Assembly (NCBI GenBank): GCA_035273585.1
Contig: DATEOX010000746.1
Coordinates: 1-57,796, forward strand
DNA: 57,796 nt
Source of the DNA: Thermoanaerobaculia bacterium
Lineage (GTDB): Bacteria > Acidobacteriota > Thermoanaerobaculia > Gp7-AA8
Reading direction: 5' to 3'
Positions within the stretch are counted from its first letter, which is position 1. Each line of letters opens with the position of its first letter. This document shows positions 1 through 57,796 of this stretch, piece by piece. The notes under the pieces were generated by a model. That model was given only the letters and a program-made list of their open reading frames with translations. It searched no databases and was not told where the DNA came from. The translations under genes were made by a program, and so were the position numbers.

Positions 1-834
1 GTTGTCGCGACTCAGTCTTTTCGCGATGAGCAGCAACATCACGATCCCGAGCGCATTCGTGATCGCCAGAATGACGAGAACGTTCGGGTCATCGAAATTC
101 TGCGTGGCGATGAGCACGCCTGCGGCAGTATTGCGCTGCGCGGTGCCGAGCCCTCCCACGTCCTCGAGGTGGTCTTTTCCGCGGCCCATCCAGTAGCCGA
201 TGCCGAATGCGGCCCCGACGAACAGCAAGCCCAGCAGAATCGCGCCGGAGCCGGCGATCGCCATCATGTTCGGGAAATAGCCGATCAGCGTTGCGGCGAG
301 AAGAACGTACAAGGTGATGTTGGCCAGTTTCCCGACGAACGGCTGAATCGTTCGCATACTGCGGGGGAGAAAGCGAACGGCCAGCATGCCCATGGCGATC
401 GGAAGGAGCATCTGGACGGCCAGTGTTTTCGCGATCACCAATCCGTCGACGGCGACGCCGAACATGACCAGCGGCAAGACGATCGGGACATAAATCGCGG
501 TCGTCGCAATGAGAAGGATCATGACCGCGGCGCCGAGCGCGATGCTGTGGTCCGCGGTCTGGGTGAGCTTGATGAGAAACGGGGCGCCCGCGGCGAGACT
601 GAAAATGAGCAGTCCATCTCGAACGGCGGGATCGAACGACGTGAACGTGAGCGCCGCGATCATCAGCAGCGGCGCGAGCACGAAATTGGCGAGCAGCATC
701 CGGAGGACGAACGAATGGTCCTTCAGGTGCGCAACGACCTCCGACAACTTCTGCGTCAGGCCGACATTGAGCATCGCAGAGATCACGAACAGGGGAGCGG
801 CGACCTCGACGACGGTTCGGAAGAAGGCGAACAT
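1..834 (-). CDS. Bile acid:Na+ symporter (BASS/SBF-like) family transporter; C-terminus cut by the window edge
   Basis: Absent from the ORF track because the frame runs off the window. Reverse translation from ATG (complement of 832-834) is open for all 278 codons: MFAFFRTVVEVAAPLFVISAMLNVGLTQKL...LIFSLAAGAPFLIKLTQ...GTAQRNTAAGVLIATQNF. Polytopic, hydrophobic, GC-rich third positions. Confidence 0.75.
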   Translation of the reverse strand, partial: MFAFFRTVVEVAAPLFVISAMLNVGLTQKLSEVVAHLKDHSFVLRMLLANFVLAPLLMIAALTFTSFDPAVRDGLLIFSLAAGAPFLIKLTQTADHSIALGAAVMILLIATTAIYVPIVLPLVMFGVAVDGLVIAKTLAVQMLLPIAMGMLAVRFLPRSMRTIQPFVGKLANITLYVLLAATLIGYFPNMMAIAGSGAILLGLLFVGAAFGIGYWMGRGKDHLEDVGGLGTAQRNTAAGVLIATQNFDDPNVLVILAITNALGIVMLLLIAKRLSRDN

Positions 835-1018
835 TGGCCTCTCGTCGGTCGCCGGACGTGCGATGACCGTGCCCGAAGAATCTGTGCACGTCCGGAGTCA
901 GCCGAGTCCTCGAGTCGAGGTCATAGAGCCGTATACCGGCTGCAAACTTGCAGGCGAGCGTCACGCCAGGCGGCGCGTAGACGATGCACGCCCGCTCCGC
1001 CCGTGACGAGGGGCTCTC

Positions 1019-2914
1019 ATGACGACGAGGCCATGGTCACTGTTTTTTTCCATTCTTCTCCTGTCTGGCTGCAACCGGAATGCGACGCCGGAACGACAGG
1101 CGCAACCGCATGAGGCGCGACAGGCCGCGGGCGCCGAGGACGGCTGGCCGAGCTACAACCGGACGCTCGACGGCCAGAGGTACTCGCCGCTGAAGGAGAT
1201 CACCGCGGCCACCGTGTCGCGCCTTCGGCCGGTATGCGAGTTCGGGATGGGAGAAGAGGGAGGCTTCCAGACCGGCCCCGTGGTCATCGGCGAGACGATG
1301 TTCCTCACCACCGCACACACGACGGTCGCTATGAACGCGGCCACCTGTTCGCCGATCTGGCGGTACCTCGACCCCGCGCGGAAAGACGATCCGTTCCCGA
1401 TCAACCGCGGGGTGGCGTATCTCGACGGGCGCGTCTATCGCGGAAGCCCCGGCGGAAGACTGGTTGCGCTCAATGCTGCCGACGGCAAGGTCGTCTGGGA
1501 GCAACAGGTGGCGAACGGCAGCGTCGGAGAATTTCTCAGCAGTGCGCCGATTGCCTGGGAGGGCATGGTGTTCATCGGCCTCGCGGGCGGCGACTGGGGC
1601 ATCCGCGGCGCCATGATGGCTTTCGACGCCGCCACCGGAAAGCAGCGATGGAAGTTCTACACGATTCCCGTCGGCAACGAGCGCGGTGCGGAAACGTGGA
1701 AGATTCCGGAGACCGCGCACCGCGGCGGCGGTGCGATGTGGACCTCATATACGCTCGATGCCGCCACGGGTGAGCTCTTCGTGCCCGTCGGCAATCCCGC
1801 TCCCGATCTCAACCCCGCCGTCCGGCCGGGCGACAACCTCTTCACCAATTCCGTGATCGTGCTCGACGCGCGTACCGGCGCGCTGAAGTGGTGGTACCAG
1901 ACCGTGGCGAACGACGGGTACGACTGGGACATGAGCGCCGCGCCCGCGCTCTACACCACCTCCGCCGGCCAACGCCGTGTCGCCGTCGCGGGCAAGGAAG
2001 GAATGCTGGCCGGCGTCGACCGAACCACGCACGCGCCTGCGTTCAAGATTCCGATCACCACGATCCTGAACGCCGACAAGGCTCCCACGCCCGAAGGCAT
2101 CCGCGCCTGCCCCGGCGTCCTGGGCGGTGTGGAGTGGAACGGACCCGCCTTCGATCCCACCTCGCAGACGCTCTACGTCGGCTCCGTCGATTGGTGCGCC
2201 ACCTTCACCTCGGGCGCGCAGGAGTACATCGCCGGGCAACTCTACATGGGCACCGGCTTCAAGCCGGACCCTCTGGAGCAGGCCACGGGATGGATCCATG
2301 CGGTCAACGGCAACGACGGAAGCGTGCGCTGGAAAAAGAAGATGACGCATCCGATGGTGGCCGGCGTCACGCCCACGGCCGGCGGCATCGTGTTCACCGG
2401 AGACATCGACGGCAACTTCTTCGCCTTCGACTCGGCGAATGGCAACGAGCTGTTCCGGTACCGTGCCGACGGCAGCATTGCCGGCGGTGTGGTGACGTAT
2501 ACGGTTCGCGGGAGGCAATACGTGGCCTTCACTTCGGGCAACGTGTCGCGCGGCACGTTCGACACGAAAGGCAGCCCGAAGGTCACGATCATGGCGCTGG
2601 ACGCGCCCGAGACCGCTCTCTACACCGTTGCGCTTCCCGAGGCGAATGGGCGGGGACTGGTCTCGAAGCAGCCGCCGGTGGTGCGGGGCGAGATGGTGTT
2701 TGCAGGCTTCTGCGCCGCGTGTCATGGCGCGAGAGGGGAGCAGGGAGTCGCGACGTCGAAGAAGCGCACGGTCGCGGAGCTGGCGGCGTTCGTCAGAAAC
2801 CCGACCGGAACGATGCCGAAGCTGTATCCCGCTCCGCTGGACGAGGCCGAGGTGACGGCGGTAGCGACGTACGTGCACGAGGTGTTGCAGCAGAGCGGCA
2901 CGACCCCGCGATGA
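1019..2914 (+). CDS. PQQ-dependent quinohemoprotein dehydrogenase (alcohol-dehydrogenase type), lipoprotein, with C-terminal cytochrome c domain
   Basis: 631-aa ORF. Lipoprotein signal LLLSGC. Propeller-type repeats (GKVVWEQ, GKQRWKFYT, DGYDWD, GGVEWNGPAFDP). C-terminal haem-c motif CAACHG. Confidence 0.88.
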   Translation: MTTRPWSLFFSILLLSGCNRNATPERQAQPHEARQAAGAEDGWPSYNRTLDGQRYSPLKEITAATVSRLRPVCEFGMGEEGGFQTGPVVIGETMFLTTAHTTVAMNAATCSPIWRYLDPARKDDPFPINRGVAYLDGRVYRGSPGGRLVALNAADGKVVWEQQVANGSVGEFLSSAPIAWEGMVFIGLAGGDWGIRGAMMAFDAATGKQRWKFYTIPVGNERGAETWKIPETAHRGGGAMWTSYTLDAATGELFVPVGNPAPDLNPAVRPGDNLFTNSVIVLDARTGALKWWYQTVANDGYDWDMSAAPALYTTSAGQRRVAVAGKEGMLAGVDRTTHAPAFKIPITTILNADKAPTPEGIRACPGVLGGVEWNGPAFDPTSQTLYVGSVDWCATFTSGAQEYIAGQLYMGTGFKPDPLEQATGWIHAVNGNDGSVRWKKKMTHPMVAGVTPTAGGIVFTGDIDGNFFAFDSANGNELFRYRADGSIAGGVVTYTVRGRQYVAFTSGNVSRGTFDTKGSPKVTIMALDAPETALYTVALPEANGRGLVSKQPPVVRGEMVFAGFCAACHGARGEQGVATSKKRTVAELAAFVRNPTGTMPKLYPAPLDEAEVTAVATYVHEVLQQSGTTPR

Positions 2915-2938
2915 AACGAGTGATCGCGTTGACCTGGG

Positions 2939-3508
2939 TCACCGGACGTAACGGAAGCCGGTCTTCGTGCCGTGCCCGACGACGTACCCGAGCTGAATGT
3001 TCAGGTAGCCGAGCGTCTCCAGCCACCGCGCGTTCTGCAATGGCCCGGCACTGACGGCGTCGAAGCCGATGTCCTTCGCCAGCGCCAGGACGGTGTCGCG
3101 CGCGCCGTCGTCGTCGCTCGCAACGAGCACGGTCAGGGTCTGCCCGTTCACCTGGCCGCTGTCCATGTGCTCTGCGAACTGCGTATTGAATGCTTTGACG
3201 ACCCTGGCCTGCTTCGCTTTCTTCTGCAGTTCTTCGGCGCCGCTCGTGGTGCAGCCGATGGCCAGGCCCATGTTCTCGTCGAGCGCGTTCGTGACGTCGA
3301 CCACAACCTTGCCGTTCACGGCGTCACCCATCGTCGTCACCGCGTCGTCGACGCCTCCGAACGGGACGGCCAGGATGATCACTTCGCCGAACTGCGCGGT
3401 CTCCCGCACGTTCTCCCGGCCCGTCGAACGAACGTCGTGTCCACCGCGCCGGAGGCCGCGCTCGAGCGCGCTTCCGACGTTCCCGTTTCCGATGATCGCG
3501 ATCTTCAT
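2939..3508 (-). CDS. NADPH-dependent F420 reductase-like NAD(P)-binding oxidoreductase
   Basis: Only the last 189 codons of the 556-aa track ORF are credible. Starts MKIAIIGNGNVGSALERGL (Rossmann GxGxxG). The rest of that ORF is antisense to the USP gene. Confidence 0.78.
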   Translation of the reverse strand: MKIAIIGNGNVGSALERGLRRGGHDVRSTGRENVRETAQFGEVIILAVPFGGVDDAVTTMGDAVNGKVVVDVTNALDENMGLAIGCTTSGAEELQKKAKQARVVKAFNTQFAEHMDSGQVNGQTLTVLVASDDDGARDTVLALAKDIGFDAVSAGPLQNARWLETLGYLNIQLGYVVGHGTKTGFRYVR

Positions 3509-3595
3509 GCGTTCGGCGAAGCAACAAGCGTGCAGACGGAGATTCGTTGCTCGTCGTGGTATACCACCGCGAGGCGAAGAGAAACGGAGGATGTG

Positions 3596-4894
3596 ATGAC
3601 GATCATCTGCGGTACCGACTTCTCGACCGTGGCGGAGCATGCATGCCGCGTTGCCGCACTGCTGGCCGCGCAGTACGACGCGCCCCTCGTGATCGTCCAC
3701 GCGATCGCTCCCGTGACTGTGCCGCCGGCGCCCGGTCTCGACAGAATGCTCGAGGACGTGAAAGCGTCCGCCGACCGCGCCATGGCCGATCTGAAGGCCC
3801 GCCTCGGAAACGAGCGACTGAAGCTGACGACCGTGGTCAGGGCCGGCGCACCCGCCGACGTGCTGCTCGGGGAGACCGCGCACGCGCACGCGCGCCTGGT
3901 GGTGCTGGGATCGGTCGGCCAGCGCGAAAAGAGCTGGCTCCTCGGCAGTACGAGCGACGCGGTCGTGTCGCGCAGCGACGTGCCGGTACTCGTGGTGCGC
4001 GATCGCTTCCCGGCCGACTCCTGGCTCCACGAGCGCACGCCGCTCCGCGTCACCGTGGCGGCGGAGCTCGCGCCGAGCACCGATCCGGCCGTCGAGTGGG
4101 CTGCCGGTCTGACCCAGCTCGGCCCCTGCCAGTTCACCCTGGCCCACGTCTCGTGGCCCCCCGAGGAGTACGAGCGGCTCGCGATCGAAACGCCCATGCG
4201 GCTCGATCGTACGCACCCGCTGGTGGAGGAGGTGGTCCGCCGCGAGCTCGACGCCGCGGCGTCCCGACTTCGCGGCGAGGGGGAGACGAAGATCGTCGTG
4301 CAATCGAACATGGGCCGCACAGGCGAAGCGATCTCGCTCGTTGCGAAAGACGAAGGATCGGACCTGCTCGTCGTCGGCAGGGGCCGGGCCGAGGGGCGGG
4401 AATGGTGGGAAAGGTCCGTCTCGCGTGCGGTCGTGCGCAACGCACCGCTCAGCGTCGTCTGCATCCCTGATACGACGGAAGCGGAAGCATTGCCGACGCC
4501 CCAAATCCGGCGCGTCCTCGCCGCGACGGATTTTTCGCCGCTGGGCAATGCCGCGGTGGCATATGCGCTCAGCATCACGCCCGACGGCGGAGAGGTCCTG
4601 CTGGTGCACGCCATGGAGGAGTCAGCCGGCGAGGACGAGCGGAACCAATCCCGTGAACGGCTCGAGCGCCTCGCGGCCGGACAGTCAGGACGATGCCAGG
4701 TGCAGACCAACGTGCTGACCGGCGACGATCCGGCGCGCTTGATCAGCGCCTCGGCGGAACGGTTCGGTGCGGACGTGATCTGCGTCGGCTCGCGCGGCGG
4801 TTACGGCCTGGCCAAAGCGCTCCTCGGCTCCGTCTCACAAAGCGTGTTGCTGCGCAGCCGGCGTCCGGTCCTGGTGGTGCAGTCGCCCCCGTGA
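3596..4894 (+). CDS. Universal stress protein with three tandem USP domains
   Basis: ATG at 3596 follows GGAGG (3586-3590). Three repeats of the USP pattern (MTIICGTDFS...VLVV; LRVTVAAEL...VVCIP; RRVLAATDFSPLG...GSRGGYGL...PVLVV). Confidence 0.85.
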   Translation: MTIICGTDFSTVAEHACRVAALLAAQYDAPLVIVHAIAPVTVPPAPGLDRMLEDVKASADRAMADLKARLGNERLKLTTVVRAGAPADVLLGETAHAHARLVVLGSVGQREKSWLLGSTSDAVVSRSDVPVLVVRDRFPADSWLHERTPLRVTVAAELAPSTDPAVEWAAGLTQLGPCQFTLAHVSWPPEEYERLAIETPMRLDRTHPLVEEVVRRELDAAASRLRGEGETKIVVQSNMGRTGEAISLVAKDEGSDLLVVGRGRAEGREWWERSVSRAVVRNAPLSVVCIPDTTEAEALPTPQIRRVLAATDFSPLGNAAVAYALSITPDGGEVLLVHAMEESAGEDERNQSRERLERLAAGQSGRCQVQTNVLTGDDPARLISASAERFGADVICVGSRGGYGLAKALLGSVSQSVLLRSRRPVLVVQSPP

Positions 4895-4930
4895 CGCTGT
4901 ACGCGTTCCGCATCCATTTCTCGCCCTCCG

Positions 4931-5500
4931 TCAGTGCCGGTGCGCTCGCGCTTTGGCCAGCAGAACCATGACGCCGAAAATCGGATCGCGCGAGCCGGCA
5001 GCGCGGACCACCTCCCAGTTCTCGGAGATGTAGCGGTCGACGTACGCGACGACGTCGGAGAGCATGATCTTCAGATAGGGACTCGGCTCGTCGGAAGACG
5101 TTCCGAAGGCCACGAGCCGTACCTGATGTCCTACACGCGTGTCGGCCTGGCCTTTTGTGAGGAGGGACCGTGCGTAGCCCTTCGCCTCTTCCGCGCTGCA
5201 ACGGCCGAAGCGCCGCAGGATCTTGGTCACCACGTCCGGATCGGTCGCGGCCTCGTTGATCATCGCCCGCCCTTCCTTCACTTCCCCGATGATCATGTCG
5301 GCCTTGTCTCGCGGAACCTGCAGCACGGGATCGGGCGCAAAGTCCGGCTCGCCGCCGGGTAGATGATATGCGGCCATGTCCACCTCCGTCAGCGTTCGGA
5401 TCATCCCGCCGCTGATTTTGCGCACCACTGGATACTCGGTGATCGTGAAATAGCCATTGAGCTGCAGATACGCTCGAACGAGCGCCACGGCGTTGTCCAT
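4931..5500 (-). CDS. Hypothetical protein, possible PD-(D/E)xK nuclease-fold
   Basis: 189-aa ORF. N-terminal VRAYLQLNGYF, then EVDMAAY ... IGEVKEG, which resembles a D...ExK motif. The fold assignment is inference only. Confidence 0.55.
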   Translation of the reverse strand: MDNAVALVRAYLQLNGYFTITEYPVVRKISGGMIRTLTEVDMAAYHLPGGEPDFAPDPVLQVPRDKADMIIGEVKEGRAMINEAATDPDVVTKILRRFGRCSAEEAKGYARSLLTKGQADTRVGHQVRLVAFGTSSDEPSPYLKIMLSDVVAYVDRYISENWEVVRAAGSRDPIFGVMVLLAKARAHRH

Positions 5501-5607
5501 GAATACCTTTTACCGCAGGACTCGAGCAGGCGTACGCCGATGCCTTGTTCGACTACGACACCGTGCGCCGGAACTGGTGAAGACGCATCCGCTAAACTCT
5601 GTCGCGC

Positions 5608-6813
5608 ATGCTGTTCCCCAACGTCGAGCGCCGCGCCTGGCGTGCTCTCTTCGCCGCGCAGGCCGGCTGGATGCTCGACGCGATGGACTTTCTGCTGTTC
5701 ACGTTTGCGCTCCTCCCCATCCAGAAGGAGTTCGGCCTGACCAGCGCGCAGATGGGCGGCCTGACCACCGTCGCCCTCATCGCCAGCGCCGTCGGCGGGA
5801 TGGTCTTCGGCCGGATCGCGGACCGCATCGGTCGGGTGCGGGCCATGACCGTCAGCATCCTCCTCTACTCCGGCGCGACCGCCGGGCTGGCCACGTCGCA
5901 CGCGGCGTGGCAGCTCGTCGCCTGGCGCGTCCTGGTCGGCTTCGGGATGGGGGGCGAGTGGTCGTGCGGCTCGGTGCTCGTGGCCGAGACCTGGCCGGCG
6001 GAGCATCGGGGCAAGGCCATGGGCCTGATGCAGTCCGGGTGGGCCATCGGCGCGCTCTTCGCCGCGGCGCTCTCCGCGCTGATGCTCGACCGCTTCGGCT
6101 GGCGCGTGCTCTTCCTCATGGGAGCATTGCCCGCCGCCGCGGCGTTCTTCATCCGCCGCACGGTCGAGGAGCCGCCGATCTGGCGCGACCGCCCGCCCGA
6201 GGCGTCGCGCTTCAGTGAGATCTTTGCCGCTCCGTTTCTCCGCCGCACCGCCATCGCCACGATGCTCTCCAGCAGCGTCCTCATCGCCTACTGGGGCCTC
6301 ACGTCATGGCTGCCGTCGTTCCTCGCGTCGCCCATCGAGAAGGGTGGCGCGGGCCTGACGCTGACGAAATCCGCGACCTGGGTGATCCTCCTCCAGATCG
6401 GCGCCTTCCTCGGCTACACGACGTTCGGCTACATCGCCGACCGCATCGGCCGCCGCCCGGCGTTCACGCTGTTCATGATCGCCGCGACGCTGGTCGTGCC
6501 GCTCTTCGCCTTCGGCGCGCGCACGACGCTCGCGCTGCTCGTCCTCTGCCCGCTGGTCGGCTACTTCGCCCACGGCTACTTCTCCGCGTTCGGCGCCATG
6601 CTGGCCGAGCTCTTCCCGACGCGCATCCGGGCCACGGCGCAGGGCTTCTGCTACAACGGCGGCCGCTTCGCCTCCGCCTTTGCCCCGCTGGCCATCGGCG
6701 CCGCCGCCTCGCGCTACGGGCTCGGCGTCGTCATCGCCGCCTCGTCGCTCTTCTTCCTCGTCGGCGCGGCGCTGGTCTGGCTCCTCCCCGAAACGAAAGG
6801 AGCGGAGCTGTGA
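5608..6813 (+). CDS. MFS transporter
   Basis: 401 aa, about 12 hydrophobic segments. MFS signature-like GRIADRIGRVRAM between TM2 and TM3. Confidence 0.9.
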   Translation: MLFPNVERRAWRALFAAQAGWMLDAMDFLLFTFALLPIQKEFGLTSAQMGGLTTVALIASAVGGMVFGRIADRIGRVRAMTVSILLYSGATAGLATSHAAWQLVAWRVLVGFGMGGEWSCGSVLVAETWPAEHRGKAMGLMQSGWAIGALFAAALSALMLDRFGWRVLFLMGALPAAAAFFIRRTVEEPPIWRDRPPEASRFSEIFAAPFLRRTAIATMLSSSVLIAYWGLTSWLPSFLASPIEKGGAGLTLTKSATWVILLQIGAFLGYTTFGYIADRIGRRPAFTLFMIAATLVVPLFAFGARTTLALLVLCPLVGYFAHGYFSAFGAMLAELFPTRIRATAQGFCYNGGRFASAFAPLAIGAAASRYGLGVVIAASSLFFLVGAALVWLLPETKGAEL

Positions 6814-7517
6814 GAACGATCGACATCAGCGCCGACCTCGGCGAGTCCGCGCCGGATGAAGACGCGATCTGGCCCCTCATCACCTCCGCGAACGTGGCTT
6901 GCGGCGGCCACATCGGCGACGCCGCCTCAATGCGCGAGGCCGCCGAGCGCGCGCAAGTCCTCGGCGTACGCCTCGGCGCCCACCCGTCGTACCCCGACCG
7001 CGCCAACTTCGGCCGCGTGTCTCTCTCCCTCCCGCCCGACACGCTCCGCGCCTCCCTCATCTCCCAGATCGAGTCTTTGCGCGCCTTCGCCCCGTTGCAC
7101 CACGTGAAGCCGCACGGCGCCCTCTACAACGATGCGCATCGCGACTACCCCCTCGCCGAGGTCGTGATCAGCGCGTTGCAGGGGCTGGCCATCGTCTGCC
7201 CCGATCATTCGCAGATGGCCGCCGCCGCCCGCGCCGCCGGCGTCCCGGTCATCCGTGAGGCCTTCGCCGACCGCCGCTACGAGCCCGACGGCTCGCTCAT
7301 GTCGCGCAAGCTCGCGGGCTCGCTGCTGACGGTGGAGGAGGCCGCCGCCCAAGCCGCCCTCCTGGTCAGCGAGGGTGCCGTGATCGCCCGCGACGGCACC
7401 CGCGTGCCAATCGCCTTCGACACGATCTGCATCCACGCCGACATGGCCGACGCCCTCCCCCGCCTGCGCGCCGTCCATGCTAGAATCCGCAACCTTTCCC
7501 GCAGCACTGTGGTGTAG
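6810..7517 (+). CDS. pxpA: 5-oxoprolinase subunit A (LamB/YcsF family)
   Basis: GTG at 6810 overlaps the MFS stop (GTGA). VRTIDISADLGES...NVACGGHIGD...HVKPHGALYN is typical of PxpA. The upstream part of the 403-aa track ORF is an alternate frame of the MFS gene. Confidence 0.82.
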   Translation: MRTIDISADLGESAPDEDAIWPLITSANVACGGHIGDAASMREAAERAQVLGVRLGAHPSYPDRANFGRVSLSLPPDTLRASLISQIESLRAFAPLHHVKPHGALYNDAHRDYPLAEVVISALQGLAIVCPDHSQMAAAARAAGVPVIREAFADRRYEPDGSLMSRKLAGSLLTVEEAAAQAALLVSEGAVIARDGTRVPIAFDTICIHADMADALPRLRAVHARIRNLSRSTVV

Positions 7518-7583
7518 CTCAGTTGGTAGAGCGCCGGATTGTTAATCCGGTGGTCGCTGGTTCGAGTCCAGCCGCCACAGCCA
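7508..7583 (+). tRNA. tRNA-Asn (anticodon GTT), with encoded CCA
   Basis: Cloverleaf read by eye. Acceptor TGTGGTG/CGCCACA (one G-U pair), D-arm AGCTCAGTTGGTAGAGC, anticodon stem CCGGA/TCCGG with loop TTGTTAA, T-arm GCTGG-TTCGAGT-CCAGC, then G-CCA. Overlaps the pxpA stop by 10 nt. Confidence 0.92.
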
Positions 7584-7639
7584 GTTTCCTTTCAGAGACT
7601 TAGCAGAGATCCGCAGCGTCCGATCGAACGGATGCGCGA
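7539..7639 (+). repeat. Direct repeat copy A (anticodon loop to 3' end of tRNA-Asn plus 56 bp downstream); att-like
   Basis: 96/101 identical and gap-free with 15347-15447 (offset 7808 bp). Confidence 0.9.
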
Positions 7640-7800
7640 CCTTCACAACGCACGCCGCCGCGCCGGCAGCAGAAAGGTCCGCGCGCATCTCCGGCTCGCG
7701 ATCGCGCGCATCAACCAACTGCATTACATCCTGACACGTAGCGGTTCAGATGCGAGATCGCTCCGTATGCTAGGCGGCTTCCGCGCTCGCACCGGGGCGG

Positions 7801-9222
7801 TTAGTGACGGTCCCGGGGCGCGAGCGGTATTCTGACCGTGAACGTACTGCCTGCGCCGGGTGCGCTCTCCACCGTGATGCGACCGCCGTGTGCTTCGACG
7901 GCGAGCTTGCAGAAGGCGAGGCCGAGACCAGTGCCGACCCTGCTCGTAGCGTCGACCTGACCAAACTTTTCGAAGATGCGCTCGAACGCGTCGCCGGGGA
8001 TCCCGCGACCGGTGTCCGCAACCGCGAATCGGACGGACGGTCCGTCGCTGGGGCCTGCAGTGATCGTCACTGCACCGCGTGGTGTGAAACGAATCGCGTT
8101 GGCGATGAGATTCACCAGCGTCCGGCTCAACTTGTTGGCGTCGCCAGCGAAAGGCTCGAGTCCCTCTTCGAGCACCGTCACAAGCGAGGTTTCACTGGCT
8201 TCGGCGAGGGTGCGAATCTCGCTGATTGCGTTCGCAACCAGCGTCGCGGCCGAAAGTTCTTCGTATCGAAGTCCCATCATGCCGGCCTCCATCTTCTCGA
8301 CGTCCAACAGATCGTTGATCATCCCGAGCAGAGTCCGGCCGCCGCCCGCCGCGATCGCGATCATCTCGCGTTGCAAATCGTCCAGGCCGTCGCCCCGGCC
8401 GAGCATGTCCACCCCGGCGATGACGGCCGTCAGCGGCGATCGCAGGTCGTGAACGATCATGTTGCGAAGGTCATCGCGGTGCTTCTCGGCCTCCTGCAGC
8501 CGCTGGTAGTTTTCCCGCAGCTCGGCGAACAGCAGCGTCTCGCGGTCCCGGCTTCGTTTTTTCTCGAGACAGGCGCCGATGCGCGCCTGCAGGAGCGTCG
8601 GATTGAAGGGCTTGCCGAGGTAATCCTCGGCGCCCGCCGCGATACAACGAACGACGGAGTCCAGCTCATCGACTGCGGAGATCATGACCACGGGGATGTG
8701 CCGAAGGCGATCGTCGGACTTGAGTCGCCGGAGCACTTCGTAGCCGTCCGTGTCCGGCATCATGATGTCGAGAAGCACCAGATCGAACGGCGTCTCCAGC
8801 ATCACCGCCAGCGCGTCATCGCCATTGTTCGCCGTCACCACCGTGTGTCCCTGGCGGGTGAGGCGTCGCGAGAGGACCTCCCGGTTCGTAGCCTCGTCAT
8901 CGACGACGAGCAGCATTCCGGGCGCGACGGCCGGTGTCGTCGCCGCCACCGCGAACTCGACCGGGACAGCGTCCGACCGGCGTCGCGCCGATCCCGACTG
9001 GTCGCGCTCAGTCACAGAGGTGAAGTTCTGCTCGATCAGCCTAAGGATGCGATAGCCGGCCGCGCGGATTTTTTCCAGATCGCCGGTCAGTCCGTCCCGC
9101 TCCGAACCAGCTTCCTCGCAAAGCATGTCGGAGTAGCCAATGATCTGGTTCAGCGGTGTGCGCAAATCGTGGAGCAAGTCCGCGGTCACGCTCGTCCTCG
9201 CCAGTTGAGGGACGACCGTCAC
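7801..9222 (-). CDS. Hybrid sensor kinase: orphan HisKA-like box, REC, HisKA, HATPase
   Basis: GTG start overlaps the upstream stop (GTGA). HDLRTPLNQIIGYSDML; REC (LLVVDDEATNR...DLVLLDIMMPDTDGY); second H-box VHDLRSPLTAV; DTGRGIP and GTGLGLAF ATP-lid motifs. Confidence 0.85.
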   Translation of the reverse strand: MTVVPQLARTSVTADLLHDLRTPLNQIIGYSDMLCEEAGSERDGLTGDLEKIRAAGYRILRLIEQNFTSVTERDQSGSARRRSDAVPVEFAVAATTPAVAPGMLLVVDDEATNREVLSRRLTRQGHTVVTANNGDDALAVMLETPFDLVLLDIMMPDTDGYEVLRRLKSDDRLRHIPVVMISAVDELDSVVRCIAAGAEDYLGKPFNPTLLQARIGACLEKKRSRDRETLLFAELRENYQRLQEAEKHRDDLRNMIVHDLRSPLTAVIAGVDMLGRGDGLDDLQREMIAIAAGGGRTLLGMINDLLDVEKMEAGMMGLRYEELSAATLVANAISEIRTLAEASETSLVTVLEEGLEPFAGDANKLSRTLVNLIANAIRFTPRGAVTITAGPSDGPSVRFAVADTGRGIPGDAFERIFEKFGQVDATSRVGTGLGLAFCKLAVEAHGGRITVESAPGAGSTFTVRIPLAPRDRH

Positions 9223-9602
9223 GAGGCTCTCTCCGCCGTCCGCGTCAGCAGCGCGTCGATCTTGGCCATGAGGCGCGGCATGTCGATCGGTTTCGTATCG
9301 AAGTCGTCGCAACCCGCTCGCAGTGCCTTTTCGCGATCGGCGGCCATCGCGTGCGCACTGAGCGCAATCACCGGGATCTGCCGGAGTGCGGCGTCAGCTT
9401 TGAGCCGCTGCGTGGCCTGCCATCCGTCGACTGCGGGGAGAGACAGGTCCATCAGGATGAGATCCGGTCTGCGTGCGGCCGCCGCGTCGATGCCGCCTTG
9501 CCCGTCGACGGCCAGGATGATCTGGAACCCTTTTTTTTCGAGCCGGCGCGACAGCATGTCGCGGTTCATCTCGTTGTCTTCCACGATCAGGATCGTCGTC
9601 AT
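9219..9602 (-). CDS. Single-domain CheY-like response regulator
   Basis: ATG at 9602 overlaps the upstream stop (ATGA). MTTILIVEDNEMNR...DLILMDLSLPAVDGW...KPID. The longer track ORF start lies inside the upstream gene. Confidence 0.85.
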   Translation of the reverse strand: MTTILIVEDNEMNRDMLSRRLEKKGFQIILAVDGQGGIDAAAARRPDLILMDLSLPAVDGWQATQRLKADAALRQIPVIALSAHAMAADREKALRAGCDDFDTKPIDMPRLMAKIDALLTRTAERAS

Positions 9603-11662
9603 GCGCTGAGAGCGTTCTGCAGCGGCAGCCGCGGTGCATGGTTGTCGGTGAGAGTGTCGCGTACCTGCTGCAGGATCGACTCCCGCGATGCGCCCTGCTT
9701 CTGAAGGATCGCTTCGACGTACCCATCGAGCTGACGGCGGTCGTCGGCGGTGAGGTCCTGTGAAGTCATTACGATGATCGGAATCGAGGACCACTCAGGA
9801 TGCTGCCGCACTGCCGCGGCAAACTCGAACCCGTTCATGACCGGCATGATCAGATCGCAAAAAATCAGGCTCGGACGCTGGATCTCCATGCTCTTCAGAG
9901 CGGCTGCTCCATTTGCAGCTTCGGAAACCGACCACCCCTCCTTTTCCAGGATTGCTCTGGTCATGGCGCGGACGGACTTGTCGTCATCGACGAGGAGGAC
10001 GGGAGAGGGTGCATCGGGGCTCATATGTTTTTTCATGAGCTGCGACAGCCGCACGCGGTTGACCGGCTTCGTCGCATAGTCGGCGGCGCCTAGTGCGAAG
10101 CCGCGCACCGGGTCGTCGACCATCGTCAGCATGATCACAGGCACATCACGCAGCCCTGTGTCGGCTTTGAGCGCCGCCAGGACACTCCAACCGTCCAGGT
10201 CCGGCATCATTACGTCCAGCGTGATCGCCGCGGGGACGAATTGCCGGGCCAGCCGAAGACCCTCGACACCGCCGCTCGCAGTGCGCACGATGAAACCCTC
10301 TTTCCGGAGGTAGCGCTGCATCAGATCGCGCTGTACCGGATCGTCGTCGACGACGAGCACGCAGGTTCCCGGCGCAGGAAGCGAAAACGTGTCATCGGCG
10401 CCGCTCGTGTCGACGACCGCTGAGACCCGCCGGCGCTCCTCGCCGTCATGCAGTGATGGGTCAGGCACGATCGCCGGCAGCTTGATGCTGAATACACTGC
10501 CTTCGCCCGGCGCGCTGTGTACCGTGACGTCGCCGCTCATGATCTGGCAGAAGCGCCGCGTGAGAGAGAGTCCGAGGCCGGTGCCGCCGAACTTTCGCGT
10601 CGTCGACGCATCGGCCTGCGTAAACGGCTGAAACAGTCGAACGATCTGATCGGGCGTCAGTCCGATGCCGGTGTCGGAGATACGGAAGACGATCCAGTCC
10701 GCACCGTCCATGACCAGCCGCTCCGTTTCGACCTTGATCGATCCAGCATTCGTGAATTTTGCCGCGTTCGAAACGAGGTTGAAGAGGCCCTGCCGCACTT
10801 TGCTCAGGTCGGCGACCATGAAGCCAATGTCCGGCGGGCAGAGGATTTCGAGTCTGTTTCCGTTCTGCCTGGCCTGGATCGCAATCGTCGACGCCACCTC
10901 GTCGATGAGGTCCGCGATTTCGAAACGCTCCAGATGCAGCTCCATCTTGCCTGCCTCGATCTTCGAAAGGTCGAGGATCCCGTTGATGAGTCCGAGCAGA
11001 TGCTTGCCGGCCGCGGAGATCTTCGAGAGGTCCGCGCTGAACTGCGGCAGGTTCAGCTCCGCGACTTCCTCCAGCAGCATGTCCGAGTATCCGAGAATCG
11101 CGTTCAGCGGCGTCCGCAGCTCGTGGCTCATGTTTGCGAGGAAAAGACTCTTCACGCGATTTGCCGTTTCGGCAGCTTCCTTCGCCTTCGCGATTTCTCC
11201 TTCACCGCGCCGTCGATCGGTGACGTCTTCCATTGCCAGGACGAGCAGCTCTTCGTGCCGCCCCTGACGAAGCTTGCGCGCATTGAGGAGCATCACCCGT
11301 CGTCCGATCGACGGGAAGTCGTGCTCGAGCTCGAAGTCGTTGAAAACGGAGCTGGCAGGCACGATGTCTTCGAGCAGCGTGCGGAGCGCCGTGATGTTCC
11401 ACTGCCCGTTCCCGAGCTCGTAGATCAGTTGGTGTTCCGTGTCCGCCGCCGAGACATGGAACGCCTCGTAGAATGCACGGTTCGCTGCGTGAACCCGTAG
11501 TGTGCCGTCGAGGATCAGCAGCGGTTCGCGGAGCGTATCAAACAGATCCTGCGAGAATTCAGGAGCCCCGCGCGTCTCGGGCAAAGGGCCGTCGATCGGG
11601 TGGTTTGCGTCGCCAGCAGCGGGCGTACTTCGAAAGCGTTGCGGGTGGAGAGGTTCAGTCAT
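9599..11662 (-). CDS. PAS-containing hybrid histidine kinase with two C-terminal receiver domains
   Basis: 687 aa. H-box SHELRTPLNAILGYSDML; DTGIGL and GGTGLGLS; two REC domains (VLVVDDDPVQRD..., VLLVDDDKSVRA...). Confidence 0.9.
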   Translation of the reverse strand: MTEPLHPQRFRSTPAAGDANHPIDGPLPETRGAPEFSQDLFDTLREPLLILDGTLRVHAANRAFYEAFHVSAADTEHQLIYELGNGQWNITALRTLLEDIVPASSVFNDFELEHDFPSIGRRVMLLNARKLRQGRHEELLVLAMEDVTDRRRGEGEIAKAKEAAETANRVKSLFLANMSHELRTPLNAILGYSDMLLEEVAELNLPQFSADLSKISAAGKHLLGLINGILDLSKIEAGKMELHLERFEIADLIDEVASTIAIQARQNGNRLEILCPPDIGFMVADLSKVRQGLFNLVSNAAKFTNAGSIKVETERLVMDGADWIVFRISDTGIGLTPDQIVRLFQPFTQADASTTRKFGGTGLGLSLTRRFCQIMSGDVTVHSAPGEGSVFSIKLPAIVPDPSLHDGEERRRVSAVVDTSGADDTFSLPAPGTCVLVVDDDPVQRDLMQRYLRKEGFIVRTASGGVEGLRLARQFVPAAITLDVMMPDLDGWSVLAALKADTGLRDVPVIMLTMVDDPVRGFALGAADYATKPVNRVRLSQLMKKHMSPDAPSPVLLVDDDKSVRAMTRAILEKEGWSVSEAANGAAALKSMEIQRPSLIFCDLIMPVMNGFEFAAAVRQHPEWSSIPIIVMTSQDLTADDRRQLDGYVEAILQKQGASRESILQQVRDTLTDNHAPRLPLQNALSA

Positions 11663-11971
11663 TGATCGCTCCTGGTTTTCAACCGGACGCGATCGTCAGG
11701 CGCGGTCAGTCGTAGATCTTGAGACGGGAGACAACTTCGGTCCTGCAAGTACTGAGCCGTGCGGGGAAGGGCTTCGCTTTCACGCTTCGTTGTACGACCG
11801 CGATCCGGCTCGCAGTCGCGGCATTCCGCAGAGACAACGCGTCACGATTCGGAGCGGCGCCGGAACTGACGAATTTATGCCGCAGGTGAGCAGTCGGAGG
11901 CGTAAGATCCAACCACCCTCCGGGTCCTCCCGCAGCTTTGCGGTTGAAGACCTGCAGGTTCCGGAGGCTGG

Positions 11972-13443
11972 ATGCAGGACGAAATCGCACCGACTGGGAT
12001 CGCCGGCCTCGATGAAATCCTGCGAGGCGGCCTGCCCAGGCACCAGATGTACTTCGTACAGGGCGACCCGGGTTCCGGAAAGACGACGCTGTCATTTCAG
12101 TTTCTCCTGGAGGGAGTGGGTCGCGGCGAAAAAGCGCTTTATGTGACTCTGTCCGCTTCCGCGCGCGATCTGGAGCGCGTGGCGCGCTCCCATCGATGGG
12201 ACATCTCCTCCATCGACGTCTACGAGCAGTTTCGAAGTGCCAGATCCGCAGACACGACGATCTTTCGGCCATCCGAGGTCGAGCTGGCGAAGACCGTTCA
12301 AGCAATCCTGGCCGCCATTGATGATCGCCAGCCGGACCGGGTGGTGATCGACTCCCTCGGAGAGATTCGCCTTCTCGCCGAGAGCCCGCTTCGGTATCGA
12401 AAGCAACTGTTGGTTCTGAAGGACTTTTTCGCGACAGACAAATCACGGCGCTCGTACTCGATGACCACACGCTCGCGAAGGGCGACTCCGAAGTGCAGGG
12501 TCTCGCCGAGGAGGTGATCACACTCGGAGTCACGGCGCCGACATACGGCAACACGAGACGCACTCTCCAGGTGGTGAAGATGCGCGGCGTGTCGTTCCGC
12601 GGCGGCTTCCACGACTTCACGATTGAAAAGGGCGGGTTGATCGTCTTCCCACGACTGAGCGCAGGTCAGCACACGAGCAGCCGCGAGGCCGGTGCGATCA
12701 GCAGCGGCATCGCGGAGATCGACGCGCTCGTCGGCGGGGGACTGGAGCGCGGCTCCACCACAATGGCGATGGGACCGGCAGGGGTGGGCAAGTCATCGCT
12801 GGCCTTGCAGTTCGCAACGACCGCGGCGCTCGCTGGCGAGCGCGTGGTGTTTTTCATCTTCGAGGAACACCGCACCGTCTTCATGAAGTGCGCGGCATCG
12901 CTCGGCTTCGACCTTCCACCTCTGATCGAAAGCGGCCGCTTCACGGTTCAGCAGATCGATCCGGCGGAGATGTCGGCCGGCGAATTCGCCTACACCGTCC
13001 GCACGGTCGTGGAGAAAGACGAAACCTCGATGGTCATCATCGACAGCCTCAATGGCTACTTCAACGCCATGCCGGAGGAGCAGTTCCTCACGCTCCACCT
13101 GCACGAGTTCTTGAGCTATCTCAACGACGCCGCTGTCACCACGATCCTGATCGTGTCGCAGCATGGAGCACTCGGTCAGGTATCCTCGCCCGTCGACGTC
13201 AGCTACCTCGCCGACGCGGTGATTCTGCTCCGCTACTACGAGACCCGCGGCGCCTTCCGGCGCGCGATCTCGATGCTGAAGAAGCGGACGAGCGCCCATG
13301 AGCAGAGCGTTCGAGACTACCAACTGAGCTCGAACGGCGTTCGCGTCGGTGCGGCCCTTGAGGAGTTCCGCGGCATTCTCGCGGGGATGCAGTCAACGGA
13401 GGCTTCACCGCCGCATCCGAAGGCGAGAGAGAACGATCGCTAG
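11972..13443 (+). pseudogene. KaiC-like double RecA-superfamily ATPase, interrupted by a frameshift near 12430
   Basis: Two Walker A motifs (GDPGSGKTT; GPAGVGKSS). Track ORFs 11972-12517 and 12493-13443 are adjacent halves in different frames. LKDFF / RDRQITALVLDD join only if one base is added near 12430. Confidence 0.75.
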
Positions 13444-13451
13444 TGCGCGGG

Positions 13452-14648
13452 CTAGGTCGCGCCGTGAGCGACGTTCGCCAGCGGCAGCGACACGACGAAC
13501 TCCGACCCTTTGCCCGGACCTTCGCTGAACGCTTCAATCGTCCCGCCGTGACTCTCGACGAGATGCCGAACGATCGCCAGACCCAGACCCAGACCGCGCT
13601 GTGGCGTGTCGCGCGTTGAGTTCTCCTGACGATACCGCTCGAATACGTGCGGTAACAGGTCGCTCGTCATGCCGCGGCCGGTGTCACGCACGCAAATCTC
13701 TGCTGACGCGTCGGTGCGACGCAACTCGACGTGGACTGAACCCCCGCGCGGCGTGAATTTGATCGAGTTGGACAGCAGGTTCCAGCCGACCTGCTGGAGA
13801 CGAACCTCATCCGCAAAGACGAAGATTGGCTCCGCTGGAAGATCGGCCGTCAGATCGATTCCCTCCAGCTCCGACACGGCCCGAAAGGTAGCGACGACGT
13901 TGTTCACGATCGGGCTCAGTTCGACCAGCTCCTGCGCGATCATCGCCTTGCCCGCGATGATGCGCGACACATCCATCAGTCTTCGATGATGTGGGCCTGC
14001 ACCTTCGTGCTCGCCTCGATCATTGCCAATGCCTCGGCCGCCTCGGTGGCGTCGAGTTCCGCAGTTCTCAGGATCGCCACCCATCCACGGATCGCGGTCA
14101 TCGGAGAGCGTAACTCGTGCGCGAGCGTCGCCAAAAACTCGTCCTTCGCGCGATCCGCCGCCTCGTGCGCGCGCGCGATCTGCACCGCCGAGTCGGCCAG
14201 CTCATCGAGGAGGCGCTTGACCTGGTACTGCCGACGACGGCTGCGCAGAGCCGCTTCCGCCGCGCTGATGAACGTAGCGAGTCCGACCGGGCGTTCGAGA
14301 ATCAGAACCTGCACGCGTTCGCCGAGGATCTGCTTTACCTGCGCCGCTTCCTCTTCGCCGCCACTACCCAGCAGCAGAACCGGGATCTCCGACCACGGCT
14401 CCTGTGCATCGCAGAGTTCTCTCAGCGACGTGCAGCAGTCAGGGTCGTTCAACGCCTCGGAAGCGATGAGCACCATCCCAGCGCCTTTCTGCCACCTCGG
14501 CAGCCAAGGCTGAGGTGTCGTCCACGGCGACCACGACGAAGCCGTGGCCGCCGAGAGTTTGCGCGATCAGCGGCGCGTCGTCGCCCGTAGGCGCGCGTAC
14601 GAGAATGCGTTCGGTCAACGCACGGCCGGCGGTCCGTTGCTCATCCAT
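13452..14648 (-). pseudogene. Histidine kinase with receiver-like N-terminus, split by two frameshifts (about 13980 and about 14480)
   Basis: Three collinear pieces in three frames: MDEQ...ILVRAPTGDD (REC-like); H-box AHELRSPMTAIRGW; DTGRGM and GLGLGLAIV HATPase. HIIED|LMDVSRIIAGK needs one extra base. Confidence 0.75.
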
Positions 14649-14886
14649 GGTCGATCATTGCGGCTCGTCCCGGAGCTGACTGTCTCGCCGTGCAGTTGTG
14701 AGCTGACACGCGCGCAACTCCGCTGTTGGAGGTCAAGTTCCCGAGTCCATTTGGTCATGGTATGACAGCGCCCGTACGCCTTTGATCCGCGATCCGCTCT
14801 GTCGTTCTTGTTCCCAGATGCCGGGTGGCTGGTGCCGTCATCGAAGATGCTCAGCGCGAGCCACATGACTTTTAAGCGCGGCGGCC

Positions 14887-14949
14887 GCGAAAACGGCTGC
14901 CCGGGCCTCGAAAACGGCTCGCGAGACGTCAAAAACAGCTCCGGGCACA
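14887..14949. repeat. Three tandem 21-bp units with core C(G/A)AAAAC(G/A)GCT
   Basis: cgaaaacggctgcccgggcct / cgaaaacggctcgcgagacgt / caaaaacagctccgggcacat. Lies in a stretch (14650-15346) with no credible CDS. Confidence 0.7.
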
Positions 14950-15346
14950 TCGATTAGGCTTCCCCAGGCAGCTCGCCGGGGTCGATGGTGGGTGGTCCGC
15001 GGTCGTTTAGCGCTGAAGGCGTCGGGTCCGAAACCACACGGGCATCGCTTGGATCCCGCCCATGCGCGATGGAGTCCAGCGCGCCTCGTAACCGACGACG
15101 GCTCGACTCCGAGATACGTGCGCCGCGATGCCGTGGCGCTGCTCTCGTACACCACCCAATGTCACGACCTCGCCGACGTTCGGCCGGCCTACGGCCGTCA
15201 ATGATCCGCGGCAGCTACAGTTCGGCATCCGGGTGCTCTTCTAAATCTTCCTGGTGGTATGCCGCCAACGCGACCGATTGACCGCGGCCATGGGATTCAT
15301 TCCATCGGCCGCGGGATCGATCTGGAACGTCCAGCGGAGATGCCAG

Positions 15347-15447
15347 TTGTTAATCCGGTGGTCGCTCGTTCGAGTCCAGCCGCCACAGCGAATTTCCTTT
15401 CAGAGACTTAGCAGAGATCCGCAGCGTCCGATCGAATGGATGGGCGA
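15347..15447 (+). repeat. Direct repeat copy B: partial tRNA-Asn (anticodon loop to 3' end, T-stem mismatch, no CCA) plus downstream flank; att-like
   Basis: 96/101 identity with 7539-7639. No matching tRNA 5' half upstream (ggagatgccag instead of the anticodon stem). Confidence 0.9.
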
Positions 15448-15584
15448 TGAGTGACGTCGAACGGCTGGGTCAACCTACCAAACCGCCGCGCCGAACCGAG
15501 AGTGAACTGGAGCGATTCTCCTGTCGGAGCTACGGCCGGTACAACGCGTCCGCCGCCAGCGGCAGACGCATGGGAGATCCTCCG

Positions 15585-16020
15585 ATGAAAGGCCGGATTC
15601 CAGGTTTCAGCTACAACCCCAAGAAGCACGTCGCTCACTTCTCACTGTACTTCCCGAGACCAACGGCAAGGTACGTCGCGAAAAGACGGCGCACGCGGAA
15701 TCGCGCGAAGAGGCCATCCGGTTGTGGCAGGCCTTCCGCGACGAGATCAGCGGTAAGCCGCCCGAGCCCCAAGCCCGCCGCACAACCCAAGGCGATGACG
15801 TTCCGAACATTTGTCACTGAGTACCTGCAGAAGATCTGCGCACGACGCGCGGAGAAGACGCTCGCCATCTATCGCACAATCGCCACCACAAGCCTCATTC
15901 CGTACTTCGGCGAGAAGCCTCTCGACAGCATTCGCTCATGCGACGTCGAGGACTTCATGGCCTCGATGCTCACCGAGTGCAGTCCCGCGTACGTCAACAA
16001 CTGCGTCCGCATGGCGATCG
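15585..16020 (+). pseudogene. Tyrosine-recombinase (phage integrase) remnant: N-terminal arm and core-binding region only, frameshifted, catalytic domain deleted
   Basis: MKGRIPGFSYNPKKHVAHFSLYFP | ETNGKVRREKTAHAESREEAIRLWQAFRDEI (other frame) | TFRTFVTEYLQKICARRAEKTLAIYRTIATTSLIPYFGEKPLDSIRSCDVEDFM (SAM-like core-binding). No R..HxxR..Y catalytic region follows. Confidence 0.6.
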
Positions 16021-16029
16021 CCGGGAGCG

Positions 16030-16377
16030 GCAGCGAGGTGCAGGTGGCCGACGCGCGGGAGTTCTTTCGCAGTCTCGCCGTCTTCATCGCGCCGCTGTTT
16101 GCGGGCGGCGGGATGCACATCAAGGTCCTCGAGGCGATGTCCCTCGGCACGCCGATCGTCGCAACCCCCCTCGACGCGGGCGGCATCGACGCGACCCACG
16201 AACACGACCTCCTCCTCGCCGAGGATGCGGAGTCGTTCGCGGATGCGATCGTGCGCCTGCTGCGCGATCGCGAAACGGGCCCGCCGCCTCGGCCGCAACG
16301 CGCGGGCGACCGTCGCGGCGCGCTACGATCGCGACACGCTCGCGCGCGATCTGCTCAGCTTCTACGAATCGCTGTGA
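16030..16377 (+). pseudogene. Family-1 glycosyltransferase C-terminal fragment (frameshift near 16265)
   Basis: FIAPLFAGGGMHIKVLEAMSLGTPIVATPLDAGGID...LLLAEDAESFADAIVRLL, then RRLGRNARATVAARYDRDTLARDLLSFYESL in another frame. Fused in frame to the integrase remnant in track ORF 15447-16415. Confidence 0.6.
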
Positions 16378-17138
16378 GCACAGCCCGTGCGACGCGCCCC
16401 CACGCCTTGCCGTAGTGCGCCGTCCCCCACGTCAGCAGATCGTCGCGGAGCCGCACCGGATCGTGCCGCCGGATATGGTCGGGAGCGATGGTGCGGCCAT
16501 GGCCGTGCGTCACGCGCGCCTCGTCGACGATCCGCACGCGCCACCCCGCGCCGCGCGCGCGCAGACAGAATTCGAGGTCCTGACAGTAGAAGCGGTAGCG
16601 CTCGTCGAGCGGCCCCGCATCGCGCCAGACCTCCGCGCGAAGCGCCATCGCCGCGCCGCTGACCCAATCCACGTCGCTCGTCGTCCGCGCTTTCCCTCGC
16701 CGAAAGAAGCGTGCGTACTGCCCGAGCCCCGTCACCGCCGCACGATCCAGGCGAGCGTCGGCGTCGCCCACCGCTCCACTGCGGCGTGCCGTCGTCATTG
16801 AGCAACCGCGCGCCCGCAACGCCGAGCGTAGAGTCGTTCGCGAATGCCTCCTCGAACGCGCGCAACGCCTCGCCGTCGACGATGGCATCGCTGTTGAGCA
16901 GCAGAATCAACCCGCCCCCCGCCTCCCTTATCCCCCGGTTCGCCGCCACCGCAAACCCGCCATTCGCCTCCATCCGAACGACCCGCACCCAAGGCACCTC
17001 CCGCGCCAGCAGCGCCGCCGTCCCATCGCTTGAGCCGTCATCGACGACGATTACCTCCACCGCCGCGCCAACCGCACGGCAGCATTGCAAGGTCATCGCA
17101 GCGGTGTTGAAGGTGGGGATGACGACGGAGAGGCTCAT
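16355..17138 (-). pseudogene. Family-2 glycosyltransferase, frameshift near 16770
   Basis: MSLSVVIPTFNTA...VVDDGSSDGT...LLNSDAIV (GT2 N-terminus), then VDWVSGAAMALRAEVW...YCQDLEFCLRARGAGWRV in the overlapping track ORF 16355-16888. Confidence 0.7.
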
Positions 17139-17318
17139 GAACGCGCGCCCTAGTATTCACTGACGTGCGATCCGGTGGTGGTCGACAGGCTGACGAGGCC
17201 GTCCGTCACCATCAGCCGGCCGGCGCCTCCGTCGGCACGCGATGGCGTCGGAACATTTTTTCCTTCGCTGCCCCCACTTATTTGTCCGGTCCGTGTCTGA
17301 AGAGCCGAGGAGCTTTTC

Positions 17319-17858
17319 ATGCGAGTCCGATCGGTCGTTTTCGTGCTGTTGTTGTGGCTTTGCGTGCCCGCGCTGCTCGCGCAGGCCGATTCTGCCGGCG
17401 GTAGCGAAGGAGCGACCGCGGGCGAGACCGTGGAGACCTCCGACAGCCGCGGCGACGTGGCGCCGAGCACGCCCGTCGCACCGGTTCCGGGCTGGGTGCA
17501 CGTCGTCCGGCTTGCGGCGTTGGCGGGCCCGATCGCGTTTCTCGCCGCGGCGTGGCTCGCCGGCGGCATCGTCCACTACCGGCTCGTCCGCCGCGAGCAC
17601 GATCTCTTTCCGGCTGTGCGCGGCACGCGAATTCCGCAGACGATGCCGATGCTGATCAGCGCGGCGCTCTTCTTCGTGCCGGTGGCGCTTTTCGTCTTTT
17701 TCGAAATCCGCTCGCGCTGGGAGATCGCGCGGCACATCGGCGGCGTCGTCGACCAGTGGCATCCGGTGACGGCCCGCGCGTGGATGACGCTCTTCGGCTG
17801 TCTGGTGCTGGCGATCACTCCGTGGCTGTTCGCGCGCCGCGCCGACTCAGTGCGTTGA
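17319..17858 (+). CDS. Cluster gene 1: exported/membrane protein (signal peptide plus about 3 TM helices)
   Basis: GAGGAG precedes the ATG. MRVRSVVFVLLLWLCVPALLAQA signal, acidic linker, three hydrophobic segments. Stop lies 11 nt before the next start. Confidence 0.6.
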   Translation: MRVRSVVFVLLLWLCVPALLAQADSAGGSEGATAGETVETSDSRGDVAPSTPVAPVPGWVHVVRLAALAGPIAFLAAAWLAGGIVHYRLVRREHDLFPAVRGTRIPQTMPMLISAALFFVPVALFVFFEIRSRWEIARHIGGVVDQWHPVTARAWMTLFGCLVLAITPWLFARRADSVR

Positions 17859-17869
17859 GGAGAGGAACG

Positions 17870-20800
17870 ATGGCGAACTACCTGATTGCGGTGGGCGGTA
17901 CCGGGCAGCACGTCGCGCTCGCGGTCGCGGATTTCATCGCGCTGGCGCACGAGATCTTCCGCACGCCGGACGAATTTCCCGCCGTGAATCTGATCCTCGT
18001 CGACGCCGACCAGGCAGGCGGCGCCGATCAGGCCTCGGCGTGGCAGGAGGCGCGGGCGCGGCTCACGACGCTCGGTCTTTTCGGCGGCGACAGTTTCGAA
18101 TGCGTGCCGCTTCCCGTGCACTCGACGTTCGCCGACACGCGGAAGATGTACGAGTTCGTGAACCGTCTCGGCGCATCGTTCGGCCCGAATGCCGCCGACG
18201 CGCTGCTCCTGCACGAACAGCGCGAGGTCGACGTCACCAGCGGTTTCTACGCGCAGCCGCGCGTCGGCGCGATGATGGCCGACTGGCTCTTCGGCGAGGT
18301 CACGCGCGGCGAGGCCGTCAACCCGCAGCTTGCGCGCATCTTCCATCTCGCCGGTGATCCCGGAAACCGCATCGTCGTCGCCGGCTCGGGCGTCGGTGGC
18401 ACCGGAGCGGGGTTCGCGCCGGCGCTCCTCCGCCGCCTGTCGTCCGCGAACGGCGCCGGCGCCAGGCTGATGGCGCTGATGGCGACGGAGTGGTTCCGGC
18501 TCGCCGGCGCCTGCTCGAACCGCCTGTCGGAGTCGGTGCAGAAGACGAACGCGAACTCCGCGCTGTGGCACGCCGCTCACTCCGGTGCGGCCGCCGGCGT
18601 GCGGACCGTCCTGTTCGGACACCCGGACGTCTCGCGCGCGCCGGAGGAAGCGTGTCAGAACGGTGCGCTGCAGGCGCGCAAGGACAACCTGACCATTCCG
18701 TATTACGCCGCGGCGGCAGCGACGACGTTCTTCGCCGGCGACAACAGCGGCGGCACGCACATTCCGGCTGCGGCGTTCTCCGGCGATGCGCTCGCGCTGC
18801 CCGGCACGTTGCGGGTCACGCCGCGTCTCACGCTGAACGATCTGGTGCGGGCGAACGTCGAGGCGGTCGGCCGGCTGACGCTCGTCTCCGAGTACCTGCG
18901 CGAGCCATACCGCGGCTTCGTCATGCCGTTCCCGACGCTCACCGGCCGCATCGACGCGCTCGATGCGACCGAGCAGCCGCGCATAGACGCGGCGCTCGCC
19001 GCTAAGCGCGCGGCGCTCGCGAACCTCGGCAAGTCCGACGAAAAGCTGCCGGTCGCGCCGCGCCATCACCGCGGCCTTCCGACGCTGCGCGGCTGGATCC
19101 GCGGCAAGGTCGACGGTCCGTACGACCTCTGGAAAGACGCGCCGGTGCCGCAGCAGACGCCGGAGAGTCGCGCCGAGACCGTCGCCGCGGACGCCGACAG
19201 TGCCACGCTCCTCATCCGCAGGATCGGGTTCACCGGCCGCGTCGTCGGCGGCAATCTCGTCCCGGTGACGCAAGCGCAAGTCCGCGATCTGGTCACCGTC
19301 GACGACGTCGACGTTTCCAAAGTTCCGGCGTCCGACGCGGCCTCGCTGACCCTCGGCCACATCTTCCGCAGTTGGGAAGCGCGCGATGTCGAAGAGAAGC
19401 GGCAGATCGCCGACTCGCTCGTCGACGACGGCCGCGCGCGCCGCCCGGTGCTCGTCTGCGGCGACCACGGCGATCGTCCGCGTCAGTGGCTGAACCGCTG
19501 GCTGCTGCTAACGAACTTCCTCGTGGAAGGCCGCTTGACGGTGGAGCAACGCCCGCTGCCGTTCACCGCCGGGAAGGTTTTGTCGTATCGCGGCACGCCG
19601 GTCGGCGAGCTGTCGCGCGAATGGATTTGCCTGCCGCTGGTGAACGGCTACTGGAACGACGAAGCGACCGTCGCGGCGATGCACAGCGTCGCGTCGCGCC
19701 TCGAGACGCTGGCCACGTGGTGCCGCAACACCGCCGCGGTCGCGCGTTGCAAATCGTCGCGCCTGCCGGCGTGGCTGGACGTGCTCTTGTTCGCGACCGC
19801 CGACTTCGCCGGTGCGGCCAAGCAGCACACCGCGCAAAGTGTTCCCGTGCAGTGGACGGACGGCAGCACCGTGTCGCTCCCTCTGCCGAACGGCGTGAGC
19901 GGCGGGAACGACTGCGTCGCCGCTACCGCCGAGGCGTTCGGCGTGCTCGTCGAGCAGCCGCCGCCCGATGCGATGTCGCCGAAAGTGCGTGAGATCGTCG
20001 ACGAGATCTCGCGCATCGCGTTGACCGTGCCGAGCCTCGACGGCGGTGAAGCGAAAAGCGTGGTGTTCTCCGAGCTGCTGTCGCCCGCCGCGCGCGACTG
20101 CCTCTTCGGCGAGGTCATCGTCGACGTCGACGCACAGAAAGCCTGGCGTCTCACGTCGTCGTCGCGCATCGTCACGTCGGTCGCCGGTGAGGTGCTGACG
20201 GAGAACGTCGGCTGCTTCCGCACCGAGCAGCGGGCGAAGTGGCTCACGCCGGTCCGACACTCCTACATTCCGCTGCTGAAGTCCGGCGAGCTCGACGTGC
20301 GCACCGACGAACGGGGACAGGAGCTGCGCGTCACGCTGTCGCTGCACGGACGAACGTTCATGGAGTCGTACGCGGCGTCGCGCGTGCGGACGATCAATCC
20401 GCTCCTCCTGCACTGGCCGTCCTCGGTCGCCAGCGCGTCGGCGGATGTGACGGTGTTGTACGACGTCGCCGGCCACGGAGCAGGTCCGCAGACGCTCGAG
20501 GTGGTGATGCACGACGCCGCCTCGCGGTCCTGGAGCCGCTCACCGCAGCTGAGCCAGCGGCATTCGCTGCACTACGTCGCGACCGGATCGCGCATCCCGT
20601 ACGGCCTGACGTTCGAGCTCGAGAAGCGCGACGTCGGCTTCCTCAAGCTCGAGCGCAATCTTCGTCCTCTCGACGACGGCACGCAGCGCGTCGCCGTCGA
20701 CTTCGGCACATCGGCGACCGTCGTGGCGATCGAGGGCGGGCCGACTAATTCGCAGGTCGTCGACCTTCTGGAACCGCGCGCCGATGCGACCGCCGAGATA

Positions 20801-22156
20801 TGGAAGGGGAGCGAGCTGGCCGCGTTTCAGTGGTACGGCACGAGATCTGTCGACCCCGAGATCGTCACGAAGCGGCGCGCGCCGAGTGCGCTCGTCTACC
20901 TCGGCTCGCCCAACGACGAGCGTCCGAAACAGCCGCGGTACGGCGATCACGTGCTTCTCGACCAGGACGACTGGCGGTGGGAGAACAGCGATGCGTCACT
21001 GATGTTCGACATCAAGTGGACTCGCGACGCGGCGTACCGGCAGACGTATCTGCTTCATCACCTGGAGCAGTGCATCGCCGCGGCACTGAGCAAGGGGACA
21101 CTGCACAGCCGCAGCCTTTCCGTGACGTTCACGATGCCTCTGCGGCAGCGTGCGCGTGCGGAGGACTTCGTGCGCGAGATCGAGGCGGTTACAGCGGAGC
21201 TCGTCCGGCGGACCGGCGTCGCGATCGAGCCGCGCTTCGCGTACGAGTCCGAGGTCATCGCGCCGCCGGAAGCTCCGCGGGAGGACGTCGACGCGATCGT
21301 CGTCGCCGATCTCGGCGGCGGCACGCTCGACGTTTTCGCGAAGTACTTCGGCGCGGCGCGGCGGGCGGATTCGAACGAGGTCGTTTTCGATAGTGCGCGC
21401 ATCGGCGGCCATTCGCTCGTGGAGTGGCTGACCCGGGACATGCGCGGGGCGGAGCTTGCCGACTACCGGCGCCTCCTCCGTCTCGGGCAGGTCCGGCCGC
21501 TGGACGACAACTCGTCGCGCGTCGCGCGCGATTACTTCGACGTCGTGAAGCGCTTCACGGCCCTTTGGATGGATTCGGTCTGGCGGTACTGGACCGGCGA
21601 GGCGCGGCCGGGCCGGGTGCACGTGCAACTGCTCGGAATGGGGTGGTCGTTGCCTGGGTCCCCCGGCGATCAGATCGCGCTGCACCTCAGCGACATCGCG
21701 CGTGCCGTCGATTCGCCGCTGACGTACACGCGGTTCGAGGACGCCCTCGTGCGCGTCAATCCTAAAGAGCTTTTGGCGATGCGCGCGCTGCGCTGCCGCG
21801 GCGCGTCGAGCAGTGACTTCGTCAACTTCGCTCCAGCGTCGGTGAACGGAATTGAAGTGACGGTCGCGGGGCAGATCCGCCGCGACGACGAGGCGCTCGT
21901 CGGCCTCGGCGCCAACTCGCCCGTGGTGACGATCAGCCGCGCCGGCCTCGCGCGTCTCGGCAAGTTGACCGGCGCACGCGAGGAGATCGTCGCCGAAGTC
22001 CGCGACCGCACGCGCGGCTGTCTCACCTCGCGCTCGAACGGTGTCGACGTACACGATGGCGCCGTCATCGAAGGGACGAACATCTGGGTTGCCAGTCCGC
22101 TCGCGATTGCAGCGGAGATGTACACGCGGCAAGTGCTGCTGCACGTGCACGGGTGA
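17870..22156 (+). CDS. Cluster gene 2: 1428-aa fusion of an N-terminal FtsZ/tubulin-like GTPase domain and a C-terminal Hsp70/actin-like (ASKHA) ATPase domain
   Basis: Start MANYLIAVGGTGQHV follows GAGGAGAGG. Four collinear FtsZ-like motifs: IAVGGTGQHVA (FtsZ IGVGGGGGNAV), LILVDADQ (AVNTDAQ), SGFYAQPRVGAMM (GAGANPEVGRNA), VVAGSGVGGTGAGFAP (AAGMGGGTGTGAAP). ASKHA motifs: VAVDFGTSATVVA (20690-20728), VVADLGGGTLDV (21299-21334), IGGHSLVEWL, VQLLGMGWSLPG. Confidence 0.75.
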   Translation: MANYLIAVGGTGQHVALAVADFIALAHEIFRTPDEFPAVNLILVDADQAGGADQASAWQEARARLTTLGLFGGDSFECVPLPVHSTFADTRKMYEFVNRLGASFGPNAADALLLHEQREVDVTSGFYAQPRVGAMMADWLFGEVTRGEAVNPQLARIFHLAGDPGNRIVVAGSGVGGTGAGFAPALLRRLSSANGAGARLMALMATEWFRLAGACSNRLSESVQKTNANSALWHAAHSGAAAGVRTVLFGHPDVSRAPEEACQNGALQARKDNLTIPYYAAAAATTFFAGDNSGGTHIPAAAFSGDALALPGTLRVTPRLTLNDLVRANVEAVGRLTLVSEYLREPYRGFVMPFPTLTGRIDALDATEQPRIDAALAAKRAALANLGKSDEKLPVAPRHHRGLPTLRGWIRGKVDGPYDLWKDAPVPQQTPESRAETVAADADSATLLIRRIGFTGRVVGGNLVPVTQAQVRDLVTVDDVDVSKVPASDAASLTLGHIFRSWEARDVEEKRQIADSLVDDGRARRPVLVCGDHGDRPRQWLNRWLLLTNFLVEGRLTVEQRPLPFTAGKVLSYRGTPVGELSREWICLPLVNGYWNDEATVAAMHSVASRLETLATWCRNTAAVARCKSSRLPAWLDVLLFATADFAGAAKQHTAQSVPVQWTDGSTVSLPLPNGVSGGNDCVAATAEAFGVLVEQPPPDAMSPKVREIVDEISRIALTVPSLDGGEAKSVVFSELLSPAARDCLFGEVIVDVDAQKAWRLTSSSRIVTSVAGEVLTENVGCFRTEQRAKWLTPVRHSYIPLLKSGELDVRTDERGQELRVTLSLHGRTFMESYAASRVRTINPLLLHWPSSVASASADVTVLYDVAGHGAGPQTLEVVMHDAASRSWSRSPQLSQRHSLHYVATGSRIPYGLTFELEKRDVGFLKLERNLRPLDDGTQRVAVDFGTSATVVAIEGGPTNSQVVDLLEPRADATAEIWKGSELAAFQWYGTRSVDPEIVTKRRAPSALVYLGSPNDERPKQPRYGDHVLLDQDDWRWENSDASLMFDIKWTRDAAYRQTYLLHHLEQCIAAALSKGTLHSRSLSVTFTMPLRQRARAEDFVREIEAVTAELVRRTGVAIEPRFAYESEVIAPPEAPREDVDAIVVADLGGGTLDVFAKYFGAARRADSNEVVFDSARIGGHSLVEWLTRDMRGAELADYRRLLRLGQVRPLDDNSSRVARDYFDVVKRFTALWMDSVWRYWTGEARPGRVHVQLLGMGWSLPGSPGDQIALHLSDIARAVDSPLTYTRFEDALVRVNPKELLAMRALRCRGASSSDFVNFAPASVNGIEVTVAGQIRRDDEALVGLGANSPVVTISRAGLARLGKLTGAREEIVAEVRDRTRGCLTSRSNGVDVHDGAVIEGTNIWVASPLAIAAEMYTRQVLLHVHG

Positions 22157-22998
22157 TCGCGATGACGAGATCACCACTGCTCGCGCTGCTGTTCCTGCTC
22201 ACGTTCGCCGTGTCGTTCGCCGATGGCGCGCCGAGCCTGAAACCGCCGGCACCCGCGGCGCGAGAAGCCGCGTACGCGCCGGCCCCTGCCGCGCCGTCGG
22301 TCGCCGCCATCCCGTGGCAACTGACCGTCGGCTCGCTGGTGAACGCGTTGCTCATCGTCCTCGTGATCGTCGGTCTCGTTCTGCAGCTGCGTAGCGCGGA
22401 GCGGCGGTTGGTCGCGACGCTGAGATACCAGGACCGCGACGCTGCAGAACGCGAAAAACGGCAGCAGACCGACCTGCAGCACTGGAAGACGGAGCTGCGC
22501 AAGGAAATCGAATCGCTGCATGCGGCGCTCGCGCAGATTCCGGCGGACACCGAGCGGCTGATCGCGTCGAAGTTGCCGAAACAGCAGCAGACGCCGGCGC
22601 AAGCGGCGTCGTCGCGGCTGGCGTCCGCGGTGCTCGACGTTCGCGATGAGCGGCGTGGCGAGGATGGGCTCGCGCAGTTGCTGGTCGCCGCGAACCGCAT
22701 CGTCCAGGAGAGCTCGATGACGCTGGAGACGTTCCGCGAACGGATGGCGGGCGTGTCGTCGCGTGTGTTGCCGTACGGGCAGGTCGTGGCCGATGCGCCC
22801 GTCGCGTTCATCGTCGAGCACGGCGGGTCGGCGTACGCGGTGCCGAACGTCGTGAAGCCGACGCGGTTTCCAAACGACTGGTTCAACCGCGCCGACTTCG
22901 GCGTGAACGACGAGATCCGCCGCGTTGTCTCGCTGCCCAGACTACGGCGACGCGGTGATGGGTTCGACGTCGTGGAGCGGGGAGTATTCGAGCGATGA
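22153..22998 (+). CDS. Cluster gene 3: membrane protein with signal peptide/TM, coiled coil and C-terminal globular domain
   Basis: GTG overlaps the gene 2 stop (GTGA). LLALLFLLTFAVSFADG; TM LVNALLIVLVIVGLVLQL; heptad-like charged region. No recognised family. Confidence 0.6.
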   Translation: MIAMTRSPLLALLFLLTFAVSFADGAPSLKPPAPAAREAAYAPAPAAPSVAAIPWQLTVGSLVNALLIVLVIVGLVLQLRSAERRLVATLRYQDRDAAEREKRQQTDLQHWKTELRKEIESLHAALAQIPADTERLIASKLPKQQQTPAQAASSRLASAVLDVRDERRGEDGLAQLLVAANRIVQESSMTLETFRERMAGVSSRVLPYGQVVADAPVAFIVEHGGSAYAVPNVVKPTRFPNDWFNRADFGVNDEIRRVVSLPRLRRRGDGFDVVERGVFER

Positions 22999-24389
22999 GC
23001 GTGCTCTCGCTGCAGTCTGCGACGCACGCTCGCGCCCGCCGGACGTTCTGGGAGCCGTGGGCGGCGCTCGCCGTCGCCGGGGCGCTTTACTTGCGCGCGG
23101 CCGGCGCGCAGTGGGGCGGCGTCGTCGCACTCGGCGTCGAACTGCTCCTCGCCGTCGTCATGCGAGCGCGATTGCTCCGACGCGCGGAGGAGGAGATCGA
23201 ATGGCTCGATGAGCACCTTCCGCGGGAGCTGGCCATCGGCGACGCCGATCGCCTGATCGGCAGCGCCGCGGAACGGGTGGAGGGGATGTTCGGCACCGCC
23301 TCGAGCACCGTCCTCGCGACCGGCATGGCGGCGTCGGCGTTCCTCCTCTTGTTCTACGCCGGTGCGGGGGTCACGGGCGGAATCGTCGCCGTCGCACCGA
23401 AGGCGTTTGTCGCGACTGGTTACGCCATCCTCTGCGCGCTGGCGTTCACGCGCGACGCGCATCACCTCATCGCCGGCACGATCGAGCCGCTGCGCCGCAG
23501 GAAGCTCGACGAAGCGGGCCGCAACGGCGGCATCGTCAGCGTCGCCGTTGCACCGCCCGCCGAGCCGCCGGTGGCGTCGAAATTCGAAGACTTGATCTCG
23601 CAGCTCATCTCCATGCAGATCGCGCATCTGCGGGAGCTGAACGAGACCAACCGCCTTCTCTCCGCCTCCGCGTCGGAGCGCATCGACGAGGACTCCGGCG
23701 CCGTCCGCGTCAAGCTGTCGAAGGGGCTGACGGAGTTTCGGAAAGGCGTCGAGCGACTCGGTGAAACCGTCGAGTCGCTGAACGGCAGGCTCGACGCGCT
23801 GACGACCGACGAATCGGCGCTCTTCGAGCACCATCGCCGCGAGCTCGTCGCCGAGATCGCACAGCTGCCGCAGCAGGTCGCCGACCGCGCCGCCGGCATG
23901 ATGAGCGGATCGATCGCGCAGGTTGAAGAGCGCGTGCGGCAAGCGCTGCAGACCGTACATGAGGATGAAAACCGCCGCGCGCGCGACTACCTCACGAACG
24001 AGTTCGCGAAAATGCGCGACCAGTTCGAGCTGACGGAGCGTTCCGTGTCGGCGATCGCGACGCGGTTCAACGTCGTCGTCGGATCGCTCGACGAGCTCGC
24101 ATCGGCATTCGACCGGAGCGCGAAATCGGTCGTCACCAGCGCCGCCGACTTCACGCGTGAGGCCGAGTCGCTTGCGACGTCCGTTACCACCGCGCTCGGC
24201 CAGCTCGAGGACGCCGGTGCGACGAAGGCGTCGCTGCTCGCGCCGTTGACCGAAGCCGCGACGGCGGTGCGGAAAGCGTCATCCGTGGTCGCCACCGACA
24301 TGCGCAAAGTCGCCGCCGAACGCGAGCGCCTCGGGCGGGTGCGGCTCAAGATCCTCGAGCTGCTCCCGAATCAGCAGGGCAACTCATGA
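22995..24389 (+). CDS. Cluster gene 4: MotA/ExbB/TolQ-like channel subunit with about 300-aa C-terminal helical tail (ZorA-like architecture)
   Basis: ATGA overlap on both sides. Four hydrophobic helices. GMFGT (23283-23297; ExbB GLFGT) and VAPKAFVATG (23391-23420; ExbB VAPGIAEALLAT) are collinear. The remaining residues are helical and low in proline. Family call rests on weak motif similarity. Confidence 0.55.
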   Translation: MSVLSLQSATHARARRTFWEPWAALAVAGALYLRAAGAQWGGVVALGVELLLAVVMRARLLRRAEEEIEWLDEHLPRELAIGDADRLIGSAAERVEGMFGTASSTVLATGMAASAFLLLFYAGAGVTGGIVAVAPKAFVATGYAILCALAFTRDAHHLIAGTIEPLRRRKLDEAGRNGGIVSVAVAPPAEPPVASKFEDLISQLISMQIAHLRELNETNRLLSASASERIDEDSGAVRVKLSKGLTEFRKGVERLGETVESLNGRLDALTTDESALFEHHRRELVAEIAQLPQQVADRAAGMMSGSIAQVEERVRQALQTVHEDENRRARDYLTNEFAKMRDQFELTERSVSAIATRFNVVVGSLDELASAFDRSAKSVVTSAADFTREAESLATSVTTALGQLEDAGATKASLLAPLTEAATAVRKASSVVATDMRKVAAERERLGRVRLKILELLPNQQGNS

Positions 24390-25090
24390 TCGGGCGCGGC
24401 GTCAACTACTGGATCTCGTGGGCCGATCTCACGTTCATGCTCTTCATCGCCGGCCTTGCCACCGTGGCGATCAGCGAGGAGCATCGCGGCGACGCGGAGC
24501 GGCAGCTCGACGCCGCCCGGGTCGAGATCGCCCGGATGCGCAGGACGATGAATCCCTGCGCGAACGCGGAGTCCTTTCTGAACGGCTTCTCGGCGTGCGT
24601 CGCGCGGACCACCGGGCGCCGGCAGGCGCAGCGCAGCGGCTGTTTCGTCACCGTCGGCGAGGACGTAATCCGCTTCGCGAACGGCAAGGCCGTGCCGATC
24701 GACCCGGCGTCGGCGGATTCGGTGGCGGGCTGTCTTTACAACAATGCGCTGCAGTTCGCGGCGGCGGATCCCGGCGCGTTCGACGCGATCACCATCAACG
24801 TTGACGGACACACCGATTGCGTCGGCGATGCGAGCGACAACCAGGCGCTCGGCGCCGACCGTGCGCTGAGCGTCTACTCGCGCGTGCTGGCGCGCGCCGA
24901 GGATGACAGGAGCTGGACGACCGCCGACGCCAAGCGTGGATTCCTGAGCCGCATCGCCGTCCGCTCGTTCGGCGAGACCCGGCCGGTGGAACGGTCGCGG
25001 TGCACGACCGCGACCGGGTGGGCGGATGACCGGCGGGTCGTCGTCTCCGTGCAACTCGCGACCGAGCGCGCGAGGGACGGCCGCTCGTGA
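24386..25090 (+). CDS. Cluster gene 5: MotB-like stator/anchor protein (TM Asp plus OmpA-like peptidoglycan-binding domain)
   Basis: YWISWADLTFMLFIAGL parallels MotB WKIAYADFMTAMMAFF (Asp codon 24425-24427). NVDGHTDCVGDASDNQALGADRALSVYSRVL is the OmpA/MotB C-terminal signature (24797-24889). Confidence 0.8.
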   Translation: MIGRGVNYWISWADLTFMLFIAGLATVAISEEHRGDAERQLDAARVEIARMRRTMNPCANAESFLNGFSACVARTTGRRQAQRSGCFVTVGEDVIRFANGKAVPIDPASADSVAGCLYNNALQFAAADPGAFDAITINVDGHTDCVGDASDNQALGADRALSVYSRVLARAEDDRSWTTADAKRGFLSRIAVRSFGETRPVERSRCTTATGWADDRRVVVSVQLATERARDGRS

Positions 25091-25100
25091 GGAGAACCGC

Positions 25101-25280
25101 GTGATCTCGATCCTGTTGATGGTGTCGGTCGCCGTGCTCCTCGCTGTCGTGCTCGTGCTGGCGCGCCGCACCGGTCAGCGGCAGACGCGGCTCGAGCTCG
25201 AAAACCGCGCGATGCAGGTCGAGCTCGATCGCCATCGCGACGTCGCGCATTCAATTCTGCGGGAACTGCAGAGCCCATGA
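25101..25280 (+). CDS. Cluster gene 6: 59-aa single-TM protein
   Basis: GTG 7 nt after GAGGAG. ISILLMVSVAVLLAVVLVLA plus a charged helix. Stop overlaps the next ATG (ATGA). Confidence 0.45.
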   Translation: MISILLMVSVAVLLAVVLVLARRTGQRQTRLELENRAMQVELDRHRDVAHSILRELQSP

Positions 25281-26491
25281 AGAACGTCGTCGTCATCGCA
25301 GCTCTCGTGAGCTTCGCCGCATGCGATCCCGCCGGCGGCGAGCGACCGCTGATCGCGACTTGCAGGCCGGCCGTCACGGTGCTCTTTCCGGCGGCGAAAC
25401 CGGCTTCGGTGAAAGCGCCTTCCGCGCCGCAAGCCGGCGAGGTTGTCCAGGTGTACTGGGACGTTTCGCGCTCGATGCACGACTTTTCGGTGACCCGCCG
25501 CGCCGAGGAGTTGACGGACGATCTCGCGCCGGTCGTCGCGGCACTCGACAGCGGCGTCCTCCTGCAGGCGCACGCCGCGAGCATCGAGCACTACGGAGTC
25601 GGCGAAACGATCGTGCCGCTGCCGAGCGCGCGCGCCGCACTGCATCCCGCCGCGAAGCGTACCGCGCTGCATCTTGCGGCGGAGCAGATCGGCGGCGCAC
25701 TCGCGAACGGCGCCGCGCAGGCCGCACTCGTCGTTTCCGACATGGAGGTCGACGCGGTGCCGCGGACGTCCGCGGGCGATGCGACGGTCTGCGGCAACGT
25801 GCCGCTGCCGAGCACCGGCCAGGCAGGGCCGCTCTTCGGCCGCTGTTTCGAAAGCGCGGTGCTCGCATCCGGCGCTTCCCGCACGCGCGCCAGCCTGCTT
25901 GCGCACGTGTTCCGCAAACGCTCGCACGGCCGCGAGCTGTTCATCCTGCTGCTCGCGACCGATCGCGCGTTCGGGACGCGCATCTCGAACGAGATCGCCC
26001 GCCGCCTCGACTTTACGCGTCACGTCATCTTCGATTCCGGCTCCGTTTCGGCCGGCAACGTCGCCGGCTGCAGGATGGCGTTGTTTTCGGAGGACATGAA
26101 CCGCAGCCGCACAACGTGCGGCGTTAAGTGCTTCGATCCCGAGCTCGCCATTCAGGCGGAATGCGACGTTCGCCGCGACGCGATGAATGCCTGGATCGAG
26201 CCGGTCGGGCAGGGCGGCGACGGCGTCAGCTACGAGTCGGTACCGAAGAAGCGCGGCGACCGCGAGCAGCAGGCGGTCGTCCGCTTCGCGGTTCCGTGCA
26301 GCGCGCGGGCGGGGCGCTTCCAGGCGACGGTGCCGTATTCATGGCGGCAACAGACTCCGTGGTCCGCGGATCGCGCGGACCCGTTCGCGCAGCGCCCCAG
26401 CGTCCGCGATCTGTTCGACAGTCTCGCCGACGCCATCGTCCGCACCGTCGCGCCGCCACGACTGCGGATCGGGATCGATCTCGTCAAATGA
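25277..26491 (+). CDS. Cluster gene 7: vWA-like lipoprotein
   Basis: Lipobox-like VSFAAC. MIDAS-like VYWDVSRSM (DxSxS, 25460-25474) and ALVVSDMEVD. Cys-rich C-terminal part. Confidence 0.55.
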   Translation: MKNVVVIAALVSFAACDPAGGERPLIATCRPAVTVLFPAAKPASVKAPSAPQAGEVVQVYWDVSRSMHDFSVTRRAEELTDDLAPVVAALDSGVLLQAHAASIEHYGVGETIVPLPSARAALHPAAKRTALHLAAEQIGGALANGAAQAALVVSDMEVDAVPRTSAGDATVCGNVPLPSTGQAGPLFGRCFESAVLASGASRTRASLLAHVFRKRSHGRELFILLLATDRAFGTRISNEIARRLDFTRHVIFDSGSVSAGNVAGCRMALFSEDMNRSRTTCGVKCFDPELAIQAECDVRRDAMNAWIEPVGQGGDGVSYESVPKKRGDREQQAVVRFAVPCSARAGRFQATVPYSWRQQTPWSADRADPFAQRPSVRDLFDSLADAIVRTVAPPRLRIGIDLVK

Positions 26492-26607
26492 ACGGCGGCG
26501 CTTCTCCGGCAGTCGATCGCGCGATCAGTTGCGGACTCGCGGTCGCGATCGTCTGCATCGCGCTCGTTTTCGCCGCCGTACTGCTCGTCGGTGCGCTTGC
26601 TGACTGA
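26488..26607 (+). CDS. Cluster gene 8: 39-aa single-TM peptide
   Basis: ATGA overlap with gene 7. CGLAVAIVCIALVFAAVLLVGAL. Below the track length cutoff as an independent ORF. Confidence 0.4.
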   Translation: MNGGASPAVDRAISCGLAVAIVCIALVFAAVLLVGALAD

Positions 26608-26616
26608 TGGCTCGTC

Positions 26617-27087
26617 ATGACTCGTGAAACTGCCATCACCGGCGCGATTCTCGGCGAGCTTCTCCCCGAGCTGCAGTACGCCGCGCCTGTTCTCCTGGAG
26701 CGCTCCGATCGCGGCGATCCGCTCGTCGCGTCGACCTCGCCGGCCGACATCGGGTTCGAGACCGGTGCGGTCGATTCGGTGCTGCTCGAGCTCTTCAAGA
26801 CGCTCGTGCCGTACGTCAAGGCGGCGCTCGGGTGGGGCGTGCTGCGCGTCGTGCAGACGTGGCTGGCGTCGCAGCGCGAGTCGCGGCACCACGCGGAGCT
26901 GGTGGCGAGCCTCACCGCGCTCCTCGCGGAGAACGCGAAGCTGCGGCAAGCGTTCGAGAGCATCGCGGCCGTGCGGAGCCGCCGTGAGGGAGTGGCGGCG
27001 TCGACGGCGGACGTCGTCGATTCGATCGCCGACGCCGCCGAACGGATCGGCGACGCCGCCGATCCCGACGAACCGCAGCGCGACTGA
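26617..27087 (+). CDS. Cluster gene 9: hypothetical soluble helical protein
   Basis: 156-aa ORF, 9 nt after gene 8, GC-rich third positions. No recognised motif. Confidence 0.55.
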   Translation: MTRETAITGAILGELLPELQYAAPVLLERSDRGDPLVASTSPADIGFETGAVDSVLLELFKTLVPYVKAALGWGVLRVVQTWLASQRESRHHAELVASLTALLAENAKLRQAFESIAAVRSRREGVAASTADVVDSIADAAERIGDAADPDEPQRD

Positions 27088-27097
27088 AGACGCGGCA

Positions 27098-29851
27098 ATG
27101 AGCCCGATCGCCCTCGTCGCAGTCGTTCTGATCGGAGCCGTCGCGGCTTTCGACCGTCCGGCGCGAACGCCCGGAAATCTCACGCCCATTCAGCTGATCA
27201 GCGCCCTCGGCGCATGGGCGCTGATCCTCGCGAACGCCTCGGCCGTCGCGATCGCGATCCGGGACGGCTCCGGCGTTCTCCTTTGCACGGCGACCGGCAC
27301 GATCGCGATCGCGATCGTCTCGATGATTCGCCAGAGCACCGCCGCTCTTCCCGACCGGGACGCGCCGCAGTCGTTGACGCTCGTCGTCGATGATCTGAAG
27401 CGCCTGCTCGGCGGCGCACCGCGGCTCGGAATGGCGTCGCTCGACGCCGTGGTCGTTCATGGCCGCTGCCCCGGCGTCGGGGTGGCCGTGGCGCGGCAGG
27501 GACGGGTTGAAGTACGTGTCCGCCGCGACGTTGCGGAGTGGCTCGAGAGCCACCGCCGGCGCGGCGGCGCCGGGGCGGAGGTGGTGGCGAGCTTCGCGCG
27601 GTTCATCGTCCTGCACGAGGTCGCTCACGTCCTGAACGGCGATCACCGGACGTTTCGTTTCGTGCGCAGTGTGCTGATCGCGCAGCTGGTGTGGCTGCCC
27701 GGCGCCGCGGCGGCGGCCGCAGCCCGCGGGGTCGATTCGGGCGCATCCGGCACACCACTCGCGGTCGCCGCGTCAATCGCGTTTCTGCTCGTCGCGCAGA
27801 GCCTCGTGGCGCGGAAGTTCATCGCGGAGCGCGAGCGATGGGCGGACTGGCGAGCGATGCAGACGCTGCCGCCCGCCGATTCGGCGCGATTGCTGGAGCG
27901 GCGGGGGCGGCGGCGAAACGGCCGGAATCCGACCGAGCTCGAGAAGTTGATGAACGATCTCAAGGTCCACGCGTCGTCGGGCGGCGACGCCGGTCTGCTC
28001 GCGCGACTCATCGCGCTCGTGTGGCCGGACGGCGACGCCATTCATCAGCGGTCGGAGAGACTGGAAGGCGATCGCGCCGGCGGCGCACCGCGGCCGATGC
28101 TGTGGGCGGCGCTGACCGGCATGCAGTGCGGCTTCTTGTCGCTGTCTGCGTTGATGACCGTGATGCTCGCGATCCCTCCTTCGATGCATTTGCCGCCCGC
28201 CACCGTCGCGATGGCGCTCGTTACATGGATCACCGCGCCCGCCGTGACGTTCTGCGCCCTCCGCGTCGACCTCGCGCGCATGGCCGTACGCACGCTCGCG
28301 CTCACCGGCAGGCGTGTTCGCGTCGGCGGCGCCTTCTATCTGGCGTTCGCCGCCGCCGCGCTGACGTTGAACGGATTCCAGGCTCGCTTCGACGCCGCGC
28401 CGATGCCGGCCGTACTGCTGTTCGCGCTCCTGCTGATGGTCGCCATGCTGGTCGGTCTCTGTGTTTGGGCGTCGACCGTAGTCGGCATCCGCGACGGCGG
28501 CGGCGAGCTGCGGCCGACGCCGCGTGCGGCGTGGGTCGGCATGTTCCCGATTCTCGCCGGCATGGCGCTGGTGCAGGTTCCGTTGAGCGTGGCAGCCGCG
28601 CAATGGGTCGGCGCCGGTTCGTTTCGGAGCGGCAGGTGGGTTCCGGTGGTCCTTCTCTCGTTCGCGACCTTCGCGGTCAGCAGCGCGATGGCGAGGAGCA
28701 CGAGCCGGGTACTGCGCACGGCCGCTCCGATGGCGCTGCTCGACACGCCGCCGCCCGTCTACGGTTTCCGTGTTTTCTGGTGCAACTTCTATATCGATCT
28801 GTCAAAAACGACGCTGGCGCGCGCCGCGGCGGGCGCGATGGCGGTGCAACTCGCGACGGTGCCATTCTTCGTGCTCACAGCAGCCTTGATGATGCAGGCG
28901 GCGCTGCGCGGATTCGGCGCGGAACGCGCGATCACGGTCGCGTTCGTCGGCGCGTTCGGAGTGATGGCGCTCATCCTCGTCATTCCCGATCGCTACAGCG
29001 CGTACGGCGGCCCATCAGCGCGCCTGCTCGACACCGATCGGCTGCGGCTGTTCGAAGACCTTCTCGCCGCCGCGCGGGCCGCAAATCCGGCGGCGGCGGA
29101 CCGCCTGAACGCGTCATTCGCGCGGTGGATTCGCGACGACCGTTTTCCCGATGCGCTTCTCCCGCATCCGGAGGCCGTCTGGCCGCTCGCGCCGCTTCTC
29201 AGCCTCGTGCGTCTCGCGAGCGCGACCGGCGAGAGCGCCGCCGTCGGGCGCTGGCGCGGCCGGATCGAGCACGCTCTCCGGCAGATCGTCGTCGACGACG
29301 CAGTGGCGGTCGCACCGCGCCAGCCTCCGTCGCTTTACTGGACCGTGCTCGCCGCCACGATCATCGAGCAGGCAAACCTCCGCGCTGCGTTCCCGTTCGA
29401 GGCGATGCTCGACCGGATCGAGACGTTGGTCGAAGAGCGTTTGGAACGCGGCACCGCGAACCTCGTCGCCGATCTGGTCGCGGCGTCGCAGCTGCTGCGC
29501 CGCCACCGCCGCGCCAGCCCCGATCCGCAGCGCGTGCACGAGCTCGTGCGCACGTCATCGCTCGTGTCGCGTCCTCTGTTGCGCCAATCGCTGGCGGAGC
29601 TCGCCGAGCTCGCAGAGCTGACCGGCGATGCTGCGTTGCGCGAGCGGCTCGGGCCGATCGTCCGCTCGCGGATGTGGGAAGGCCTGCAACTGAATCCGCG
29701 GAAGGACGTGCTGCTGGTGCTCGACTGCTATCTCGCCGCCGCATCGCTCGGCCAACAGGACGGACGTCACGACGCCGCCGGCCTCGTCGTCGGCGAGCTC
29801 GCCGAGCGGATGTCGGAGGAGCTGAGTGCAGTCGTCGATCGCGTTCAGTAG
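27098..29851 (+). CDS. Cluster gene 10: polytopic membrane HExxH metalloprotease (M48/M56-like) with large C-terminal helical domain
   Basis: ATG at 27098, within the 1075-aa track ORF whose first part is an alternate frame of gene 9. LHEVAHVLNGDH (HExxH at 27614-27628). More than 10 hydrophobic segments. C-terminal 300 aa are Leu/Ala-rich and helical. Confidence 0.65.
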   Translation: MSPIALVAVVLIGAVAAFDRPARTPGNLTPIQLISALGAWALILANASAVAIAIRDGSGVLLCTATGTIAIAIVSMIRQSTAALPDRDAPQSLTLVVDDLKRLLGGAPRLGMASLDAVVVHGRCPGVGVAVARQGRVEVRVRRDVAEWLESHRRRGGAGAEVVASFARFIVLHEVAHVLNGDHRTFRFVRSVLIAQLVWLPGAAAAAAARGVDSGASGTPLAVAASIAFLLVAQSLVARKFIAERERWADWRAMQTLPPADSARLLERRGRRRNGRNPTELEKLMNDLKVHASSGGDAGLLARLIALVWPDGDAIHQRSERLEGDRAGGAPRPMLWAALTGMQCGFLSLSALMTVMLAIPPSMHLPPATVAMALVTWITAPAVTFCALRVDLARMAVRTLALTGRRVRVGGAFYLAFAAAALTLNGFQARFDAAPMPAVLLFALLLMVAMLVGLCVWASTVVGIRDGGGELRPTPRAAWVGMFPILAGMALVQVPLSVAAAQWVGAGSFRSGRWVPVVLLSFATFAVSSAMARSTSRVLRTAAPMALLDTPPPVYGFRVFWCNFYIDLSKTTLARAAAGAMAVQLATVPFFVLTAALMMQAALRGFGAERAITVAFVGAFGVMALILVIPDRYSAYGGPSARLLDTDRLRLFEDLLAAARAANPAAADRLNASFARWIRDDRFPDALLPHPEAVWPLAPLLSLVRLASATGESAAVGRWRGRIEHALRQIVVDDAVAVAPRQPPSLYWTVLAATIIEQANLRAAFPFEAMLDRIETLVEERLERGTANLVADLVAASQLLRRHRRASPDPQRVHELVRTSSLVSRPLLRQSLAELAELAELTGDAALRERLGPIVRSRMWEGLQLNPRKDVLLVLDCYLAAASLGQQDGRHDAAGLVVGELAERMSEELSAVVDRVQ

Positions 29852-30510
29852 GTGTTGACGCCGCACGAGAACATCAGCTGGAGCGCGACGCGCGGAGAAC
29901 CGTGGATGCTCTCCTTCACGATCGCGCGGTCGAAGAAGCGCTGATCGACGTCCGGCAATACGGCCCTGACGGCGTCGGCGATGCAGCGGCATTGCGGCTC
30001 CCCATGCTGTCCCGAATACGCCTCGACACAACCTGCAACGAAGCGCGAACTGCCGGAAGTTCGCTTCAGGTAGATGACGATGCCGCGCGCGAGGAGCGCC
30101 GCTTCCGGTCCGTTGCACGGAATGTCGTCCATCAGCGACGTTCCTGCCGCGAATACCGACGCGCGATCGGGCGGCGACGGCAGGCTTTCCTGAAGGCGTG
30201 CTTGCCGCTTCTGCAGGCCGATAGACAAAGCCGCCGCGCCGGTGAACCGCTCCACCAGCGCGCGGCCTTCCACGTCCCGCGGCAGCTTGCAGGACGTTCG
30301 CAGCCGCTGTGCAATACCCGCCAGGAAAAACTGCTCGTTCTGCGTGAACGCGTAGCGGCAACTTTCCTCGACGGCAAAGCGGGCGTCGCCGAACGGGAGG
30401 GATCGATAGCGTTCCGGTGTGGGGCCGCAGGCAGTCTGTGCGTTGGCTGCAACGCTAACGAAAGCCGCCGCTGCGACGATCGCGGCGCGAACATGCTGCG
30501 CCTTCGTCAA
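29845..30510 (-). CDS. Secreted Cys-rich protein
   Basis: Proposed TTG start overlaps the upstream stop (TTGA), giving MTKAQHVRAAIVAAAAFVSVAANA signal and 10 Cys. The 3' end overlaps the gene 10 stop by 7 nt (convergent). Start choice is uncertain. Confidence 0.5.
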   Translation of the reverse strand: MTKAQHVRAAIVAAAAFVSVAANAQTACGPTPERYRSLPFGDARFAVEESCRYAFTQNEQFFLAGIAQRLRTSCKLPRDVEGRALVERFTGAAALSIGLQKRQARLQESLPSPPDRASVFAAGTSLMDDIPCNGPEAALLARGIVIYLKRTSGSSRFVAGCVEAYSGQHGEPQCRCIADAVRAVLPDVDQRFFDRAIVKESIHGSPRVALQLMFSCGVNTY

Positions 30511-31907
30511 CGAAGCTCCGCACTCTGCAGCGCCGCGGCGTTTCGGACGAGCACGTCGTCGACATGCCTGACCGCTTTGTCGAGATCCCAGAAGCAGCGT
30601 TCCGCCCGCGGGTTTTCGCGAAAGAGAGCGCAATTCCCCGCCGACAGGGACGGCGGGCAGGTTGTTGCGCACCAGAAGTTCGCAACGGTCAGGAATCGTA
30701 CGGTCTCAGTCTCCTCGGCCTTCGCCAACGGCAGTCGTTCGTCGAGATCGCGCAGCACGGCGACGCATCCGTCACGCCACCGCACGTACGACGTCACGAA
30801 TTCGTCCGCTGTCCGCGAGCCGTACAGTTTCCGCAGTGTCTCGCCGTCAGCCCTGCATTGCGCGAGAAACGGCCGCAGCCGCGCTCCTTTCGAGAGCGGG
30901 CGCGGCTGCGCGGCGACGACGGCGGGCGGATCCGCCGGCGGGCGACGGGAACAGATCGCCAGCGGCATCGCCCTCGCGGCGCCGTCGACGTTCGCCTGCG
31001 TCGCGTTGCGTGTGAAGGGATCGCGGTTCGTCCGGATCCAACGGAGCACCGTTCGTTCGATGTCCACCGAGAGCTCGTTCACCGTCACGATTCCGGTCGG
31101 ATCGCTTCCGGCGCGGCATTGCAGCGCATCGAGCACTGCGCCGGTGAACACGCCGTTCTGCCGGACGTCATCGTCATATGCCCACTTTCCGGCGGCGGCG
31201 CCGTAAAGCACGACCTGGCCCGCCGTCAGTCCCATTTGCTGGATCAGGGGCGCGGCCGACAGCGCCTCGGGCGCCGTCGAGCGTTGCCGCCGCACGCGCT
31301 CACGGCAGGTGTCGATCAGGACGAGCGAGCGTGTGGCGATCGATGCAGCGACGAGGTCGAGAACTCTGGCGGCCGGAATTGCGGTGTTGGGCTCGCGAAA
31401 GAGCGAGTTCGCGGCCAGCAGGTACTGCGCGCCGTCGTCAGTGAAACCGTGCGTTGCGAACGAGACGATGAAGATGCCGGAGGCGCCGGCCAGGCCGGCC
31501 TGCCGGTTGAGGAGCTTCAGGATCTGGGACTGGCTCGCGGGCGCGACGACCGCGCCGTTTCGCTTCAGTTCCGCGAGCCGCCCTTTCGAGACTTCCTTGC
31601 GTGGGTTTTCGTCGGATAAGGCGAGCGCGACGCGATTCGGCCGCACCAGCGCCACGCGAGGATCGAGCGCGAAGACATACGCGAGATCGACGGCGTCGTC
31701 GACGGCATATGGCACGTTCTGGAGGGATTCGTCGTCGCCGAAAGTGCCGATTCCGACGAAGAGCGCGACGGATTGCGCGGGATCGAACGCGCTGCGCGCG
31801 AGCGTCATCGCGCCGCTGAGTGGCCGGACCGAACGCCCCTCCTGAGCGCTCGCAGGGAGCGCGAGCAGGACCGCCATGCCGCCGAGGAGCGGGATCAGCC
31901 TGTTCAT
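30507..31907 (-). CDS. Secreted caspase-like (peptidase C14 fold) protease with Cys-rich C-terminal domain
   Basis: Start MNRLIPLLGGMAVLLALPASA (signal). VALFVGIGTF..., His in FIVSFATHGF (31449-31451), Cys in LVLIDTCRE (31305-31307). This is the caspase His/Cys dyad arrangement. Confidence 0.7.
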   Translation of the reverse strand: MNRLIPLLGGMAVLLALPASAQEGRSVRPLSGAMTLARSAFDPAQSVALFVGIGTFGDDESLQNVPYAVDDAVDLAYVFALDPRVALVRPNRVALALSDENPRKEVSKGRLAELKRNGAVVAPASQSQILKLLNRQAGLAGASGIFIVSFATHGFTDDGAQYLLAANSLFREPNTAIPAARVLDLVAASIATRSLVLIDTCRERVRRQRSTAPEALSAAPLIQQMGLTAGQVVLYGAAAGKWAYDDDVRQNGVFTGAVLDALQCRAGSDPTGIVTVNELSVDIERTVLRWIRTNRDPFTRNATQANVDGAARAMPLAICSRRPPADPPAVVAAQPRPLSKGARLRPFLAQCRADGETLRKLYGSRTADEFVTSYVRWRDGCVAVLRDLDERLPLAKAEETETVRFLTVANFWCATTCPPSLSAGNCALFRENPRAERCFWDLDKAVRHVDDVLVRNAAALQSAELR

Positions 31908-32031
31908 CGCGTCGCTTTGAAAAGACACGGAAACGCCGTGAACGTGGGGGAACTTCGCCCGCGCGGCCCACAAACCAAAACGGCTGGTGTCTTTGAAAGG
32001 TACCGCCACTCGACACATCTCAGGAGGTCCG
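31908..32031. promoter_or_regulatory. Divergent intergenic control region between the caspase-like gene and operon 2
   Basis: 124 bp non-coding. CTTTGAAAAGACAC (31915-31928) and GTGTCTTTGAAAGG (31987-32000) share CTTTGAAA(A/G)G and an inverted GTGTCTTT arm. AGGAGG at 32022-32027. Confidence 0.35.
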
Positions 32032-32508
32032 ATGCCGCGTCCGATTCTCGGGGTTGAAACCCGCAGTCCTTCGCTCACCGTGAGCGCGGGGCCGCCGCAC
32101 GCGAAAACGAACCTCTCTCCGCCACAGATCGCGCAGCGTCTCCGCCAGAAGCGCTCTGCCGCCTATCTCGCGTCGATGCAACGTCTCGACGCCGGCTCGC
32201 ATGAACGAAATGCTGCCGGCCTGCAGGAGTTGCTCGACGCGATCTCCGCGGAGTTTCCGGAGCTCGGAGTCGACGAACGCCCGCTGGGCATCGTCTCGAA
32301 GTGTTTCCTTGGCGATCCATTCGAAGTGCACATCTGTGACCTCGCGGGCGGCATCATCGAGCATTTCCGGCGCGGGCACTCCATGCCTCCGCTGTTCGAG
32401 CGCGCCCGGTCGCTGGCGAAGCACGGCGCCTACGCATTCATCGAGATCTATGTCGGAACCATGCGCGCCGTCGCGGCGGACGGTTCCGTGTCGGTTCTGA
32501 ATCCCTGA
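32032..32508 (+). CDS. Operon 2 gene 1: hypothetical protein with N-terminal RPILGxE motif
   Basis: ATG 4 nt after AGGAGG. MPRPILGVETRSP.... No recognised domain. Confidence 0.5.
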   Translation: MPRPILGVETRSPSLTVSAGPPHAKTNLSPPQIAQRLRQKRSAAYLASMQRLDAGSHERNAAGLQELLDAISAEFPELGVDERPLGIVSKCFLGDPFEVHICDLAGGIIEHFRRGHSMPPLFERARSLAKHGAYAFIEIYVGTMRAVAADGSVSVLNP

Positions 32509-32525
32509 CCAGAGGAGAACGGTGT

Positions 32526-34247
32526 ATGTCGAATATCGTTGATCTGAGCAGCATCCACGCGCACCTCAACCGCATCGGGCACGACCTCGACGTCGTCAAC
32601 ACCAACGTCGGCGCGGTGTCGGAGCAGGTCGTCGCCGTGTACCGGCAGCAGGAGCTGACGAAAGATCGGCTCGACGACCTTCATCAGCAATTTCAGGAGT
32701 TCGTCGCCGCGGACCGGAAGGACAAGCAGAAACAATACGCCGCGACCGAGCTCGTACGCGTGCGGCAGGAGATCGAGCAGAAGTTCGGACACCACGAAAT
32801 CGTCCGCCGCACGACCACCGGCATCCTGCAGGCCACCGACATTCAGATGATCCGTCAGAACACGATTCATACCGTGACGGAGCAACTCATGGTCACCACG
32901 CCGAATTATTGGCTTGCGCCGGCGCTGGTGGCGTTGTCCGCCTGGGTCAAAGACGACCGCGCGCTCGCCGAACGAGGCGTTGCCGAAGCGATTCGCCGGG
33001 ACGACAACAAGACTTCGCTCTTCTTCGCGCTCGTCTGTCGCCGCGGCCGGCGCAGTGAAGCGCTGACGCGGTGGCTGAGCCGCTATTTTCAGATGCAGAA
33101 CCCGATGGCGATCGACCGCGAGGTGGTGGTCATGCTCGACGGCCTCGCGAACGGCGTGTTTGGCGGCGCTGCTCTGGTCGCCTGTTCGGGCGTCATCGAG
33201 CAATGGCTGGCCGAGCTCGAGGAACAGGCCGGCTTCCTCGACGATCAGCGGAAGCGCTGGGCAGCGCAGCTCGACGTGATGACGCCGAAGCCGGCTGACC
33301 GCGAGTACCCGACGCTCCGCAAATACGCCGGCAACGCGCCGCAGCTGCTCAAGGCGCTATGTGCGGCGCGCCGTAATCGCGTCGTACACGATTTTTTCAG
33401 CACGCTGTTCACCGGCGAGCTGATCGTGCCGCCGTCGATCGAGGCAGCATGTGATGCTCTGCTCGACTCGCTGGTCGCGAATTACGACGACGAAGAATTG
33501 CCGTTTCGCCGGGAGGAGCGCCTGCTCGCGCTGATCAAGGAAGATGACGGCGACAGGGACGTGGCGAAAGCGCGTTTCGACGCCGAGGCCGAAATCCATG
33601 AGGCGAGCACGAATTTCGCGGCGGTGCTCACCAATTCAGCCATGCATCCCGAACAGCTCGGCGCGACGCGCGCGACGCAGCGATACGCGGTGTCGCGGTC
33701 GCGCGAGTGGATCATGGCCGCGCACAATGACCTCGTCGCACGCGACCGGATGGACGTGCCGCGGCAAGCGCAGCTGACGGTCGCATCGTGGTCGGGAACG
33801 AGCGCCGACGGTGCGAACGAGAAAGTGCTGGCGGGCGATCTCCGGCGGCATTACGACGCGAAAATCGAATCGGCTGTCAATGCGGTGTCGCTGACTCCCG
33901 CCGCCTGGATCGTGCTGATCGCGGGCGTATTGATCGGCGGTCTGATCATGACCGGCGGCGGTACCGCGATTGCGGTCGGCCTCGTGCTCATCGCCGCAGC
34001 GGCGGCATTCTTCTACTGGAAGTACAACAATCTCGATCGGCAGCGCGGGGAGGCGCGGCAGGCACTGCAGACGGAGCACGATCAGGCCGCCTCCGTGCTG
34101 AAAGCCGCTCTTGCGGAGCTTGCCGATTATCGCCGCGAAGTTGCCGTCGAAGACGCGCGCTCGGCCGATGTGACGACGCTGCTCGAATCGCTCAGCTCTC
34201 CGCAGTTCGTCCTGCAGCGCCCCGAACAGCGCGTATCCGTTGCGTAA
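32526..34247 (+). CDS. Operon 2 gene 2: 573-aa helical protein with C-terminal double TM anchor
   Basis: Coiled-coil N-terminus; NYWLAPALVALSAW...KTSLFFALV region; AAWIVLIAGVLIGGLIMTGGGTAIAVGLVLIAAAAAFFYW hairpin. Family not recognised. Confidence 0.6.
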   Translation: MSNIVDLSSIHAHLNRIGHDLDVVNTNVGAVSEQVVAVYRQQELTKDRLDDLHQQFQEFVAADRKDKQKQYAATELVRVRQEIEQKFGHHEIVRRTTTGILQATDIQMIRQNTIHTVTEQLMVTTPNYWLAPALVALSAWVKDDRALAERGVAEAIRRDDNKTSLFFALVCRRGRRSEALTRWLSRYFQMQNPMAIDREVVVMLDGLANGVFGGAALVACSGVIEQWLAELEEQAGFLDDQRKRWAAQLDVMTPKPADREYPTLRKYAGNAPQLLKALCAARRNRVVHDFFSTLFTGELIVPPSIEAACDALLDSLVANYDDEELPFRREERLLALIKEDDGDRDVAKARFDAEAEIHEASTNFAAVLTNSAMHPEQLGATRATQRYAVSRSREWIMAAHNDLVARDRMDVPRQAQLTVASWSGTSADGANEKVLAGDLRRHYDAKIESAVNAVSLTPAAWIVLIAGVLIGGLIMTGGGTAIAVGLVLIAAAAAFFYWKYNNLDRQRGEARQALQTEHDQAASVLKAALAELADYRREVAVEDARSADVTTLLESLSSPQFVLQRPEQRVSVA

Positions 34248-34259
34248 AGGAGAAATGCC

Positions 34260-34427
34260 ATGACGACACCCGCACGACCGATTCTCGGAGCCGAGGTGGT
34301 TACACCGAAGCCGCCGGCGCCGCAGACGAATGTCCCCGCCGAGTTGCCCATTGCGAAAGAGCTTCCGCCGTGGGATCTCGTTCCGTCCGACCTGCTGCTC
34401 GTCCGGCGCCGGCCGGTGAAGAAATGA
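34260..34427 (+). CDS. Operon 2 gene 3: 55-aa Pro-rich peptide with RPILGxE motif
   Basis: GGAG lies 7 nt upstream. MTTPARPILGAEVVTPKPPAPQTNVPAELPIAKELPPWDLVPSDLLLVRRRPVKK. Stop overlaps the next ATG (ATGA). Not in the track (under 60 aa). Confidence 0.45.
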   Translation: MTTPARPILGAEVVTPKPPAPQTNVPAELPIAKELPPWDLVPSDLLLVRRRPVKK

Positions 34428-34954
34428 CGGCCACGGCGGCGCCGACGACGTACGCGGAGTGGCTGCCGCTCCTGGAGCGCTTCCGCGACGGCGATGACTC
34501 GGTGATCGAGCTCCTGCTCGCCGGCACGCTCGAGTGGACGAACATCGTGGCGGAACGCTGGACCGCCCGTGTCGCCGATGCGTTCGACACGAGGCTGAAG
34601 AAGGTGTCGTCGGGATTGCAGCTCGCGCTTGACCGCTCGCGAGGCGATCTCTTTTCAGTGTCGCAGGCGCTCCTCGGTGCACGCCGCGCGCTCGCGCCGC
34701 TCCATACCGCGGCCGCGCTCTCCTGCGCGCCGGAAAACGTGCGCGCACACTTCGCCGGCGAAGTGGCGCGCTTTGCGGCCCGAACGCAGGAGTCGCTCGA
34801 AGCGAGCGCGAAGCGCAATCGCGCCGATCTCCTCCTCAAGGCGCTCCGCGACAATCCGTTGACCGTCGTCATCCCTCCGCCGGTCTCTGCTGAACCTCAC
34901 TCCGCGACCGGTTCCGCCCCGCAAGACGGCCGGCGCCGCCGCGTTCTCATCTGA
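34424..34954 (+). CDS. Operon 2 gene 4: hypothetical all-helical protein
   Basis: MTATAAPTTYAEWLPLLERFRDGDD..., 176 aa. This is the in-frame tail of track ORF 33788-34954, whose upstream part is an alternate frame of gene 2. Confidence 0.55.
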   Translation: MTATAAPTTYAEWLPLLERFRDGDDSVIELLLAGTLEWTNIVAERWTARVADAFDTRLKKVSSGLQLALDRSRGDLFSVSQALLGARRALAPLHTAAALSCAPENVRAHFAGEVARFAARTQESLEASAKRNRADLLLKALRDNPLTVVIPPPVSAEPHSATGSAPQDGRRRRVLI

Positions 34955-34960
34955 GCGACC

Positions 34961-36508
34961 ATGCCTGACTTTCAAACGTGCCGGCAGACGATGCTTCTGT
35001 ACCTCAAGGCGAGGATTCCGTTCATCTCGTTCCGTACTGATGAACGCGACCGTGCGCTTGATCTCCTGCGGCAGCTCGCGCCGCAGTTGAACATTCCGAT
35101 TTACTTTCACACGCTGTCGCAGGGAACCCGCGACATAGCGACCAGTCGCGTCGTCAATGACGACCGTTCCGTGCCGGGCGCGCTCGATTTCGCCAGCCAG
35201 CAGATCGTGCAACGGCAGAATCTGACGTTCGTTCTGACGGAGACGCAGGATCTCGGCGACGACACGCCGACAAGTCGACAGCTCCTCGATGTTGCCGCCT
35301 CGGCGACGGAACGCGGCGGGATGATCATCGTCATTACGACATCGCCGATCTGGCCGCGGCTGCAGAGGCAGGGGATGAGCCTCACTCTGGACCCGCCGCA
35401 TGAGGACGAAATGCGCGAGATCATCGCGGAGTGCCTCGCACCGTATCGCGGCGGCGTACCGATCGAATGGCAAGACGCGGAGCTGTCCGAGGCCGCCGCG
35501 ATTCTGGCGGGCGTGACGCGGGTCGAAGCGGATAACGCGATCGCTACGCTGTTGGCGAAAGGTTCGATCGCGAAAGCCGACCTCAATGAGCTGGCGAAGG
35601 TGAAGGACCGCATTTTCTCCGACATCTCCGGCTTGGAGCGGGTAACGGTGGCGCCGGGTGACGTGTCGATCGGTGGTCTCTCCGGCCTGCGCGCATGGCT
35701 CGACAAGCAGCGGCCGCTGTTGACGATGGATCTGCGCGACCGCGGGCTCCGTCCGCCGCGCGGCGTGTTGCTCGTCGGTGTTCCCGGTTGCGGAAAGTCG
35801 CTGTCGGCGAAGGCGATCGCGGAGAATTGGAGCCTTCCTCTCTATCGCCTCGATCTCGCGAATATTCACGGCCAATACCTCGGCCAGTCAGAGGGACGTT
35901 TGAAGGAAGCGCTGGCGACGGCTGATCGCGTAGCGCCGTGTGTTCTGTGGATCGACGAGATCGAAAAAGGCCTGGCAGGGTCGGGCGGGAGCGACGGCGG
36001 AACGTCGTCGCGCATCGTCGGACATTTTCTTTATTGGCTGCAGGAAGGCCGCGCCCGCGTGTTCGTGGTGAGCACGGCGAACGACATTACGAAGCTCCCG
36101 CCGGAGCTGTTCCGCCGCGGACGATTCGATGAGCTGTTTTTCGTCGATCTGCCGACCGTGGCGGAGCGCACGGAGATCATCGCGCTGTACCTCCGAAAGC
36201 ACCTGAGGCGGACGTTCGACGACACCCTCGTCGCCGACCTCGTGAACCTCTCCGAAGGCTTCGCCGGAAGCGATCTCCAGGCCGCGGTCGCCGAGGCCGC
36301 ACGCGAGGCGGTATTGAAGGGCGACGACACGGTGGATGACGAGTATTTGCGGAAGGTGTTCCGCAACGTCGTACCACTGTCGAAAACGAATCCGGAAGCA
36401 ATCGAAAGCATCCGCGCGTGGGGACGCGAGCGCGCGGTGCCGGCGTCCGGCGTGCACGCGGCCCCAAGCGAAGGCCAGCAGCGCGCGCGGAGGTCGGTGC
36501 TGGTGTGA
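34961..36508 (+). CDS. Operon 2 gene 5: AAA+ ATPase, classic clade, Ycf46-like (degenerate N-domain plus one active AAA module)
   Basis: Walker A GVPGCGKS (35777-35800), Walker B VLWIDEIE (35942-35965), VSTANDITKLPPELFRRGRFDELFFVDLP (second region of homology). Overall length and layout match the Ycf46-type ATPases as I recall them. Confidence 0.85.
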   Translation: MPDFQTCRQTMLLYLKARIPFISFRTDERDRALDLLRQLAPQLNIPIYFHTLSQGTRDIATSRVVNDDRSVPGALDFASQQIVQRQNLTFVLTETQDLGDDTPTSRQLLDVAASATERGGMIIVITTSPIWPRLQRQGMSLTLDPPHEDEMREIIAECLAPYRGGVPIEWQDAELSEAAAILAGVTRVEADNAIATLLAKGSIAKADLNELAKVKDRIFSDISGLERVTVAPGDVSIGGLSGLRAWLDKQRPLLTMDLRDRGLRPPRGVLLVGVPGCGKSLSAKAIAENWSLPLYRLDLANIHGQYLGQSEGRLKEALATADRVAPCVLWIDEIEKGLAGSGGSDGGTSSRIVGHFLYWLQEGRARVFVVSTANDITKLPPELFRRGRFDELFFVDLPTVAERTEIIALYLRKHLRRTFDDTLVADLVNLSEGFAGSDLQAAVAEAAREAVLKGDDTVDDEYLRKVFRNVVPLSKTNPEAIESIRAWGRERAVPASGVHAAPSEGQQRARRSVLV

Positions 36509-36540
36509 GGCGATGTCGCTTGGCGGAGGACTGAGCGGCA

Positions 36541-36930
36541 TTACGGATTCTCCTCAAAGACGCGGCCCGCGAGGGGCAGCGCTGAATTCGCCGTCGGCCA
36601 CCCGGAGTAGAAGGCGAGGTGCGTGATCGTTTCGATCAGCTCGTCCTTCGTCACCGCCGTTGTCGAGCGCTCGCTTCAGATGGAACGGAAGCTCGTTCGT
36701 CCTGTATCCGGCGACGAGCGCCGCGACCGTGACGAGACTCAGATCGCGCGGAAGGCTGTGGCACGCGGAGCGCGCGCCGGGCTCGAACGTCACAGACCCT
36801 CCGGCGGATCGCGTCGCCTCCGTCGCGTCGCAGAGGGGAGTGATGCGAACGGCCGGTGAAGGTTGCGGCCGACCCCTGCTGACGGCGCGCCAGCCGCTTC
36901 GCATGATGACGTTGTTTGCGCATCTACCGT
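36541..36930 (-). pseudogene. Mosaic remnant: cupin N-terminal fragment joined to a carboxymuconolactone-decarboxylase-family C-terminal fragment, with frameshifts
   Basis: FTGR... / VRITPLCDATEATRSAGGSVTFEPGARSA (cupin-like), then LVTVAALVAGYRTNELPFHLKRALDNG | VTKDELIETITHLAFYSGWPTANSAL (CMD-like; needs a 1-nt correction near 36655). Confidence 0.5.
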
Positions 36931-37172
36931 GGTGGCGGAAATCGCGGCGATCAAGCAGGCAATGCAGCGCGAGCTCGAACGCCATCGCAACGTTGCCGGC
37001 TCGAAGCTAGAGGAGTTGCAGAGCTCATGAAGAAGCAGGCCGCACAACGATGGCACGTGCCGCTGTTCGAGCCTCGCCGCTACTCGTCCTCGCCATGATT
37101 CTCGTCAGCCGCGAGATACGACCAAACGAGGTCCGGGATTGGAGGGGGTAGCGTATGGAAGCGGAGGACGCG

Positions 37173-37934
37173 CTAGCGCCGTTCGATCGGTGCTTCGACG
37201 ATCTTGGTGATCGTGCCGACGAGGAACCACTCACTGCGATGGCCGAGCCGAACGGGGTCGTAATCGGGGTTGTGCTTGTCGAGCACGACCTGCCCTTTCG
37301 ACTCCTCGCGCCAGTAGCCGATCATGCCGCCTTCCGCGCGTACGTAAACCGCAACGACGTCACGGTCGCGCGGGCTCTGCAGGCGCGTGTCGACGAGGAC
37401 CTTGTAGCCACTCTGGAAGAAGTCCGCCATCGAATCGCCGATCACCCGGATCACCTGCAGCGCACCGTTGCGCACGTCGCGAATCGAATGGAGCACCTCA
37501 GTCGTGAGGAGCGGCCGGTCGGCTTCGATACCTGATGAGCCGGCGGCTGCCGGCATGTCCGGGACGACCCAGGCGTGCAGTGCTTGTGGGAAATCGAATT
37601 CGCGCTCGATGAATCGCTCGGGGCGGATAGGGAAGCGGTATTCAGGCACGGACCGCGGCTCGTCGAGCGTGTCGAGGCTGAGACGCTGGCGAAGGAATTC
37701 GACCCAGTCGCGGATCCTGCGGCGGTCGCTGATCGTGATGTCCAGCGTGACTTCGCCGAGAAGATCGCTCACCGTGGTGTCGAGGCTTTCGGCAATTCGC
37801 TTGACGGTGAAGACGCTCGGCTCGGCCGCGGGGCCTCGCTGCTTCTGCTCCGCGCGCTTGCGATACGGCTCGTAGTCCGGATCGTTTTCGAGGATCCGCG
37901 AGATTTGCGTTGTCTTTCTTGAACGCGGCGGCAT
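37173..37934 (-). CDS. Phage-type repressor: HTH plus S24 (LexA/CI-like) peptidase domain
   Basis: 253 aa. FTVKRIAESLDTTVSDLLGE helix-turn-helix-like segment. VIRVIGDSMADFFQSGYKVLVD is the S24 Ser motif. Confidence 0.75.
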   Translation of the reverse strand: MPPRSRKTTQISRILENDPDYEPYRKRAEQKQRGPAAEPSVFTVKRIAESLDTTVSDLLGEVTLDITISDRRRIRDWVEFLRQRLSLDTLDEPRSVPEYRFPIRPERFIEREFDFPQALHAWVVPDMPAAAGSSGIEADRPLLTTEVLHSIRDVRNGALQVIRVIGDSMADFFQSGYKVLVDTRLQSPRDRDVVAVYVRAEGGMIGYWREESKGQVVLDKHNPDYDPVRLGHRSEWFLVGTITKIVEAPIERR

Positions 37935-38174
37935 TTACGACCTCCCACTCGCGCATGCGGCGGTGGATTGCCCGTGCGAGGGCGATCATTTCCGGCCGTC
38001 GGCCCCGCATCGGACATGACTCCGATAGGTTACTTATCATTCGATACGAGCCTGCGAGGATCTTCTGATCAAAGGGCGCGCGATGTCATCGGCTTCGTAG
38101 CATTCGCGATGAAGTGCATGACTGGAACGTATACGTTTCTTGAATCGGCCGCGGTCTCGGTGCACGTTGCCGGC

Positions 38175-38375
38175 ATGAGGTTACACCACTGGGAGCGCCG
38201 CACGATCACGCTCGTCCTGCTCACAGCGCTCGGCGCGCTCCTCGTCCACGAACGCAACCCACCGACCCTCGCCATCGCCCTCTCCGCCGTCGGCGCGCTT
38301 CTCGCGCGGATCATCGCGTTCTACTTCCCACGACCGCGCGGAGGAAGAAAAAAGCCGCCCGAGGCCGGCTGGTGA
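38175..38375 (+). CDS. Small two-TM membrane protein
   Basis: MRLHHWERRTITLVLLTALGALLV...LAIALSAVGALLARIIAFYF. Strongly GC-rich third positions, divergent from the repressor. No homology recognised. Confidence 0.45.
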   Translation: MRLHHWERRTITLVLLTALGALLVHERNPPTLAIALSAVGALLARIIAFYFPRPRGGRKKPPEAGW

Positions 38376-39040
38376 GTGGCTTGGAAGGGTCGGGCGGCCG
38401 GGGCTCGCTCGCGCGACCTTCCCGTTGACAGGGTGGATTTCGCGCTCGGCCACTATAGGCGAGCGGTTGCCGACGGAGTTGACGACCCTTCGCGCGACGG
38501 ATTTGAACCGATCGTAACAATCGTGAACGAAGTTCGCAGACATGCGCTCAGGCCGCGATCGTTTCGGCTGCAGAACCGCCGAAGGCCCCAGCGTCGGGCT
38601 GAGACGGTGGGGTCGTCGCTTTTCTGCGCGTGTCCGCCACTGGCTCGTGAAGCACGGTTCGACATTAGTGAGGTCTACGTCGAAGTCGCAGCCGGCGCTG
38701 ATCCTGACCAACCACGCCGCGCAGATCACGAAGGTTTTGGAGTCGCGCCCGGCATGTGCCGCGCGCAGGGCAATGGCGTACACCTCCGGCTGTGCGCCGT
38801 TCGCGCTGCCAGCGCCGCAGCACGCGCCTTTGCCGCGCGCTCTTTTCGTGACATCACTCGCTCCGCAGTTTCGAGACCGTCGGTGCTCGATTCCGCCGCC
38901 GCTTTGACGCTATTTCTTTTGCGTGGAACGCTCGCTCCGGTCTGTATCGCGCGCTTTTGCGGCGGTCCGTGCTGGGTTTCGCGTCCGAGAATCGCGACCT
39001 TACGAGTCAGCTTGCGAGTAACAAATTTTAAGCGAACCCA

Positions 39041-39071
39041 CTGAAAACACGAAAGCCGCCAAGTGGCGGCT
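39041..39071 (-). terminator. Rho-independent terminator downstream of the tRNA-Asp remnant
   Basis: On the minus strand: AGCCGCC-ACTT-GGCGGCT hairpin (39054-39071) followed by TTCGTGTTTT. Confidence 0.6.
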
Positions 39072-39087
39072 GGTGAGCACTTTAATT

Positions 39088-39145
39088 TGGCGGGGCCGAG
39101 GGGGCTCGAACCCGCGACCTCCAGCGTGACAGGCCGGAGGGCTAG
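39088..39145 (-). pseudogene. tRNA-Asp (GTC) 3' fragment: anticodon arm, T-arm, acceptor 3' strand, CCA; 5' half absent
   Basis: Reverse complement ...CCGGC-CTGTCAC-GCTGG-AGGTC-GCGGG-TTCGAGC-CCCCT-CGGCCCC-G-CCA closely parallels E. coli tRNA-Asp. One T-stem mismatch (C-C). No GGGGCCG acceptor 5' strand or canonical D-arm upstream. Confidence 0.7.
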
Positions 39146-39368
39146 TGCGCGGAACTCTTCGTGCTCTCGGAAAGCGTTCGAAAAGTCTACGAGCAGTGGT
39201 CGTTAAGGTGCTGATTCCGAGGAGCTTAGCGGCGAAATTCGCGGACCTTGCGACTCACCTTGCGACTCGGAAATCGGCTCCGTTCGTGAGCGAAGTTCGC
39301 GCGTGGAACACTGCGGGATGGCGTGGAACATTCGTGCGGGCGGTGCGCGGACCGCGCCGCGCGGTGCC

Positions 39369-39782
39369 TCAGAAGTACGCGGCGAGGCCGAACGTTGGGA
39401 GTTTGTTCGCGAGCTTGCGGTCGAAGGTGGCGACGGCGTCGTATCGGTTCGTGATCGCGAGGGCGACGACGGCGGCGTCGGTGACGCCGGCGAGGGGATC
39501 GGGCCAGAGCTCCAGCACGCGCTTCCACGGGCAGTCATCGACGATCTGCATGCCGGGGAACTTGGTCACGGCGTCGACGACGGTTGCGGCTTGCCGCGAG
39601 GTGAGGCAGTACTGGCTCTGCAGGACGTACACGATTTCGAAGACGATCGACTGCGGGATGACGCCGGCGATCTCGCTTTCTTCGGCGGCGGTGAGGAGCG
39701 CGAGCGCGGCTTCCTGCTGCGCTTTGTTTCGCTCGACGAAGAAGGAGACGAGGACGTTCGCGTCCGCTACGACGCTGCGCAC
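39369..39782 (-). CDS. vapC: PIN-domain toxin VapC
   Basis: GTG start 1 nt after the vapB stop. VVADANVLVSFF (first acidic residue)...FEIVYVL...TDAAVVALA...ATFD. Confidence 0.8.
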   Translation of the reverse strand: MRSVVADANVLVSFFVERNKAQQEAALALLTAAEESEIAGVIPQSIVFEIVYVLQSQYCLTSRQAATVVDAVTKFPGMQIVDDCPWKRVLELWPDPLAGVTDAAVVALAITNRYDAVATFDRKLANKLPTFGLAAYF

Positions 39783-39783
39783 G

Positions 39784-40029
39784 TCAGACGCGCCCGCGCG
39801 TCTTCCGCGCTTCGGCGACGGCGGTGAGCGCGTCGGGGCCGTGCTTGATGAAGCCTTGCAGGGCGTAGAGCGCCGGGCGTTCGGTGGTGATCGCGACTTT
39901 GCTGCCGCGCACTTCCCAACGCAGTTTCGTGCCGGGCTCCAGGTCGAGCGCTTCGCGTACTTCCTTCGGGACGGTCGTTTGTCCCTTGCTGGTCATGGTC
40001 GAGACGGGCATTTGCTTCTCCTTACGCAT
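39784..40029 (-). CDS. vapB: AbrB/SpoVT-type antitoxin VapB
   Basis: MTSKGQTTVPKEVREALDLEPGTKLRWEV is the swapped-hairpin AbrB-like motif. Immediately upstream of vapC. Confidence 0.8.
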   Translation of the reverse strand: MRKEKQMPVSTMTSKGQTTVPKEVREALDLEPGTKLRWEVRGSKVAITTERPALYALQGFIKHGPDALTAVAEARKTRGRV

Positions 40030-40065
40030 TGTATCGCACGTAAGGATACACGGCGGCGGGCGCTG

Positions 40066-40320
40066 TTATTTCGGCAGCAGCGACGCGAGATCGCTTTCGT
40101 CAAGGATCGAGACGAGCTTCGCAACTTTGCAATCGAGCGCCACGGCAAGACGAACGAGTGTGATGAGGGTAGGCGACATCTGCCCGAGCTCGATCGCGCT
40201 TACGTGCGTTTGCGGGATGCCGGCTGCTGCCGCAAGCGCCTGCTGCGTTAGCTTCCGCTTCGCGTGCATCTCACGCACGCGCTGGCCAAGGAGCACGGCG
40301 GCCGGTGTCGAGTCCTTCAC
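40066..40320 (-). CDS. XRE-family helix-turn-helix protein
   Basis: LGQRVREMHAKRKLTQQALAAAAGIPQTHVSAIELGQMSPTLITLVRLAVAL. Confidence 0.75.
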   Translation of the reverse strand: MKDSTPAAVLLGQRVREMHAKRKLTQQALAAAAGIPQTHVSAIELGQMSPTLITLVRLAVALDCKVAKLVSILDESDLASLLPK

Positions 40321-40439
40321 CGGGCGCTAATCGCCTTGACTCTTGAAGGTGCGCAGAAAGAATACCGTTGGTGAATGCGGCCCGAATGCGTCCATGCTTC
40401 ATGGAGACAAATGTGATGTTGCTCTCGACGGCGTCGCCG

Positions 40440-41104
40440 AGGTAGGCGAGATCGATAACCGGTCCCTCATAGGTCTTCTCAGGGACGTTGATGACCGGTG
40501 GCAGTCCGGGAGCCGCTTTCCCGACCGCACGCACGCGATACTTCACATGGACATCGCCGGGACGGCGTACGGTATCCCTCCGCTTGCGGACAGTGAGGTC
40601 GCGCCACATGAGCTTCTGAACCGGCCAGACGCTCGTGCTCGCCAGAGGTGCGCCGAGGCATTAATGGATCCCGTGGCCGAACGCGAGGTGCCGGTTGGGC
40701 CGCCGCTCGACATCGAACCGATCGGCGGCGGTGAACGTCGCGTCGTCGCGGTCGGCGGAGGCGAGGACGACATAGACCAGCGCGCCCCTGGGGATCGTCG
40801 TGTTGCGTACGGTGACTTCGCTCGTGGTGTATCGTTCCGTGGCCATCTGGAGCGGGCTGCCGTACCGCAGCATCTCCTCGACCGCCGACTCGATCAGCGG
40901 GGGTCACGTCGAAGGCGATCCATCTGATCGGGGTTTCGAGCAGCGCAAGCGTGCCGTTCCCGATCAAGTTGACGGTCGTCTCATGGCCTGCGATCAGAAG
41001 CGGAAAGCACATGGCGAGCAACTCGTCTGCACTCAGATGGTCACCCGGAGGAACGACGGCGGTGACTCGGTCCGGGGAGTATGCGGCGCCGCTGCCCGTG
41101 GCCG
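40440..41104 (-). pseudogene. Cytochrome P450 remnant: N-terminal half missing, one frameshift (about 40900) and an in-frame TAA (40661-40663)
   Basis: I-helix LLIAGHETT; [11 protein letters not shown] (ExxR region) in another frame; haem loop FGHGIH-TAA-CLGAPLA, where the stop replaces the residue before the Cys ligand. Confidence 0.75.
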
Positions 41105-41111
41105 TTGCCCG

Positions 41112-42386
41112 TCATCGCGCTGCCGCTTCCGATTCGCGCCGCTCGCCCTCGCGCCGCTCCTCGCGATCGGATAGCGTTTCCGTGACCACATCACACAGCG
41201 CGCTGTCTGCGTCGTCCGTCGTGACTCGCGCGTTCGCCAGGAGAGCGCGAAGCGCGGGCGGCGCGACGAAGGTCGTGACCATCACCATCAGCGCCACGGA
41301 GCTGTACAAGCCACTCGACAGCAGGCCCGCTGACAAACCGATCTGGGCGAAGACCAGGCCGATCTCGCCGCGAGGCACCATGCCCACGCCGATGACGAGC
41401 TTTCGCAGCGGACGCCCGAACGCGGCGTATCCTGCCAGCAGCTTCCCCACGACGGCGACGAGCGTGAGAAGAATCCCGACGATGAAATACGGCCGCGTGG
41501 CCTCGTCGAACGGGCTGATGGCCTTCAGGTCTACGGCCACTCCGACCGAAACGAAGAAGATCGGAATGAAAAACTGCGCGACGTCGTAGATCTCGTGTTC
41601 GATGTCTCGGGCGTGATCGGTTCGTGCCAGCACGAGGCCGGCGGCAAATGTGCCGATGATCAGCGCCGATCCCGCGAGGTCGGCGAGGTACGCCATTCCG
41701 AGCGCGAACATCAAGGATGTGAAGAACAGCGCTTTTCGTACGCGCAGCCGCGTGATGAGACCGATCAACCGCGGCGCCAAGACGGAACCGATGACGATGG
41801 CCGCTGCCACGAAACCGAACGCGAGGCCGAAGATCTTCGTGACGCCCATGACCGTGAGCTTTTCGCCCGCCGCGATCGCGCTGACGACGGTCAGAAGCAG
41901 CAGGCCGAGGACGTCGTCGAGGACCGCCGCGCCGAGGATGACCTGCGACTCGTCCGACTTGAGATGGCCGAGGTCGGAGAGCACGCGCGCCGTGATGCCC
42001 ACCGAAGTCGCCGTCAGCGCCGCGCCGAGGAAGATGGCCACCGTCGTCGGGTAGTTCAGGAGGCGGCCCACGCCGAATCCCGCCGCGAACGGCAGCACCA
42101 CGCCGACCACGGCGACGGCCGTGGACGCGCCACCGACCGACATCAGCCGGCGAATGTTGGTCTCGAGTCCGATCAGGAAGAGGAGAAGCAGTACGCCCAA
42201 CTCCGCCAGCAGGTGCAGCACGGGGCTGTGCGCATCGACGAGATGCAAACCCGAAACGCCGACGACGATGCCGCCGATCATCTCGCCGAGAACTGCCGGC
42301 TGGCCGATTCGTTCGGCGAGCTCGCCGAACAGCCTCGCAGCCGCAAAGATCGCCAGTAGCGCGATCAGGAATTGAAACGTCTCCAC
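41112..42386 (-). CDS. Cation:proton antiporter (CPA2/Kef-type Na+/H+ exchanger family)
   Basis: 424 aa. METFQFLIALLAIFAAARLFGELAERIGQPAVLGEMIGGIVVG is typical of the family. About 12 TM. Confidence 0.88.
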   Translation of the reverse strand: METFQFLIALLAIFAAARLFGELAERIGQPAVLGEMIGGIVVGVSGLHLVDAHSPVLHLLAELGVLLLLFLIGLETNIRRLMSVGGASTAVAVVGVVLPFAAGFGVGRLLNYPTTVAIFLGAALTATSVGITARVLSDLGHLKSDESQVILGAAVLDDVLGLLLLTVVSAIAAGEKLTVMGVTKIFGLAFGFVAAAIVIGSVLAPRLIGLITRLRVRKALFFTSLMFALGMAYLADLAGSALIIGTFAAGLVLARTDHARDIEHEIYDVAQFFIPIFFVSVGVAVDLKAISPFDEATRPYFIVGILLTLVAVVGKLLAGYAAFGRPLRKLVIGVGMVPRGEIGLVFAQIGLSAGLLSSGLYSSVALMVMVTTFVAPPALRALLANARVTTDDADSALCDVVTETLSDREERREGERRESEAAAR

Positions 42387-42529
42387 GGGCAGCCTCCAAC
42401 GCAGAACTCAATCGGAAGATCACCTTCCGATCCAAGCGGCGGCCCGACCGCTCAGTGTTCCTGCGAGAAGGTTCTTCTCGCACCCGATGGGCGCCATTCC
42501 AGGCGCGTTCGAGATTGCCCCTGCGCACA

Positions 42530-43170
42530 TCACGCCAAGCCGTGATCGCGCGCGTAGTTCATCAGCGCGTAACGCCCGTCGATGCGCAACTTTTCGTAGA
42601 TGCTGTGCAAGTGAAACTTCACCGTTCCTTCGGTGAGGTCGAGCCGCGCCGCGATCTCCTTGTTCCGCATCCCGCGGCCACCATCCGGGCCACCTCCAGT
42701 TCGCGCGCGGTGAGCGTCGACGATACGGCGGCGACGGCTTGCTCGCGTTGCAGCACCAGGCGGAGAGCACCGGCAATCGCTTTTCCGTTCCAGCTCTGTT
42801 CGCCGTTCGCGACCTGGCGCACGCTCTGAACCAGCAAAAGAGGGGCGGACTCTTTCAGCATCAGCCCACATGCGCCGAGGCGGAACGCTTCCAACAGCCG
42901 TGCATCGTCCAGTGATGCGGTGAGCAGGACGACCTTGGTCGGAGATTGCCTTTCGTGGAGCCTGCGCAGCAATCCGATTCCGTCCAGCTCCGGCATGCGG
43001 ACGTCGAGCACGAGCACATCCGGCCGATACTTCTCGACCGCGGCGAAAGCCTCTTCGCCGTTCGCGCAGCGCGCCACGATCTCGCAATCAGGCTCGCCTC
43101 GAAAGAGCTGATCGAGTCCGTCGAGAATGAATGGATGATCGTCCGCCACGACGATGCGAATGGGCATCAT
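42530..43170 (-). pseudogene. NarL/LuxR-family response regulator with a frameshift near 42665
   Basis: REC (IRIVVADDHPF...DVLVLDVRMPELDG), then LTARELEVARMVAAG | RNKEIAARLDLTEGTVKFHLHSIYEKL in a different frame (one G missing in a G-run). Confidence 0.75.
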
Positions 43171-44924
43171 CCCTCCTCCGCAACCGGAATGCTGACTTCG
43201 ATCGACGCGCCACCGTTCGAAGACTCGACGATGAGGGATCCTCCGAGAGCGCGTATGCGTTCCTTGAGCGTTCTCGGTCCGAGTCCCCGCCGTTCGAGTG
43301 CATCGAGATCGTGCCGTCCAGAGAATGCGAAGCCGCGGCCGTCATCGGCCACGCGGATGTCGATCAAGCCGTTGCGCAGAGCTACCGACACGACGGCGAG
43401 CGACGCGCGACCGTGACGCGCGGCGTTCGAGAGCGATTCGTTCACGATCCGGCAAAGCTCATGTGCGAGCCGGGCGGAGACGGCGATGGGCGCCGGAACC
43501 TCGACCTGCACCTCCAGTCCCACTCCACAGAAAGCGCTCGCGCATTCGCCTCAGCTCGTCCTCGACGATCGTTCGCGCCTCGCGCGCGTCGTGCGGCCGG
43601 AGCTCGCGTACGATCGTGCGCAACTCTCGCTGATCGTGCTCCAGAACAGCCTGCACTCGGCGAAGCTCCTCTTCGGCGTCCTCGTGTCCGGCGAAACGGC
43701 GGCGGAGTCCCGAAACCGTAATCCGACGCCCGCAAGAGACTGGACGATGCCGTGATGCAGCTCGCGCGAGATCCGGAGTCTCTCCTCCGCACTCGCCGTC
43801 TGCCGCACCTGCTGAACGAAGAAAAACTGCTCCAGCGTCGCCAGTACCAGCCGGCCTGCGATGTGCGCGAGGGCCAGCTCGTCTGCCGTCGCCGTGCGCA
43901 CGTCGGGTACGACGAACCGGGCGGAAAGCGTTTCGCTCTTCAACGAGACGACGATCGCGGTTTGGATCGCATATCGATCGCGAAGCTGCTGTCCGATCGG
44001 GTCACCGGCGGTTTCGATGACCGACGATCGCGTGGGGTCGTAAACGAGCATCGATCGGCCGTTCTCGCGAGCGAAGACGCTCGCGCTCAGCGAATCGAAA
44101 GGGGCATCGTACGTACCGGGCGGCACGCGCTCCACACGAAACGCGTCGCGCGAGTAGCTGGCCGCATGGACCCACGGCTCTTCGCTCTCTTCCCACACCA
44201 GCAGGACTCGCGCGGCGCGGACGGATGCGGCATGGGCCAGCGTTCCGCCGAGGACCTCATCCATCCGGGAGGCCAACTCGCGGGGCCATGTGGCCAGCGA
44301 GGCCAGCTCCGGGCGGAGCTTCTGCTGATAGATGCCGAGATGAACCAACAGTGCGGTGAGCAGGCCGAGATAGGTGACCCGAATGACCGCGCGGCCGATT
44401 TCGAATTCCGGGTCGCCGTACCAGGCCACGGTCGCCATCGCTCCGTAGATGGCGATGGCCGCGACGCCCGTGGCGGGGATCCCACGCTATGAAAACCGCA
44501 CCGTGGCGCAGAACAGGGCGAACACGAAGTACAGAAAGAACGGACTGGCCGGCGCTTCGGTGAGATCGACGAAGACGGAGAACAGCACCAGGTCGAGCGC
44601 ATGCGAGAGGAGTCGCCATCGCGTCGACGGCACCCGTGCACGCCATGCGATCGCAGTCGAAGCGAGCGCGTACACGGCATAGATGAGCAGCAGGCCGTAC
44701 GTCACGCTCTGATGGCGCGCCGGCGTGACGGCTCGAGGTAAATCGCCGCGAGCGACGAGGAGGCGAGTACGAAGCGGCCCGTCGCGATCAACCCGTTCGG
44801 CACGTGCATGCGGCACGTAATCGGGGCGAATCGCATTTCCGCTGTTGGATGTCACGTCGCGATCCAACCTATCCGAGCTGACCTGCCTTCCACCCCTATC
44901 CGAAGTCGAGGCCGGCCTCACCAC
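43167..44924 (-). pseudogene. Membrane histidine kinase (HisKA_3/NarX-type) with an in-frame TAG (44487-44489) and two frameshifts
   Basis: VRFS-TAG-RGIPATGVAAIAIYGAMATVAWYG is one continuous frame. H-box RISRELHHGIVQ; QRELRTIVRELRP in a second frame; NESLSNAARHG...DDGRGF in a third. Confidence 0.75.
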
Positions 44925-45008
44925 ATGAACGGCGCAATGGATGATCCGGCTTTCCTAGACTGCGAGCCGGCCGGTCATGGCCGGCACGTCGATCGTTCCG
45001 AGGATGTC

Positions 45009-45587
45009 ATGCGAAAGAAAGCGTTGCTCATCAGCCTCTTGTCCGTGTGCATATTCATTGCTGCCGGCTGCCGTTCCCGCAAAACGGTGCCGCCGCGGGT
45101 GGCACCGCCTGTTGCCACGGCGACGGAATCGGAACCGAAACCGACCGAGCGGGTCGCGCCTCCCCGACTCGACATTTCAACCTCGCCCGACACGCGCGAC
45201 ATGTTGAGCGAGGACATCGCCGAGGCGGATCGCACGGCGCGCGAGCGGGGGTGGATTCGTGATGCCTTCTTCGCTTTCGACGCCTCGACCCTCGACGCCG
45301 ACGCCCAAGAGGCGTTGCAGCAGTCGGCCTCATGGCTGCGCGATCATCCGGGATTCCGCATCCGGGTCGAAGGGCACTGTGATGAGCGCGGCACCGAACA
45401 ATACAACCTCGCGCTCGGGGACCGGCGAGCGGAGGCCGCGGTTTCGTTCCTCGCGGCATTGGGCGTAGATCCCAGCCGGATGCAGGCCGTGAGCTACGGT
45501 GAAGAGCGTCCATCCGAGGAAGGCTCCAGTGAGGAAGCGTGGGCGCAGAATCGCCGCGCACACCTCGTGCTCTCCGGGCGCCGCTGA
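45009..45587 (+). CDS. pal: Peptidoglycan-associated lipoprotein (OmpA family)
   Basis: MRKKALLISLLSVCIFIAAGC lipobox. FFAFDASTL...VEGHCDERGTEQYNLALGDRRAEA... Confidence 0.85.
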   Translation: MRKKALLISLLSVCIFIAAGCRSRKTVPPRVAPPVATATESEPKPTERVAPPRLDISTSPDTRDMLSEDIAEADRTARERGWIRDAFFAFDASTLDADAQEALQQSASWLRDHPGFRIRVEGHCDERGTEQYNLALGDRRAEAAVSFLAALGVDPSRMQAVSYGEERPSEEGSSEEAWAQNRRAHLVLSGRR

Positions 45588-45692
45588 ACGATGACGACCG
45601 TTTCGCGGCGCGCGGTGCACGCGCCGCGAGAGGCAACGCGAGCCGGCGGTACCGGGCTGCCGCCGGCTCGCGACCTTTCGATTGGCCATCCT

Positions 45693-45881
45693 ATGGAATC
45701 AGAAACGATTGGCGCCTCGATCGCGCGTTTGCAGTCCATCGCGGTCGACGTGTCCGGCTTGCGACGGGCACTCGATGCCGAAGCGCTGTCGGTCAGCGAT
45801 CGTCAATACTTGTCGCGTTGTTTCGATCTCCTCCAAATGGAGCTCGACGCGCTGCGGCAATACCTCGACGGTTTGTCGTGA
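45693..45881 (+). CDS. Small hypothetical helical protein
   Basis: MESETIGASIARLQSIAVDV..., 62 aa. Start chosen inside the 96-aa track ORF. No family recognised. Confidence 0.35.
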   Translation: MESETIGASIARLQSIAVDVSGLRRALDAEALSVSDRQYLSRCFDLLQMELDALRQYLDGLS

Positions 45882-45896
45882 CCGGATGCGGCGGCG

Positions 45897-46148
45897 TCAC
45901 CGCCGGTTTCTATCCACGATGGCGATGATGATCACGATGAAGGCGCTCAGTCGGAGGAGATAGAGGAGTGCCTGCTGCTCGAGGTTGTCCTGCGTCAAGG
46001 CGATCGCGAGCCGCTGGACGGCGAGCACGGTGAACGCGGCGGAAAACAAGACGAACAGGCGATCGCGCGTTTTCGTCCAGAACCGAAGGAAGAAGAGGGC
46101 GATTGCCGCGTACTCGGCGATCAGCATGCCCGACAGGAGGTCCTTCAC
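45897..46148 (-). CDS. Small 3-TM membrane protein (paralogue of the upstream gene)
   Basis: GTG overlaps the upstream stop (GTGA). LFFLRFWTKTRDRLFVLFSAAF parallels LLFRGYQRSRARLLLWSGVCF. Confidence 0.55.
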   Translation of the reverse strand: MKDLLSGMLIAEYAAIALFFLRFWTKTRDRLFVLFSAAFTVLAVQRLAIALTQDNLEQQALLYLLRLSAFIVIIIAIVDRNRR

Positions 46149-46405
46149 TGCGCCTCCCAGATCAATCCATAGAGCAGCGCTCCGGCGCCGATGACCGCCG
46201 GCACGATACGCCACAACGAAAGATCCATCGCCGCTCCGGCGCGGACGTCGATCACCAGCAGGACGTTGTTCAACGCCAACCCGATGAAGCACACCCCGCT
46301 CCATAGCAACAGGCGGGCGCGCGACCGCTGATATCCGCGGAACAGCAGAATCGCGCAGAGGATACTGGTGACGGCGCAGAGAATGTAGACGAGGTTTCCG
46401 AGCAT
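46145..46405 (-). CDS. Small 3-TM membrane protein
   Basis: 86-aa ORF, MLGNLVYILCAVTSILCAILLF.... Paired with 45897-46148. Confidence 0.6.
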   Translation of the reverse strand: MLGNLVYILCAVTSILCAILLFRGYQRSRARLLLWSGVCFIGLALNNVLLVIDVRAGAAMDLSLWRIVPAVIGAGALLYGLIWEAQ

Positions 46406-46415
46406 GGGCGTCGTT

Positions 46416-46790
46416 CTATTTCTTCAACCTGAATGCGTCCGAGAAGCTTTGAAGCGGGTCGCGGGGCGCCGCCACGGCCGCGGCCACGGCGTCGCGATTC
46501 GTCGTCAGTGCGTCGCGGAGCTCGTCCAGGAGCGCTTCGGTGGCGGCATCGGCAGTCATGTACCGGTAGCGCGGGACGGCGCTCGGTTCAAAGGCGATCA
46601 TTCCCGCCGACGCGAGAAGGAAAAGCCGCATGGCCGCGGTCTCGGGCGCGCTTCGCAGCGCCGCCGCAACTTCGGGCGCGGCCCACGACCGATCGCGATC
46701 GCCACGAAGCAGCATGACCACATCGATCTGCTCGAGTGAGGTGAGTCGCTCCTCGAGAAATGCCTTCAGCGGTTCGGAAACCACGACCAT
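46416..46790 (-). CDS. Hypothetical protein
   Basis: Start taken at MVVVSEPLKAFLEERL. A longer N-terminus (up to 47069) is possible. Confidence 0.45.
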   Translation of the reverse strand: MVVVSEPLKAFLEERLTSLEQIDVVMLLRGDRDRSWAAPEVAAALRSAPETAAMRLFLLASAGMIAFEPSAVPRYRYMTADAATEALLDELRDALTTNRDAVAAAVAAPRDPLQSFSDAFRLKK

Positions 46791-47408
46791 CTCCGGAGGA
46801 ACGATAACAGTGAGCGCCGTTTGCACATGTCCCGTAAAGGGGGTAGACGGAGCACGCGAGCATCCCCCCTTCACCGGATGGACGCCTCCGCTCCGGAGCG
46901 GCATAGTCCTGTCCCGATGATGTTCGTGGTCGAAAAAATGGACTTGACGGACGGGCGCGGTTCTCTCGAATGGAGCCGAACGCCTGCGCCTCGGCGGCAT
47001 TGCGAGATCCTCGGCGCGGATGCGCAGCGCGCGCTGGCCGCGGTCGTGGCTGGCGAAGGCGGCGTCCAACTCGGCGTCGCCGCGACGTATACCGATGGGC
47101 AGGCCATCATGGTCGCGCGGAAAGGCCAGCTCCTTTACGCGCTCCGTGCCGTTCCACGGGAGCCGGTCCGGTCATGACCCACTGGGTGATGAAAAAGCGC
47201 GAGCTGTTCGACACGATCGCGGACCATCGCATCCGGCGCTTCGGACGCGAGCGCGAACGACGCTCTCCTGCGCGCGGACACGGCTGTCGCGGAGCGGGAG
47301 ATCGACGCCATGAGGACGCTGCAGGACGCCGAGGGGAACGAGAATGTCCGCATTCTGGTCGGTGCGGTGGAGCGTAAAATCCGCAAGCGTTCCCGGTGAT
47401 CGCGTGCT

Positions 47409-48278
47409 CTACGATGCGATCCTGCGCGCACGTCGCTTCGGCGTGGCGAGCGCCCGCAGCGCCTCGTCCACAGCCGCCGCCCAGCCGTCCGGCGCGGGCG
47501 AGGGTGCGACCCGGGCACTGCGCAGCTTCTCCAGTAATTGCGGATCGGGCCTCCCATCGGAACCAGGAACGACGATGGCGACGTCGGCGCGGGTCAGAAA
47601 CTCGGCATCCACGGCTGAACCGCCGACTGCGATCGCGATGTCGCATTGCAACTCGTCGCGAATCCGCGCGAACGCCTCTCCTTCGTCGCATTCGCGGCAC
47701 AGGTGGAAGAATCTTCGGCCCCGGCGCACCGAGAACCCGATCTCTGCTGCGGCTCTCCTGATCGACGCCAGTTCTCCACTCTCGATGATGAATGGCTCGC
47801 TGTAGCAGCGATGCGTCGAGGCGTGGAGCATCTGCCCCGAACGGCCCGATGCGAGTGCTGCCGCGGACTCGTCCATCGCGGAGTAGACGAGCAGGTTGGC
47901 GCCGGATCGATCTTCGATTCGGTTCACGACATCGAGGAGCGTCTCGGCGGCAGGCGCGCAGGCCTCGACATCCCATCCTTCGCCGTTCCACCGTGCGATC
48001 GCTCCGCCCGCTTCGATGATCATCGCCTGCTGCAATCCGAGCTCCGACGCGATCGGTGCGATCTCGTCGAGCGTCATGACGGAGACGGGAACGACCGGAA
48101 TGTTCGCCGCGCGCAGTTGCTGAATCATGGCGCGGTTCGCTCCCGCCTCGAACGTGCGCGAATCCAGCAGCGTCCCATCGAGGGCCGTGAAGACGACGAT
48201 GCGATGTCCATGACTGCTCGCAACGCCGGTTCGGCCTTTCGGCCGAATGCGGACGGCAGAACGGGATTTCGATTCCAT
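47409..48278 (-). CDS. Mannosyl/glucosyl-3-phosphoglycerate phosphatase-like HAD-IIB protein lacking the catalytic residues
   Basis: IVVFTALDGTLLDSRTF...LRAANIPVVPVS...GLQQAMIIEAGGAI is collinear with E. coli YedP (LLVFSDLDGTLLDSHSY...). Start is uncertain (ATG 48278 or GTG 48338). Confidence 0.65.
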   Translation of the reverse strand: MESKSRSAVRIRPKGRTGVASSHGHRIVVFTALDGTLLDSRTFEAGANRAMIQQLRAANIPVVPVSVMTLDEIAPIASELGLQQAMIIEAGGAIARWNGEGWDVEACAPAAETLLDVVNRIEDRSGANLLVYSAMDESAAALASGRSGQMLHASTHRCYSEPFIIESGELASIRRAAAEIGFSVRRGRRFFHLCRECDEGEAFARIRDELQCDIAIAVGGSAVDAEFLTRADVAIVVPGSDGRPDPQLLEKLRSARVAPSPAPDGWAAAVDEALRALATPKRRARRIAS

Positions 48279-48344
48279 GCCGGAGGACGATAGTGCGAAT
48301 GCGCCTCCGATCCCATCCGGCAAAGGGGGGAGCGGCACCGGGCG

Positions 48345-48485
48345 CTACTTACAGGCCGGATGTCCGCACGAACAGCGGCCGTTTTCCATCTCTCCATTCC
48401 GGCACGATTCGGAGCAGTATCCGTCGCTCTGAACGTCGTTGCCCGCGCAGTGACATGCTTCGTGTTTGCATTTCGCGTCGTTCAT
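48345..48485 (-). CDS. Prokaryotic metallothionein (SmtA/BmtA-like), 46 aa
   Basis: GGAGG 6 nt upstream. MNDAKCKHEACHCAGNDVQSDGYCSESCRNGEMENGRCSCGHPACK: 9 Cys and 3 His in the SmtA-like pattern (KCACEPCLC...YCSEAC...GCGHTGC). The longer track ORF is spurious upstream. Confidence 0.75.
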   Translation of the reverse strand: MNDAKCKHEACHCAGNDVQSDGYCSESCRNGEMENGRCSCGHPACK

Positions 48486-48681
48486 CGGGAGTTCCTCCGC
48501 CGGATCGTCGTTGCAATGAGGAAGCCGGACGCGACCTTCTCCCCTGTCGACCGGATGTACATCGCTTCCACGTGGCCATAACCTGCGGCTCGTGGATGGC
48601 GACGGCCGCGTCGCGGCGGCAACGGTGAGCACCTCCCGGCCTCTGCCGCGGACGTCGTCGCCCACGCCAGGAGGGAGGCGA

Positions 48682-50955
48682 ATGTCGAATCGTGAAGCAT
48701 CGGATCTGCGGTCGCGTTTGCGGCGCGCGCTCAGCGGGTCGGCGCGGATGCGCGACACCCTGCTCGTGATGGCGATCGCTCTTCTCGTCGCCGGCCTGAT
48801 CTTCGGTCTGCTCTACGACGTGTTCGACTCTGCACTGCGCCGCTGGACCGATCGCGATCTGAACCGGCGCGCGCATCTCATCGGCGTCGCGGTACAGAGC
48901 CATGCGCGCGACCTGACGCCGGCCAGACTTCAGACCGTGCTGTCCGATCTCTCCACCACCGAAGACGCCGCGCATCTCGTCGCCTGCTCGCCGACCGGAA
49001 CACCCATCACGGCCACCGGCATCGCGCGCGGACTCGGGTGCCGATCCGATCTCGCGATGACCGCCCTTCGCGCGGACGGCAAGTCCATGCGCGGGCGGTT
49101 GGGAGCGCACCTCGTCGTCGTCACCGCGCACGCCGTCGGTGAGGGAAGAACGCTGTTCGTCGTGCAGGACCGGACCTTCCTCGATGCGCGCCGCAAGCAT
49201 CTCCTGCAGATTCTGTTCATTTCGGCGGAGCTGGTATTGCTCGCCCTGTTGCTCCTCGCGCGCGCCGGGTGGCGAATCGGCAGCCGGCGAACCGAGGAGG
49301 CCGCGCGATCGATCGTTCGCCGGATGCGCTCCGGTGCCATCGATCCCGCGCCGATTCCCCGCGATCTGCGATTGCTCGTGCGCGACATGCACGAGACCGT
49401 GGAGCATCTCCGCGTCGGAAGCGGGAGCGACAGAGGCGGCGCGGAGCGTCTTCGCGCGGTGGTCGGCGCCCGGATTCCGGACGGCGGCCTGGTGGTGATC
49501 GCCAATCGGGAGCCGTACGCTCACGAATGGGACAGCGGAGGGAAGGTCGTCGTGCAGCGTCCGGCCAGCGGCCTCGTGACGGGGATCGAGCCGATCCTTC
49601 GCGCATGCGGCGGAACGTGGATTGCGTACGGCGGCGGCTCGGCCGATCGCGTGAGCTCGGACCGCACGGGTCACGTGGCCGTTCCTCCCGACGGGCCCGA
49701 ATACACATTGCGGCGGCTCTTCATCGAAGAGGATGCCTACGAGCGCTACTACTCCGGCTTTGCCAACGAAGGCCTATGGCCGCTCTGCCACATCGCGCAC
49801 ACGCAGCCGTCGTTCCGCGCGTCCGACTGGCTCGCGTATCAGGCCGTGAATGAGACGTTCGCCAGAGCGGCCGTCGAGGAAACGAACGCCGATGGATTGC
49901 TGCTCATTCAGGACTATCACTTCGCGCTCGTGCCGAAACTCGTGCGCGATCGGGCCCCGCACATCGTGACGAGCCTCTTCTGGCACATCCCCTGGCCGAG
50001 CTCCGAAGTGGTGGGCATCTGCCCCTCGAAGGAAGAGATCCTCGACGGGATGCTCGGAGCGGACATCGTCGGGTTCCACACGCGGCAGTACTGCCTGAAC
50101 TTCCTCGAGACCGTGCAACGCTATCGCGAATGCCGCGTGGACTTCGAATCGATGTCGGTTACGCACGGCGGACATCGCACCCAGGTCCGCGAGTACCCGA
50201 TCAGCGTGGAGTGGCCGTATCCTGCCGCGTCGCGCGCGGAGGGGGACATTCTGCGGCGCTCGCTCGGGATTCCGCCGGAGGCGCATGTGAGCGTCGGCGT
50301 CGATCGTGCGGACTACACGAAAGGGCTCCTCGAGCGCGTTGCCGCGGTGGAGCTGTTGCTCGAAGAGAACCCGTCGCTCATCGGCAAGTACATCTTCGTG
50401 CAGCTCGCGTCGCCGACGCGTACGCGCATTCGCAAATACCAGCGGCTCGCCGACGATCTGCGCGAGCTCGTCGATCGGGTCAACGAACGCTTCGGAACGG
50501 AGACCTGGAAACCGATCATCCTCGAAATGCGGACGTTCGCACCCGACGAAGTCCGGCGGTTCTACGCGATGGCCGACAGCGCACTCGTCACGCCGCTGCA
50601 CGATGGAATGAACCTCGTTGCCAAGGAATATGTCGCTGCATGCAACGACGGGGATGGGGTACTCGTGCTCAGCACGTTCGCCGGCGCCGCAAAGGAGCTC
50701 GACGGCGCCCTGATCGTCAATCCCTATGACACACAGCAGGTCGCCGAGAGCGTCCTGCGCGCGATCCTCATGCCGCTCGCCGAACGCCGCGCGCGCATGC
50801 AGACCATGCGCGATCAGATCGCGTCGCATTCGATTTACGACTGGTCGGAGAAACTGCTCACCGATATGAGCGAGCTACGGCAGCGACAGACGCGCTTCTG
50901 GCCGCAGCGAACATCCCCGCGCGGGCCGAGACCGCAGGAGGTGGTGGCCGGATGA
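48682..50955 (+). CDS. otsA: Trehalose-6-phosphate synthase (GT20) fused to an N-terminal two-TM sensor-like domain
   Basis: ATG after GGAGGGAGG. TM1 [18 protein letters not shown], about 150-aa loop, TM2. GT20 core VVIANREPY...GLWPLCH...[10 protein letters not shown]...FWHIPWP...GFHT. Confidence 0.85.
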
Positions 50956-51653
50956 GCGGCTCGACTCTTCTGGCGTTCGACTTCGACGGTACGCTCGCAC
51001 CGATCCGTGATGATCCCGGCCAAGTGCAGATCGATCGCGCCGCCGCCGCGCTGCTCGCCGAGACCACGCACATGCGAGGCGTCGTCGTGGCCATCGTGTC
51101 CGGCCGGGATGCGGACGATCTGACGGCGCGGGTCAACGCACCGGGCGCGTACCTCATCTCGTCGCACGGTCTGGAGATCCACTCCCCGGGCGGCGTCCTC
51201 GTCCGCGACATGCCGGCGCTGGCGATCGAGCTCGACTCCGAGCTTGGGCGCGAGATCGCTGCGAGCGGTCTGCGTCTGGAATCGAAGAAGCACGCGCTCG
51301 CGCTGCACTGGCGCGGAGTACCGTATGAGGCGATCGCCCCGGTCATCGAGATGTTCCGGCGGTGGGCGAGGCAGTCGCATCTCGATGTGATCGAAGGACG
51401 GTGCGTGGTAGAAGCGCGCCGGCCGGGCGGCGGCAAGGAGGAGGCGTTGCGATGGCTCGCGCGCGCGGTCGGTGCCGGACGCGTCGTGTACGCGGGCGAC
51501 GACATCACCGACTTCGGACCATTGAAGTTCGCGTCGGAGAACGGTCGCGCGCTCTTTTTCGCCAGCGGGGAGCGGGAGCCTCCTCCGGGCGTGACGGTCG
51601 TTGGCTCGTTCCGCGAGCTCTTCCGTCTCATCCGCGAGGAAGTGATGATCTGA
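50952..51653 (+). CDS. otsB: Trehalose-6-phosphate phosphatase
   Basis: ATGA overlap with otsA. LAFDFDGTLAPI (DxD), IVSGRD, YAGDDITD. Confidence 0.85.
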   Translation: MSGSTLLAFDFDGTLAPIRDDPGQVQIDRAAAALLAETTHMRGVVVAIVSGRDADDLTARVNAPGAYLISSHGLEIHSPGGVLVRDMPALAIELDSELGREIAASGLRLESKKHALALHWRGVPYEAIAPVIEMFRRWARQSHLDVIEGRCVVEARRPGGGKEEALRWLARAVGAGRVVYAGDDITDFGPLKFASENGRALFFASGEREPPPGVTVVGSFRELFRLIREEVMI

Positions 51654-51659
51654 CGACGC

Positions 51660-53069
51660 GTGTTGTCGGTTGCAGTGCCGATTCGAATGTCGAGGAAATG
51701 GCAGAGAAGATTCCTGGCCACGTGGCCTGTGACGGCGGCCGCGCTGGCCGGGCTGCTGCTCCTCATCTACACGTCCGTGGCCACGACGTCGCACAAGGCC
51801 GAGGAGATCTACGCGCAGCTCGATCAGTTGAACACGCATCATCGAGACGTCGAGAGCACGCTCCGCCGTCTCCGGGCGGACGTGTACCTCTCCAGCATCT
51901 ACATTCGCGACTATCTTCTCGATACGGATTCCGCGGATGGTCCGGAGTATCGCCAGCAGTTGACCGAGCTGCGCCAGAAGCACACGGCCTCCGTGAAGGA
52001 GCTTCGCACGCTGCTGCCGGCCACCGTGGCGCAGCGCATGGACAATCTGGATCATCGCCTGGACGAGTACTGGGAGGCGTTCGAGCCGCTGTTCGAGTGG
52101 TCCGCCTACGAGAAGCTGATGCGGAGTGGCCGGTTTCTCCGGCGCGAGGTGCTGCCGCGGCGCGAGGCTGTCCTGGCCATCACCAGCGACATCGAACAGT
52201 TGAACAACACCAATCTCGCGACGCAACGCGCGGAAGTCAGCCGGCGTCTGGCCGTCTTTCACCAGGATCTCCACCGCCGCCTCTGGCGCACGCTTTTTCT
52301 CGGCTTCGTCGTCGCGCTCATCGCCGTCATCCGTCTGCGCATGCTCGAGCGCCGGTCGGAACGACAGCGTCTCCATGCCGAACAGGCCGAACAGGAGATG
52401 CGGCTCCTCTCCCAGCAACTCGTCGCCGCACAGGAAAAGGAGCGAAAGAAGCTCACCCGCGAGCTGCACGATCACGTCGGTCAGATGCTCACCGCCTTGC
52501 GCATGGAAGTGGGTCGCGCCGACCGTGCCCGTGGACATTCAGATGCTCAACTGTCGCAGGCCATCGCCGAGGCCAAGCGCCTTCTCGACACGATCCTCCG
52601 CTCGGTGCGTGATCTGGTGATGGGGCTGCGTCCGAGCATGCTCGACGACTTCGGTCTGCAGCCCGCGCTGGAGTGGCACGTGCGCGATTTCCGGCGGCGG
52701 TTCGGCATCCCGGTCGATCTCACGCTCGCCGGCGACATTGATTCGTTACCCGACCAGTACCGCACCTGCATCTATCGGATCGTGCAGGAGGCGCTGACGA
52801 ACTGCGCGCGTCACGCTCAGGCGAAACGCATCGAGGTCAACGTGCAGCTCGCACAGAACACGCTCGACCTGGTCGTCGCAGACGACGGTACCGGTATCGA
52901 TCCCGGCCGTGCCCGCGGAGTAGGGTTGCTCGGAATCGAAGAGCGCGTCCGCGAGCTCCGCGGAACGTTCGAGATCGGCACGCAAAAGCCGAACGGCACG
53001 GAGTTGCACGTTACGATGCCCATCGCCGTGTCGATCGAGGAGGGCCAACGTGCGCGTGCTACTGGCTGA
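51660..53069 (+). CDS. Sensor histidine kinase (HisKA_3, NarX/LiaS type)
   Basis: Two TM with a periplasmic helical domain. H-box LTRELHDHVGQ; QEALTNCARHA; DDGTGI; GVGLLGIEERV. Confidence 0.88.
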   Translation: MLSVAVPIRMSRKWQRRFLATWPVTAAALAGLLLLIYTSVATTSHKAEEIYAQLDQLNTHHRDVESTLRRLRADVYLSSIYIRDYLLDTDSADGPEYRQQLTELRQKHTASVKELRTLLPATVAQRMDNLDHRLDEYWEAFEPLFEWSAYEKLMRSGRFLRREVLPRREAVLAITSDIEQLNNTNLATQRAEVSRRLAVFHQDLHRRLWRTLFLGFVVALIAVIRLRMLERRSERQRLHAEQAEQEMRLLSQQLVAAQEKERKKLTRELHDHVGQMLTALRMEVGRADRARGHSDAQLSQAIAEAKRLLDTILRSVRDLVMGLRPSMLDDFGLQPALEWHVRDFRRRFGIPVDLTLAGDIDSLPDQYRTCIYRIVQEALTNCARHAQAKRIEVNVQLAQNTLDLVVADDGTGIDPGRARGVGLLGIEERVRELRGTFEIGTQKPNGTELHVTMPIAVSIEEGQRARATG

Positions 53070-53691
53070 CGATCACTCCATCGTGAGGCGCGGAATGCGC
53101 TCCCTTCTGGAGACGGAGGAGTCGGTGGAAGTCGTGGCCGAGGCGGCGGACGGGCTGGAAGCGCTGCGGCTCTGTGAAGAGCATCATCCCGACCTGCTGA
53201 TCCTCGACGTGGCAATGCCGAAGTTGAACGGGATCGATGTTGCAGCGCGCTCCCAGAAGATGCAACCGCCGCCGCTGGCGATCATGCTGAGCATGCATCT
53301 CGACGAGTCGTATGTGATGCGCGCCATCAATGCCGGCGCGCGCGGATATCTCCTCAAGGACGCGACCGACGAAGACCTGTTGCCCGCCATCCGCGCCGTC
53401 GCCGCCGGAAAGTCGTTCTTCAGTCCCGCCGTGAGCGGTGTGCTCGCCGAAGAATACATGGCGCAATTGCAGGAGCGCGGGCTCACCGATTCGTACGACC
53501 TGCTGACCGACCGCGAGAAGGAGGTACTGCAGCTCCTCGCAGAGGGCCGATCGAACAAGGAAGTCGCGGCGCTGCTCGACGTAGGAGTCTCGACGGTCGA
53601 AACGCACCGTGCCAACCTCATGCAGAAGTTGAATCTCCACAGCACCGCCGAGATCGTTCTGTACGCGATGCGCAAGCGGCTGATCGTCTAG
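53050..53691 (+). CDS. NarL/FixJ-family response regulator
   Basis: GTG start. VLLADDHSIVRRG...DLLILDVAMPKLNG. LuxR HTH LTDREKEVLQLLAEGRSNKEVAALL. Confidence 0.88.
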   Translation: MRVLLADDHSIVRRGMRSLLETEESVEVVAEAADGLEALRLCEEHHPDLLILDVAMPKLNGIDVAARSQKMQPPPLAIMLSMHLDESYVMRAINAGARGYLLKDATDEDLLPAIRAVAAGKSFFSPAVSGVLAEEYMAQLQERGLTDSYDLLTDREKEVLQLLAEGRSNKEVAALLDVGVSTVETHRANLMQKLNLHSTAEIVLYAMRKRLIV

Positions 53692-53713
53692 CCGGCAGCA
53701 CCTCGATCCGCGC

Positions 53714-54526
53714 ATGACCACACTCATCGGCACGCAGGGATGGAACTACGCGGCCTGGGTGGGGCCGTTCTATCCGCCCGGCACGCGCGCGTCCGAGTTT
53801 CTCCCGACGTACGCCCGGGCGTTCCGCGCCGTGGAGGTCGACTCCACCTTCTACGCCGTTCCCGATGTGAGAGCGGTGCGCGCATGGTCGGAGCGCACAC
53901 CGCCCGGGTTCACCTTCGCGCTCAAGATGCCGAAGGAGGTGACGCACGAGTTGCGGCTGGTCAACGCCGATGACCTCGCCCGCAACTTCATCGACCGGGC
54001 GCGGGAGCTGGGCCCGAAGCTGGGGCCGATCCTGCTGCAGATGGGTCCTGACTTCGCGCCGGATGAGATGCCGGCCCTCGAGCAGTTCCTTCCCAACCTG
54101 CCGCGCGACCTCCGCTTCGCGGTCGAGCTTCGCCAGAGCCGGTGGATGCGGCCGGACGTGCTGCCGCGGTTGCTGGAGCTGCTGGCCGGGCACGGCATCG
54201 CGCTCGCGCTCAGCGACGGGAGGTGGATCCGGCGCGAGACGATGCTGGAGCTGGTCGAGCGTGCGACGGCCGACTTTCTGTATGTGCGGTGGATGGGCCC
54301 CGACCGGGAGATCACCGACTACTCGCGCGTGCAGTTCGACCGATCGGAGGAGATCCGCGCCTGGTCCGAGGCGCTGAAGCGCGCCGCGCACACGAAGGAC
54401 ATCTACGGCTTCTTCAACAATCACTTTGCCGGCCACAGCCCGGCCAGCGCACGCGAGCTGCAACGCGAGCTCGGCCAGCAGCCCGTCGACCCCGAAACGC
54501 TGCGCGGACAGCGCTCGCTGTTCTGA
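53714..54526 (+). CDS. DUF72 (YecE-like) family protein
   Basis: IGTQGWNYAAWVGPFYP...VEVDSTFYA...FALKMPKEVTH...FFNNHFAGHSP. Confidence 0.8.
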   Translation: MTTLIGTQGWNYAAWVGPFYPPGTRASEFLPTYARAFRAVEVDSTFYAVPDVRAVRAWSERTPPGFTFALKMPKEVTHELRLVNADDLARNFIDRARELGPKLGPILLQMGPDFAPDEMPALEQFLPNLPRDLRFAVELRQSRWMRPDVLPRLLELLAGHGIALALSDGRWIRRETMLELVERATADFLYVRWMGPDREITDYSRVQFDRSEEIRAWSEALKRAAHTKDIYGFFNNHFAGHSPASARELQRELGQQPVDPETLRGQRSLF

Positions 54527-54535
54527 GGATCGTCT

Positions 54536-56554
54536 TCACACGCTGGCCCGCACCGGCAGCACCACCATCGGCACCCCCAGCCACTGCAGGCGGCGCTGGA
54601 TGAGCGTCGGCGTCTCGTTGTGCAGCAGGCGGTTGAACATCCGCTCCTGGCGGAAGACCAGCTTGCCGGAGATGATCGTCGCCTTCGGATACTGCCGCGC
54701 GACGCGCTCGCAGACCTCCGTCGCCTCCGCGACCACTTCGATGCCGATGTCCGTCACCCCCTCGGCCGGAAAGCCGAGATGCCGGGTGAGATCGACATAC
54801 CGCTGCACGTTCGCGTCCGTCTCGCGCTGGAGCGCTTCGATCTCTTCGCGGCCCTTGAAGTGCCCGGAGTCGACGACGGCGATGGAGACGAAGATGAACT
54901 GCTTGTAGAGGCCGGGAAAGAAACGGAGGGTGGAGAGCACGGTGTGCACGCCGAGGCCGTTGAAGCCGCTGACCAGGATGACGGCCGTCGGCGCGTTCGG
55001 ATTGAGCGGCTGGTCATTCGGCGTGCCGGTGGTCGGGATGGCGCCGAGGATGTCGTCAAGCTGGCGGAGGCCGGCGCGGATCGAGTCGTAGTGCCGGCGG
55101 ACGCGCAGGCAAAGCAGAACGAAAAGCGTCGTGATGACCACCGTGACCCAGCCGCCGTGGCCGAACTTCTCGAACGTGGTGATGGTCAGAATGGCGGCGC
55201 ACATGATCAGCGCCAGGCCGTGGATGAAGATGTGGTAGCGGCGCTGACGCTCGCCGCCGCGCGGCCACCAGAAGCGCCACATCCCGAGCTGCGAGAGCGT
55301 GAAGGTGAGGAACACGTTGATCGAGTACATGACCACCAGGACGTGGATGTTCCCCTTCGTGTAGAAGAGCATGGCCAGCGCGGCGCCGCCCATCAGGATC
55401 ACGCCGTTGTGCATCGAGAGCTGCTCGGAGAGCGCGGCGAAGCGGTGCGGGAAGAAGGAGTCGACGGCCATGTTGGCCATCACGCGCGGGCCGTCGATGA
55501 AGCCCGCCTGCGCGGCGACGAAGAGGAGCAGGCCCTCCGAGATCAGCGTGACCAGCACGAGCCAGTAGCCGACCGGGACGCCGCCCAGCCGCCACCCTCC
55601 GAACGCGGTCTCGGAGAGGACGGCGTTCATCGTCTTGCTGTCCACAGGGCGCGTCTGCAGGAGGAGGTACGCGACGAGGATGCCGGACGCGGTGAGCGCC
55701 AGCGAGACGGCCATGTAGACCATCGTCTTCTTCCCCGTCTGCACGCGCGGCTCGCGCATGATCTGCAGTCCGTTCGACACCGCCTCGATCCCAGTGTACG
55801 TGCCGCCGCCCAGCGAGTAGGCGCGCAGGAACAGCAGCAGCATGCCGCCCAGGCCGAGCGTCGCCAGCCCGTTCGCGTATTCGGTCGAAAGCCGGTGCGA
55901 GACCTCGGGGATGGCGCCGACGTGGGTGAAGATCGAATAGCCGATGAGCAGCGCGTGCGTAGCCAGGAAGACGAGGAAGATCGGCGTCAGGATCTTCACC
56001 GACTCCTTCACGCCGCGGAGGTTGAGAGCGATGAGGAGGACGATGGCCGCCACCTCCACGGACATCTTCCAGGCGTGCCACGACGGCGGCAGGAAGCTGA
56101 AGATCGCGTTGCCGCCCGACGCGATCGAGACGGTGATGGTCAGGATGTAATCGACGACGAGCGCGCAGCCGGAGACCACGCCGATGCGCGGCCCGAGGAG
56201 GCGCGATGCGACGACGTAGCCGCCGCCGCCCGTCGGGAACTGCTCGATGATGCTCGAGTACGACGCCGACAGGATCAGCACCGTGATGCCGGTGGCCAGC
56301 GCGAGCCCGAGGGCGAGGTAGTGATGCCCGCCAAGCGCGCGGAACGCCTCCTCGGGGCCGTACGCCGAGGAGGAGAGTCCGTCGGCGCCGAGGCCGACCC
56401 AGGCCAGGAAGGCGATGAGCGAGATCTTGTGCAGCGCGTGCGGATCGGTGACGTCGCGTCGCTCGCCGAGAATTTTCCGCTGTACGCGGTCGGCGAGCGA
56501 CTCGGCCGGAAGCAGGGATTCGGGGGACTCTTCGGGTTTCGGTGCGGTCGACAT
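54536..56554 (-). CDS. APC-superfamily permease with C-terminal cytoplasmic domain
   Basis: 672 aa. SYSSIIEQFPTGGGGYVVASRLLG is typical of APC/amino-acid permeases. About 12 TM, then about 200 soluble residues. Confidence 0.85.
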   Translation of the reverse strand: MSTAPKPEESPESLLPAESLADRVQRKILGERRDVTDPHALHKISLIAFLAWVGLGADGLSSSAYGPEEAFRALGGHHYLALGLALATGITVLILSASYSSIIEQFPTGGGGYVVASRLLGPRIGVVSGCALVVDYILTITVSIASGGNAIFSFLPPSWHAWKMSVEVAAIVLLIALNLRGVKESVKILTPIFLVFLATHALLIGYSIFTHVGAIPEVSHRLSTEYANGLATLGLGGMLLLFLRAYSLGGGTYTGIEAVSNGLQIMREPRVQTGKKTMVYMAVSLALTASGILVAYLLLQTRPVDSKTMNAVLSETAFGGWRLGGVPVGYWLVLVTLISEGLLLFVAAQAGFIDGPRVMANMAVDSFFPHRFAALSEQLSMHNGVILMGGAALAMLFYTKGNIHVLVVMYSINVFLTFTLSQLGMWRFWWPRGGERQRRYHIFIHGLALIMCAAILTITTFEKFGHGGWVTVVITTLFVLLCLRVRRHYDSIRAGLRQLDDILGAIPTTGTPNDQPLNPNAPTAVILVSGFNGLGVHTVLSTLRFFPGLYKQFIFVSIAVVDSGHFKGREEIEALQRETDANVQRYVDLTRHLGFPAEGVTDIGIEVVAEATEVCERVARQYPKATIISGKLVFRQERMFNRLLHNETPTLIQRRLQWLGVPMVVLPVRASV

Positions 56555-56597
56555 CTCGTTTTGAGTCTATCTCGCTATGTCATTGATCTAATGGACC

Positions 56598-56990
56598 TTA
56601 ATGGTTTCTTAATGTCTGTCGGCTGGCGAAGAGCGCGGGCGCGAAGACCCAGACGAAGAGAAAGACGTTGCGCAGCAGCGGACGGTCGGGCGTTCCGATC
56701 AGTGAGTACCAGCCGTGCCCGATACGGCTGGTAATCGCAATCTCGGCGACGATCGCCAGCACCAGCCAGGCGATGCCGACGCCGAGCGCGTGCGAGATGC
56801 CGGCGCCGCGGGCGCACAAGCGCGTGTAGAGCCAGGCGACGACGATGATCGATCCGACGGTTGCGCCGGCGGCGCTCGAGGGCGACAGCACGTCGAGCTC
56901 GAGGTGGCACGCACCGGCGAGGACGGCCGCCGCGATCCAGAAGAGGAAGACGAGCATTGCGGTGGCGGCCGGGCGATGACTCATGCTCAT
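56598..56990 (-). CDS. Hypothetical 4-TM membrane protein
   Basis: 130-aa hydrophobic ORF with GC-rich third positions. Confidence 0.5.
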   Translation of the reverse strand: MSMSHRPAATAMLVFLFWIAAAVLAGACHLELDVLSPSSAAGATVGSIIVVAWLYTRLCARGAGISHALGVGIAWLVLAIVAEIAITSRIGHGWYSLIGTPDRPLLRNVFLFVWVFAPALFASRQTLRNH

Positions 56991-57061
56991 CGCAACACGG
57001 GAGGAAATCGGCGCTCGTTAAGAAAGCCGAAGGATTGGCGTCGGAAAGCCGAAATGGTTGC

Positions 57062-57754
57062 TTAAGAGATCACCGGCTCGGCGATGAAGCGATAGCCGAC
57101 CCACGGCTCGGTCACGATGTAGCGTGGCGACGACGGGTCGGGCTCGATCTTCTTGCGCAGGGAGCTCATGTGCACGCGGACGGTGTCGGCCGTGGTGCCG
57201 GGCGCATCGCGCCAGATGCGGCCGATGATGTGGTCGGTGAACATCGGTCTGCCGGCGTTCGTGGCCAGCAGCTCGAGGAGCGAATACTCGGTTGGGGTGA
57301 GATGGATCTCGCGCTCGCCCTGCGTGACGCGGCGACGCTCCAGATCGATGGACAGCCCATCGAATGCGAGCGCCTTCGCCGCGGCCGTGGTCCGGCGCAA
57401 CTGGGCGCGAACGCGGGCGAGCAGCTCGGCGACGGAGAACGGCTTGGTGACGAAATCGTCCGCGCCGAGGTCGAGGGCGCGGATCTTGTCGGCATCGTCG
57501 CCGCGGACGGAGAGGACGAGGATCGGCGTGCGTGATTTCGCCCGGATGGCGCTGATCAATTCGAAGCCGTCAGCGCGAGGCATGGAGAGGTCGGTGAGGA
57601 CGAGGTCGGGCGCGCTCGCGTCGAACGCGCGAATGCCTTCCAGCCCGTCGCTTGCCGAGACGGTCGTGTAGCCGCGCTCGTGCAGCTCACGCTCCAGCGA
57701 ATGGCGGATGGAGGGGTCGTCGTCGACCACGAGGATCACAGGGACGAGGCTCAT
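57062..57754 (-). CDS. OmpR/PhoB-family response regulator (KdpE-like)
   Basis: ILVVDDDPSIRHSL...DLVLTDLSMPRADG...KPF. Winged helix LTPTEYSLLELL...VRVHMSSLRKKIE...VGYRF. Confidence 0.88.
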   Translation of the reverse strand: MSLVPVILVVDDDPSIRHSLERELHERGYTTVSASDGLEGIRAFDASAPDLVLTDLSMPRADGFELISAIRAKSRTPILVLSVRGDDADKIRALDLGADDFVTKPFSVAELLARVRAQLRRTTAAAKALAFDGLSIDLERRRVTQGEREIHLTPTEYSLLELLATNAGRPMFTDHIIGRIWRDAPGTTADTVRVHMSSLRKKIEPDPSSPRYIVTEPWVGYRFIAEPVIS

Positions 57755-57796
57755 GATGCGGCGATCTCCGGGAGCGGCGCGGACGGCACGTCGAGC
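57751..57796 (-). CDS. 3' end of an upstream gene (probably the cognate sensor kinase), truncated by the window
   Basis: Open frame ...LDVPSAPLPEIAAS-stop, overlapping the regulator ATG (ATGA). Identity is inferred from context only. Confidence 0.3.
   Translation of the reverse strand, partial: LDVPSAPLPEIAAS

What the first reader, a model, noticed from the sequence alone, without database searches (positions are those of the whole stretch)
7539..15447. 101-bp direct repeat of the tRNA-Asn 3' half brackets a 7.7-kb signalling islet, and the distal copy is followed by an integrase remnant
7539-7639 (anticodon loop to CCA of the intact tRNA-Asn plus 56 bp) and 15347-15447 are 96/101 identical without gaps. 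Identity starts exactly in the anticodon loop, a classic integrase crossover location. The distal copy lacks the tRNA 5' half and has a T-stem mismatch. The bracketed DNA carries a three-gene hybrid-kinase operon plus a disrupted KaiC-like gene and a disrupted kinase, but no integrase. An integrase N-terminal remnant starts 138 bp to the right of the distal copy. The best reading is tandem or successive integrations at tRNA-Asn. The older element, to the right of 15447, may have delivered the 17-36 kb block and has since lost its recombinase.
Basis: partly seen in the sequence, partly recalled or inferred. Interest (0 to 1): 0.6.

Follow-up and report, generated by a model that had tools for sequence, protein, structure and literature searches.

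The report
Decayed stacked islands at tRNA-Asn
Two mobile DNA islands were inserted one behind the other into an asparagine tRNA gene and have since lost their integrase, leaving a horizontally acquired signalling gene cluster fixed in the chromosome; this is a well-known kind of genomic scar.

Summary
tRNA-Asn(GTT) lies at 7508-7583. Bases 7539-7639 recur at 15347-15447 (96/101), starting at the first base of the anticodon loop. There is no third copy in the window or the assembly.

The repeat is the 45-bp att core plus 56 bp of an element-borne arm. In more than ten related genomes this arm follows tRNA-Asn wherever a tyrosine integrase is adjacent. Stacked arrays with half-tRNA copies occur in four of the ten further integrase loci I fetched.

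The 7.7-kb islet has no integrase, and its proximal arm breaks off where the family consensus continues, which marks a deletion scar. Its cargo is foreign:
- GC is 63.1% against 67.4% for the genome.
- The kinase operon is 93%, 82% and 80% identical to copies in three other genera whose flanks are 74-76% identical.
- Both same-genus genomes lack it.

The three-gene operon is intact. The KaiC-like gene and the kinase are frameshifted.

The second element is reduced to an integrase N-terminus (15585-16010) fused in frame to a glycosyltransferase fragment.

The claim that this element delivered the 17-36 kb block is not supported.

The scan has noted stacked islands at tRNA-Asn before, on other DNA, with serine integrases.

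The parts
7508..7583 (+). Intact tRNA-Asn(GTT) with encoded CCA. This is the regenerated integration target (attL side).
   Evidence: ARAGORN. The MFS-LamB/YcsF-tRNA-Asn order is conserved in several genera of the family.
7539..7583 (+). Proximal copy of the 45-bp att core, running from the anticodon loop to CCA.
   Evidence: The same 45-bp block bounds islands in G010, G051, G083, G054, G132 and G136.
7584..7639 (+). Proximal 56-bp stub of the element-borne arm (P'): GTTTCCTTTCAGAGACTTAGCAGAGA...GCGCGAC. It breaks off at 7639/7640.
   Evidence: The motif follows tRNA-Asn wherever the integrase is adjacent. The family consensus continues ...GCGCGAT-gtgtagagt, whereas this copy diverges at 7640.
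7640..7800 (.). 161-bp unique spacer between the arm stub and the stop codon of the first kinase. Homology with G108 begins only at 7796.
   Evidence: No match in the assembly or in the fetched loci.
7801..9312 (-). Hybrid kinase (REC-HisKA-HATPase), intact.
   Evidence: Pfam. Full-length alignment to G014 (78% aa) and G020 (76% aa).
9219..9602 (-). Single-domain response regulator, intact.
   Evidence: Pfam. 87% and 84% aa identity to G014 and G020.
9599..11662 (-). Hybrid kinase (PAS-HisKA-HATPase-REC-REC), intact.
   Evidence: Pfam. 82% and 80% aa identity to G014 and G020. 93% nt identity to G108.
11972..13443 (+). KaiC-like ATPase pseudogene with a 1-nt deletion near 12425, in a T-run.
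   Evidence: Pfam KaiC. The gap is seen against G108, C558 and G017. The G108 copy is one open frame. The start codon was located.
13452..14648 (-). Histidine kinase pseudogene with frameshifts near 13979 and 14495. An intact 84% paralogue lies on G000:C558.
   Evidence: Pfam HisKA and HATPase on two frames. Alignments to C558 and G017.
14649..15346 (.). Right end of the islet (presumed P arm). It has no recognisable gene and ends exactly at the core boundary.
   Evidence: No Pfam hit for its ORFs. Only a 54-bp 81% match to C631.
15347..15391 (+). Distal copy of the 45-bp core. It lacks the tRNA 5' half and has mismatches in the T-stem and the CCA, so it is not a tRNA gene.
15392..15447 (+). 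Distal 56-bp P' arm, continuous with the sequence that leads to the integrase start.
15585..16010 (+). Tyrosine-integrase remnant. It keeps the N-terminal SAM-like DNA-binding part (equivalent to residues 8-151 of 419) and has lost the catalytic domain.
   Evidence: Pfam PF14659 only. 55% aa identity to the full-length G010 integrase, which carries PF00589.
16011..16415 (+). C-terminal third of a GT1 glycosyltransferase (equivalent to residue 247 onward of 376), fused in frame to the integrase stub. This is the right breakpoint of a deletion.
   Evidence: Pfam. blastp against the G001 GT1. GC jumps from 61.3% to 70.1% at the junction.
16362..17138 (-). GT2 glycosyltransferase, the conserved partner of GT1 in relatives. 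It is resident-type DNA and marks where the island remains end.
   Evidence: Pfam. GT2 homologues lie at other loci in G001, G014 and G010 at 69-70% DNA identity. GT1 lies beside GT2 in G001:C72.

Best explanation
The locus is a decayed tandem array of two related integrative elements at the 3' half of tRNA-Asn.

How the array formed (inferred from the anatomy and from intact relatives):
- A family-specific tyrosine integrase recombines an element attP with the tRNA. The crossover lies at the left edge of a 45-bp identity block, from the anticodon loop to CCA.
- The element supplies a new tRNA 3' half plus its own P' arm. The old 3' half is pushed to the far end.
- A second, closely related element then used one of the two resulting cores.
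- The result is tRNA - P' - element B - core - P' - integrase of element A.

Two deletions then froze the array:
- One runs from 56 bp into B's P' arm and removed B's integrase. It left a 7.7-kb integrase-less islet, comparable to a CIME.
- The other runs from codon 151-equivalent of A's integrase into a chromosomal GT1 gene. It removed the rest of A and its distal att site.

The cargo that survives is a horizontally spread phosphorelay cluster. The three-gene hybrid-kinase operon is still intact. Its KaiC-like ATPase and partner kinase have been inactivated by frameshifts.

No cognate intact integrase is present in the assembly, so the array is probably immobile now.

Shown directly: the repeat, the boundaries, the domain content, the foreignness of the cargo, and the recurrence of the att architecture. 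Inferred: the order of events and the deletions.
For: 1. Repeat and boundaries.

2. The intact comparator is in G010: tRNA-Asn, P' arm, a 419-aa integrase with PF00589, then a 45-bp direct repeat 12.6 kb away with the same left boundary.

3. The same locus, LamB-tRNA-Asn, carries a single 16.4-kb element in G051.

4. The P' motif ATTTCCTTTCAGAGACTTAGC follows tRNA-Asn or a half copy next to the integrase in G006, G010, G051, G054, G074, G083, G085, G132, G133 and G136. It is not found after the tRNA where no integrase is present, in G014 (immediately after), G020, G022, G004 and G108.

5. Arrays occur elsewhere:
- G054 has 4 copies.
- G132 has 3 copies.
- G136 has 2 copies.
- G133 reads LamB-tRNA-Asn-[integrase pseudogene + 7.6 kb]-core-P'-integrase, which is nearly the window's architecture.

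6. The proximal arm diverges at 7640, exactly where the family consensus goes on. G001, of the same genus, keeps a 17-bp stub. G014 keeps an 18-bp stub abutting the same operon.

7. The cargo is foreign:
- Islet GC is 63.1%, the 7th percentile of 7.7-kb windows of the genome.
- The operon is 93% identical to G108, 82% to G014 and 80% to G020, but 69-73% to about 47 other family genomes. It was not found in both same-genus genomes.
- The flanks are 87% identical within a genus and 72-77% between genera.
- G014 against same-genus G052 is only 74% for the operon.
- In G108 the segment sits between DNA that matches G000 at only 64-76.5%.

8. The integrase stub and GT1 fusion are shown.

9. The junction sequences are unique in the assembly.
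Against: - No intact element carrying this operon together with an integrase was found, so 'cargo' rests on the att bracket, composition and discordant identities.
- In G014 and G020 the operon lies beside tRNA-Asn without a distal half copy within 3.1 kb and 11.8 kb respectively. In G108 it lies beside tRNA-Arg. The unit that moves is therefore not defined.
- The P arm at 14649-15346 resembles no other element's P arm.
The joins and the single-base frameshifts are therefore unverified.
Confidence: 0.8

Rival explanations
1. Chimeric MAG contig. The assembler walked from the islet of one strain through the shared core and arm into the integrase-stub locus of another strain, or mis-joined at 16011. 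The two halves would then never be adjacent in one genome.
For: The assembly is fragmented (773 contigs, 80.75% complete, 2.54% contamination). The repeat contains a 44-nt exact block. GC steps sharply at 16011. Reads could not be checked.
Against: - Both copies keep private mismatches and unique flanks on both sides.
- No other contig shares the junction sequences, and no second GT1 or integrase copy exists.
- The same stacked architecture is seen in independent assemblies, including a near-complete 5-Mb contig in G136.
- Even under this rival, each strain would still carry an att-bounded element at tRNA-Asn.
Confidence: 0.07
2. The kinase cluster is ancestral chromosomal DNA next to tRNA-Asn, as in G014 and G020. 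The distal copy would then come from some other event, for example a second tRNA-Asn gene that lost its 5' half, or a local duplication.
For: Two other genera have the same operon in the same orientation after the same LamB-tRNA-Asn. The protein identities of operon and flanks overlap there: 76-87% against 64-79%.
Against: - The left edge of the distal copy coincides to the base with the core boundary used by more than ten independent elements, and the sequence to its left is unrelated to a tRNA 5' half.
- The proximal tRNA is followed by an element-type arm.
- Same-genus genomes lack the operon.
- A different genus has it at 93% at another locus.
- Within genus g13, G014 and G052 carry versions only 74% alike.
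Confidence: 0.06
3. One element, not two acquisitions. A single element became a tandem duplicate, either by self-integration or by unequal crossing-over between its att sites, and each copy then lost a different part. Islet and stub would then be remnants of the same element type, and the operon would also have been cargo of the right-hand copy. This is a variant of the best explanation.
For: The two core-plus-arm copies are 96/101 identical. Arms of elements in other genomes mostly differ after about 27 nt, for example in G010 and G006.
Against: An arm that reads nearly the same by eye also occurs in another genus, G132, so near-identical arms do not require duplication in situ. Nothing of the right-hand copy's cargo survives for comparison.
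Confidence: 0.25

Closest known systems
tRNA-gene (tDNA) genomic islands integrated by tyrosine integrases with an anticodon-loop ('A' site) crossover, as catalogued by Islander (PMC4383910; sublocation classes from Williams 2002, cited there)
   Same: - A regenerated intact tRNA at one end and a displaced 3' fragment in direct orientation at the other.
- Identity starts in the anticodon loop.
- An integrase of the Phage_integrase type lies next to the tRNA in intact relatives.
- The cargo is foreign.
   Different: The islet has no integrase of its own. The neighbouring integrase is a stub without a catalytic domain. The far att site of the second element is gone.
CIMEs and site-specific accretion (Pavlovic 2004 and Bellanger 2011 as summarised in PMC5704250): decayed elements that keep attL and attR and sit in tandem with a related element
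   Same: An integrase-less unit is flanked by both att sites and stacked with a related element at the same target. It is explained by integration, decay and a second integration.
   Different: No conjugation or mobilisation genes are detectable in either unit. Cis-mobilisation is untested, and it is implausible now because the neighbour's integrase is truncated. The host is an uncultured soil-type lineage rather than streptococci.
Asparagine tDNA integration hotspots of Enterobacteria (Klebsiella asn tDNAs, PMC4891358; title and abstract only were read)
   Same: tRNA-Asn genes act as recurrent landing sites for different islands.
   Different: The host phylum and the cargo are unrelated. I did not compare the integrases. 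This is a resemblance only.

Membership tests
tDNA-integrated genomic island (Islander criteria, PMC4383910) | An intact tRNA gene at one end and a cognate tDNA 3' fragment in the same orientation at the other | tested here: met
   tRNA-Asn at 7508-7583. The fragment at 15347-15391 is a direct repeat with 43/45 identity.
tDNA-integrated genomic island (Islander criteria, PMC4383910) | A tyrosine integrase gene (PF00589) inside the island | tested here: not met
   No integrase match lies between 7640 and 15346. The only match in the window is the stub at 15576-16016, outside the bracket, and it lacks PF00589.
tDNA-integrated genomic island (Islander criteria, PMC4383910) | The crossover sublocation is one of the known tRNA subsites (A: anticodon loop) | tested here: met
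   Identity begins at tRNA position 32 in the window and in G010, G051, G054, G083, G132 and G136. In G010 the T-stems of attL and attR differ, which places the exchange 5' of the T-stem.
Tandem island array (Islander resolution rule) | [quoted passage not shown] | tested here: not met
   The islet has a fragment but no integrase. The second unit has an integrase stub but no distal fragment in the window or the assembly. The locus is the wreck of such an array.
CIME (cis-mobilizable element; PMC5704250) | [quoted passage not shown] | tested here: met
   Both cores are present. Pfam finds only signalling genes and pseudogenes between them.
CIME (cis-mobilizable element; PMC5704250) | Derived by decay from an ICE or IME | tested here: inconclusive
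   The truncated P' arm at 7639/7640 points to a deletion that took out the integrase. However, no conjugation or mobilisation gene is known for any member of this element family.
CIME (cis-mobilizable element; PMC5704250) | Can be excised or mobilised in cis by the integrase of an accreted neighbour | not testable with these tools
   This needs excision PCR or read evidence. The neighbour's integrase lacks its catalytic domain.
Tyrosine recombinase (Phage_integrase, PF00589) for the ORF at 15585-16010 | An N-terminal SAM-like or core-binding domain | tested here: met
   PF14659, E = 3.5e-9. 55% identity to residues 8-151 of the G010 integrase.
Tyrosine recombinase (Phage_integrase, PF00589) for the ORF at 15585-16010 | A C-terminal catalytic domain | tested here: not met
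   Homology ends at residue 151 of 419. The sequence that follows is GT1.

The most novel reading that the evidence does not exclude
The 7.7-kb islet, or its 5.6-kb operon-plus-KaiC core, may be a discrete integrase-less cassette. Such a cassette would travel between genera of this uncultured family by borrowing, in trans or in cis, the tRNA-Asn integrases of resident elements. It would spread a KaiC-coupled phosphorelay as a mobile signalling module.
Probability: 0.25. Interest if true: 0.4.

Novelty: new member of a known kind. Interest (0 to 1): 0.25.

Why it matters
It documents, for a poorly known and mostly uncultured bacterial family, several points:
- A tyrosine-integrase element family is specific to the anticodon-loop site of tRNA-Asn, with a recognisable arm motif.
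- Stacking and decay of these elements are frequent.
- A multi-kinase, KaiC-linked signalling cluster has moved between genera and is partly decaying after arrival.

This helps annotation by marking which genes near this tRNA are accessory, and it gives a model for how regulatory modules spread. It does not change the current understanding of how genomic islands work.

Tried and rejected
1. Third att copy. I scanned the window (up to 11 mismatches in 45) and the whole assembly (up to 8 mismatches). None was found.

2. An intact element carrying the operon.
- None of 12 loci with integrases of this clade holds it.
- Two exact or degenerate DNA pattern scans of metagenome contigs found nothing.
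- The genome-contig scan with the HK2 protein was swamped by generic kinase motifs and gave only distant hits of 59% or less.

4. Homology of the islet's right end (14649-15346) and of the 7640-7800 spacer. Nothing informative was found.

5. Gene X, which lies between tRNA-Asn and the operon in G020. It has no relative in the window or in the other loci.

6. The original right flank. The DNA after tRNA-Asn in G001 (a RibD_C gene) is not in the window. One of its genes matches G000:C606 at 81%, which says little.

7. Delivery of the 17-36 kb block by the element. Rejected as unsupported.

8. GC3 comparison. Islet genes have GC3 of 0.72-0.83 against a genome mean of 0.90. My reference ORF set was selected with a model trained on high-GC3 ORFs, so I rely on the unbiased window-GC percentile instead.


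Full report
**Observation**

ARAGORN finds a single tRNA in the window, tRNA-Asn(GTT) at 7508-7583 on the + strand. The stretch 7539-7639 recurs at 15347-15447 with 96 of 101 bases identical and no gaps. The mismatches are at 7559 (T-stem), 7582 (in the CCA), 7584, 7629 and 7635, and the longest exact block is 44 nt. All other direct repeats in the window are at most 41 nt at 81% or less. Identity begins at tRNA position 32, the first base of the anticodon loop. The DNA to the left of the distal copy is unrelated to a tRNA 5' half. No third copy exists in the window (up to 11 mismatches in 45) or in the whole assembly (up to 8 mismatches). The window is the complete contig C746 of a 773-contig, 80.75%-complete MAG.

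**Gene content**

Left of the tRNA lie an MFS transporter and a LamB/YcsF-family gene. Between the repeats lie:
- REC-HisKA-HATPase, 7801-9312 (-).
- A single REC, 9219-9602 (-).
- PAS-HisKA-HATPase-REC-REC, 9599-11662 (-).
- A KaiC-like gene, 11972-13443 (+).
- A histidine kinase, 13452-14648 (-).

The three-gene operon aligns full-length with relatives. The KaiC-like gene has a 1-nt deletion near 12425 relative to G108, to the paralogue on G000:C558 and to G017. The kinase has frameshifts near 13979 and 14495. The G108 KaiC is a single open frame. There is no integrase inside the bracket.

The ORF at 15447-16415 is a chimera:
- From the ATG at 15585 to nt 16010 it matches residues 8-151 of a 419-aa tyrosine integrase (55% identity; Pfam PF14659 only).
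- From 16011 it continues in frame as residue 247 onward of a 376-aa GT1 glycosyltransferase.

A GT2 gene follows at 16362-17138 (-).

**What the repeat is**

In G010, tRNA-Asn is followed by the sequence ATTTCCTTTCAGAGACTTAGCAGAGA... and then by a full-length integrase with PF00589. A 45-bp copy of the tRNA 3' half lies 12.6 kb away, with exactly the same left boundary as in the window. The 45 bp is therefore the att core. The sequence after the CCA is not repeated at the far end in G010, so it is element-borne (the P' arm).

A search of 124 family genomes with that integrase found a clade of orthologues at 68-88% identity. I fetched ten more such loci. In nine of them a tRNA-Asn or a half copy sits next to the integrase, followed by the same arm motif in eight and by a degenerate form in G124. 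In L032 (G107) neither was found within the stretch fetched. At the same chromosomal locus as the window (LamB-tRNA-Asn), G051 carries one 16.4-kb element with an integrase and a distal core copy.

Where no integrase is adjacent (G014, G020, G022, G004, G108), the arm motif does not follow the tRNA. Both window copies carry 56 bp of this arm. The 101-bp repeat is thus core (45 bp) plus arm (56 bp).

**Stacking and decay**

Half-tRNA copies preceded by non-tRNA sequence and followed by arm plus integrase, exactly like the window's distal copy, occur in G136 and G132.
- G054 has four core copies in 12 kb, with one frameshifted integrase and two integrase-less islets of 2.1 and 3.8 kb.
- G132 has three copies.
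- G133 reads LamB - tRNA-Asn - integrase pseudogene - 7.6 kb - core - arm - integrase.

The cargo of these elements is diverse: TIR-WD40, an FRG-domain protein, an ECF sigma factor, a Ser/Thr kinase and an ORC/Cdc6-like ATPase.

The family consensus of the arm runs on after ...GCGCGAT as gtgtagagt and similar. The window's proximal copy diverges right there, at 7640. I read this as the left breakpoint of a deletion that removed the islet's own integrase. Comparable stubs exist in G001 (same genus; 17 bp, then a RibD_C gene) and in G014, where an 18-bp stub abuts the stop codon of the same kinase operon behind a 1.2-kb low-GC insertion.

**Is the islet foreign?**

- The genome has 67.4% GC. The islet has 63.1%, the 7th percentile of 7.7-kb windows. 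The left flank has 67.0%.
- The operon is found in about 50 of 124 family genomes at a uniform 69-73% DNA identity. Three genomes of other genera are much closer: G108 at 93%, G014 at 82% and G020 at 80%. Both genomes of the window's own genus lack it.
- The MFS-LamB flank is 87% identical within a genus and 72-77% between genera.
- G014 and its congener G052 carry operons only 74% alike, whereas G014 is 82% identical to G000, G108 and G020.
- In G108 the 92-93% segment (window 7796-13442, operon plus KaiC in the same arrangement) lies beside a tRNA-Arg. It sits between DNA that matches G000 at only 64-76.5%.
- In the resident-type clusters (G017, G117) the operon and KaiC are co-directional. 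In G000 and G108 they are divergent.

These discordances indicate horizontal spread of this version of the cluster. In G014 and G020 it also lies after LamB-tRNA-Asn, with three different junctions to the tRNA in the three genomes.

**Mechanism**

The integrase exchanges strands at the anticodon-loop end of the 45-bp core. This is the 'A' subsite of the Islander classification (PMC4383910). In G010 the T-stems of attL and attR differ (GCAGG/CCTGC against GCTGG/CCAGC), which places the exchange 5' of the T-stem.

A second element can use either core left by the first. Both orders give tRNA - P' - B - core - P' - int(A), so which element is older cannot be decided. Two deletions then produced the present state:
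- One runs from 7639/7640 into element B.
- The other runs from integrase codon 151-equivalent into GT1 at 16010/16011.

This is the integration, decay and accretion path described for CIMEs (PMC5704250). The assembly holds no intact integrase of this clade; the only other hit is a 32% relative on C483. The array is therefore probably fixed.

**The right-hand claim**

GT2 homologues at 69-70% DNA identity lie at loci away from tRNA-Asn in G001, G014 and G010, and GT1 lies beside GT2 in G001:C72. Homology to these loci ends at 17132.

The 17-36 kb block is two cassettes with separate, patchy distributions. Window 17488-26560 is found in four genomes of one genus. Window 26613-36510 is found in eight other genomes. 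Together that is 12 of 123 family genomes. In four of those genomes no integrase of this clade lies within about 7-13 kb. Earlier notes of this scan describe these cassettes as self-contained units. Nothing ties them to the integrase stub.

**Assembly caveat**

All junction sequences are unique in the assembly, and there is no second GT1 or integrase copy that could have seeded a misjoin. The architecture recurs in independent assemblies. I put a chimera at about 7%.

**Verdict**

The interpretation of stacked integrations at tRNA-Asn is supported, and it is sharpened to an integrase-less islet plus an integrase stub, both produced by deletion. The suggestion that the stub's element delivered the 17-36 kb block is not supported. 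This is a new member of a well-known kind. The scan has reported stacked, decayed islands at tRNA-Asn before on other DNA, but there with serine integrases acting at the very 3' end of the tRNA. Here the enzyme is a classical tyrosine integrase acting at the anticodon loop.

Noticed in passing
window 39072-39140 (-): An orphan 3' half of tRNA-Asp(GTC) lies here, with a downstream flank shared with G001 and G020 at 79-93%. To its right lie a MazE/PIN toxin-antitoxin pair (39369-40065) and an 80-aa cytochrome P450 fragment (40661-40903). No intact tRNA-Asp is in the window.
   Followed up: partly
G000:C558:3331-6041 (L026 3425-4822 and 4833-6032): An intact paralogous KaiC-like and kinase pair, 84% identical to the window's two pseudogenes. 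Loss of the islet copies may be tolerated because this pair exists.
   Followed up: partly
window 11824-11863 and L026 3224-3263: A 40-bp stretch upstream of the KaiC-like gene matches the region upstream of the C558 paralogue at 95%, but in inverted orientation. It could be a shared regulatory palindrome.
   Followed up: no
L020 (G014:C650) 3921-5122: A 1.2-kb low-GC insertion encodes a roughly 313-aa secreted-looking protein. It sits between tRNA-Asn and an 18-bp arm stub, preceded by what looks like the last ~14 nt of a core copy. This may be a further decayed unit in that genome.
   Followed up: partly
L022 (G010:C12) and G010:C12:1971-3846: In G010 the MFS-LamB genes and the tRNA-Asn with its island lie about 29 kb apart and in opposite orientation on one contig. 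This suggests an inversion at this locus.
   Followed up: no
L053 (G106:C4) 11189-12271: In G106 the relative of the 17.5-26.6 kb cassette starts about 850 bp after a tRNA-Arg/tRNA-Thr pair. That cassette may also sit at a tRNA-linked variable site.
   Followed up: no
G000:C349:4043-8034: Two tRNA-Asp(GTC) genes lie 3.9 kb apart on the same strand.
   Followed up: no
G000:C671:2488-2563: A second tRNA-Asn(GTT) gene, about 81% identical to the window's, with no half copies nearby in the assembly.
   Followed up: no
window 15447-16415: The integrase stub and the GT1 fragment form one 322-codon open frame. A chimeric protein could in principle be made, but no function is implied.
   Followed up: partly

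Follow-up and report, generated by a model that had tools for sequence, protein, structure and literature searches.

A rare envelope gene cassette pairing a ZorAB-like candidate motor with a giant tubulin-like/Hsp70-like fusion protein

Introduction

In Zorya anti-phage systems, a phage signal is relayed by ZorAB, along the tail of ZorA, to effectors in the cytosol (PMC11946911, PMC11890865). These systems combine ZorAB with ZorC/D, ZorE or ZorF/G, and their structures include 8QYD, 8VVN and 8VVI. Operons encoding tubulin-like, vWA and OmpA proteins were predicted earlier (PMC2875224), as were tubulin or HSP70 components of conflict systems (PMC7159879). These predictions partly anticipated the kinds of component described below, but not the fusion of two NTPase folds in one protein or its combination with a ZorAB-like motor. 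Here we analyse a locus within a 57,796-nucleotide stretch of DNA from a Thermoanaerobaculia bacterium (contig DATEOX010000746.1, positions 1–57,796; hereafter the window).

Results

Eight genes form the cassette

An earlier note on this DNA had read 17319–29851 as a single operon of ten genes. Ten ORFs (g1–g10) are present there, all on one strand and at the positions claimed. Start and stop codons overlap as GTGA at 22153 and as ATGA at 22995, 24386 (g4 stop/g5 start), 25277 and 26488 (g7 stop/g8 start); the remaining ORFs are separated by gaps of 9–11 nt, and GC3 in the called frame is 0.82–0.90. The compact same-strand arrangement thus stands, but its downstream limit does not. The functional unit is eight genes, g1–g8, rather than ten (Table 1). 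Homologues of every gene except g9 and g10 were found in related loci: g1–g7 are syntenic in six close relatives, three of which also carry g8, and none of an initial set of 36 loci around g2 relatives contains a g9 or g10 homologue.

Table 1. Coordinates of the cassette genes and of the two recognisable g2 domains
Feature	Position	Strand	Description
g1	17319..17858	+	Envelope membrane protein, 179 aa (ORF and hydropathy)
g2	17870..22156	+	1428-aa cytoplasmic tubulin-like/Hsp70-like fusion
g2 N-terminal tubulin/FtsZ-like domain, ~aa 1–430	17870..19159	+	
g2 C-terminal Hsp70/actin-fold ATPase domain, ~aa 930–1428	20657..22153	+	
g3	22153..22998	+	Bitopic membrane protein, 281 aa
g4	22995..24389	+	ZorA/MotA-like candidate stator A subunit, 464 aa
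g5	24386..25090	+	ZorB/MotB-like stator B subunit, 234 aa
g6	25101..25280	+	Single-TM peptide, 59 aa, GTG start
g7	25277..26491	+	Exported lipoprotein, 404 aa, lipobox SFAAC
g8	26488..26607	+	Single-TM peptide, 39 aa; final gene of the cassette

Relatives of g9 and g10 were found in two further loci, L043 and L044, as part of a neighbouring island. In L044, the block running from g9/g10 through a caspase-like pair to an AAA gene is syntenic with 26617–36505 of the window at 71–91% identity, and this island lacks g1–g8. In L043, the cassette lies on the opposite side of the caspase pair compared with the window. Because the island exists without the cassette, and the cassette occupies a different point of the island in another contig, g9 and g10 are members of the neighbouring caspase/AAA island and lie outside the cassette. 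The cassette core reaches across several phyla, whereas the g10 family is confined to Thermoanaerobaculia and their group. These observations largely refute the ten-gene reading, which would make the HExxH membrane protease g10, together with g9, an integral processing subunit of the machine. That reading draws on the position of both genes downstream of g8 and on at least two further assemblies in which a g10 relative and the cassette share a contig; we regard it as very improbable. Both genes lie downstream of g8 in the same orientation, separated by gaps of 9–10 nt, and no convincing terminator was seen between them and g8; they may therefore be co-transcribed with the cassette in the window genome.

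g2 fuses a tubulin/FtsZ fold to an Hsp70/actin-type ATPase

The proposal that g2 is a tubulin/FtsZ fold fused to an Hsp70/actin-type ATPase was borne out by structure comparison, by Pfam matches in its relatives and by profile searches with its C-terminus. A mixed alpha/beta region (residues ~430–930) separates the tubulin/FtsZ-fold GTPase from the Hsp70/ParM-like (ASKHA) ATPase, and hydropathy analysis revealed no TM segment. With an AlphaFold2 (AF2) model of residues 1–930 (pLDDT 88.8, pTM 0.86) as the Foldseek query against the PDB, the top 50 matches were all tubulin, gamma-tubulin or CetZ2, at probabilities of 0.97–1.0. Tubulin or Tubulin_2 was the sole Pfam match in 10/10 stand-alone relatives, and the two were the sole recurrent matches among 22 fusion relatives (14 and 9, respectively). 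The window g2 itself falls under the Pfam threshold for both families, and relatives of its N-terminal domain score at or just over the curated cut-off for Tubulin_2. In two loci (L026 and L027), this domain is encoded as a separate gene of 459–471 aa, and in L023 the g2-like sequence is split in two pieces.

Profile matches of the C-terminal domain comprised the mortalin NBD (4.1e-5), DnaK (1.2e-4) and ParM (5.6e-4). The domain contains VDFGTSATVVA (phosphate-1), the catalytic Glu E1126, ADLGGGTLDV (phosphate-2) and GGH; the DFGTS, E1126, DLGGGTLD and GG elements are shared with Hsp70 (DnaK) and ParM in canonical order and spacing. HMMER aligned ysEShAaa, which includes E1126, with the Hsp70 motif INEPTAAA, and DLGGGTLD with DLGGGTFD. 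Unlike Hsp70, g2 has no substrate-binding domain and no Pfam HSP70 match, and, in contrast to DnaK and ParM, its ATPase domain is the C-terminal fusion partner of a tubulin-like domain. Pfam scans revealed no DnaJ or GrpE homologue.

At the N-terminus, g2 carries AVGGTGQH (7–14) and GSGVGGTGAG (172–181), the second resembling the tubulin signature. Invariant residues include G9, G10, G12, G176-G177-T178-G179, D944, G946, E1126 and D1147–G1151, and both nucleotide pockets look intact. Inspection by eye found no conserved acidic residue at 227–252, the expected place of a T7-type loop, and canonical tubulin-type polymerisation by g2 is therefore uncertain.

g5 is a ZorB/MotB homologue and g4 is probably ZorA-like

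The assignment of g5 as a MotB/OmpA-like anchor retaining the TM aspartate was confirmed, and g5 is a ZorB/MotB homologue. Its single TM helix bears Asp14 (WISWADLTF) and precedes an OmpA-type peptidoglycan-binding domain (Pfam OmpA 3.6e-6, over the curated cut-off; PADLOC ZorB 4.6e-9). The g5 family profile matched Shewanella type I ZorB over its full length (8vvn_B, 4.3e-31), with further matches to MotB (7.8e-16), type II ZorB (1.5e-14) and EcZorB (1e-13); used as a single query, the window g5 matched generic OmpA domains only. W9 and D14 are invariant in a 14-sequence alignment, and the TM Asp is retained in 21/22 aligned g5-like ORFs. Together with the OmpA-like domain, the family shares the motif W-x-x-(A/Y)-(A/T)-D-(L/F)-M with MotB.

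The g4 protein has three TM helices within a membrane core of ~150 aa, followed by an alpha-helical cytoplasmic tail of ~315 aa. The best PDB matches of a TM-only family profile were EcZorA entries (8qyh, 8qyy, 8qyk and 8qyd; E 0.0036–0.036), ahead of type II ZorA (8vvi_F, 0.073) and MotA (0.23–2.5), the ZorA matches being statistically weak and varying with the alignment used. A profile built from the window clade alone gave no match. PADLOC ZorA models match the g4 tail, S113 and T141 occupy the positions of ZorA Thr147 and Ser184, and the G-x-x-G-T and A-L-x-S-S-x-x-G motifs of g4-like proteins resemble ExbB/TolQ TM2 and TM3. On this sequence evidence, g4 is probably ZorA-like. The earlier MotA/ExbB-like label found weak support: the architecture of g4 is ZorA-like, Pfam MotA_ExbB gave no match, and g4 lies under every curated ZorA or MotA_ExbB threshold. 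PADLOC returned weak ZorA/ZorB matches for g4/g5 only, with no other defence component and no complete system.

The remaining genes encode envelope proteins

The lipoprotein g7 comprises an alpha/beta domain (~56–253) with D62-x-S64 and D155, and a C-terminal beta-sandwich (AF2 model pLDDT 85, pTM 0.84). A g7-like gene adjoins g2 in 27 loci. Its earlier identification as a vWA protein was unsupported: Pfam VWA matched none of 21 family members, a PDB profile search gave nothing relevant, and Foldseek against the PDB gave nothing at E≤1e-3, with vWA absent from the top 50.

Directly upstream of g2, g1 has an N-terminal signal-like segment and three TM helices. It is 54–71% identical in close relatives, and the copies in L001–L003 were recovered by iterative HMM searches. 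In most bacterial loci this position holds a 146–231-aa protein with a lipobox and 3–4 hydrophobic segments, and in the archaeal locus L027 a 147-aa membrane protein; homology to g1 was not detected for these distant proteins. In the g3 protein (36–45% identity in close relatives), a signal-like segment and a single TM helix are accompanied by a coiled-coil stretch and by a C-terminal globular domain that is conserved. In L001, L012, L013, L014 and L035, g2 is followed by proteins of similar build, with a TM helix, a linker and a C-terminal domain bearing an AW[FL]VPN-type motif. Of the two small genes, g6 is 52–64% identical in six close relatives, with a 40–41-aa gene at its position in L001 and L003, and g8 was found only in L007, L009 and L011. 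No nuclease, protease, toxin or other typical effector domain was found in the g1–g7 proteins scanned (g6 and g8, too small, were left out).

Distribution and neighbourhood

The core set of g1-like, g2, g7, g4-like and g5 genes recurs together, in rearranged order, in Acidobacteriota (Thermoanaerobaculia and Bryobacterales), Rhodothermales, Bacteroidota and deltaproteobacteria; the core genes are thus conserved neighbours across phyla. The family is rare, with 29 loci in 185,579 species genomes and 139 clusters in 1.84 billion protein representatives. Some genomes carry several or tandem copies, and searches of plasmid, phage and IMG/VR collections found no member of the family. The motor is not universal, since no ZorAB pair was detectable in some g2-bearing relatives, among them archaeal loci, L004 and L028. 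The flanks are heterogeneous and include transposases as well as caspase, CHAT and AAA_16 genes; in a census without a control set they were ordinary genes for the most part. The argument for defence from flanking mobile-element scars is anecdotal only. A FliMN_C protein adjoins the cassette in L041, and TonB-like genes lie near it in some loci. Around the cassette, no gene context of the flagellar, Ton, Tol or gliding kind was seen.

One alternative to the defence role discussed below is a housekeeping or stress machine for membrane or envelope remodelling, as proposed for FtsZl1 operons (Makarova and Koonin), in which polymers of g2 on the inner membrane would be coupled to the envelope by the wall-anchored motor and the lipoprotein. 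Vesiculation, membrane repair or outer-membrane tethering would be possible outputs, with no role in conflict. The theme of a tubulin-like protein with OmpA and exported partners fits those operons (PMC2875224), every accessory protein belongs to the envelope, and Tol-Pal is an example of another 5:2 motor that maintains the envelope (PMC12204202); both the TonB-like neighbours and the lack of a nuclease or toxin domain in g1–g7 are in keeping with it. The rarity of the family, however, is a poor match for housekeeping, as are its several or tandem copies and its presence, absence or shifted position in one island among close relatives; moreover, the B subunit is nearer to ZorB than to TolR, ExbD or MotB. 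We consider remodelling somewhat unlikely.

In the Agl-Glt machinery of Myxococcus, a 5:2 motor is combined with a cytoskeletal NTPase and with a lipoprotein adhesin of the outer membrane. By analogy, the cassette could encode a surface machine that transduces force for adhesion or for gliding-type movement. Its parts list follows the same logic (motor, actin/tubulin-fold protein, lipoprotein), relatives that carry the family include Bacteroidota, Rhodothermales and Myxococcota, the FliMN_C neighbour in L041 would suit such a role, and vWA-type force transducers with TolQR-like motors have been predicted (PMC12204202). Yet g7 is not demonstrably vWA, the surroundings of the cassette showed no further gliding or flagellar genes, the motor is missing from some archaeal relatives, and a sporadic, multi-copy, island-borne distribution poorly fits a motility organelle, making this role improbable.

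Discussion

A possible sensor-motor with a cytoskeletal-type effector

Our preferred reading, which we put forward tentatively, is that 17319–26607 encodes a Zorya-like envelope sensor-motor whose signal would reach an effector NTPase of cytoskeletal type, with a probable role in anti-phage or conflict defence. We infer that g4 and g5 would form a ZorAB-type, peptidoglycan-anchored, proton-driven 5:2 stator of the inner membrane, with g5 supplying the pore helix that carries Asp14 and an OmpA-type anchor to the wall, and g4 the membrane ring and the long cytoplasmic helical tail. The products of g1, g3, g6, g7 and g8 would serve as envelope accessory or sensor subunits, g7 as a periplasmic lipoprotein and g3 as a bitopic linker, and g2 would be the cytoplasmic output. 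An envelope perturbation, most likely phage attack, would engage the wall anchor and switch the motor on; the g4 tail would relay the signal to the cytoplasm, where g2 may be recruited and assemble or remodel at the site as the effector.

Comparison with known systems

Like the earlier note, we found no named system matching the cassette. As in Zorya, the B subunit joins an Asp-bearing TM helix to a domain that binds peptidoglycan, and the A subunit extends from a small membrane core into a long helical tail in the cytoplasm (~315 aa in g4 versus ~500 aa in EcZorA). Also as in Zorya, the genes for the two subunits are translationally coupled neighbours, and a soluble protein of the cytoplasm accompanies the motor. 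In contrast to Zorya, the cassette lacks ZorC, ZorD, ZorE, ZorF and ZorG; its soluble partner is the g2 fusion, with no recognisable nuclease, and it has extra envelope proteins (g1, g3, g6, g7 and g8). Among related motors (MotAB/PomAB, ExbBD, TolQR, AglRQS and GldLM), a long A-subunit tail such as that of g4 is a ZorA feature.

With FtsZl1/Tubulin_2 operons (PMC2875224, PMC9871819), the cassette shares a large multidomain protein whose N-terminal GTPase domain is FtsZ/tubulin-like but very divergent, partners that include OmpA-domain proteins and exported or membrane proteins, and a sparse, patchy distribution. FtsZl1 proteins continue into a coiled coil and an alpha-helical C-terminus, whereas g2 continues into its mixed alpha/beta middle and Hsp70-like ATPase. 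The cassette has no P-loop GTPase or protein kinase and its vWA partner is unconfirmed; conversely, a stator A subunit is not in the 2010 description of FtsZl1 operons (PMC2875224).

DO-GTPase/GAP1-N2 conflict systems (PMC7159879) likewise employ tubulin- and HSP70-family NTPases as presumed assembling effector or regulator modules, and are membrane-proximal and variable, with a predicted conflict role and vWA or exported partners. The cassette lacks their core DO-GTPase and GAP1, and they were described without a MotAB/ZorAB-like motor. In those systems the tubulin theme and the HSP70 theme occur apart and do not overlap, whereas the cassette unites both in one polypeptide. This rare pairing of a ZorAB-like motor with a tubulin-like and Hsp70/actin-like fusion is previously undescribed.

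Extent of the cassette and its genomic island

The contig belongs to a MAG of a Thermoanaerobaculia bacterium (Acidobacteriota) and carries ten same-strand ORFs, g1–g10, where the earlier note had placed them. Start and stop codons overlap as GTGA at 22153 and as ATGA at 22995, 24386, 25277 and 26488, while the other intergenic gaps measure 9–11 nt. GC3 of the called frames is 0.82–0.90, as usual for coding sequence in the window, and g2 encodes the same protein, at 100% identity, as NCBI locus tag VJ276_25515.

Positions of g1–g10 and of neighbouring features in the window
Feature	Position (nt)	Strand	Length (aa)
Upstream kinase and KaiC-like genes	7804-14476		
KaiC-like ATPase gene	12493-13440		
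Integrase/glycosyltransferase ORF	15447-16412		
Truncated GT2 ORF	16365-17138	-	
Cassette (g1–g8)	17319-26607	+	
g1	17319-17858	+	179
g2	17870-22156	+	1428
g3	22153-22998	+	281
g4	22995-24389	+	464
g5	24386-25090	+	234
g6	25101-25280	+	59
g7	25277-26491	+	404
g8	26488-26607	+	39
g9	26617-27087	+	156
g10	27098-29851	+	917
Island block shared with locus L044	26617-36505		

The extent of the unit was tested by tblastn and iterative HMM searches against 36 loci surrounding g2 relatives. Synteny of g1–g7 is kept in six close relatives (L006–L011; g2 identity 67–72%), and g8 was found in three of the six. Neither search detected a homologue of g9 or g10 in any of the 36 loci, and all 66 homologues of g10 come from Thermoanaerobaculia-type assemblies. 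At L044, a locus on another contig, positions 9502–19551 are syntenic with the window from g9 onwards (71–91% amino-acid identity), in the order g9, g10, a convergent pair of 221-aa and 472-aa genes, genes of 190, 572, 62 and 176 aa, and an AAA ATPase gene. L044 has no g1–g8, and its genes upstream of g9 are unrelated. A further locus, L043, carries the same island with the cassette (g1, g2, g3, g4, g5 onward) placed after the caspase pair.

The island synteny of L043 and L044 indicates that g1–g8 make up a discrete cassette whose insertion point differs within a single variable island. On this comparative evidence we assign g9 and g10 to the island, outside the cassette; they may be co-transcribed with it in the window genome, because no convincing terminator lies between them. 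The single ten-gene unit of the earlier note, with the HExxH protease g10 as a component, is contradicted by synteny, both by the 36 g2 loci that lack g9 and g10 and by the island without g1–g8 in L044, and is largely refuted. A scan of the cassette surroundings for flanking repeats, att-like sites, promoters and terminators gave nothing above chance.

The island block looks like a separate, uncharacterized conflict-type module. Its 472-aa gene is caspase-like (the L044 orthologue has Peptidase_C14) and its AAA ATPase is 515 aa long. The g10 product is polytopic with an HExxH motif (HEVAH) at residue 173, scoring 18.4 bits against Pfam Peptidase_M48 (cut-off 20.3) and 2e-4 against NCBIfam HtpX; g10 paralogues are often present twice per contig. 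On the other side, the ORF with a Phage_int_SAM_3 segment and glycosyltransferase-1 fragments, together with the truncated GT2 ORF, gives the left cassette flank a decayed or rearranged look. Farther upstream, two hybrid histidine kinase/response-regulator genes, the KaiC-like ATPase gene and a HisKA fragment bear no relation to the cassette.

g2 joins a tubulin-like domain to an Hsp70-like ATPase domain

Direct searches of Pfam, NCBIfam and PDB sequences with g2 returned no match; the window protein has no Tubulin_2 match in Pfam and reaches Tubulin only at E = 0.18. Exhaustive phmmer searching with residues 1–1200 against 1.84 billion representatives retrieved only 139 clusters at E ≤ 1e-3, ~60 of them full-length fusions of 1400–1800 aa and many of the others stand-alone N-domain proteins of roughly 450–500 aa. 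All ten stand-alone proteins scanned match only Tubulin (PF00091) and/or Tubulin_2 (PF13809), and one of them (P0119) exceeds the curated Tubulin_2 cut-off, at 27.7 bits versus 27. Among 22 diverse fusion relatives, Pfam found Tubulin in 14 and Tubulin_2 in 9.

An AlphaFold2 (AF2) model of residues 1–930, built from an 81-sequence alignment, reached a pLDDT of 88.8 and a pTM of 0.86. Foldseek comparison of this model with the PDB gave tubulins, gamma-tubulin or CetZ2 as all 50 of the top 50 matches (probability 0.97–1.0, E 1.3e-3 to 7e-3, aligned length 255–377 columns), and a GGTGAG motif at residues 176–181 is conserved. Residues ~430–930 form a confidently modelled mixed alpha/beta region. 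For the C-terminal third, a profile search matched the nucleotide-binding domain of mortalin (4.1e-5), DnaK (1.2e-4) and ParM (5.6e-4), with Hsp70 or ParM accounting for all of the top 60 matches. The segments DFGTS, E1126 and DLGGGTLD align with the Hsp70 phosphate-1, INEPTAA and phosphate-2 motifs, and the ASKHA motifs (phosphate-1, connect/catalytic Glu, phosphate-2, adenosine) follow the canonical order. Both halves of the fusion that the earlier note had read by eye, FtsZ/tubulin-like and Hsp70/actin-like, are thus borne out by model and profile.

Across 22 sequences from several phyla, G9, G10, G12, G176, G177, T178 and G179 are invariant, as are D944, G946, E1126 and D1147–G1151, which suggests that both nucleotide pockets are probably functional. 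At residues 227–252, the site expected for a T7-type loop, no conserved acidic residue was seen, making canonical polymerization-coupled GTPase activity uncertain; Makarova and Koonin voiced the same caveat for FtsZl1 (PMC2875224). The Hsp70 likeness is confined to the ATPase, as Pfam HSP70 gave no match, PDB matches stay within the nucleotide-binding domain, and neither DnaJ nor GrpE occurs among the scanned operon and flank ORFs.

In some lineages the two parts are separate. Loci of a deltaproteobacterium (L026, 8360–14395) and a Micrarchaeota archaeon (L027, 10001–14218) split g2 into a tubulin-like gene of 459–471 aa and a remainder gene of ~925–995 aa, and a Myxococcota locus (L023, 7152–12847) also has g2-like sequence in two pieces. 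This pattern of fusion and fission confirms a domain boundary near residue 460.

g5, and probably g4, resemble the motor subunits of Zorya

The g5 product scores above the Pfam OmpA threshold and also matches PADLOC ZorB. At the N-terminus, WISWADLTFMLF looks like the pore helix of MotB; W9 and D14 do not vary across a 14-sequence alignment, and the transmembrane Asp is retained in 21 of 22 aligned g5-like ORFs. Searched against the PDB, the 14-sequence family profile matched 8vvn_B over its full length at 4.3e-31, followed by MotB (7.8e-16), 8vvi_A (1.5e-14) and 8qyd_F (1e-13). These ZorAB structures come from Shewanella (8VVN, type I), Sulfuricurvum kujiense (8VVI, type II; PMC11890865) and E. 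coli (8QYD). These matches place the g5 family nearest to ZorB, and since the window g5 used alone as query matched only generic OmpA domains, the assignment holds at the family level. The MotB/OmpA-like anchor with a retained transmembrane Asp, as first read from the sequence, stands on these matches.

g4 combines a membrane core of ~150 aa with a helical tail of ~315 aa and has nothing above threshold in Pfam or NCBIfam. With a transmembrane-only profile combining both g4 clades, E. coli ZorA was the best PDB match, weak at E 0.0036–0.036, followed by type II ZorA (0.073) and then MotA. In this combined alignment the family motifs G-x-x-G-T and A-L-x-S-S superpose on ZorA Thr147 and Ser184, which form a polar ring surrounding ZorB Asp26; the window g4 has S113 and T141 at the T147/S184 positions, T141 being invariant within its clade. 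Single-clade profiles matched nothing in the PDB (window clade) or only type II ZorA (8vvi_F) at E 0.7 (distant clade). The two clades aligned to each other in hhalign with 42% probability, and the transmembrane profile aligned with a three-sequence ExbB/TolQ/MotA alignment at 3%, an uninformative value.

PADLOC ZorA models were the top match for eight of ten g4-like proteins, mostly in the tail, in a scan where JetC and LmuB models added coiled-coil noise. Pfam MotA_ExbB matched neither g4 nor ten diverse g4-like proteins, giving coiled-coil noise only. Of the MotA/ExbB-like channel with a long helical tail described earlier, the tail architecture holds, and the MotA/ExbB label is weakly supported. 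We conclude that g4 is probably ZorA-like, the stronger argument being its position as the translationally coupled upstream partner of the clear ZorB homologue g5.

Predicted envelope accessory proteins

The remaining cassette proteins are predicted membrane or envelope components. g7 has a lipobox (SFAAC), and D62-x-S64 and D155 are conserved in its family. In its AF2 model (pLDDT 85), a beta-sandwich comes after an alpha/beta domain that has D-x-S after strand 1 and D155 after strand 4, an arrangement as in vWA domains. PDB profile search, Pfam VWA (21 family members) and Foldseek all returned no vWA match; the top Foldseek matches were Ig-like, with query-normalized TM-scores below 0.2. The lipoprotein part of the earlier vWA lipoprotein label is visible in the lipobox, and the vWA part is unconfirmed, lacking statistical backing in all three tests.

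In g1, a segment resembling a signal or lipobox accompanies three transmembrane helices. Most bacterial loci encode similar proteins (146–231 aa) just before g2; in the archaeal L027 that place is taken by a membrane protein of 147 aa. g3 is a bitopic protein whose C-terminal domain is conserved, and g6 and g8 are single-TM peptides.

Distribution and variants of the system

A scan of one genome per species (185,579 species) yielded 29 loci, in Thermoanaerobaculia, other Acidobacteriota, Bryobacterales, Rhodothermales, Bacteroidota, Myxococcota, deltaproteobacteria, Accumulibacter and two archaea. No g2 match was found in plasmid, phage or IMG/VR collections. Compared with the window order g1-g2-g3-g4-g5-g6-g7, the distant clade has a g1-like gene, g2, a ~150-aa gene, a g7-like gene, a g4-like gene and one or two g5-like genes. 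Some Rhodothermales genomes contain two or three copies (L018, 94–23888; also L021, L033 and L034). Two of the copies in L018 stand in tandem, and an additional g2-like gene, truncated to 1114 aa, also occurs among these genomes.

Some variants depart from this composition. In L004, L028 and the archaeal loci, g2 and g7 occur with no detectable ZorAB pair. Just downstream of the g1-like, g2 (P0035) and g7-like genes of L004 (17080–20230) lie two TonB_2/TonB_C proteins, which hint that another motor or force transducer may be at work in some versions. At L041, a relative of the cassette at 33% identity with g2 homologue P0040, a 398-aa FliMN_C (flagellar C-ring/SpoA) protein follows the g5-like gene (9803–10996; Pfam E 5.9e-8); in flagella, the FliMN_C module is a rotor part and the target of stators. 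The g4-like protein of a proteobacterial locus (L013, 7711–9768) has an N-terminal FHA domain (Pfam 6e-8), suggesting that some lineages control the stator-like subunit in a phospho-threonine-dependent way.

Pfam annotation of 134 ORFs flanking 22 loci found transposases in five, caspase in two, AAA_16 in three and otherwise ordinary genes; this census, heterogeneous and without a control set, gives weak support for a defence-island context. In L006, caspase and CHAT genes adjoin the cassette.

A proposed mechanism and its significance

As the model with the best support, we propose that g4 and g5 would form a ZorAB-type, wall-anchored proton motor with envelope accessory proteins, that an envelope signal would be relayed through the g4 tail into the cytoplasm, and that the cytoplasmic NTPase g2 would receive it and serve as effector. 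For the cassette as a whole we tentatively favour a role in conflict or anti-phage defence, a possibility short of a firm expectation, on the grounds that g5 is akin to ZorB, that the system is rare and patchy with several copies per genome, and that it is present, absent or shifted inside a caspase/AAA island. Envelope remodelling without a conflict role is the less likely reading. Membrane remodelling was predicted by Makarova and Koonin (2010) for FtsZl1 operons with vWA, OmpA, kinase and GTPase genes (PMC2875224), and Kaur et al. (2020) recast related neighbourhoods as DO-GTPase/GAP1 conflict systems (PMC7159879). A force-transducing adhesion or motility machine appears improbable beside either.

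More specific, and more speculative than the defence role itself, is the idea that a putative ZorAB-type 5:2 rotary motor, driven by protons and anchored to the wall, acts directly on a single tubulin-GTPase/actin-Hsp70-ATPase polypeptide to control its assembly or its conformational cycle; we consider it rather unlikely. If true, immune or remodelling machines triggered from the envelope would gain a new class, with a cytoskeletal-type polymer or clamp as effector instead of a nuclease, and the first functional link from stator-type motors to tubulin/actin-fold proteins. Pairing a ZorAB-like motor with a tubulin/Hsp70-fold giant would show the sensor–motor module reused with a wholly different output, and would make signal transmission by the tail tractable to test. 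g2 itself naturally unites the two great NTPase folds of cytoskeleton and chaperones; it is conserved in several bacterial phyla, divided into separate genes in certain lineages, and present in archaea as well. To our knowledge, no function has been assigned to the FtsZl1 family since 2010, and the ~9.3-kb cassette offers a defined, compact, transferable set for weighing membrane-remodelling against defence ideas for it.

Comparison with known systems

Known Zorya types combine ZorAB with DNA-targeting effectors. g5 shares with Zorya the ZorB-type transmembrane Asp helix and the C-terminal peptidoglycan-binding OmpA-like domain, whereas the type-defining soluble partners, ZorC with ZorD, ZorE, or ZorF with ZorG, gave no PADLOC match among g1–g5, g7, g9 and g10. 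The defence-system check proposed in the earlier note thus gave weak ZorA/ZorB matches and no type-defining partner. Taken together, Pfam, NCBIfam and PADLOC scans of the window proteins yielded nothing beyond OmpA for g5, weak M48 for g10 and these ZorA/ZorB matches. Full-text literature searching found no description of ZorA or ZorAB combined with tubulin or Hsp70. A flagellar or Ton/Tol function was ruled out, as the gene context does not match.

DO-GTPase/GAP1 systems comprise one or two TRAFAC-clade DO-GTPases and GAP1, and Pfam and NCBIfam detect neither in the cassette. Membership was ruled out, as no P-loop GTPase gene is present; the single Walker A pattern match in g1–g10, ALANLGKS at residue 382 of g2, is unsupported and lies inside the tubulin-like/helical region. 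In the survey of Kaur et al. (2020), the tubulin-plus-vWA theme is separate from the HSP70-plus-GrpE theme (PMC7159879). g2 shares the order of ATPase motifs with Hsp70 and differs from it in the substrate-binding domain and the DnaJ/GrpE partners, which were not found. With FtsZl1/Tubulin_2 (PF13809), g2 has in common the FtsZ/tubulin fold and a GGTG-type signature; by contrast, the GTPase domain of FtsZl1 is followed by a coiled coil and an alpha-helical C-terminus (PMC2875224), whereas that of g2 leads into a mixed alpha/beta middle and an Hsp70-like end.

Follow-up and report, generated by a model that had tools for sequence, protein, structure and literature searches.

The window, the whole stretch of 57,796 nucleotides of DNA that was analysed, carries on its forward strand a cassette that encodes, in order, a small protein with three transmembrane (TM) segments, a large fusion protein, a membrane-anchored protein, a ZorA-like protein, a ZorB-like protein, and a lipoprotein:

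17319..17858, + strand: cassette gene 1, for a small membrane protein of 179 aa with a signal-like N-terminus and three predicted TM segments
17870..22156, + strand: fusion gene, supported by its translation, Shine-Dalgarno site, and full-length homologues; 1428-aa cytoplasmic protein with no predicted TM segment
22153..22998, + strand: membrane-anchored protein (281 aa); two hydrophobic segments, a coiled coil, and a C-terminal domain
22995..24389, + strand: ZorA-like (MotA/ExbB-type) membrane protein (464 aa); TM1 is followed by a TM2-TM3 hairpin, and the cytoplasmic tail is helical (~310 aa)
24386..25090, + strand: ZorB/MotB-like protein; conserved Asp in the N-terminal TM segment (W-I-S-W-A-D14-L-T) and a peptidoglycan-binding domain of OmpA type
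25277..26491, + strand: predicted lipoprotein (404 aa); lipobox ...SFAAC
26544..26562, + strand: terminator-like hairpin with a T-rich tail, directly after the last cassette gene

Successive cassette genes overlap by 4 nt (the gene at 22153..22998 does so with both of its flanking genes), and the six-gene operon is translationally coupled. Because hairpin sites in the region are not above shuffled expectation, only the position of this hairpin is suggestive.

The initial annotation had described the second gene as a single polypeptide that joins a tubulin/FtsZ-like GTPase domain to an actin/Hsp70-like ATPase domain. We confirmed the ORF and all motifs quoted for the 1428-aa protein at their coordinates: for example, GGTGAG (residues 176-181) at 18395-18412, VAVDFGTSATVVA at 20690-20728 in the phosphate-1 region, VVADLGGGTLDV at 21299-21334 in the phosphate-2 region, and VQLLGMGWSLPG, which begins at 21620, in the adenosine-like region. 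Translation starts at the ATG at 17870, which is preceded by a GGAGAGG Shine-Dalgarno sequence and agrees with the N-termini of all homologues; a GTG start at 17552, which would give a longer ORF, was rejected as an artefact of high GC. A frameshift or missed stop had been raised as a concern, but none splits the ORF between 17870 and 22156, and relatives at 30% identity align over 99% of its length. Full length is kept in relatives down to 17-30% identity. The protein is laid out as a tubulin/FtsZ-like GTPase domain, a ~600-aa variable middle, and an Hsp70-like ATPase domain followed by a tail of ~120 aa, with the following features (invariant residues refer to 51 diverse full-length relatives at 17-29% identity):

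17870..18769, + strand: FtsZ/tubulin-superfamily GTPase-like domain (residues 1-300; Foldseek, profile, and Pfam)
17894..17911, + strand: T1-like loop GGTGQH (residues 9-14; G9, G10, G12, and H14 invariant)
18395..18412, + strand: T4 tubulin-signature-like loop GGTGAG (S173, G176, G177, T178, and G179 invariant)
18860..20674, + strand: middle region (residues ~331-935) of no recognisable family
20675..21799, + strand: Hsp70-type ASKHA ATPase-like domain (residues ~936-1310; profile against PDB and Foldseek)
20696..20713, + strand: phosphate-1 VDFGTS (residues 943-948; D944 and G946 invariant, S948 nearly so)
21305..21331, + strand: phosphate-2 ADLGGGTLD (residues 1146-1154; D1147, L1148, G1149, G1150, and D1154 invariant)
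21635..21655, + strand: adenosine-motif-like GMGWSLP (residues 1256-1262; G1256 and W1259 invariant)

On its own, the 1428-aa protein reaches no Pfam, NCBIfam, or PADLOC threshold, and the quality of both AF2 models was modest (mean pLDDT 57 and 58.5), with TM-scores of just 0.3-0.5 against known folds. A profile of the N domain alone matched the tubulin superfamily in all 16 of its PDB matches (CetZ 3zid, E = 0.0035), with the GGTGAG loop aligned to GGTGS/GGTGTG of CetZ and FtsZ. Foldseek with the N-domain model placed FtsZ, tubulin, and CetZ on top in the PDB (best 4u39_B, E = 6.2e-4) and a phage tubulin in BFVD (E = 9.9e-4). Pfam Tubulin_2 was detected in 11 and Tubulin in 10 of the 20 N domains tested (best 7.9e-7); matches to tubulin-family sequences are weak and have the T4 loop at their centre. 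T2-like D45 and D47 and T3-like G125 are also invariant, so that the T1- to T4-like motifs are conserved across all 51 homologues. The tubulin/FtsZ-like assignment held, with model and profile matching FtsZ/tubulin/CetZ/TubZ-family proteins only. Judged by its sequence and modelled fold, the N domain is a predicted, divergent Tubulin_2/FtsZl1-type member of the FtsZ/tubulin superfamily, with GTPase-like character. Neither a T7 loop nor an activation domain was found in it, and no T7-like NxDxxD/E is invariant after T4 in the 51 sequences. These two elements make the GTPase activity of tubulin and FtsZ polymerisation-dependent; because neither was identified, polymerisation-coupled GTPase activity is doubtful here.

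The best 60 PDB matches listed for the family profile of the C domain are all Hsp70 nucleotide-binding domains (NBDs; DnaK 8w1m, E = 2.2e-5; mortalin, 9.5e-5), and actin, MreB, and ParM are absent among these 60. Phosphate-1 aligns to GIDLGTTNS of DnaK, phosphate-2 to DLGGGTFD of Hsp70, and the upstream E1126-S1127 to NEPTAAA. From its position, GMGWSLP may be the equivalent of the Hsp70 GG..R.P motif. Further invariant columns are K1049, E1126 and S1127 (connect-1), S1175, and G1179. Foldseek with the C-domain model returned ASKHA folds only, with Ssz1 (6sr6, E = 5e-8) followed by DnaK, MreB, ParM, FtsA, and PilM. The secondary-structure order is beta-beta-beta-alpha-beta-alpha-beta-alpha, twice, and AF2 places a large low-confidence insertion between phosphate-1 and the first long helix. 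The 1428-aa protein has no Pfam HSP70 match; the C-domain HMM does pick up, at 5.6e-6, a true Pfam HSP70 protein in locus L057. The ASKHA domain claimed initially thus stood, as did the conservation of its motifs, and we assign it as a predicted Hsp70-type nucleotide-binding domain, Hsp70-like by sequence rather than actin-like. Like DnaK, it has phosphate-1, connect-1 (catalytic Glu), phosphate-2 (DLGGGTxD), and adenosine-type motifs in order and invariant, and Hsp70 NBDs are its best fold matches and its best profile matches among those listed. Unlike in DnaK, the chain ends ~120 residues after the NBD, which leaves too little room for a canonical substrate-binding domain and its lid; a J-protein is missing, and the neighbouring 281-aa protein matches GrpE only below cutoff (E = 0.0057).

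Could convergent glycine-rich nucleotide loops on unrelated folds, or catalytically dead scaffold domains, give the same picture? In favour of such an explanation, the protein's own database matches all fall below family thresholds and confidence in the structure models is low to moderate. Yet four tubulin and four or five Hsp70 motifs are collinear and invariant in 51 sequences at ~20% identity, the catalytic-type residues D944, K1049, E1126, and D1147 are retained, and three independent methods (Pfam, profile search of the PDB, and Foldseek on de novo models) all point to the expected superfamily alone. We consider this explanation extremely improbable.

The initial annotation had also proposed coupled GTP- and ATP-dependent assembly, in which the tubulin-like and actin-like domains would both polymerise into filaments. 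Both superfamilies include filament formers, and the MreB, ParM, and FtsA matches above would fit. So would the divisome, where the tubulin-fold GTPase FtsZ acts with the ASKHA-fold ATPase FtsA at the cytoplasmic membrane; this natural tubulin-like/actin-like pair belongs to the same two superfamilies that are here fused or side by side. However, there is no homology to FtsZ-FtsA past the superfamily level, the fusion protein has no membrane-targeting helix, and its context is a ZorAB-like operon, not a dcw cluster. The C domain carries Hsp70-specific NEPTAAA-like and DLGGGT(F/L)D motifs, and its 60 listed matches are all Hsp70 NBDs, which are not known to polymerise or form filaments. The missing T7-like motif has a parallel in FtsZl1, where T6-H7 was likewise not found (Makarova and Koonin, PMC2875224). 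With an Hsp70-like rather than actin-like ATPase and no T7 elements found, coupled assembly is not supported, and a doubly filament-forming protein is quite unlikely.

The tubulin and Hsp70-fold fusion itself is real, since 51 relatives keep both the full length and the invariant motifs of both domains; the literature searched held no description of such a fusion. An exhaustive HMMER search yielded 149 representative clusters (50% identity), about 70 of them with both domains, and all members are annotated "hypothetical protein". The suggestion to look for the halves as separate genes proved fruitful in other lineages. In L052, a 434-aa protein (GGTGQ/GGTGGG) is followed by an adjacent gene for a 1041-aa protein, L057 is likewise split into two genes, and there are at least 216 stand-alone N-domain relatives of ~445 aa, many with Pfam Tubulin_2 or Tubulin matches. 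The separate occurrence of both halves supports a functional partnership. Between the two domains, the middle region contains a well-predicted mixed alpha/beta domain (residues 490-760; AF2 pLDDT 75-90). This region has no PDB sequence match, differs between lineages, and is conserved only in the nearer clade, as its HMM matches closer relatives only.

The main new finding, which the initial annotation did not include, is the ZorA/ZorB-like motor encoded beside the fusion gene. The ZorB-like protein matches PADLOC ZorB (E = 4.6e-9) and Pfam OmpA (E = 3.6e-6), and its family profile (A7) matches ZorB in the PDB over its full length (8vvn_B, E = 3.9e-22; 8qyd_F, 1.6e-9). W9 and D14, the MotB-type Asp, are invariant in the family. 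The ZorA-like protein matches PADLOC ZorA at E = 1.7e-5 in its tail, a low-complexity helical region into which most PADLOC ZorA matches fall. Alone, or as a profile of its own clade, it does not reach ZorA in the PDB; a joint profile (A6) does (8vvn_C, E = 9.9e-13; 8qyd_A, 4.7e-9), and hhalign links families F9 and F3 across TM2-TM3 (97.3%, E = 2.2e-11). The ZorA assignment of the window's own protein is therefore only transitive, by family links.

Zorya types I-III combine ZorAB with ZorCD, ZorE, or ZorFG (structures 8QYD, 8VVN, and 8VVI; Mariano et al. 2025, PMC11890865). As in Zorya, a MotA-like gene with a long cytoplasmic helical tail lies directly upstream of, and overlaps, a gene for a MotB-like protein that combines an OmpA-type peptidoglycan-binding domain with a TM Asp; the cassette profiles match ZorA and ZorB best among solved structures; and both are patchily distributed accessory operons. 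Unlike in Zorya, ZorC, ZorD, ZorE, ZorF, and ZorG are absent and the partners are the tubulin-like/Hsp70-like giant and the 3-TM, membrane-anchored, and lipoprotein-like proteins. ZorAB comes last in the gene order, and searches of the cassette revealed neither a nuclease nor any other obvious effector or toxin domain. Zorya hosts are Proteobacteria, whereas the present cassette is conserved in at least 40 loci in several uncultured phyla (Acidobacteriota, Rhodothermales, Gemmatimonadota, and others).

A housekeeping role, without immune function, is a possible but rather unlikely alternative: the large protein would form membrane-associated filaments or scaffolds, and the MotAB-like unit would anchor or power envelope remodelling, vesicle formation, surface motility, or transport. 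FtsZl1/Tubulin_2 proteins (PF13809) are predicted to act at the membrane, and a membrane-remodelling or cytoskeletal role was proposed for their operons (Makarova and Koonin 2010, PMC2875224). They resemble the present protein in size, in the N-terminal FtsZ-like GTPase domain, a divergent one with T1 and T4 retained but no recognisable T6-H7-T7, and in a context independent of normal FtsZ, with OmpA-family and many membrane proteins in the operons (PMC2875224); the present cassette likewise encodes mainly membrane proteins. FtsZl1 differs in its layout (FtsZ-like domain, long coiled coil, and alpha-helical C-domain, where ours ends in an Hsp70-type ATPase) and in its operon partners, which include vWA proteins, P-loop GTPases, and kinases (PMC2875224); a vWA or GTPase partner was searched for in our cassette and could not be shown. 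The failure to find a nuclease or toxin domain also suits a housekeeping role, as do the chromosomal location of the family, with no member found on plasmids or phages, and L053, where the large gene has no adjacent ZorAB pair and sits among ordinary metabolism and TonB genes.

Several observations speak against it. First, the OmpA protein here is recognisably ZorB-like and paired with a ZorA-like protein, and the stator pair resembles ZorAB most closely (best PDB matches ZorA and ZorB), not flagellar MotAB, ExbBD, or TolQR; the L016 member matches PADLOC ZorB1 at 7.1e-44. Second, distribution is patchy, with several cassette copies per genome and tandem duplicates in L018. Third, conflict-type neighbours are frequent and one family variant carries HSDR_N and a kinase as fusion partners, which fits an accessory conflict system better. 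Genes near family loci, as anecdotal instances rather than a statistical enrichment, include SymE, Schlafen/AlbA_2, Panacea, HEPN/MNT, BrxC/BrxD, caspase/CHAT, and RelA-SpoT/LSDAT; the window operon sits in a GC-rich block beside an integrase remnant. The operon most likely represents an undescribed Zorya relative, a Zorya-type envelope-coupled system. We suggest, with a probability of roughly 60%, that the three-part tubulin-like/Hsp70-like protein is the soluble partner of a ZorAB-type envelope system, likely in an anti-phage/conflict or envelope-damage response.

In such a system, the core would be a ZorA/ZorB-type 5:2 ion-driven stator unit, with the ZorB-like protein anchored to peptidoglycan and contributing the channel Asp and the ZorA-like protein contributing the tail. 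By analogy with Zorya, the anchored motor may sense envelope perturbation, and ion flow may rotate or shift its cytoplasmic tail, which would then recruit or activate the large protein where Zorya has its nuclease-type partners (ZorC-G). GTP could drive self-association of the tubulin-like domain at the membrane, and the Hsp70-like domain might serve as an ATP-driven clamp or remodel the partner or the assembly itself.

The remaining cassette genes are conserved to different degrees, and every family member comes from an uncultured organism. A small 3-TM gene lies directly upstream of the large gene at most loci. The 179-aa protein (family F12) is weakly similar to its L001 counterpart; F4 and F6, which hhalign joins at 97.7%, occupy its place in other clades and are weakly linked to F12. 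The 281-aa protein is weakly homologous to the 390-aa protein of L001 (hhalign F24 to F5, 52.9%, E = 1.4e-4). The 404-aa lipoprotein has no Pfam or PDB match and belongs to a conserved family (F7/F1; hhalign 97.1%, E = 5.3e-11) that is present in L001, L003-L008, and L010.

The window, which belongs to a metagenome-assembled genome of the Thermoanaerobaculia (Acidobacteriota), encodes a 1428-aa protein within a compact cassette:

17319-17858, small protein with three predicted transmembrane (TM) segments
17870-22156 (+), 1428-aa protein with a tubulin/FtsZ-like N-terminal domain and an Hsp70-like C-terminal domain
22153-22998 (+), membrane-anchored protein (281 aa)
22995-24389, candidate ZorA-like protein (464 aa)
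24386-25090, ZorB-like protein of the OmpA family
25277-26491 (+), predicted lipoprotein (404 aa)

The first five genes are tightly packed, the last four of these overlapping by 4 nt, and the lipoprotein gene followed by a terminator-like hairpin closes the cassette. The open frame of the large gene spans 17552-22156. Its functional start is the ATG at 17870, which lies 11 nt past the stop of the upstream gene, is preceded by GGAGAGG, and opens an N-terminus (MANYLIAVGG) common to all homologues. We rejected a longer form from the GTG at 17552 because it would overlap the upstream gene and because the homologues start at MANYLIAVGG. The codon-position GC of the ORF fits the coding frame (GC3 0.85), and translation of 17870-22156 returned every motif quoted in the initial annotation, each where it had been placed. 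An identical protein is on record as "hypothetical protein".

A word-indexed search retrieved 32 full-length, close relatives (67-73% identity) and two remote ones (30% identity, 99% coverage), one of which has a precomputed Pfam Tubulin_2 match. With the C-terminal domain alone, this type of search gave only three fragments, and an exhaustive HMMER search was required; queried with the C-terminal 503 residues, it found 149 representative clusters at E≤1e-3. Local domain HMMs split these clusters into ~70 proteins of 1400-1800 aa that contain both the N and C domains, with GGTG near positions 9 and 165-200 and DxGGGT near 1200-1300, and ~70 further proteins of 750-1150 aa that contain the C domain only. 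All family members are annotated as hypothetical, and all host organisms are uncultured. We aligned 51 fused proteins, 17-29% identical to the window protein, and found that the invariant columns were almost exactly the nucleotide-binding motifs:

Columns invariant in the 51-sequence alignment of fused proteins (numbering of the window protein)
T1, local sequence AVGGTGQH: G9, G10, G12, H14
Aspartates after T1: D45, D47
T3-like, G..G.P.VG: G125
T4, form [VI]GGTG[AS]G: S173, G176, G177, T178, G179
Phosphate-1, VDFGTS: D944, G946
Putative catalytic lysine: K1049
Connect-1, YES(x)VIAP: E1126, S1127
Phosphate-2, ADLGGGTLD: D1147, L1148, G1149, G1150, D1154
Between phosphate-2 and G1256: S1175, G1179
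Last invariant columns: G1256, W1259

Because invariant columns and nucleotide-binding motifs coincide in 51 sequences, chance and sequencing artefact are ruled out as the source of the motifs. The fusion of a tubulin-type and an ASKHA-type domain in one protein, the central claim of the initial annotation, is borne out by this invariance, by family profiles, and by Foldseek searches with predicted models. The window protein's own database matches are sub-threshold; the domain identities come from the family profiles and the motif invariance.

Classical tubulin-superfamily proteins have a T4 signature of GGGTG[ST]G and a glycine-rich T1 loop of the GxGGxG type. The N domain has both a T1-type loop and a variant T4 signature, and a profile search of the PDB aligned [VI]GGTG[AS]G to the GGTGS/GGTGTG of CetZ and FtsZ. 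Pfam scores of the window protein were below cutoff for Tubulin (PF00091; 12.5-17.6 bits versus 33) and Tubulin_2 (PF13809; 12.4 versus 27), and no other Pfam family gave a competing match to the N domain of this protein or its relatives. When 20 diverse N domains were scanned, Tubulin_2 matched 11 (best E = 7.9e-7) and Tubulin matched 10 (best E = 3.8e-5). Across all PDB sequences, a profile of the N domain alone gave 16 matches at E≤10, and 16/16 belong to the tubulin superfamily (CetZ 3zid, 0.0035; FtsZ, 0.18; gamma-tubulin, about 1; TubZ, 1.6). An AF2 model of residues 1-935, built from a shallow alignment, was of modest confidence (mean pLDDT 58.5; 60-80 within the N domain). With this predicted model, FtsZ, tubulin, and CetZ made up nearly all of the top 50 Foldseek matches in the PDB, the best being B. 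subtilis FtsZ (E = 6.2e-4, probability 1.0, about 250 columns); the TM score to the FtsZ/tubulin fold was 0.39, normalised to the target. The best match among viral models (BFVD) was a phage tubulin (E = 9.9e-4). From the Pfam, PDB profile, AF2/Foldseek, and viral-model matches, we therefore conclude that the N domain is a member of the FtsZ/tubulin superfamily, nearest to the divergent FtsZl1/Tubulin_2 branch.

The remainder of the protein sets it apart from FtsZl1, in which an FtsZ-like N domain is followed by an extended coiled coil and an alpha-helical C domain (Makarova and Koonin, 2010; PMC2875224). Here, a middle region predicted to be mixed alpha/beta leads into an Hsp70-like C-terminal domain, so the two architectures do not match. 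The invariant columns after T4 in the 51 sequences include no T7-type NxDxx[DE] motif; residues 207-320 are poorly modelled. T7 or activation-domain elements were likewise not found in the N domain as a whole; the same was reported for FtsZl1, which is also described as lacking T6-H7 (PMC2875224).

The Hsp70 link of the C domain emerged only with the 51-sequence profile (E = 2.2e-5); Pfam HSP70 (PF00012) and NCBIfam Hsp70 models found no match in the window protein or 17 homologues. Searched against the PDB with this profile, the 60 best sequences were all Hsp70 nucleotide-binding domains (DnaK 8w1m, 2.2e-5; mortalin, 9.5e-5; HSPA1A, about 3e-4). HMMER placed VDFGTS and ADLGGGTLD on the corresponding motifs of DnaK and mortalin. 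In the profile alignments, phosphate-1 paired gvDFGTshtVvAv of the family with GIDLGTTNSVIAV of Hsp70, connect-1 paired ywEShAAa with iNEPTAAA, the catalytic-Glu motif of Hsp70, and phosphate-2 paired vaDLGGGTLDL with vfDLGGGTFDV. The AF2 model of residues 926-1428, again of modest confidence from a shallow alignment (pLDDT 57, pTM 0.63), shows a predicted duplicated beta-beta-beta-alpha-beta-alpha-beta-alpha order. Foldseek returned 129 PDB matches at E≤1e-3; the best 50 of the 129 were all of the ASKHA fold, with Hsp70s first (Ssz1, 5e-8), then MreB, ParM, FtsA, and PilM (TM 0.35-0.5). With only some 120 residues left after the ATPase core, a canonical Hsp70 substrate-binding domain is unlikely, and we found no J-domain as a partner of the Hsp70-like domain. 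The initial annotation had further proposed coupled GTP- and ATP-dependent cytomotive assembly. This was not supported as stated, given that the C domain profile points to Hsp70 nucleotide-binding domains and that T7 or activation elements were not found.

Between the two domains lies the middle region (about 331-935), which is conserved only in the nearer clade and within which residues 490-760 are modelled confidently as a domain. We found no PDB sequence match and no detectable relatives for this region, and all Foldseek matches of the model of the N domain plus middle region stem from the N domain.

The two halves also occur as separate genes, a possibility that the initial annotation had raised. 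At locus L052, the gene for a 1041-aa Hsp70-like protein comes one base downstream of that for a 434-aa protein containing both GGTGQ and GGTGGG (N-HMM E = 4.7e-8), and this clean split is present on two independent contigs. L057 (GCA_020632765.1, 2715-18034) is a larger unfused variant with a 449-aa tubulin-like gene (E = 8.6e-33) and an 818-aa Hsp70-like gene; it has an additional 537-aa bona fide Pfam HSP70/MreB_Mbl protein and HEPN/MNT genes nearby, and no ZorAB pair was detectable at the locus. The N-domain profile also recovered >200 free-standing proteins, each about 445 aa long, many of which match Tubulin_2 or Tubulin in Pfam. Other loci present further arrangements. At L056 (159-6078), a ZorA-like gene (609 aa) and a ZorB-like gene (314 aa, with a cysteine-rich insert) are directly followed by a gene for a 1014-aa protein that has the Hsp70-like domain without the tubulin-like one; genes of the BrxC/BrxD-like and DEAD-helicase types follow a few kb further downstream. 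Family member P0047 (locus L055, 357-5822; 1821 aa) begins with HSDR_N (restriction-enzyme-type) and Ser/Thr kinase domains, after which comes a tubulin-like domain in which neither GGTG motif survives. At L011, L033, L043, L049, and other loci from metagenome-assembled genomes, the big gene is in two or three overlapping or adjacent pieces; because many of these are long-read assemblies, some of the splits may reflect frameshift errors and not genuine fission.

The cassette recurs elsewhere. It surrounds the 30%-identical homologue at L001, and a scan of one genome per species identified 49 loci from the Thermoanaerobaculia, Vicinamibacterales, Bryobacterales, Rhodothermales, Longimicrobiales/Gemmatimonadota, a few Proteobacteria, and one Methanosarcinales metagenome-assembled genome. 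Clustering of neighbour proteins into families (F-numbers) gave a conserved order: the small 3-TM protein, the big protein, a membrane-anchored protein (F5/F8/F24), F1 (about 480 aa), the helical-tail membrane protein F3 (about 540 aa), and the OmpA-domain protein F2 (about 230 aa). In profile-profile comparisons, the 464-aa window protein matched F3 across the TM2-TM3 hairpin (F9 to F3; 97.3%, E = 2.2e-11), and the 404-aa lipoprotein matched F1 (97.1%, E = 5.3e-11).

Several candidate assignments in or beside the cassette were rejected. The 404-aa protein carries a lipoprotein signal (…SFAAC). Its MIDAS-like DVSRS motif, together with the FtsZl1 precedent, raised the idea of a vWA domain, which is unsupported: of this motif, just the D and the first S are conserved across the family, DxSxS is confined to the window clade, and neither a Pfam scan of 31 members of F1/F7 nor a PDB search gave a vWA match. 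GrpE is the exchange factor of Hsp70, and the 281-aa gene directly downstream of the Hsp70-like domain has a GrpE match; we did not retain a GrpE-like assignment, as the match is sub-threshold (Pfam E = 0.0057) and falls within a coiled coil, and as conservation of the gene is poor. The 1075-aa gene at 26624-29851 (+), which matches Peptidase_M48 weakly and has some 12 predicted TM segments, was excluded from the cassette because it is not conserved beside homologous operons; it is overlapped in another frame by a 1222-aa ORF (27538-31206, +).

The two membrane proteins upstream of the lipoprotein gene resemble the stator of Zorya systems. The OmpA-family protein (Pfam OmpA E = 3.6e-6) is conserved in 25 loci, and its family, F2, has an invariant W...D in the N-terminal TM segment (W-P-A-x-[AT]-D-L-M-T; W9 and D14 in the window protein), a hallmark of MotB-type channel plugs. 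The F2 profile matched ZorB of the Shewanella type I Zorya system over its whole length (8vvn_B, 3.9e-22), followed by E. coli ZorB (8qyd_F, 1.6e-9) and then MotB and PomB. The F3/F9 profile matched ZorA from the conserved TM2 motif onward (8vvn_C, 9.9e-13), as well as E. coli ZorA (4.7e-9) and type II ZorA (8e-8). PDB codes of ZorA and ZorB were identified via Mariano et al. (2025; PMC11890865). PADLOC scored the window proteins as ZorA (1.7e-5) and ZorB (4.6e-9), and a Rhodothermales member (L016) as ZorB1 (7.1e-44). Pfam MotA_ExbB did not match the ZorA-like protein, and a direct ZorA assignment of the 464-aa window protein failed, with single-sequence and clade-only PDB searches giving helical-bundle or coiled-coil noise only. 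As it has no direct ZorA match in the PDB, its ZorA identity rests on transitive evidence, gene position, and its predicted topology (TM1, TM2-3, and a 310-aa helical tail). Judged by sequence, the cassette has at the family level a channel subunit of the MotA/ExbB-like type whose C-terminal tail is long, as in ZorA, and a MotB-like TM segment with an Asp joined to a putative peptidoglycan-binding domain, as in ZorB. No PADLOC match to ZorC+ZorD, ZorE, or ZorF+ZorG was found among cassette proteins of the window, L016, and L020. Since no TM segment is predicted in the big protein, we take it to be the soluble arm of a membrane system around a Zorya-type stator.

ZorAB is a peptidoglycan-anchored 5:2 rotary unit whose ion flux is required for defence and which recruits nuclease-type partners (PMC11890865). 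By analogy, the ZorA-like tail might recruit or activate the tubulin-like/Hsp70-like protein, and the output would combine GTP-dependent self-association with a clamp or remodelling step powered by ATP. A conflict or defence role is hinted at, rather than established statistically, by several features: the closest stator relatives are ZorAB; the distribution is patchy, with several copies per genome and tandem duplicates at L018; one variant (P0047) is fused to HSDR_N and a kinase; and most inspected loci have conflict-type neighbours (SymE, Schlafen/AlbA_2, Panacea, HEPN/MNT, BrxC/BrxD, caspase/CHAT, and RelA-SpoT/LSDAT). The operon also lies within a GC-rich block (0.68-0.705; window 16000-30000; flanks 0.62-0.65). 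Just upstream, ORF 15447-16415 (322 aa) matches both a phage-integrase SAM-like domain and glycosyltransferase group 1; this odd chimera or integrase remnant suggests an acquired island. Carriage of the family by plasmids or phages was not found by tblastn. At L018 (Rhodothermales chromosome OZ241874.1, 94-23888), two complete operon copies lie in tandem, the second with an extra 1114-aa paralogue that has the Hsp70-like domain only; the same genome has a third locus (L024), and another Rhodothermales genome has two (L047 and L049).

We give a probability of roughly 30% to the reading that the cassette is a Zorya-type immune system driven by the proton motive force and belonging to an undescribed fourth class. 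In place of a nuclease, the cytoplasmic arm would be a tubulin-like GTPase fused to or paired with an Hsp70-like ATPase, and envelope breach would lead to nucleotide-driven assembly or remodelling at the ZorA tail. A serious rival is a membrane-remodelling role, as proposed in 2010 for FtsZl1 operons; an OmpA-family protein is common to those operons and the window cassette, whereas the Pfam and PDB searches of F1/F7 gave no counterpart in the cassette to the vWA-domain protein of FtsZl1 operons (PMC2875224). The two roles may also coincide, for example in membrane repair following an envelope breach.

The N-domain family (2010) and ZorAB (2018 onwards) were already known. Full-text literature searches, Pfam, NCBIfam, and PADLOC returned neither a fusion or pairing of the former with an Hsp70-type ATPase, nor a tie of tubulin-like/Hsp70-like proteins to a ZorAB-type motor, nor the rest of the cassette, and the C-terminal two thirds of the big protein fall outside all Pfam, NCBIfam, and PADLOC models. 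The tubulin/FtsZ and Hsp70 superfamilies would each gain a new domain architecture, with about 70 protein clusters joining the two folds in one chain and many more pairing them genetically, and the long-unexplained FtsZl1-type proteins gain a concrete, testable partner set in a ZorAB-type ion-driven motor. If the system is defensive, ZorAB motors could drive non-nuclease effectors, and a GTPase/ATPase assembly machine would be added to the bacterial immunity repertoire; a fourth Zorya-type class would mean prokaryotic immunity that relies on NTPases of the cytoskeletal and chaperone types. Should it have no defensive role, the cassette would encode an unrecognised envelope-remodelling machine that is common among Acidobacteriota, Rhodothermales, and Gemmatimonadota, phyla that abound in soils and the sea and whose cell biology is, to our knowledge, almost unstudied.

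Elsewhere in the window, a KaiC/RecA-like ATPase (12493-13443, +; Pfam KaiC E = 3.6e-38) lies in the lower-GC region upstream of the operon. Downstream of the island, a AAA ATPase (34961-36508, +) and a LexA-like Peptidase_S24 protein (37173-37934, -) lie in what appears to be ordinary chromosomal context.

Follow-up and report, generated by a model that had tools for sequence, protein, structure and literature searches.

Stator-like ion channels of the MotAB, ExbBD and ZorAB type are built from an A and a B subunit. MotA has four transmembrane (TM) helices and cytoplasmic N- and C-termini, and the stretch between TM2 and TM3 is its torque-generating domain; ExbB and TolQ have three TM helices, and ZorA combines three with a larger membrane-proximal cytoplasmic domain. 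In Zorya, for which ZorA/ZorB structures of E. coli (8QYD) and Shewanella sp. ANA-3 (8VVN) are available (PMC11946911, PMC11890865), signalling to cytosolic partners requires the motor and the tail as well as the Asp (PMC11946911). A further setting is provided by the FtsZl1-centred operons described by Makarova and Koonin in 2010 (PMC2875224), for which the Deinococcus loci DR_0538-DR_0536 and Deide_2p00780-00800 (D. deserti plasmid 2) served as comparison.

The window, that is, the whole stretch of 57,796 nucleotides analysed here, comes from a soil acidobacterium and contains a conserved unit of seven genes, g1 to g6 including g5b (Table 1). We consider it rather probable that g4 and g5 constitute an inner-membrane energy-converting or sensing module of this cassette, which would span the envelope, and that they do so as a stator-like ion channel of the type introduced above.

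Table 1. Positions of the cassette, its genes and selected elements within the window.
Feature	Position	Strand	Description
Cassette	17319-26491		seven genes, g1-g6 with g5b
g1	17319..17858	+	179-aa membrane protein; signal-peptide-like start, ~3 hydrophobic segments; first cassette gene; third-position GC frame
g2	17864..22156	+	1430-aa cytoplasmic protein; tubulin/FtsZ-like N-terminus, Hsp70/actin-like ATPase C-terminus
g3	22153..22998	+	bitopic membrane protein; stop overlaps g4 start (ATGA)
ATGA	22995-22998		common to g3 stop and g4 start
g4 (focal; gene 4)	22995..24389	+	464 aa; proposed channel (A) subunit; two TM hairpins, helical insert, linker, cytoplasmic helical tail
VAPKAFVATG	23391..23420	+	g4 residues 133-142; periplasmic start of TM4; best-conserved stretch of the g4 family
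ATGA	24386-24389		common to g4 stop and g5 start
g5 (focal; gene 5)	24386..25090	+	234-aa MotB/ZorB-type B subunit
Asp14 codon (GAT)	24425..24427	+	predicted proton-relay residue of the g5 TM helix, from invariance and alignment with MotB D32
g5b	25101..25280	+	59-aa single-TM protein; hydrophobic segment 2-20; stop overlaps g6 start (ATGA)
g6	25277..26491	+	404-aa predicted lipoprotein, lipobox ...FAAC; last conserved cassette gene
Hairpin	26544-26562		terminator-like, after g6

The two focal genes are real; an ATGA overlap couples them, and both are conserved in other genomes. GC content at the third codon position (0.85-0.90) tracks both reading frames exactly, 38 relatives of g4 and 65 of g5 share 40-76% identity with them, and synteny around the pair is retained on independent contigs. 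The g4-like gene is directly followed by a g5-like gene in 13 of 13 independent loci, including relatives of about 25-35% identity; translational coupling links the production of g4 to that of g5, and the two always adjoin. The initial annotation had drawn both genes, with their overlap, exactly where the coding signal, the orthologues and the synteny place them. Its remark that flagellar, Tol and Ton partners are lacking nearby also agrees with the search of the window, where no relative of TolQ/ExbB, MotA, MotB, TolR, ExbD or TolA was found in any ORF. A Pal-like lipoprotein lies 20 kb away.

Judged from its sequence, g5 is a B subunit of the MotB/ZorB type with a periplasmic OmpA-like peptidoglycan-binding domain, predicted to be stabilised by conserved cysteines. 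Its cytoplasmic N-terminus of 7 residues is followed by a single TM helix (8-29), then by a helix in the periplasm, a Cys-rich linker with six conserved cysteines and the OmpA-like domain (135-222); YWISWADLTFMLF begins at residue 8, and the stretch DGHTDCVGDASDNQALGADRA is also found. Among solved structures, the family profile is matched best by ZorB of Shewanella (8vvn_B, E 1.2e-7, residues 7-221) and also resembles the TM helix of E. coli ZorB (8qyd_F, E 8.8e-5); the PADLOC ZorB model matches at E 4.6e-9, and weaker matches include TssL, YiaD, YfiB and Pal. The MotB-like anchor with a TM Asp and the OmpA-type domain proposed at the outset are both borne out. Asp14, near the cytoplasmic end of the TM helix, is present without exception in 34 orthologues (identity as low as 40%) and in five more distant partners (31-44% identity), where it aligns with D32 of E. 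coli MotB and with the AFSDLM motif of D. deserti. The Pfam OmpA profile passes its cutoff (27.7 vs 27.2 bits), and the GHTD...R peptidoglycan-binding residues are invariant in the 34 orthologues.

For g4, four hydrophobic helices are predicted, as first annotated, at about 20-36 (marginal; TM1 is weakly hydrophobic), 41-57, 100-122 and 129-151, arranged as two hairpins. Both termini are predicted to lie inside, the periplasmic loops are tiny, and the positive charges fall on the predicted cytoplasmic segments; residues 58-99 form a short cytoplasmic helical insert. In the structure model, whose N-terminal part has a pLDDT of 86, a linker (178-195), rich in Pro/Ala and of low confidence at 180-194, leads into a cytoplasmic tail (196-456) of about 270 residues with helices at 196-227, 234-290, 307-406 and 411-456. 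The long helical tail of the earlier description is there, with about 250 helical residues in the model rather than some 300. The predicted topology is MotA-like and counts in favour of g4 as an A subunit, as does the conservation of polar and charged residues inside the membrane. Within the TM helices, E/Q49, S103, G110, S114, P135, K136, T141 and C147 are kept family-wide. VAPKAFVATG is identical in 34 of the 36 orthologues, and P-K/R-A-F..T is retained in all distant relatives.

The pair compares most readily with ZorA/ZorB, which are likewise an A/B gene pair. ZorB and g5 share the N-terminal TM Asp and a disulfide-containing peptidoglycan-binding domain (in g5, from its conserved cysteines), and ZorA and g4 share the long cytoplasmic helical tail, that of g4 being closest to ZorA tails among the PADLOC models. 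The ZorA tail has about 500 residues, however, against about 270 in g4, ZorA has three TM helices where four are predicted in g4, and PADLOC found no ZorC, D, E, F or G; the partners in the cassette are instead a tubulin-like/Hsp70-like giant, two or three small membrane proteins and a lipoprotein. The initial description of the pair as ZorAB-like stands for the architecture and for ZorB as the best solved relative of g5, but does not extend to the remaining Zorya genes or, for ZorA, beyond the tail.

This likeness invites a reading of the whole cassette as a new Zorya-like anti-phage defence, in which g4/g5 would sense envelope damage at phage DNA injection and the tail would recruit or activate a g2/g3 effector. 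Being an account of biological role, it is compatible with a stator mechanism; we hold it to be unlikely. The shared architecture and the rank of ZorB among the solved relatives of g5 fit it, and PADLOC ZorA models are the best matches to the tails of g4, L098A, L099A and P0109. These ZorA matches are confined to the tail, however, the TM domain being matched by no ZorA model, and in g4 and most relatives they are mixed with JetC, LmuB or LeoBC, which points to shared coiled-coil composition. A patchy distribution (4 of 185,579 GTDB species), variable flanks, a GC content above that of the flanks, an integrase-domain fragment at the left edge of the window and one relative beside HepT/MNT and HicB toxin-antitoxin genes would all suit a defence system. 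Against this stand the absence of ZorC-G, the lack of any nuclease, protease, NADase or other known effector domain in PADLOC, PHROGs, Pfam and NCBIfam, and flanking genes in the window that are not defence genes.

The homology of g4 to MotA/ExbB is not demonstrated. Pfam gave no PF01618 match in g4 or its distant relatives, in this respect unlike MotA; the TM domain has no sequence match in Pfam, NCBIfam or solved structures, and its profile retrieved only 10 proteins among 1.84 billion, none of them a known stator. Profile comparison by hhalign with an 82-sequence TolQ/ExbB alignment placed g4 53-88 on TolQ 34-69 (P 0.022) and g4 129-149 on TolQ 163-186 (P 0.087), and a chain led from g4 GMAAS through GLGGT of the L099 protein to GLFGT of TolQ (P 0.027 and 0.009). 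These three links are collinear but weak and short, all at P 0.009 or weaker, and the similarity to ExbB/TolQ is not statistically significant. Foldseek, in two independent searches, placed almost only A subunits of 5:2 motors at the top for both g4 models, namely ExbB, TolQ, ZorA (8vvn_C), MotA and PomA (best E 0.015, TM-scores 0.13-0.38, homology probability up to 0.82), although long helical hairpins may match one another without common ancestry. The MotA/ExbB-like identity first assigned to g4 is not shown: a MotA_ExbB profile match is absent, and a fold match nearly so at that E value. GMFGT, at residue 97, does precede VAPKAFVATG, at 133, with 31 residues between, just as reported, but its equation with GLFGT was a coincidence of one sequence; the canonical G-x-x-G-T motif is absent in g4, with GMFGT itself in one of 36 orthologues and GMFAT in most. 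VAPKAFVATG proved near-invariant, but as an ExbB/TolQ motif it aligns with VAPGIAEALIAT of TolQ only with a 3-residue gap, and the conserved Pro-to-Thr spacing in TM4 is 6 residues against 9 in TolQ.

In its general plan, the pair resembles other stators as well. With MotA/MotB (PomA/PomB) it shares a B subunit carrying a TM Asp and an OmpA-like domain, and adjacent, coupled genes; it differs in that the window has no flagellar genes and that the g4 TM2-TM3 segment, at ~40 residues, is much shorter than its equivalent in E. coli MotA, with a long tail instead. With ExbB and TolQ, g4 shares long TM helices that run on into the cytoplasm. ExbD and TolR, unlike g5, have no OmpA domain, and no TonB, TolA, ExbD or TolR relative is present in the window. 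We conclude that g4, an orphan membrane protein, is probably the channel partner of g5; it is either a MotA/ExbB superfamily member that has diverged very far or a protein that functionally replaces one.

The non-significance of every homology test of the g4 TM domain against MotA/ExbB would also suit a purely structural arrangement, with g5 a mere peptidoglycan anchor, g4 an unrelated coiled-coil scaffold fixing g2/g3 to the envelope, neither ion flow nor rotation, and a structural Asp. OmpA-like anchors are common in non-motor systems such as those of the weaker g5 matches, and in FtsZl1 operons the OmpA proteins were interpreted by Makarova and Koonin as simply membrane-associated components (PMC2875224). 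Yet a TM Asp that is invariant at 31-76% identity and aligns with MotB D32 is difficult to account for unless it has a polar partner, the g5 TM helix alone matches ZorB TM helices, and E49, S103, S114, K136 and T141 are kept inside the g4 TM helices; strict adjacency and translational coupling are, moreover, typical of stator A/B pairs (PMC12505986). We regard this arrangement as quite unlikely. That the genes are chance frames with coincidental motifs, in GC-rich DNA that yields many long spurious ORFs on both strands (143 of at least 150 aa), is refuted by the third-position GC, by dozens of orthologues conserved in length and synteny, and by the confident g4 N-terminal model. A divergent ion-driven stator serving the cassette is the most likely reading of g4/g5.

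The closest precedent is found in the Deinococcus operons of FtsZl1, a MotA/ExbB-like and an OmpA protein. The gene order is the same: a large protein with a tubulin-like N-terminus, a helical-tail membrane protein (411 aa vs 464 aa in g4) and a small OmpA protein (200 aa vs 234 aa in g5) whose AFSDLM TM motif holds a MotB-like Asp. Both settings include additional membrane-associated genes. No similarity, whether pairwise or by profile, can be detected between g4 and the Deinococcus A protein, and g5 matches the B protein weakly, in the OmpA part only; the Deinococcus TM domain keeps a MotA_ExbB/ZorA signal (PF01618 E 0.06; ZorA E 1.6e-7 over TM domain and tail) that g4 lacks. Compared with the 1070-aa FtsZl1 protein, g2 lies below the Pfam Tubulin_2 threshold and has an extra Hsp70-like C-terminal domain.

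The g2 N-terminal region contains the GTP-binding motifs GGTGxH (9-14) and GSGxGGTG (172-179), and its C-terminal region DFGTS (944-948) and DLGGGTLD (1147-1154), none of which varies among 21 relatives with identities as low as 22%. The family profile resembles the nucleotide-binding domain of DnaK/Hsp70 (E 9.3e-5), with both phosphate motifs in order; weak Pfam matches to Tubulin (15 of 21 members) and Tubulin_2 (14 of 21) reach E 0.003 at best, and the D. deserti Tubulin_2 protein aligns collinearly but weakly (P 0.07). In g3, which has no solved relative, a signal peptide and a short Pro/Ala periplasmic stretch precede the single TM helix, which is followed by a coiled coil in the cytoplasm and by a conserved C-terminal domain of ~115 aa. 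In P0107, a g4-like protein, that domain is fused to the end of the tail (hhalign probability 95%, E 2e-8), and the cassette stays conserved in genomes whose flanking genes differ; on both counts, the earlier suggestion that the pair serves the neighbouring cluster is strengthened.

By analogy with 5:2 motors, several g4 subunits, perhaps five, would encircle two g5 TM helices arranged as a dimer. Protons may enter from the periplasm and cross at the g4/g5 interface as Asp14 is protonated and deprotonated, and this flow would make the g4 ring rotate or change conformation relative to peptidoglycan-anchored g5. The bundled g4 tail could relay the change into the cytoplasm, onto the g3 C-terminal domain, with g2, through its tubulin-like GTPase and Hsp70-like ATPase parts, a likely further target. 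As its output, the cassette might remodel the envelope or a membrane, which has been proposed for FtsZl1 operons, or it might sense envelope damage in the manner of Zorya. With its giant tubulin-like/Hsp70-like protein, the cassette may represent a new use of an ion-driven stator.

In a form near the present one, the seven-gene cassette is found only in Thermoanaerobaculia. Its flanks in the window encode a KaiC-like ATPase, histidine kinases and glycosyltransferases and offer no functional clue. Nothing significant was found for g1, g2, g3 or g6 in PADLOC, PHROGs, Pfam or NCBIfam. The small membrane proteins g1 and g5b are kept in five loci at 53-71% and 52-64% identity, respectively, and g5b is called as a 59-aa gene in one of the related loci, L001. 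The g6 lipoprotein is kept down to 25% identity (locus L005) and has an invariant VYWDVSxS (DxSxS) motif that recalls the vWA proteins of FtsZl1 operons; its assignment as a vWA protein was not confirmed by any Pfam or solved-structure match. A terminator-like hairpin follows this last gene.

Judged by its sequence, g5 (234 aa), the downstream member of the focal pair, is a MotB/ZorB-type stator B subunit. Its one TM helix lies at the N-terminus and bears a conserved Asp close to the cytoplasmic end; the protein carries YWISWADLTFMLF (Asp14 codon at 24425-24427) and displays the OmpA signature GHTD...N..L..DRA. The Pfam OmpA profile, PF00691, scores 27.7 bits against a curated cutoff of 27.2, in agreement with the peptidoglycan-binding domain proposed by the initial annotation, which had called g4 and g5 a ZorAB-like pair and whose described features of both genes were all found in place. 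Among 34 orthologues, two residues of the peptidoglycan-binding signature, D144 and R159, are invariant and six cysteines are conserved; the periplasmic domain of ZorB likewise holds disulfides (PMC11946911). PADLOC ZorB models match g5 at E 4.6e-9, and the best solved relative of a profile built from the 34 orthologues is chain B of 8VVN (E 1.2e-7), which the Foldseek table gives as a type I ZorAB complex from Shewanella sp. ANA-3; the match covers everything from the TM helix to where the OmpA domain ends. With E. coli ZorB (8QYD, chain 8qyd_F) the match is confined to the TM helix (E 8.8e-5), and the profile also matches many OmpA-like solved structures. In alignment, Asp14 coincides with D32 of E. 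coli MotB and matches the motif AFSDLM found in a Deinococcus protein. It is invariant in the 34 orthologues, down to 40% identity, and in the g5-like partners of five g4-like genes that are more distant (31-44% identity), so the part of the ZorAB-like claim that concerns g5 stands.

The window, a contig from a metagenome-assembled genome of Thermoanaerobaculia (Acidobacteriota), has 62-70% GC and is crowded with spurious ORFs, and genuine frames were therefore chosen by third-position GC. The frames picked in this way form one co-directional block running from g1 to g6, with ATGA stop/start overlaps at g3/g4, g4/g5 (24386-24389) and g5b/g6, and a terminator-like hairpin 3' of g6. The complete cassette, g1-g2-g3-g4-g5-g5b-g6, recurs with its order kept in five close loci of other Thermoanaerobaculia, where the flanks differ, and more distant cassettes hold g2-like, g4-like and g5-like genes in unchanged order. 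The adjacency of g4 and g5 is repeated in all related loci, a g5-like gene lying directly 3' of the g4-like gene in all that could be examined. A g6 homologue is detectable in the distant locus L005, and in L096, another distant locus, a protein of similar length occupies the g6 position, a resemblance known from length and position alone. Two genes further downstream, g7 and g8 (26617-29851), occur in none of the related loci and were for that reason left out of the cassette. The cassette is rare: a close g4 occurs in 4 of 185,579 GTDB species representatives, all of them Thermoanaerobaculia/Acidobacteriota metagenome-assembled genomes, and close relatives are known only from uncultured soil Thermoanaerobaculia.

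Genes of the cassette, with positions in the window
Gene	Position	Strand	Product
g1	17319-17858	+	
g2	17864-22156	+	1430 aa
g3	22153-22998	+	bitopic membrane protein
g4	22995-24389	+	
g5	24386-25090	+	
g5b	25101-25280	+	59-aa ORF
g6	25277-26491	+	predicted lipoprotein

Several small or variable members accompany the conserved genes. The single-TM ORF g5b, between g5 and g6, is small and liable to be overlooked in annotation; it shows 52-64% identity in the five related loci. Between their g5-like and g6-like genes, L005 (9294-9923) and L096 (11762-12400) encode a protein of ~210 aa with a weak Peptidase_M50B match, together with an inserted protein of ~90 aa. In the distant cassette L100, the g5-like gene is followed by one for a 398-aa protein (9803-10999) in which a C-ring domain of the FliN type is recognised (PF01052, E 5.9e-8), a curious placement of a flagellar switch-type domain beside a stator-like pair.

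The architecture of g4 (464 aa), the proposed channel (A) subunit, fits that assignment; its homology to MotA/ExbB is not established. An identical protein is already deposited for the same Thermoanaerobaculia organism, annotated as hypothetical, and none of 38 relatives at 62-70% identity carries a Pfam domain. Hydrophobic helices lie at residues ~20-36 (weak), 41-57, 100-122 and 129-151, with Arg/Lys on the predicted cytoplasmic side. The initial annotation had called g4 a MotA/ExbB-like channel, and here the profile search went against it: PF01618 gives no match on g4 at E up to 1, nor on distant relatives at E up to 0.1-0.5, and Pfam, NCBIfam, PADLOC and PHROGs are silent on the TM domain. 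When a g4-family profile was searched against all solved-structure sequences, it retrieved no stator, just prefoldin-like coiled-coil noise. The TM-domain profile, searched against 1.84 billion representative proteins, gave 10 matches, all from its own family and none with a MotA_ExbB domain, and hence no bridge to known stators.

Pairwise profile alignment gave fainter signals. The hhalign comparison, run without secondary structure, set 34 g4-family sequences against a reference of 82 (80 metagenomic TolQ plus TolQ and ExbB of E. coli). With these shallow reference profiles (Neff ~4), g4 residues 53-88 aligned with TolQ 34-69 at P 0.022, and a second match, short and collinear with the first, paired g4 129-149 with TolQ 163-186 at P 0.087. 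Against MotA alone the family gave P 0.74, and g4 against E. coli TolQ plus ExbB was not significant.

Structural comparison relied on AlphaFold models of the full-length protein (pLDDT 71) and of residues 1-170 (pLDDT 86). When the full-length model was searched against the PDB with Foldseek, ranks 1-6 were ExbB, followed by TolQ, MotA and PomA, at E 0.015-1, probability up to 0.82 and TM-score <0.3. For the N-terminal model, ExbB and TolQ led and ZorA (8vvn_C) stood at rank 13, at E 0.16-2 and TM-scores of 0.26-0.38. The top ranks of both models are nearly all ExbB, TolQ, ZorA, MotA and PomA, with probabilities of 0.6-0.8, and neither model has a PDB match at E 1e-3, the best being E 0.015. 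The ranking points towards A subunits, yet every single test falls short of significance.

Conservation within the family revises the motif assignment. The protein has GMFGT from residue 97 and VAPKAFVATG from residue 133, and the former had been taken as the counterpart of GLFGT in ExbB and TolQ. This equivalence was rejected because GMFGT is found in just one of 36 orthologues. The wide g4 family keeps instead E/Q49 in TM2, S103, G110 and S114 in TM3, and P135-K136-A-F..T141....C147 in TM4; such conserved polar residues inside the predicted membrane segments are what one would expect if g4 lines an ion path. The candidate equivalents of G-x-x-G-T and of the Pro/Thr pair are GMAAS (110-114) and P135/T141, both conserved, with a Pro-to-Thr spacing of 6 residues in g4 versus 9 in TolQ.

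The comparison with Zorya divides g4 in two. Like ZorA, g4 has a long cytoplasmic helical tail, in which a Pro/Ala linker is followed by helices at 196-456 in the AlphaFold model; it is shorter than the E. coli ZorA tail, which covers residues 223-729 (PMC11946911). Unlike in ZorA, the TM domain is unmatched by PADLOC ZorA models, whose best match (E 1.7e-5) is confined to tail residues 198-445; the NCBIfam ZorA model gives E 0.016, at 13.5 bits against a cutoff of 190. In g4 and most relatives tested, JetC, LmuB or LeoBC score alongside ZorA; the tail matches were for this reason treated as coiled-coil resemblance and rejected as evidence of homology. The proposed likeness to ZorA and ZorB is borne out for g5, which matches ZorB over TM helix and OmpA domain, and for the layout of the g4 tail; it is not for the g4 TM domain. 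No Zorya partner or other PADLOC family was found among g2, g3 and g6, for which no PADLOC model, those of ZorC+ZorD, ZorE and ZorF+ZorG included, gives a match better than E 0.02, and g1 has no match in NCBIfam or PHROGs. Defence-island context was sought in the genes flanking the cassette in the window, and no hint of it was found. The sole defence-island-like context seen is in L096, where HepT/MNT and HicB-like toxin-antitoxin genes (18276-19128) lie a few kb from the distant cassette copy.

A closer parallel in gene layout comes from the FtsZl1 (Pfam Tubulin_2) operons, which combine a tubulin-like gene with vWA, GTPase and OmpA-family proteins and for which membrane remodelling has been proposed (Makarova and Koonin 2010, PMC2875224); Additional file 5 of that study holds two such operons. 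In Deinococcus, a MotA/ExbB-like gene stands just upstream of the OmpA-family gene, as g4 does of g5, and the order and sizes of g4/g5 match those of DR_0537/DR_0536 and Deide_2p00790/00800. The trio of tubulin-like, MotA/ExbB-like and OmpA-family genes is present on D. deserti plasmid 2, in the layout of g2/g4/g5. Its tubulin-like protein matches Tubulin_2 at E 1.6e-69; its 411-aa protein has a GLLGTV motif and a helical tail, a weak PF01618 match (E 0.06) and a ZorA match across TM domain and tail (E 1.6e-7); and its OmpA protein begins NPYIAFSDLM. On position and architecture alone, g4 would be the equivalent of the Deinococcus A protein. There is no detectable similarity between g4 and this FtsZl1-associated MotA-like protein, so the Deinococcus proteins failed as a bridge from g4 to known stators; g5 has a weak match to the Deinococcus OmpA protein, in the OmpA part.

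Still more distant g2-like cassettes, L098 and L099, carry, upstream of a gene for a ZorB-like protein, a gene whose 553-565-aa product has a GIGGT/GLGGT motif and ends in a ZorA-like tail. By hhalign these A proteins reach TolQ at P 0.009 and g4 at P 0.027, both weak, and g4 GMAAS aligns with GLGGT/GLFGT. As a bridge from g4 to TolQ, they offer weak hints and nothing more. Some 3 kb downstream of its g2/g4/g5-like cassette, L099 also encodes a vWA protein of canonical type (VWA_2, E 6e-5) together with one of the Pfam Tubulin_2 family (15225-17597), so that two tubulin-like systems adjoin there.

Within its 1430 aa, g2 joins tubulin/FtsZ-like GTP-binding motifs at the N-terminus to an Hsp70/actin-like ATPase domain at the C-terminus; it is recognised by no Pfam model, and similar cassettes contain relatives 1430-1610 aa long. 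GGTGxH and GSGxGGTG are invariant at the N-terminus, where Tubulin_2 (PF13809) gives sub-threshold matches in 14 of 21 g2 relatives (best E 0.003) and Pfam Tubulin in 15 of 21. DFGTS and DLGGGTLD are invariant at the C-terminus, which matches the DnaK/Hsp70 nucleotide-binding domain at E 9.3e-5. In hhalign, g2 and the Tubulin_2 protein of D. deserti align collinearly across 211 columns (P 0.07), and tblastn of g2 against plasmids returned nothing. The bitopic membrane protein g3 combines a coiled coil on the cytoplasmic side with a C-terminal domain that is conserved, and its profile finds no solved relative. In P0107, a 725-aa g4-like protein of locus L094 (40-2217), this C-terminal domain is fused to the tail end (residues 599-724; hhalign probability 95%, E 2e-8). 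The fusion ties g3 to the tail and is the best evidence, drawn from sequence, that the g4 tail may act on g3. Finally, g6 has an invariant DxSxS (VYWDVSxS, MIDAS-like) and, further on, the stretch SD(M/L)E(L/I)D, which reads SDMELD in the window copy. A vWA fold could not be confirmed, as no Pfam, profile or solved-structure match was obtained; g6 could be a very divergent vWA domain, matching the vWA proteins of the FtsZl1 operons.

Taken together, g4 and g5 most likely form a stator-like, ion-conducting complex. What g5 is, its coupling to g4, the conservation and the fusion are established here; stoichiometry, ion flow, movement and output are suggested by analogy with MotAB and ZorAB (PMC11946911). 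In such a complex, g5 would be anchored to peptidoglycan and contribute Asp14, and a ring of g4 would form the walls of the channel and extend into the cytoplasm as a bundled tail; a flow of ions would move g4 with respect to g5, a shift that the tail would relay to g3 and probably to g2. In the cell the complex may serve to remodel the envelope or membrane, the function proposed for FtsZl1 operons, or to sense in the manner of Zorya. Possible, if somewhat doubtful, is a more ambitious reading in which g4 founds an unrecognised stator A-subunit family that MotA_ExbB profiles do not detect and, with the ZorB-like g5, makes up the ion-driven motor in an envelope-spanning machine of a new kind, its tail acting through the g3 adaptor domain on a giant tubulin-like GTPase/Hsp70/actin-like ATPase. 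Were this true, it would add a fifth functional class of 5:2-type motors to flagellar rotation, Ton/Tol, gliding and Zorya defence.

Ion-driven 5:2 motors (MotAB, ExbBD, TolQR, GldLM and ZorAB) are a small set of machines through which membrane energy reaches sites elsewhere in the cell, and for this reason each new partner found has exposed new biology. Here a clear MotB/ZorB-type g5 is paired with a channel candidate unseen by current profiles, so surveys based on PF01618 would miss the g4 family. Synteny and domain fusion link the pair to a protein joining tubulin-like and Hsp70/actin-like nucleotide-binding domains. The B subunit type is already known; what would be new is the unrecognised A-subunit family and the partners. 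If confirmed, the connection would join the 'membrane remodelling' FtsZl1 operons of 2010 with stator mechanics and supply a testable model for their function. In the literature, no description of the cassette and no link between a ZorAB-like pair and a tubulin-like protein was found besides the 2010 supplementary table. In the consulted part of a 2025 survey of MotAB relatives, Deinococcus is unmentioned and 'Acidobacteria' appears just in lists of phyla with flagellar stators (PMC12505986).

The remainder of the window holds no flagellar, Tol or Ton partner genes, as had been noted initially: a TolQ/ExbB profile and E. coli MotA, MotB, TolR, ExbD and TolA matched none of its ORFs, leaving the whole stretch without a recognisable TolQ or TolR relative. 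A Pal-like OmpA lipoprotein with lipobox IAAGC (44808-45587) lies 20 kb downstream. The g8 product (27098-29851; 917 aa) has many TM helices and an HEVAH (HExxH) metalloprotease-like motif, and no Pfam match. Upstream of the cassette, 15447-16415 combines a phage-integrase N-terminal SAM-like domain (residues 118-174) with the C-terminal part of a group 1 glycosyltransferase, a chimera that suggests a disrupted or fused gene. GC climbs from 0.62-0.65 to 0.68-0.70 over ~16-30 kb, cassette included, and the chimera and the rise at ~16 kb may mark an island boundary. Also upstream, within 9599-14084, a KaiC-like ATPase (12493-13443; Pfam E 3.6e-38) has as neighbours a hybrid histidine kinase/response regulator and another HATPase_c protein.
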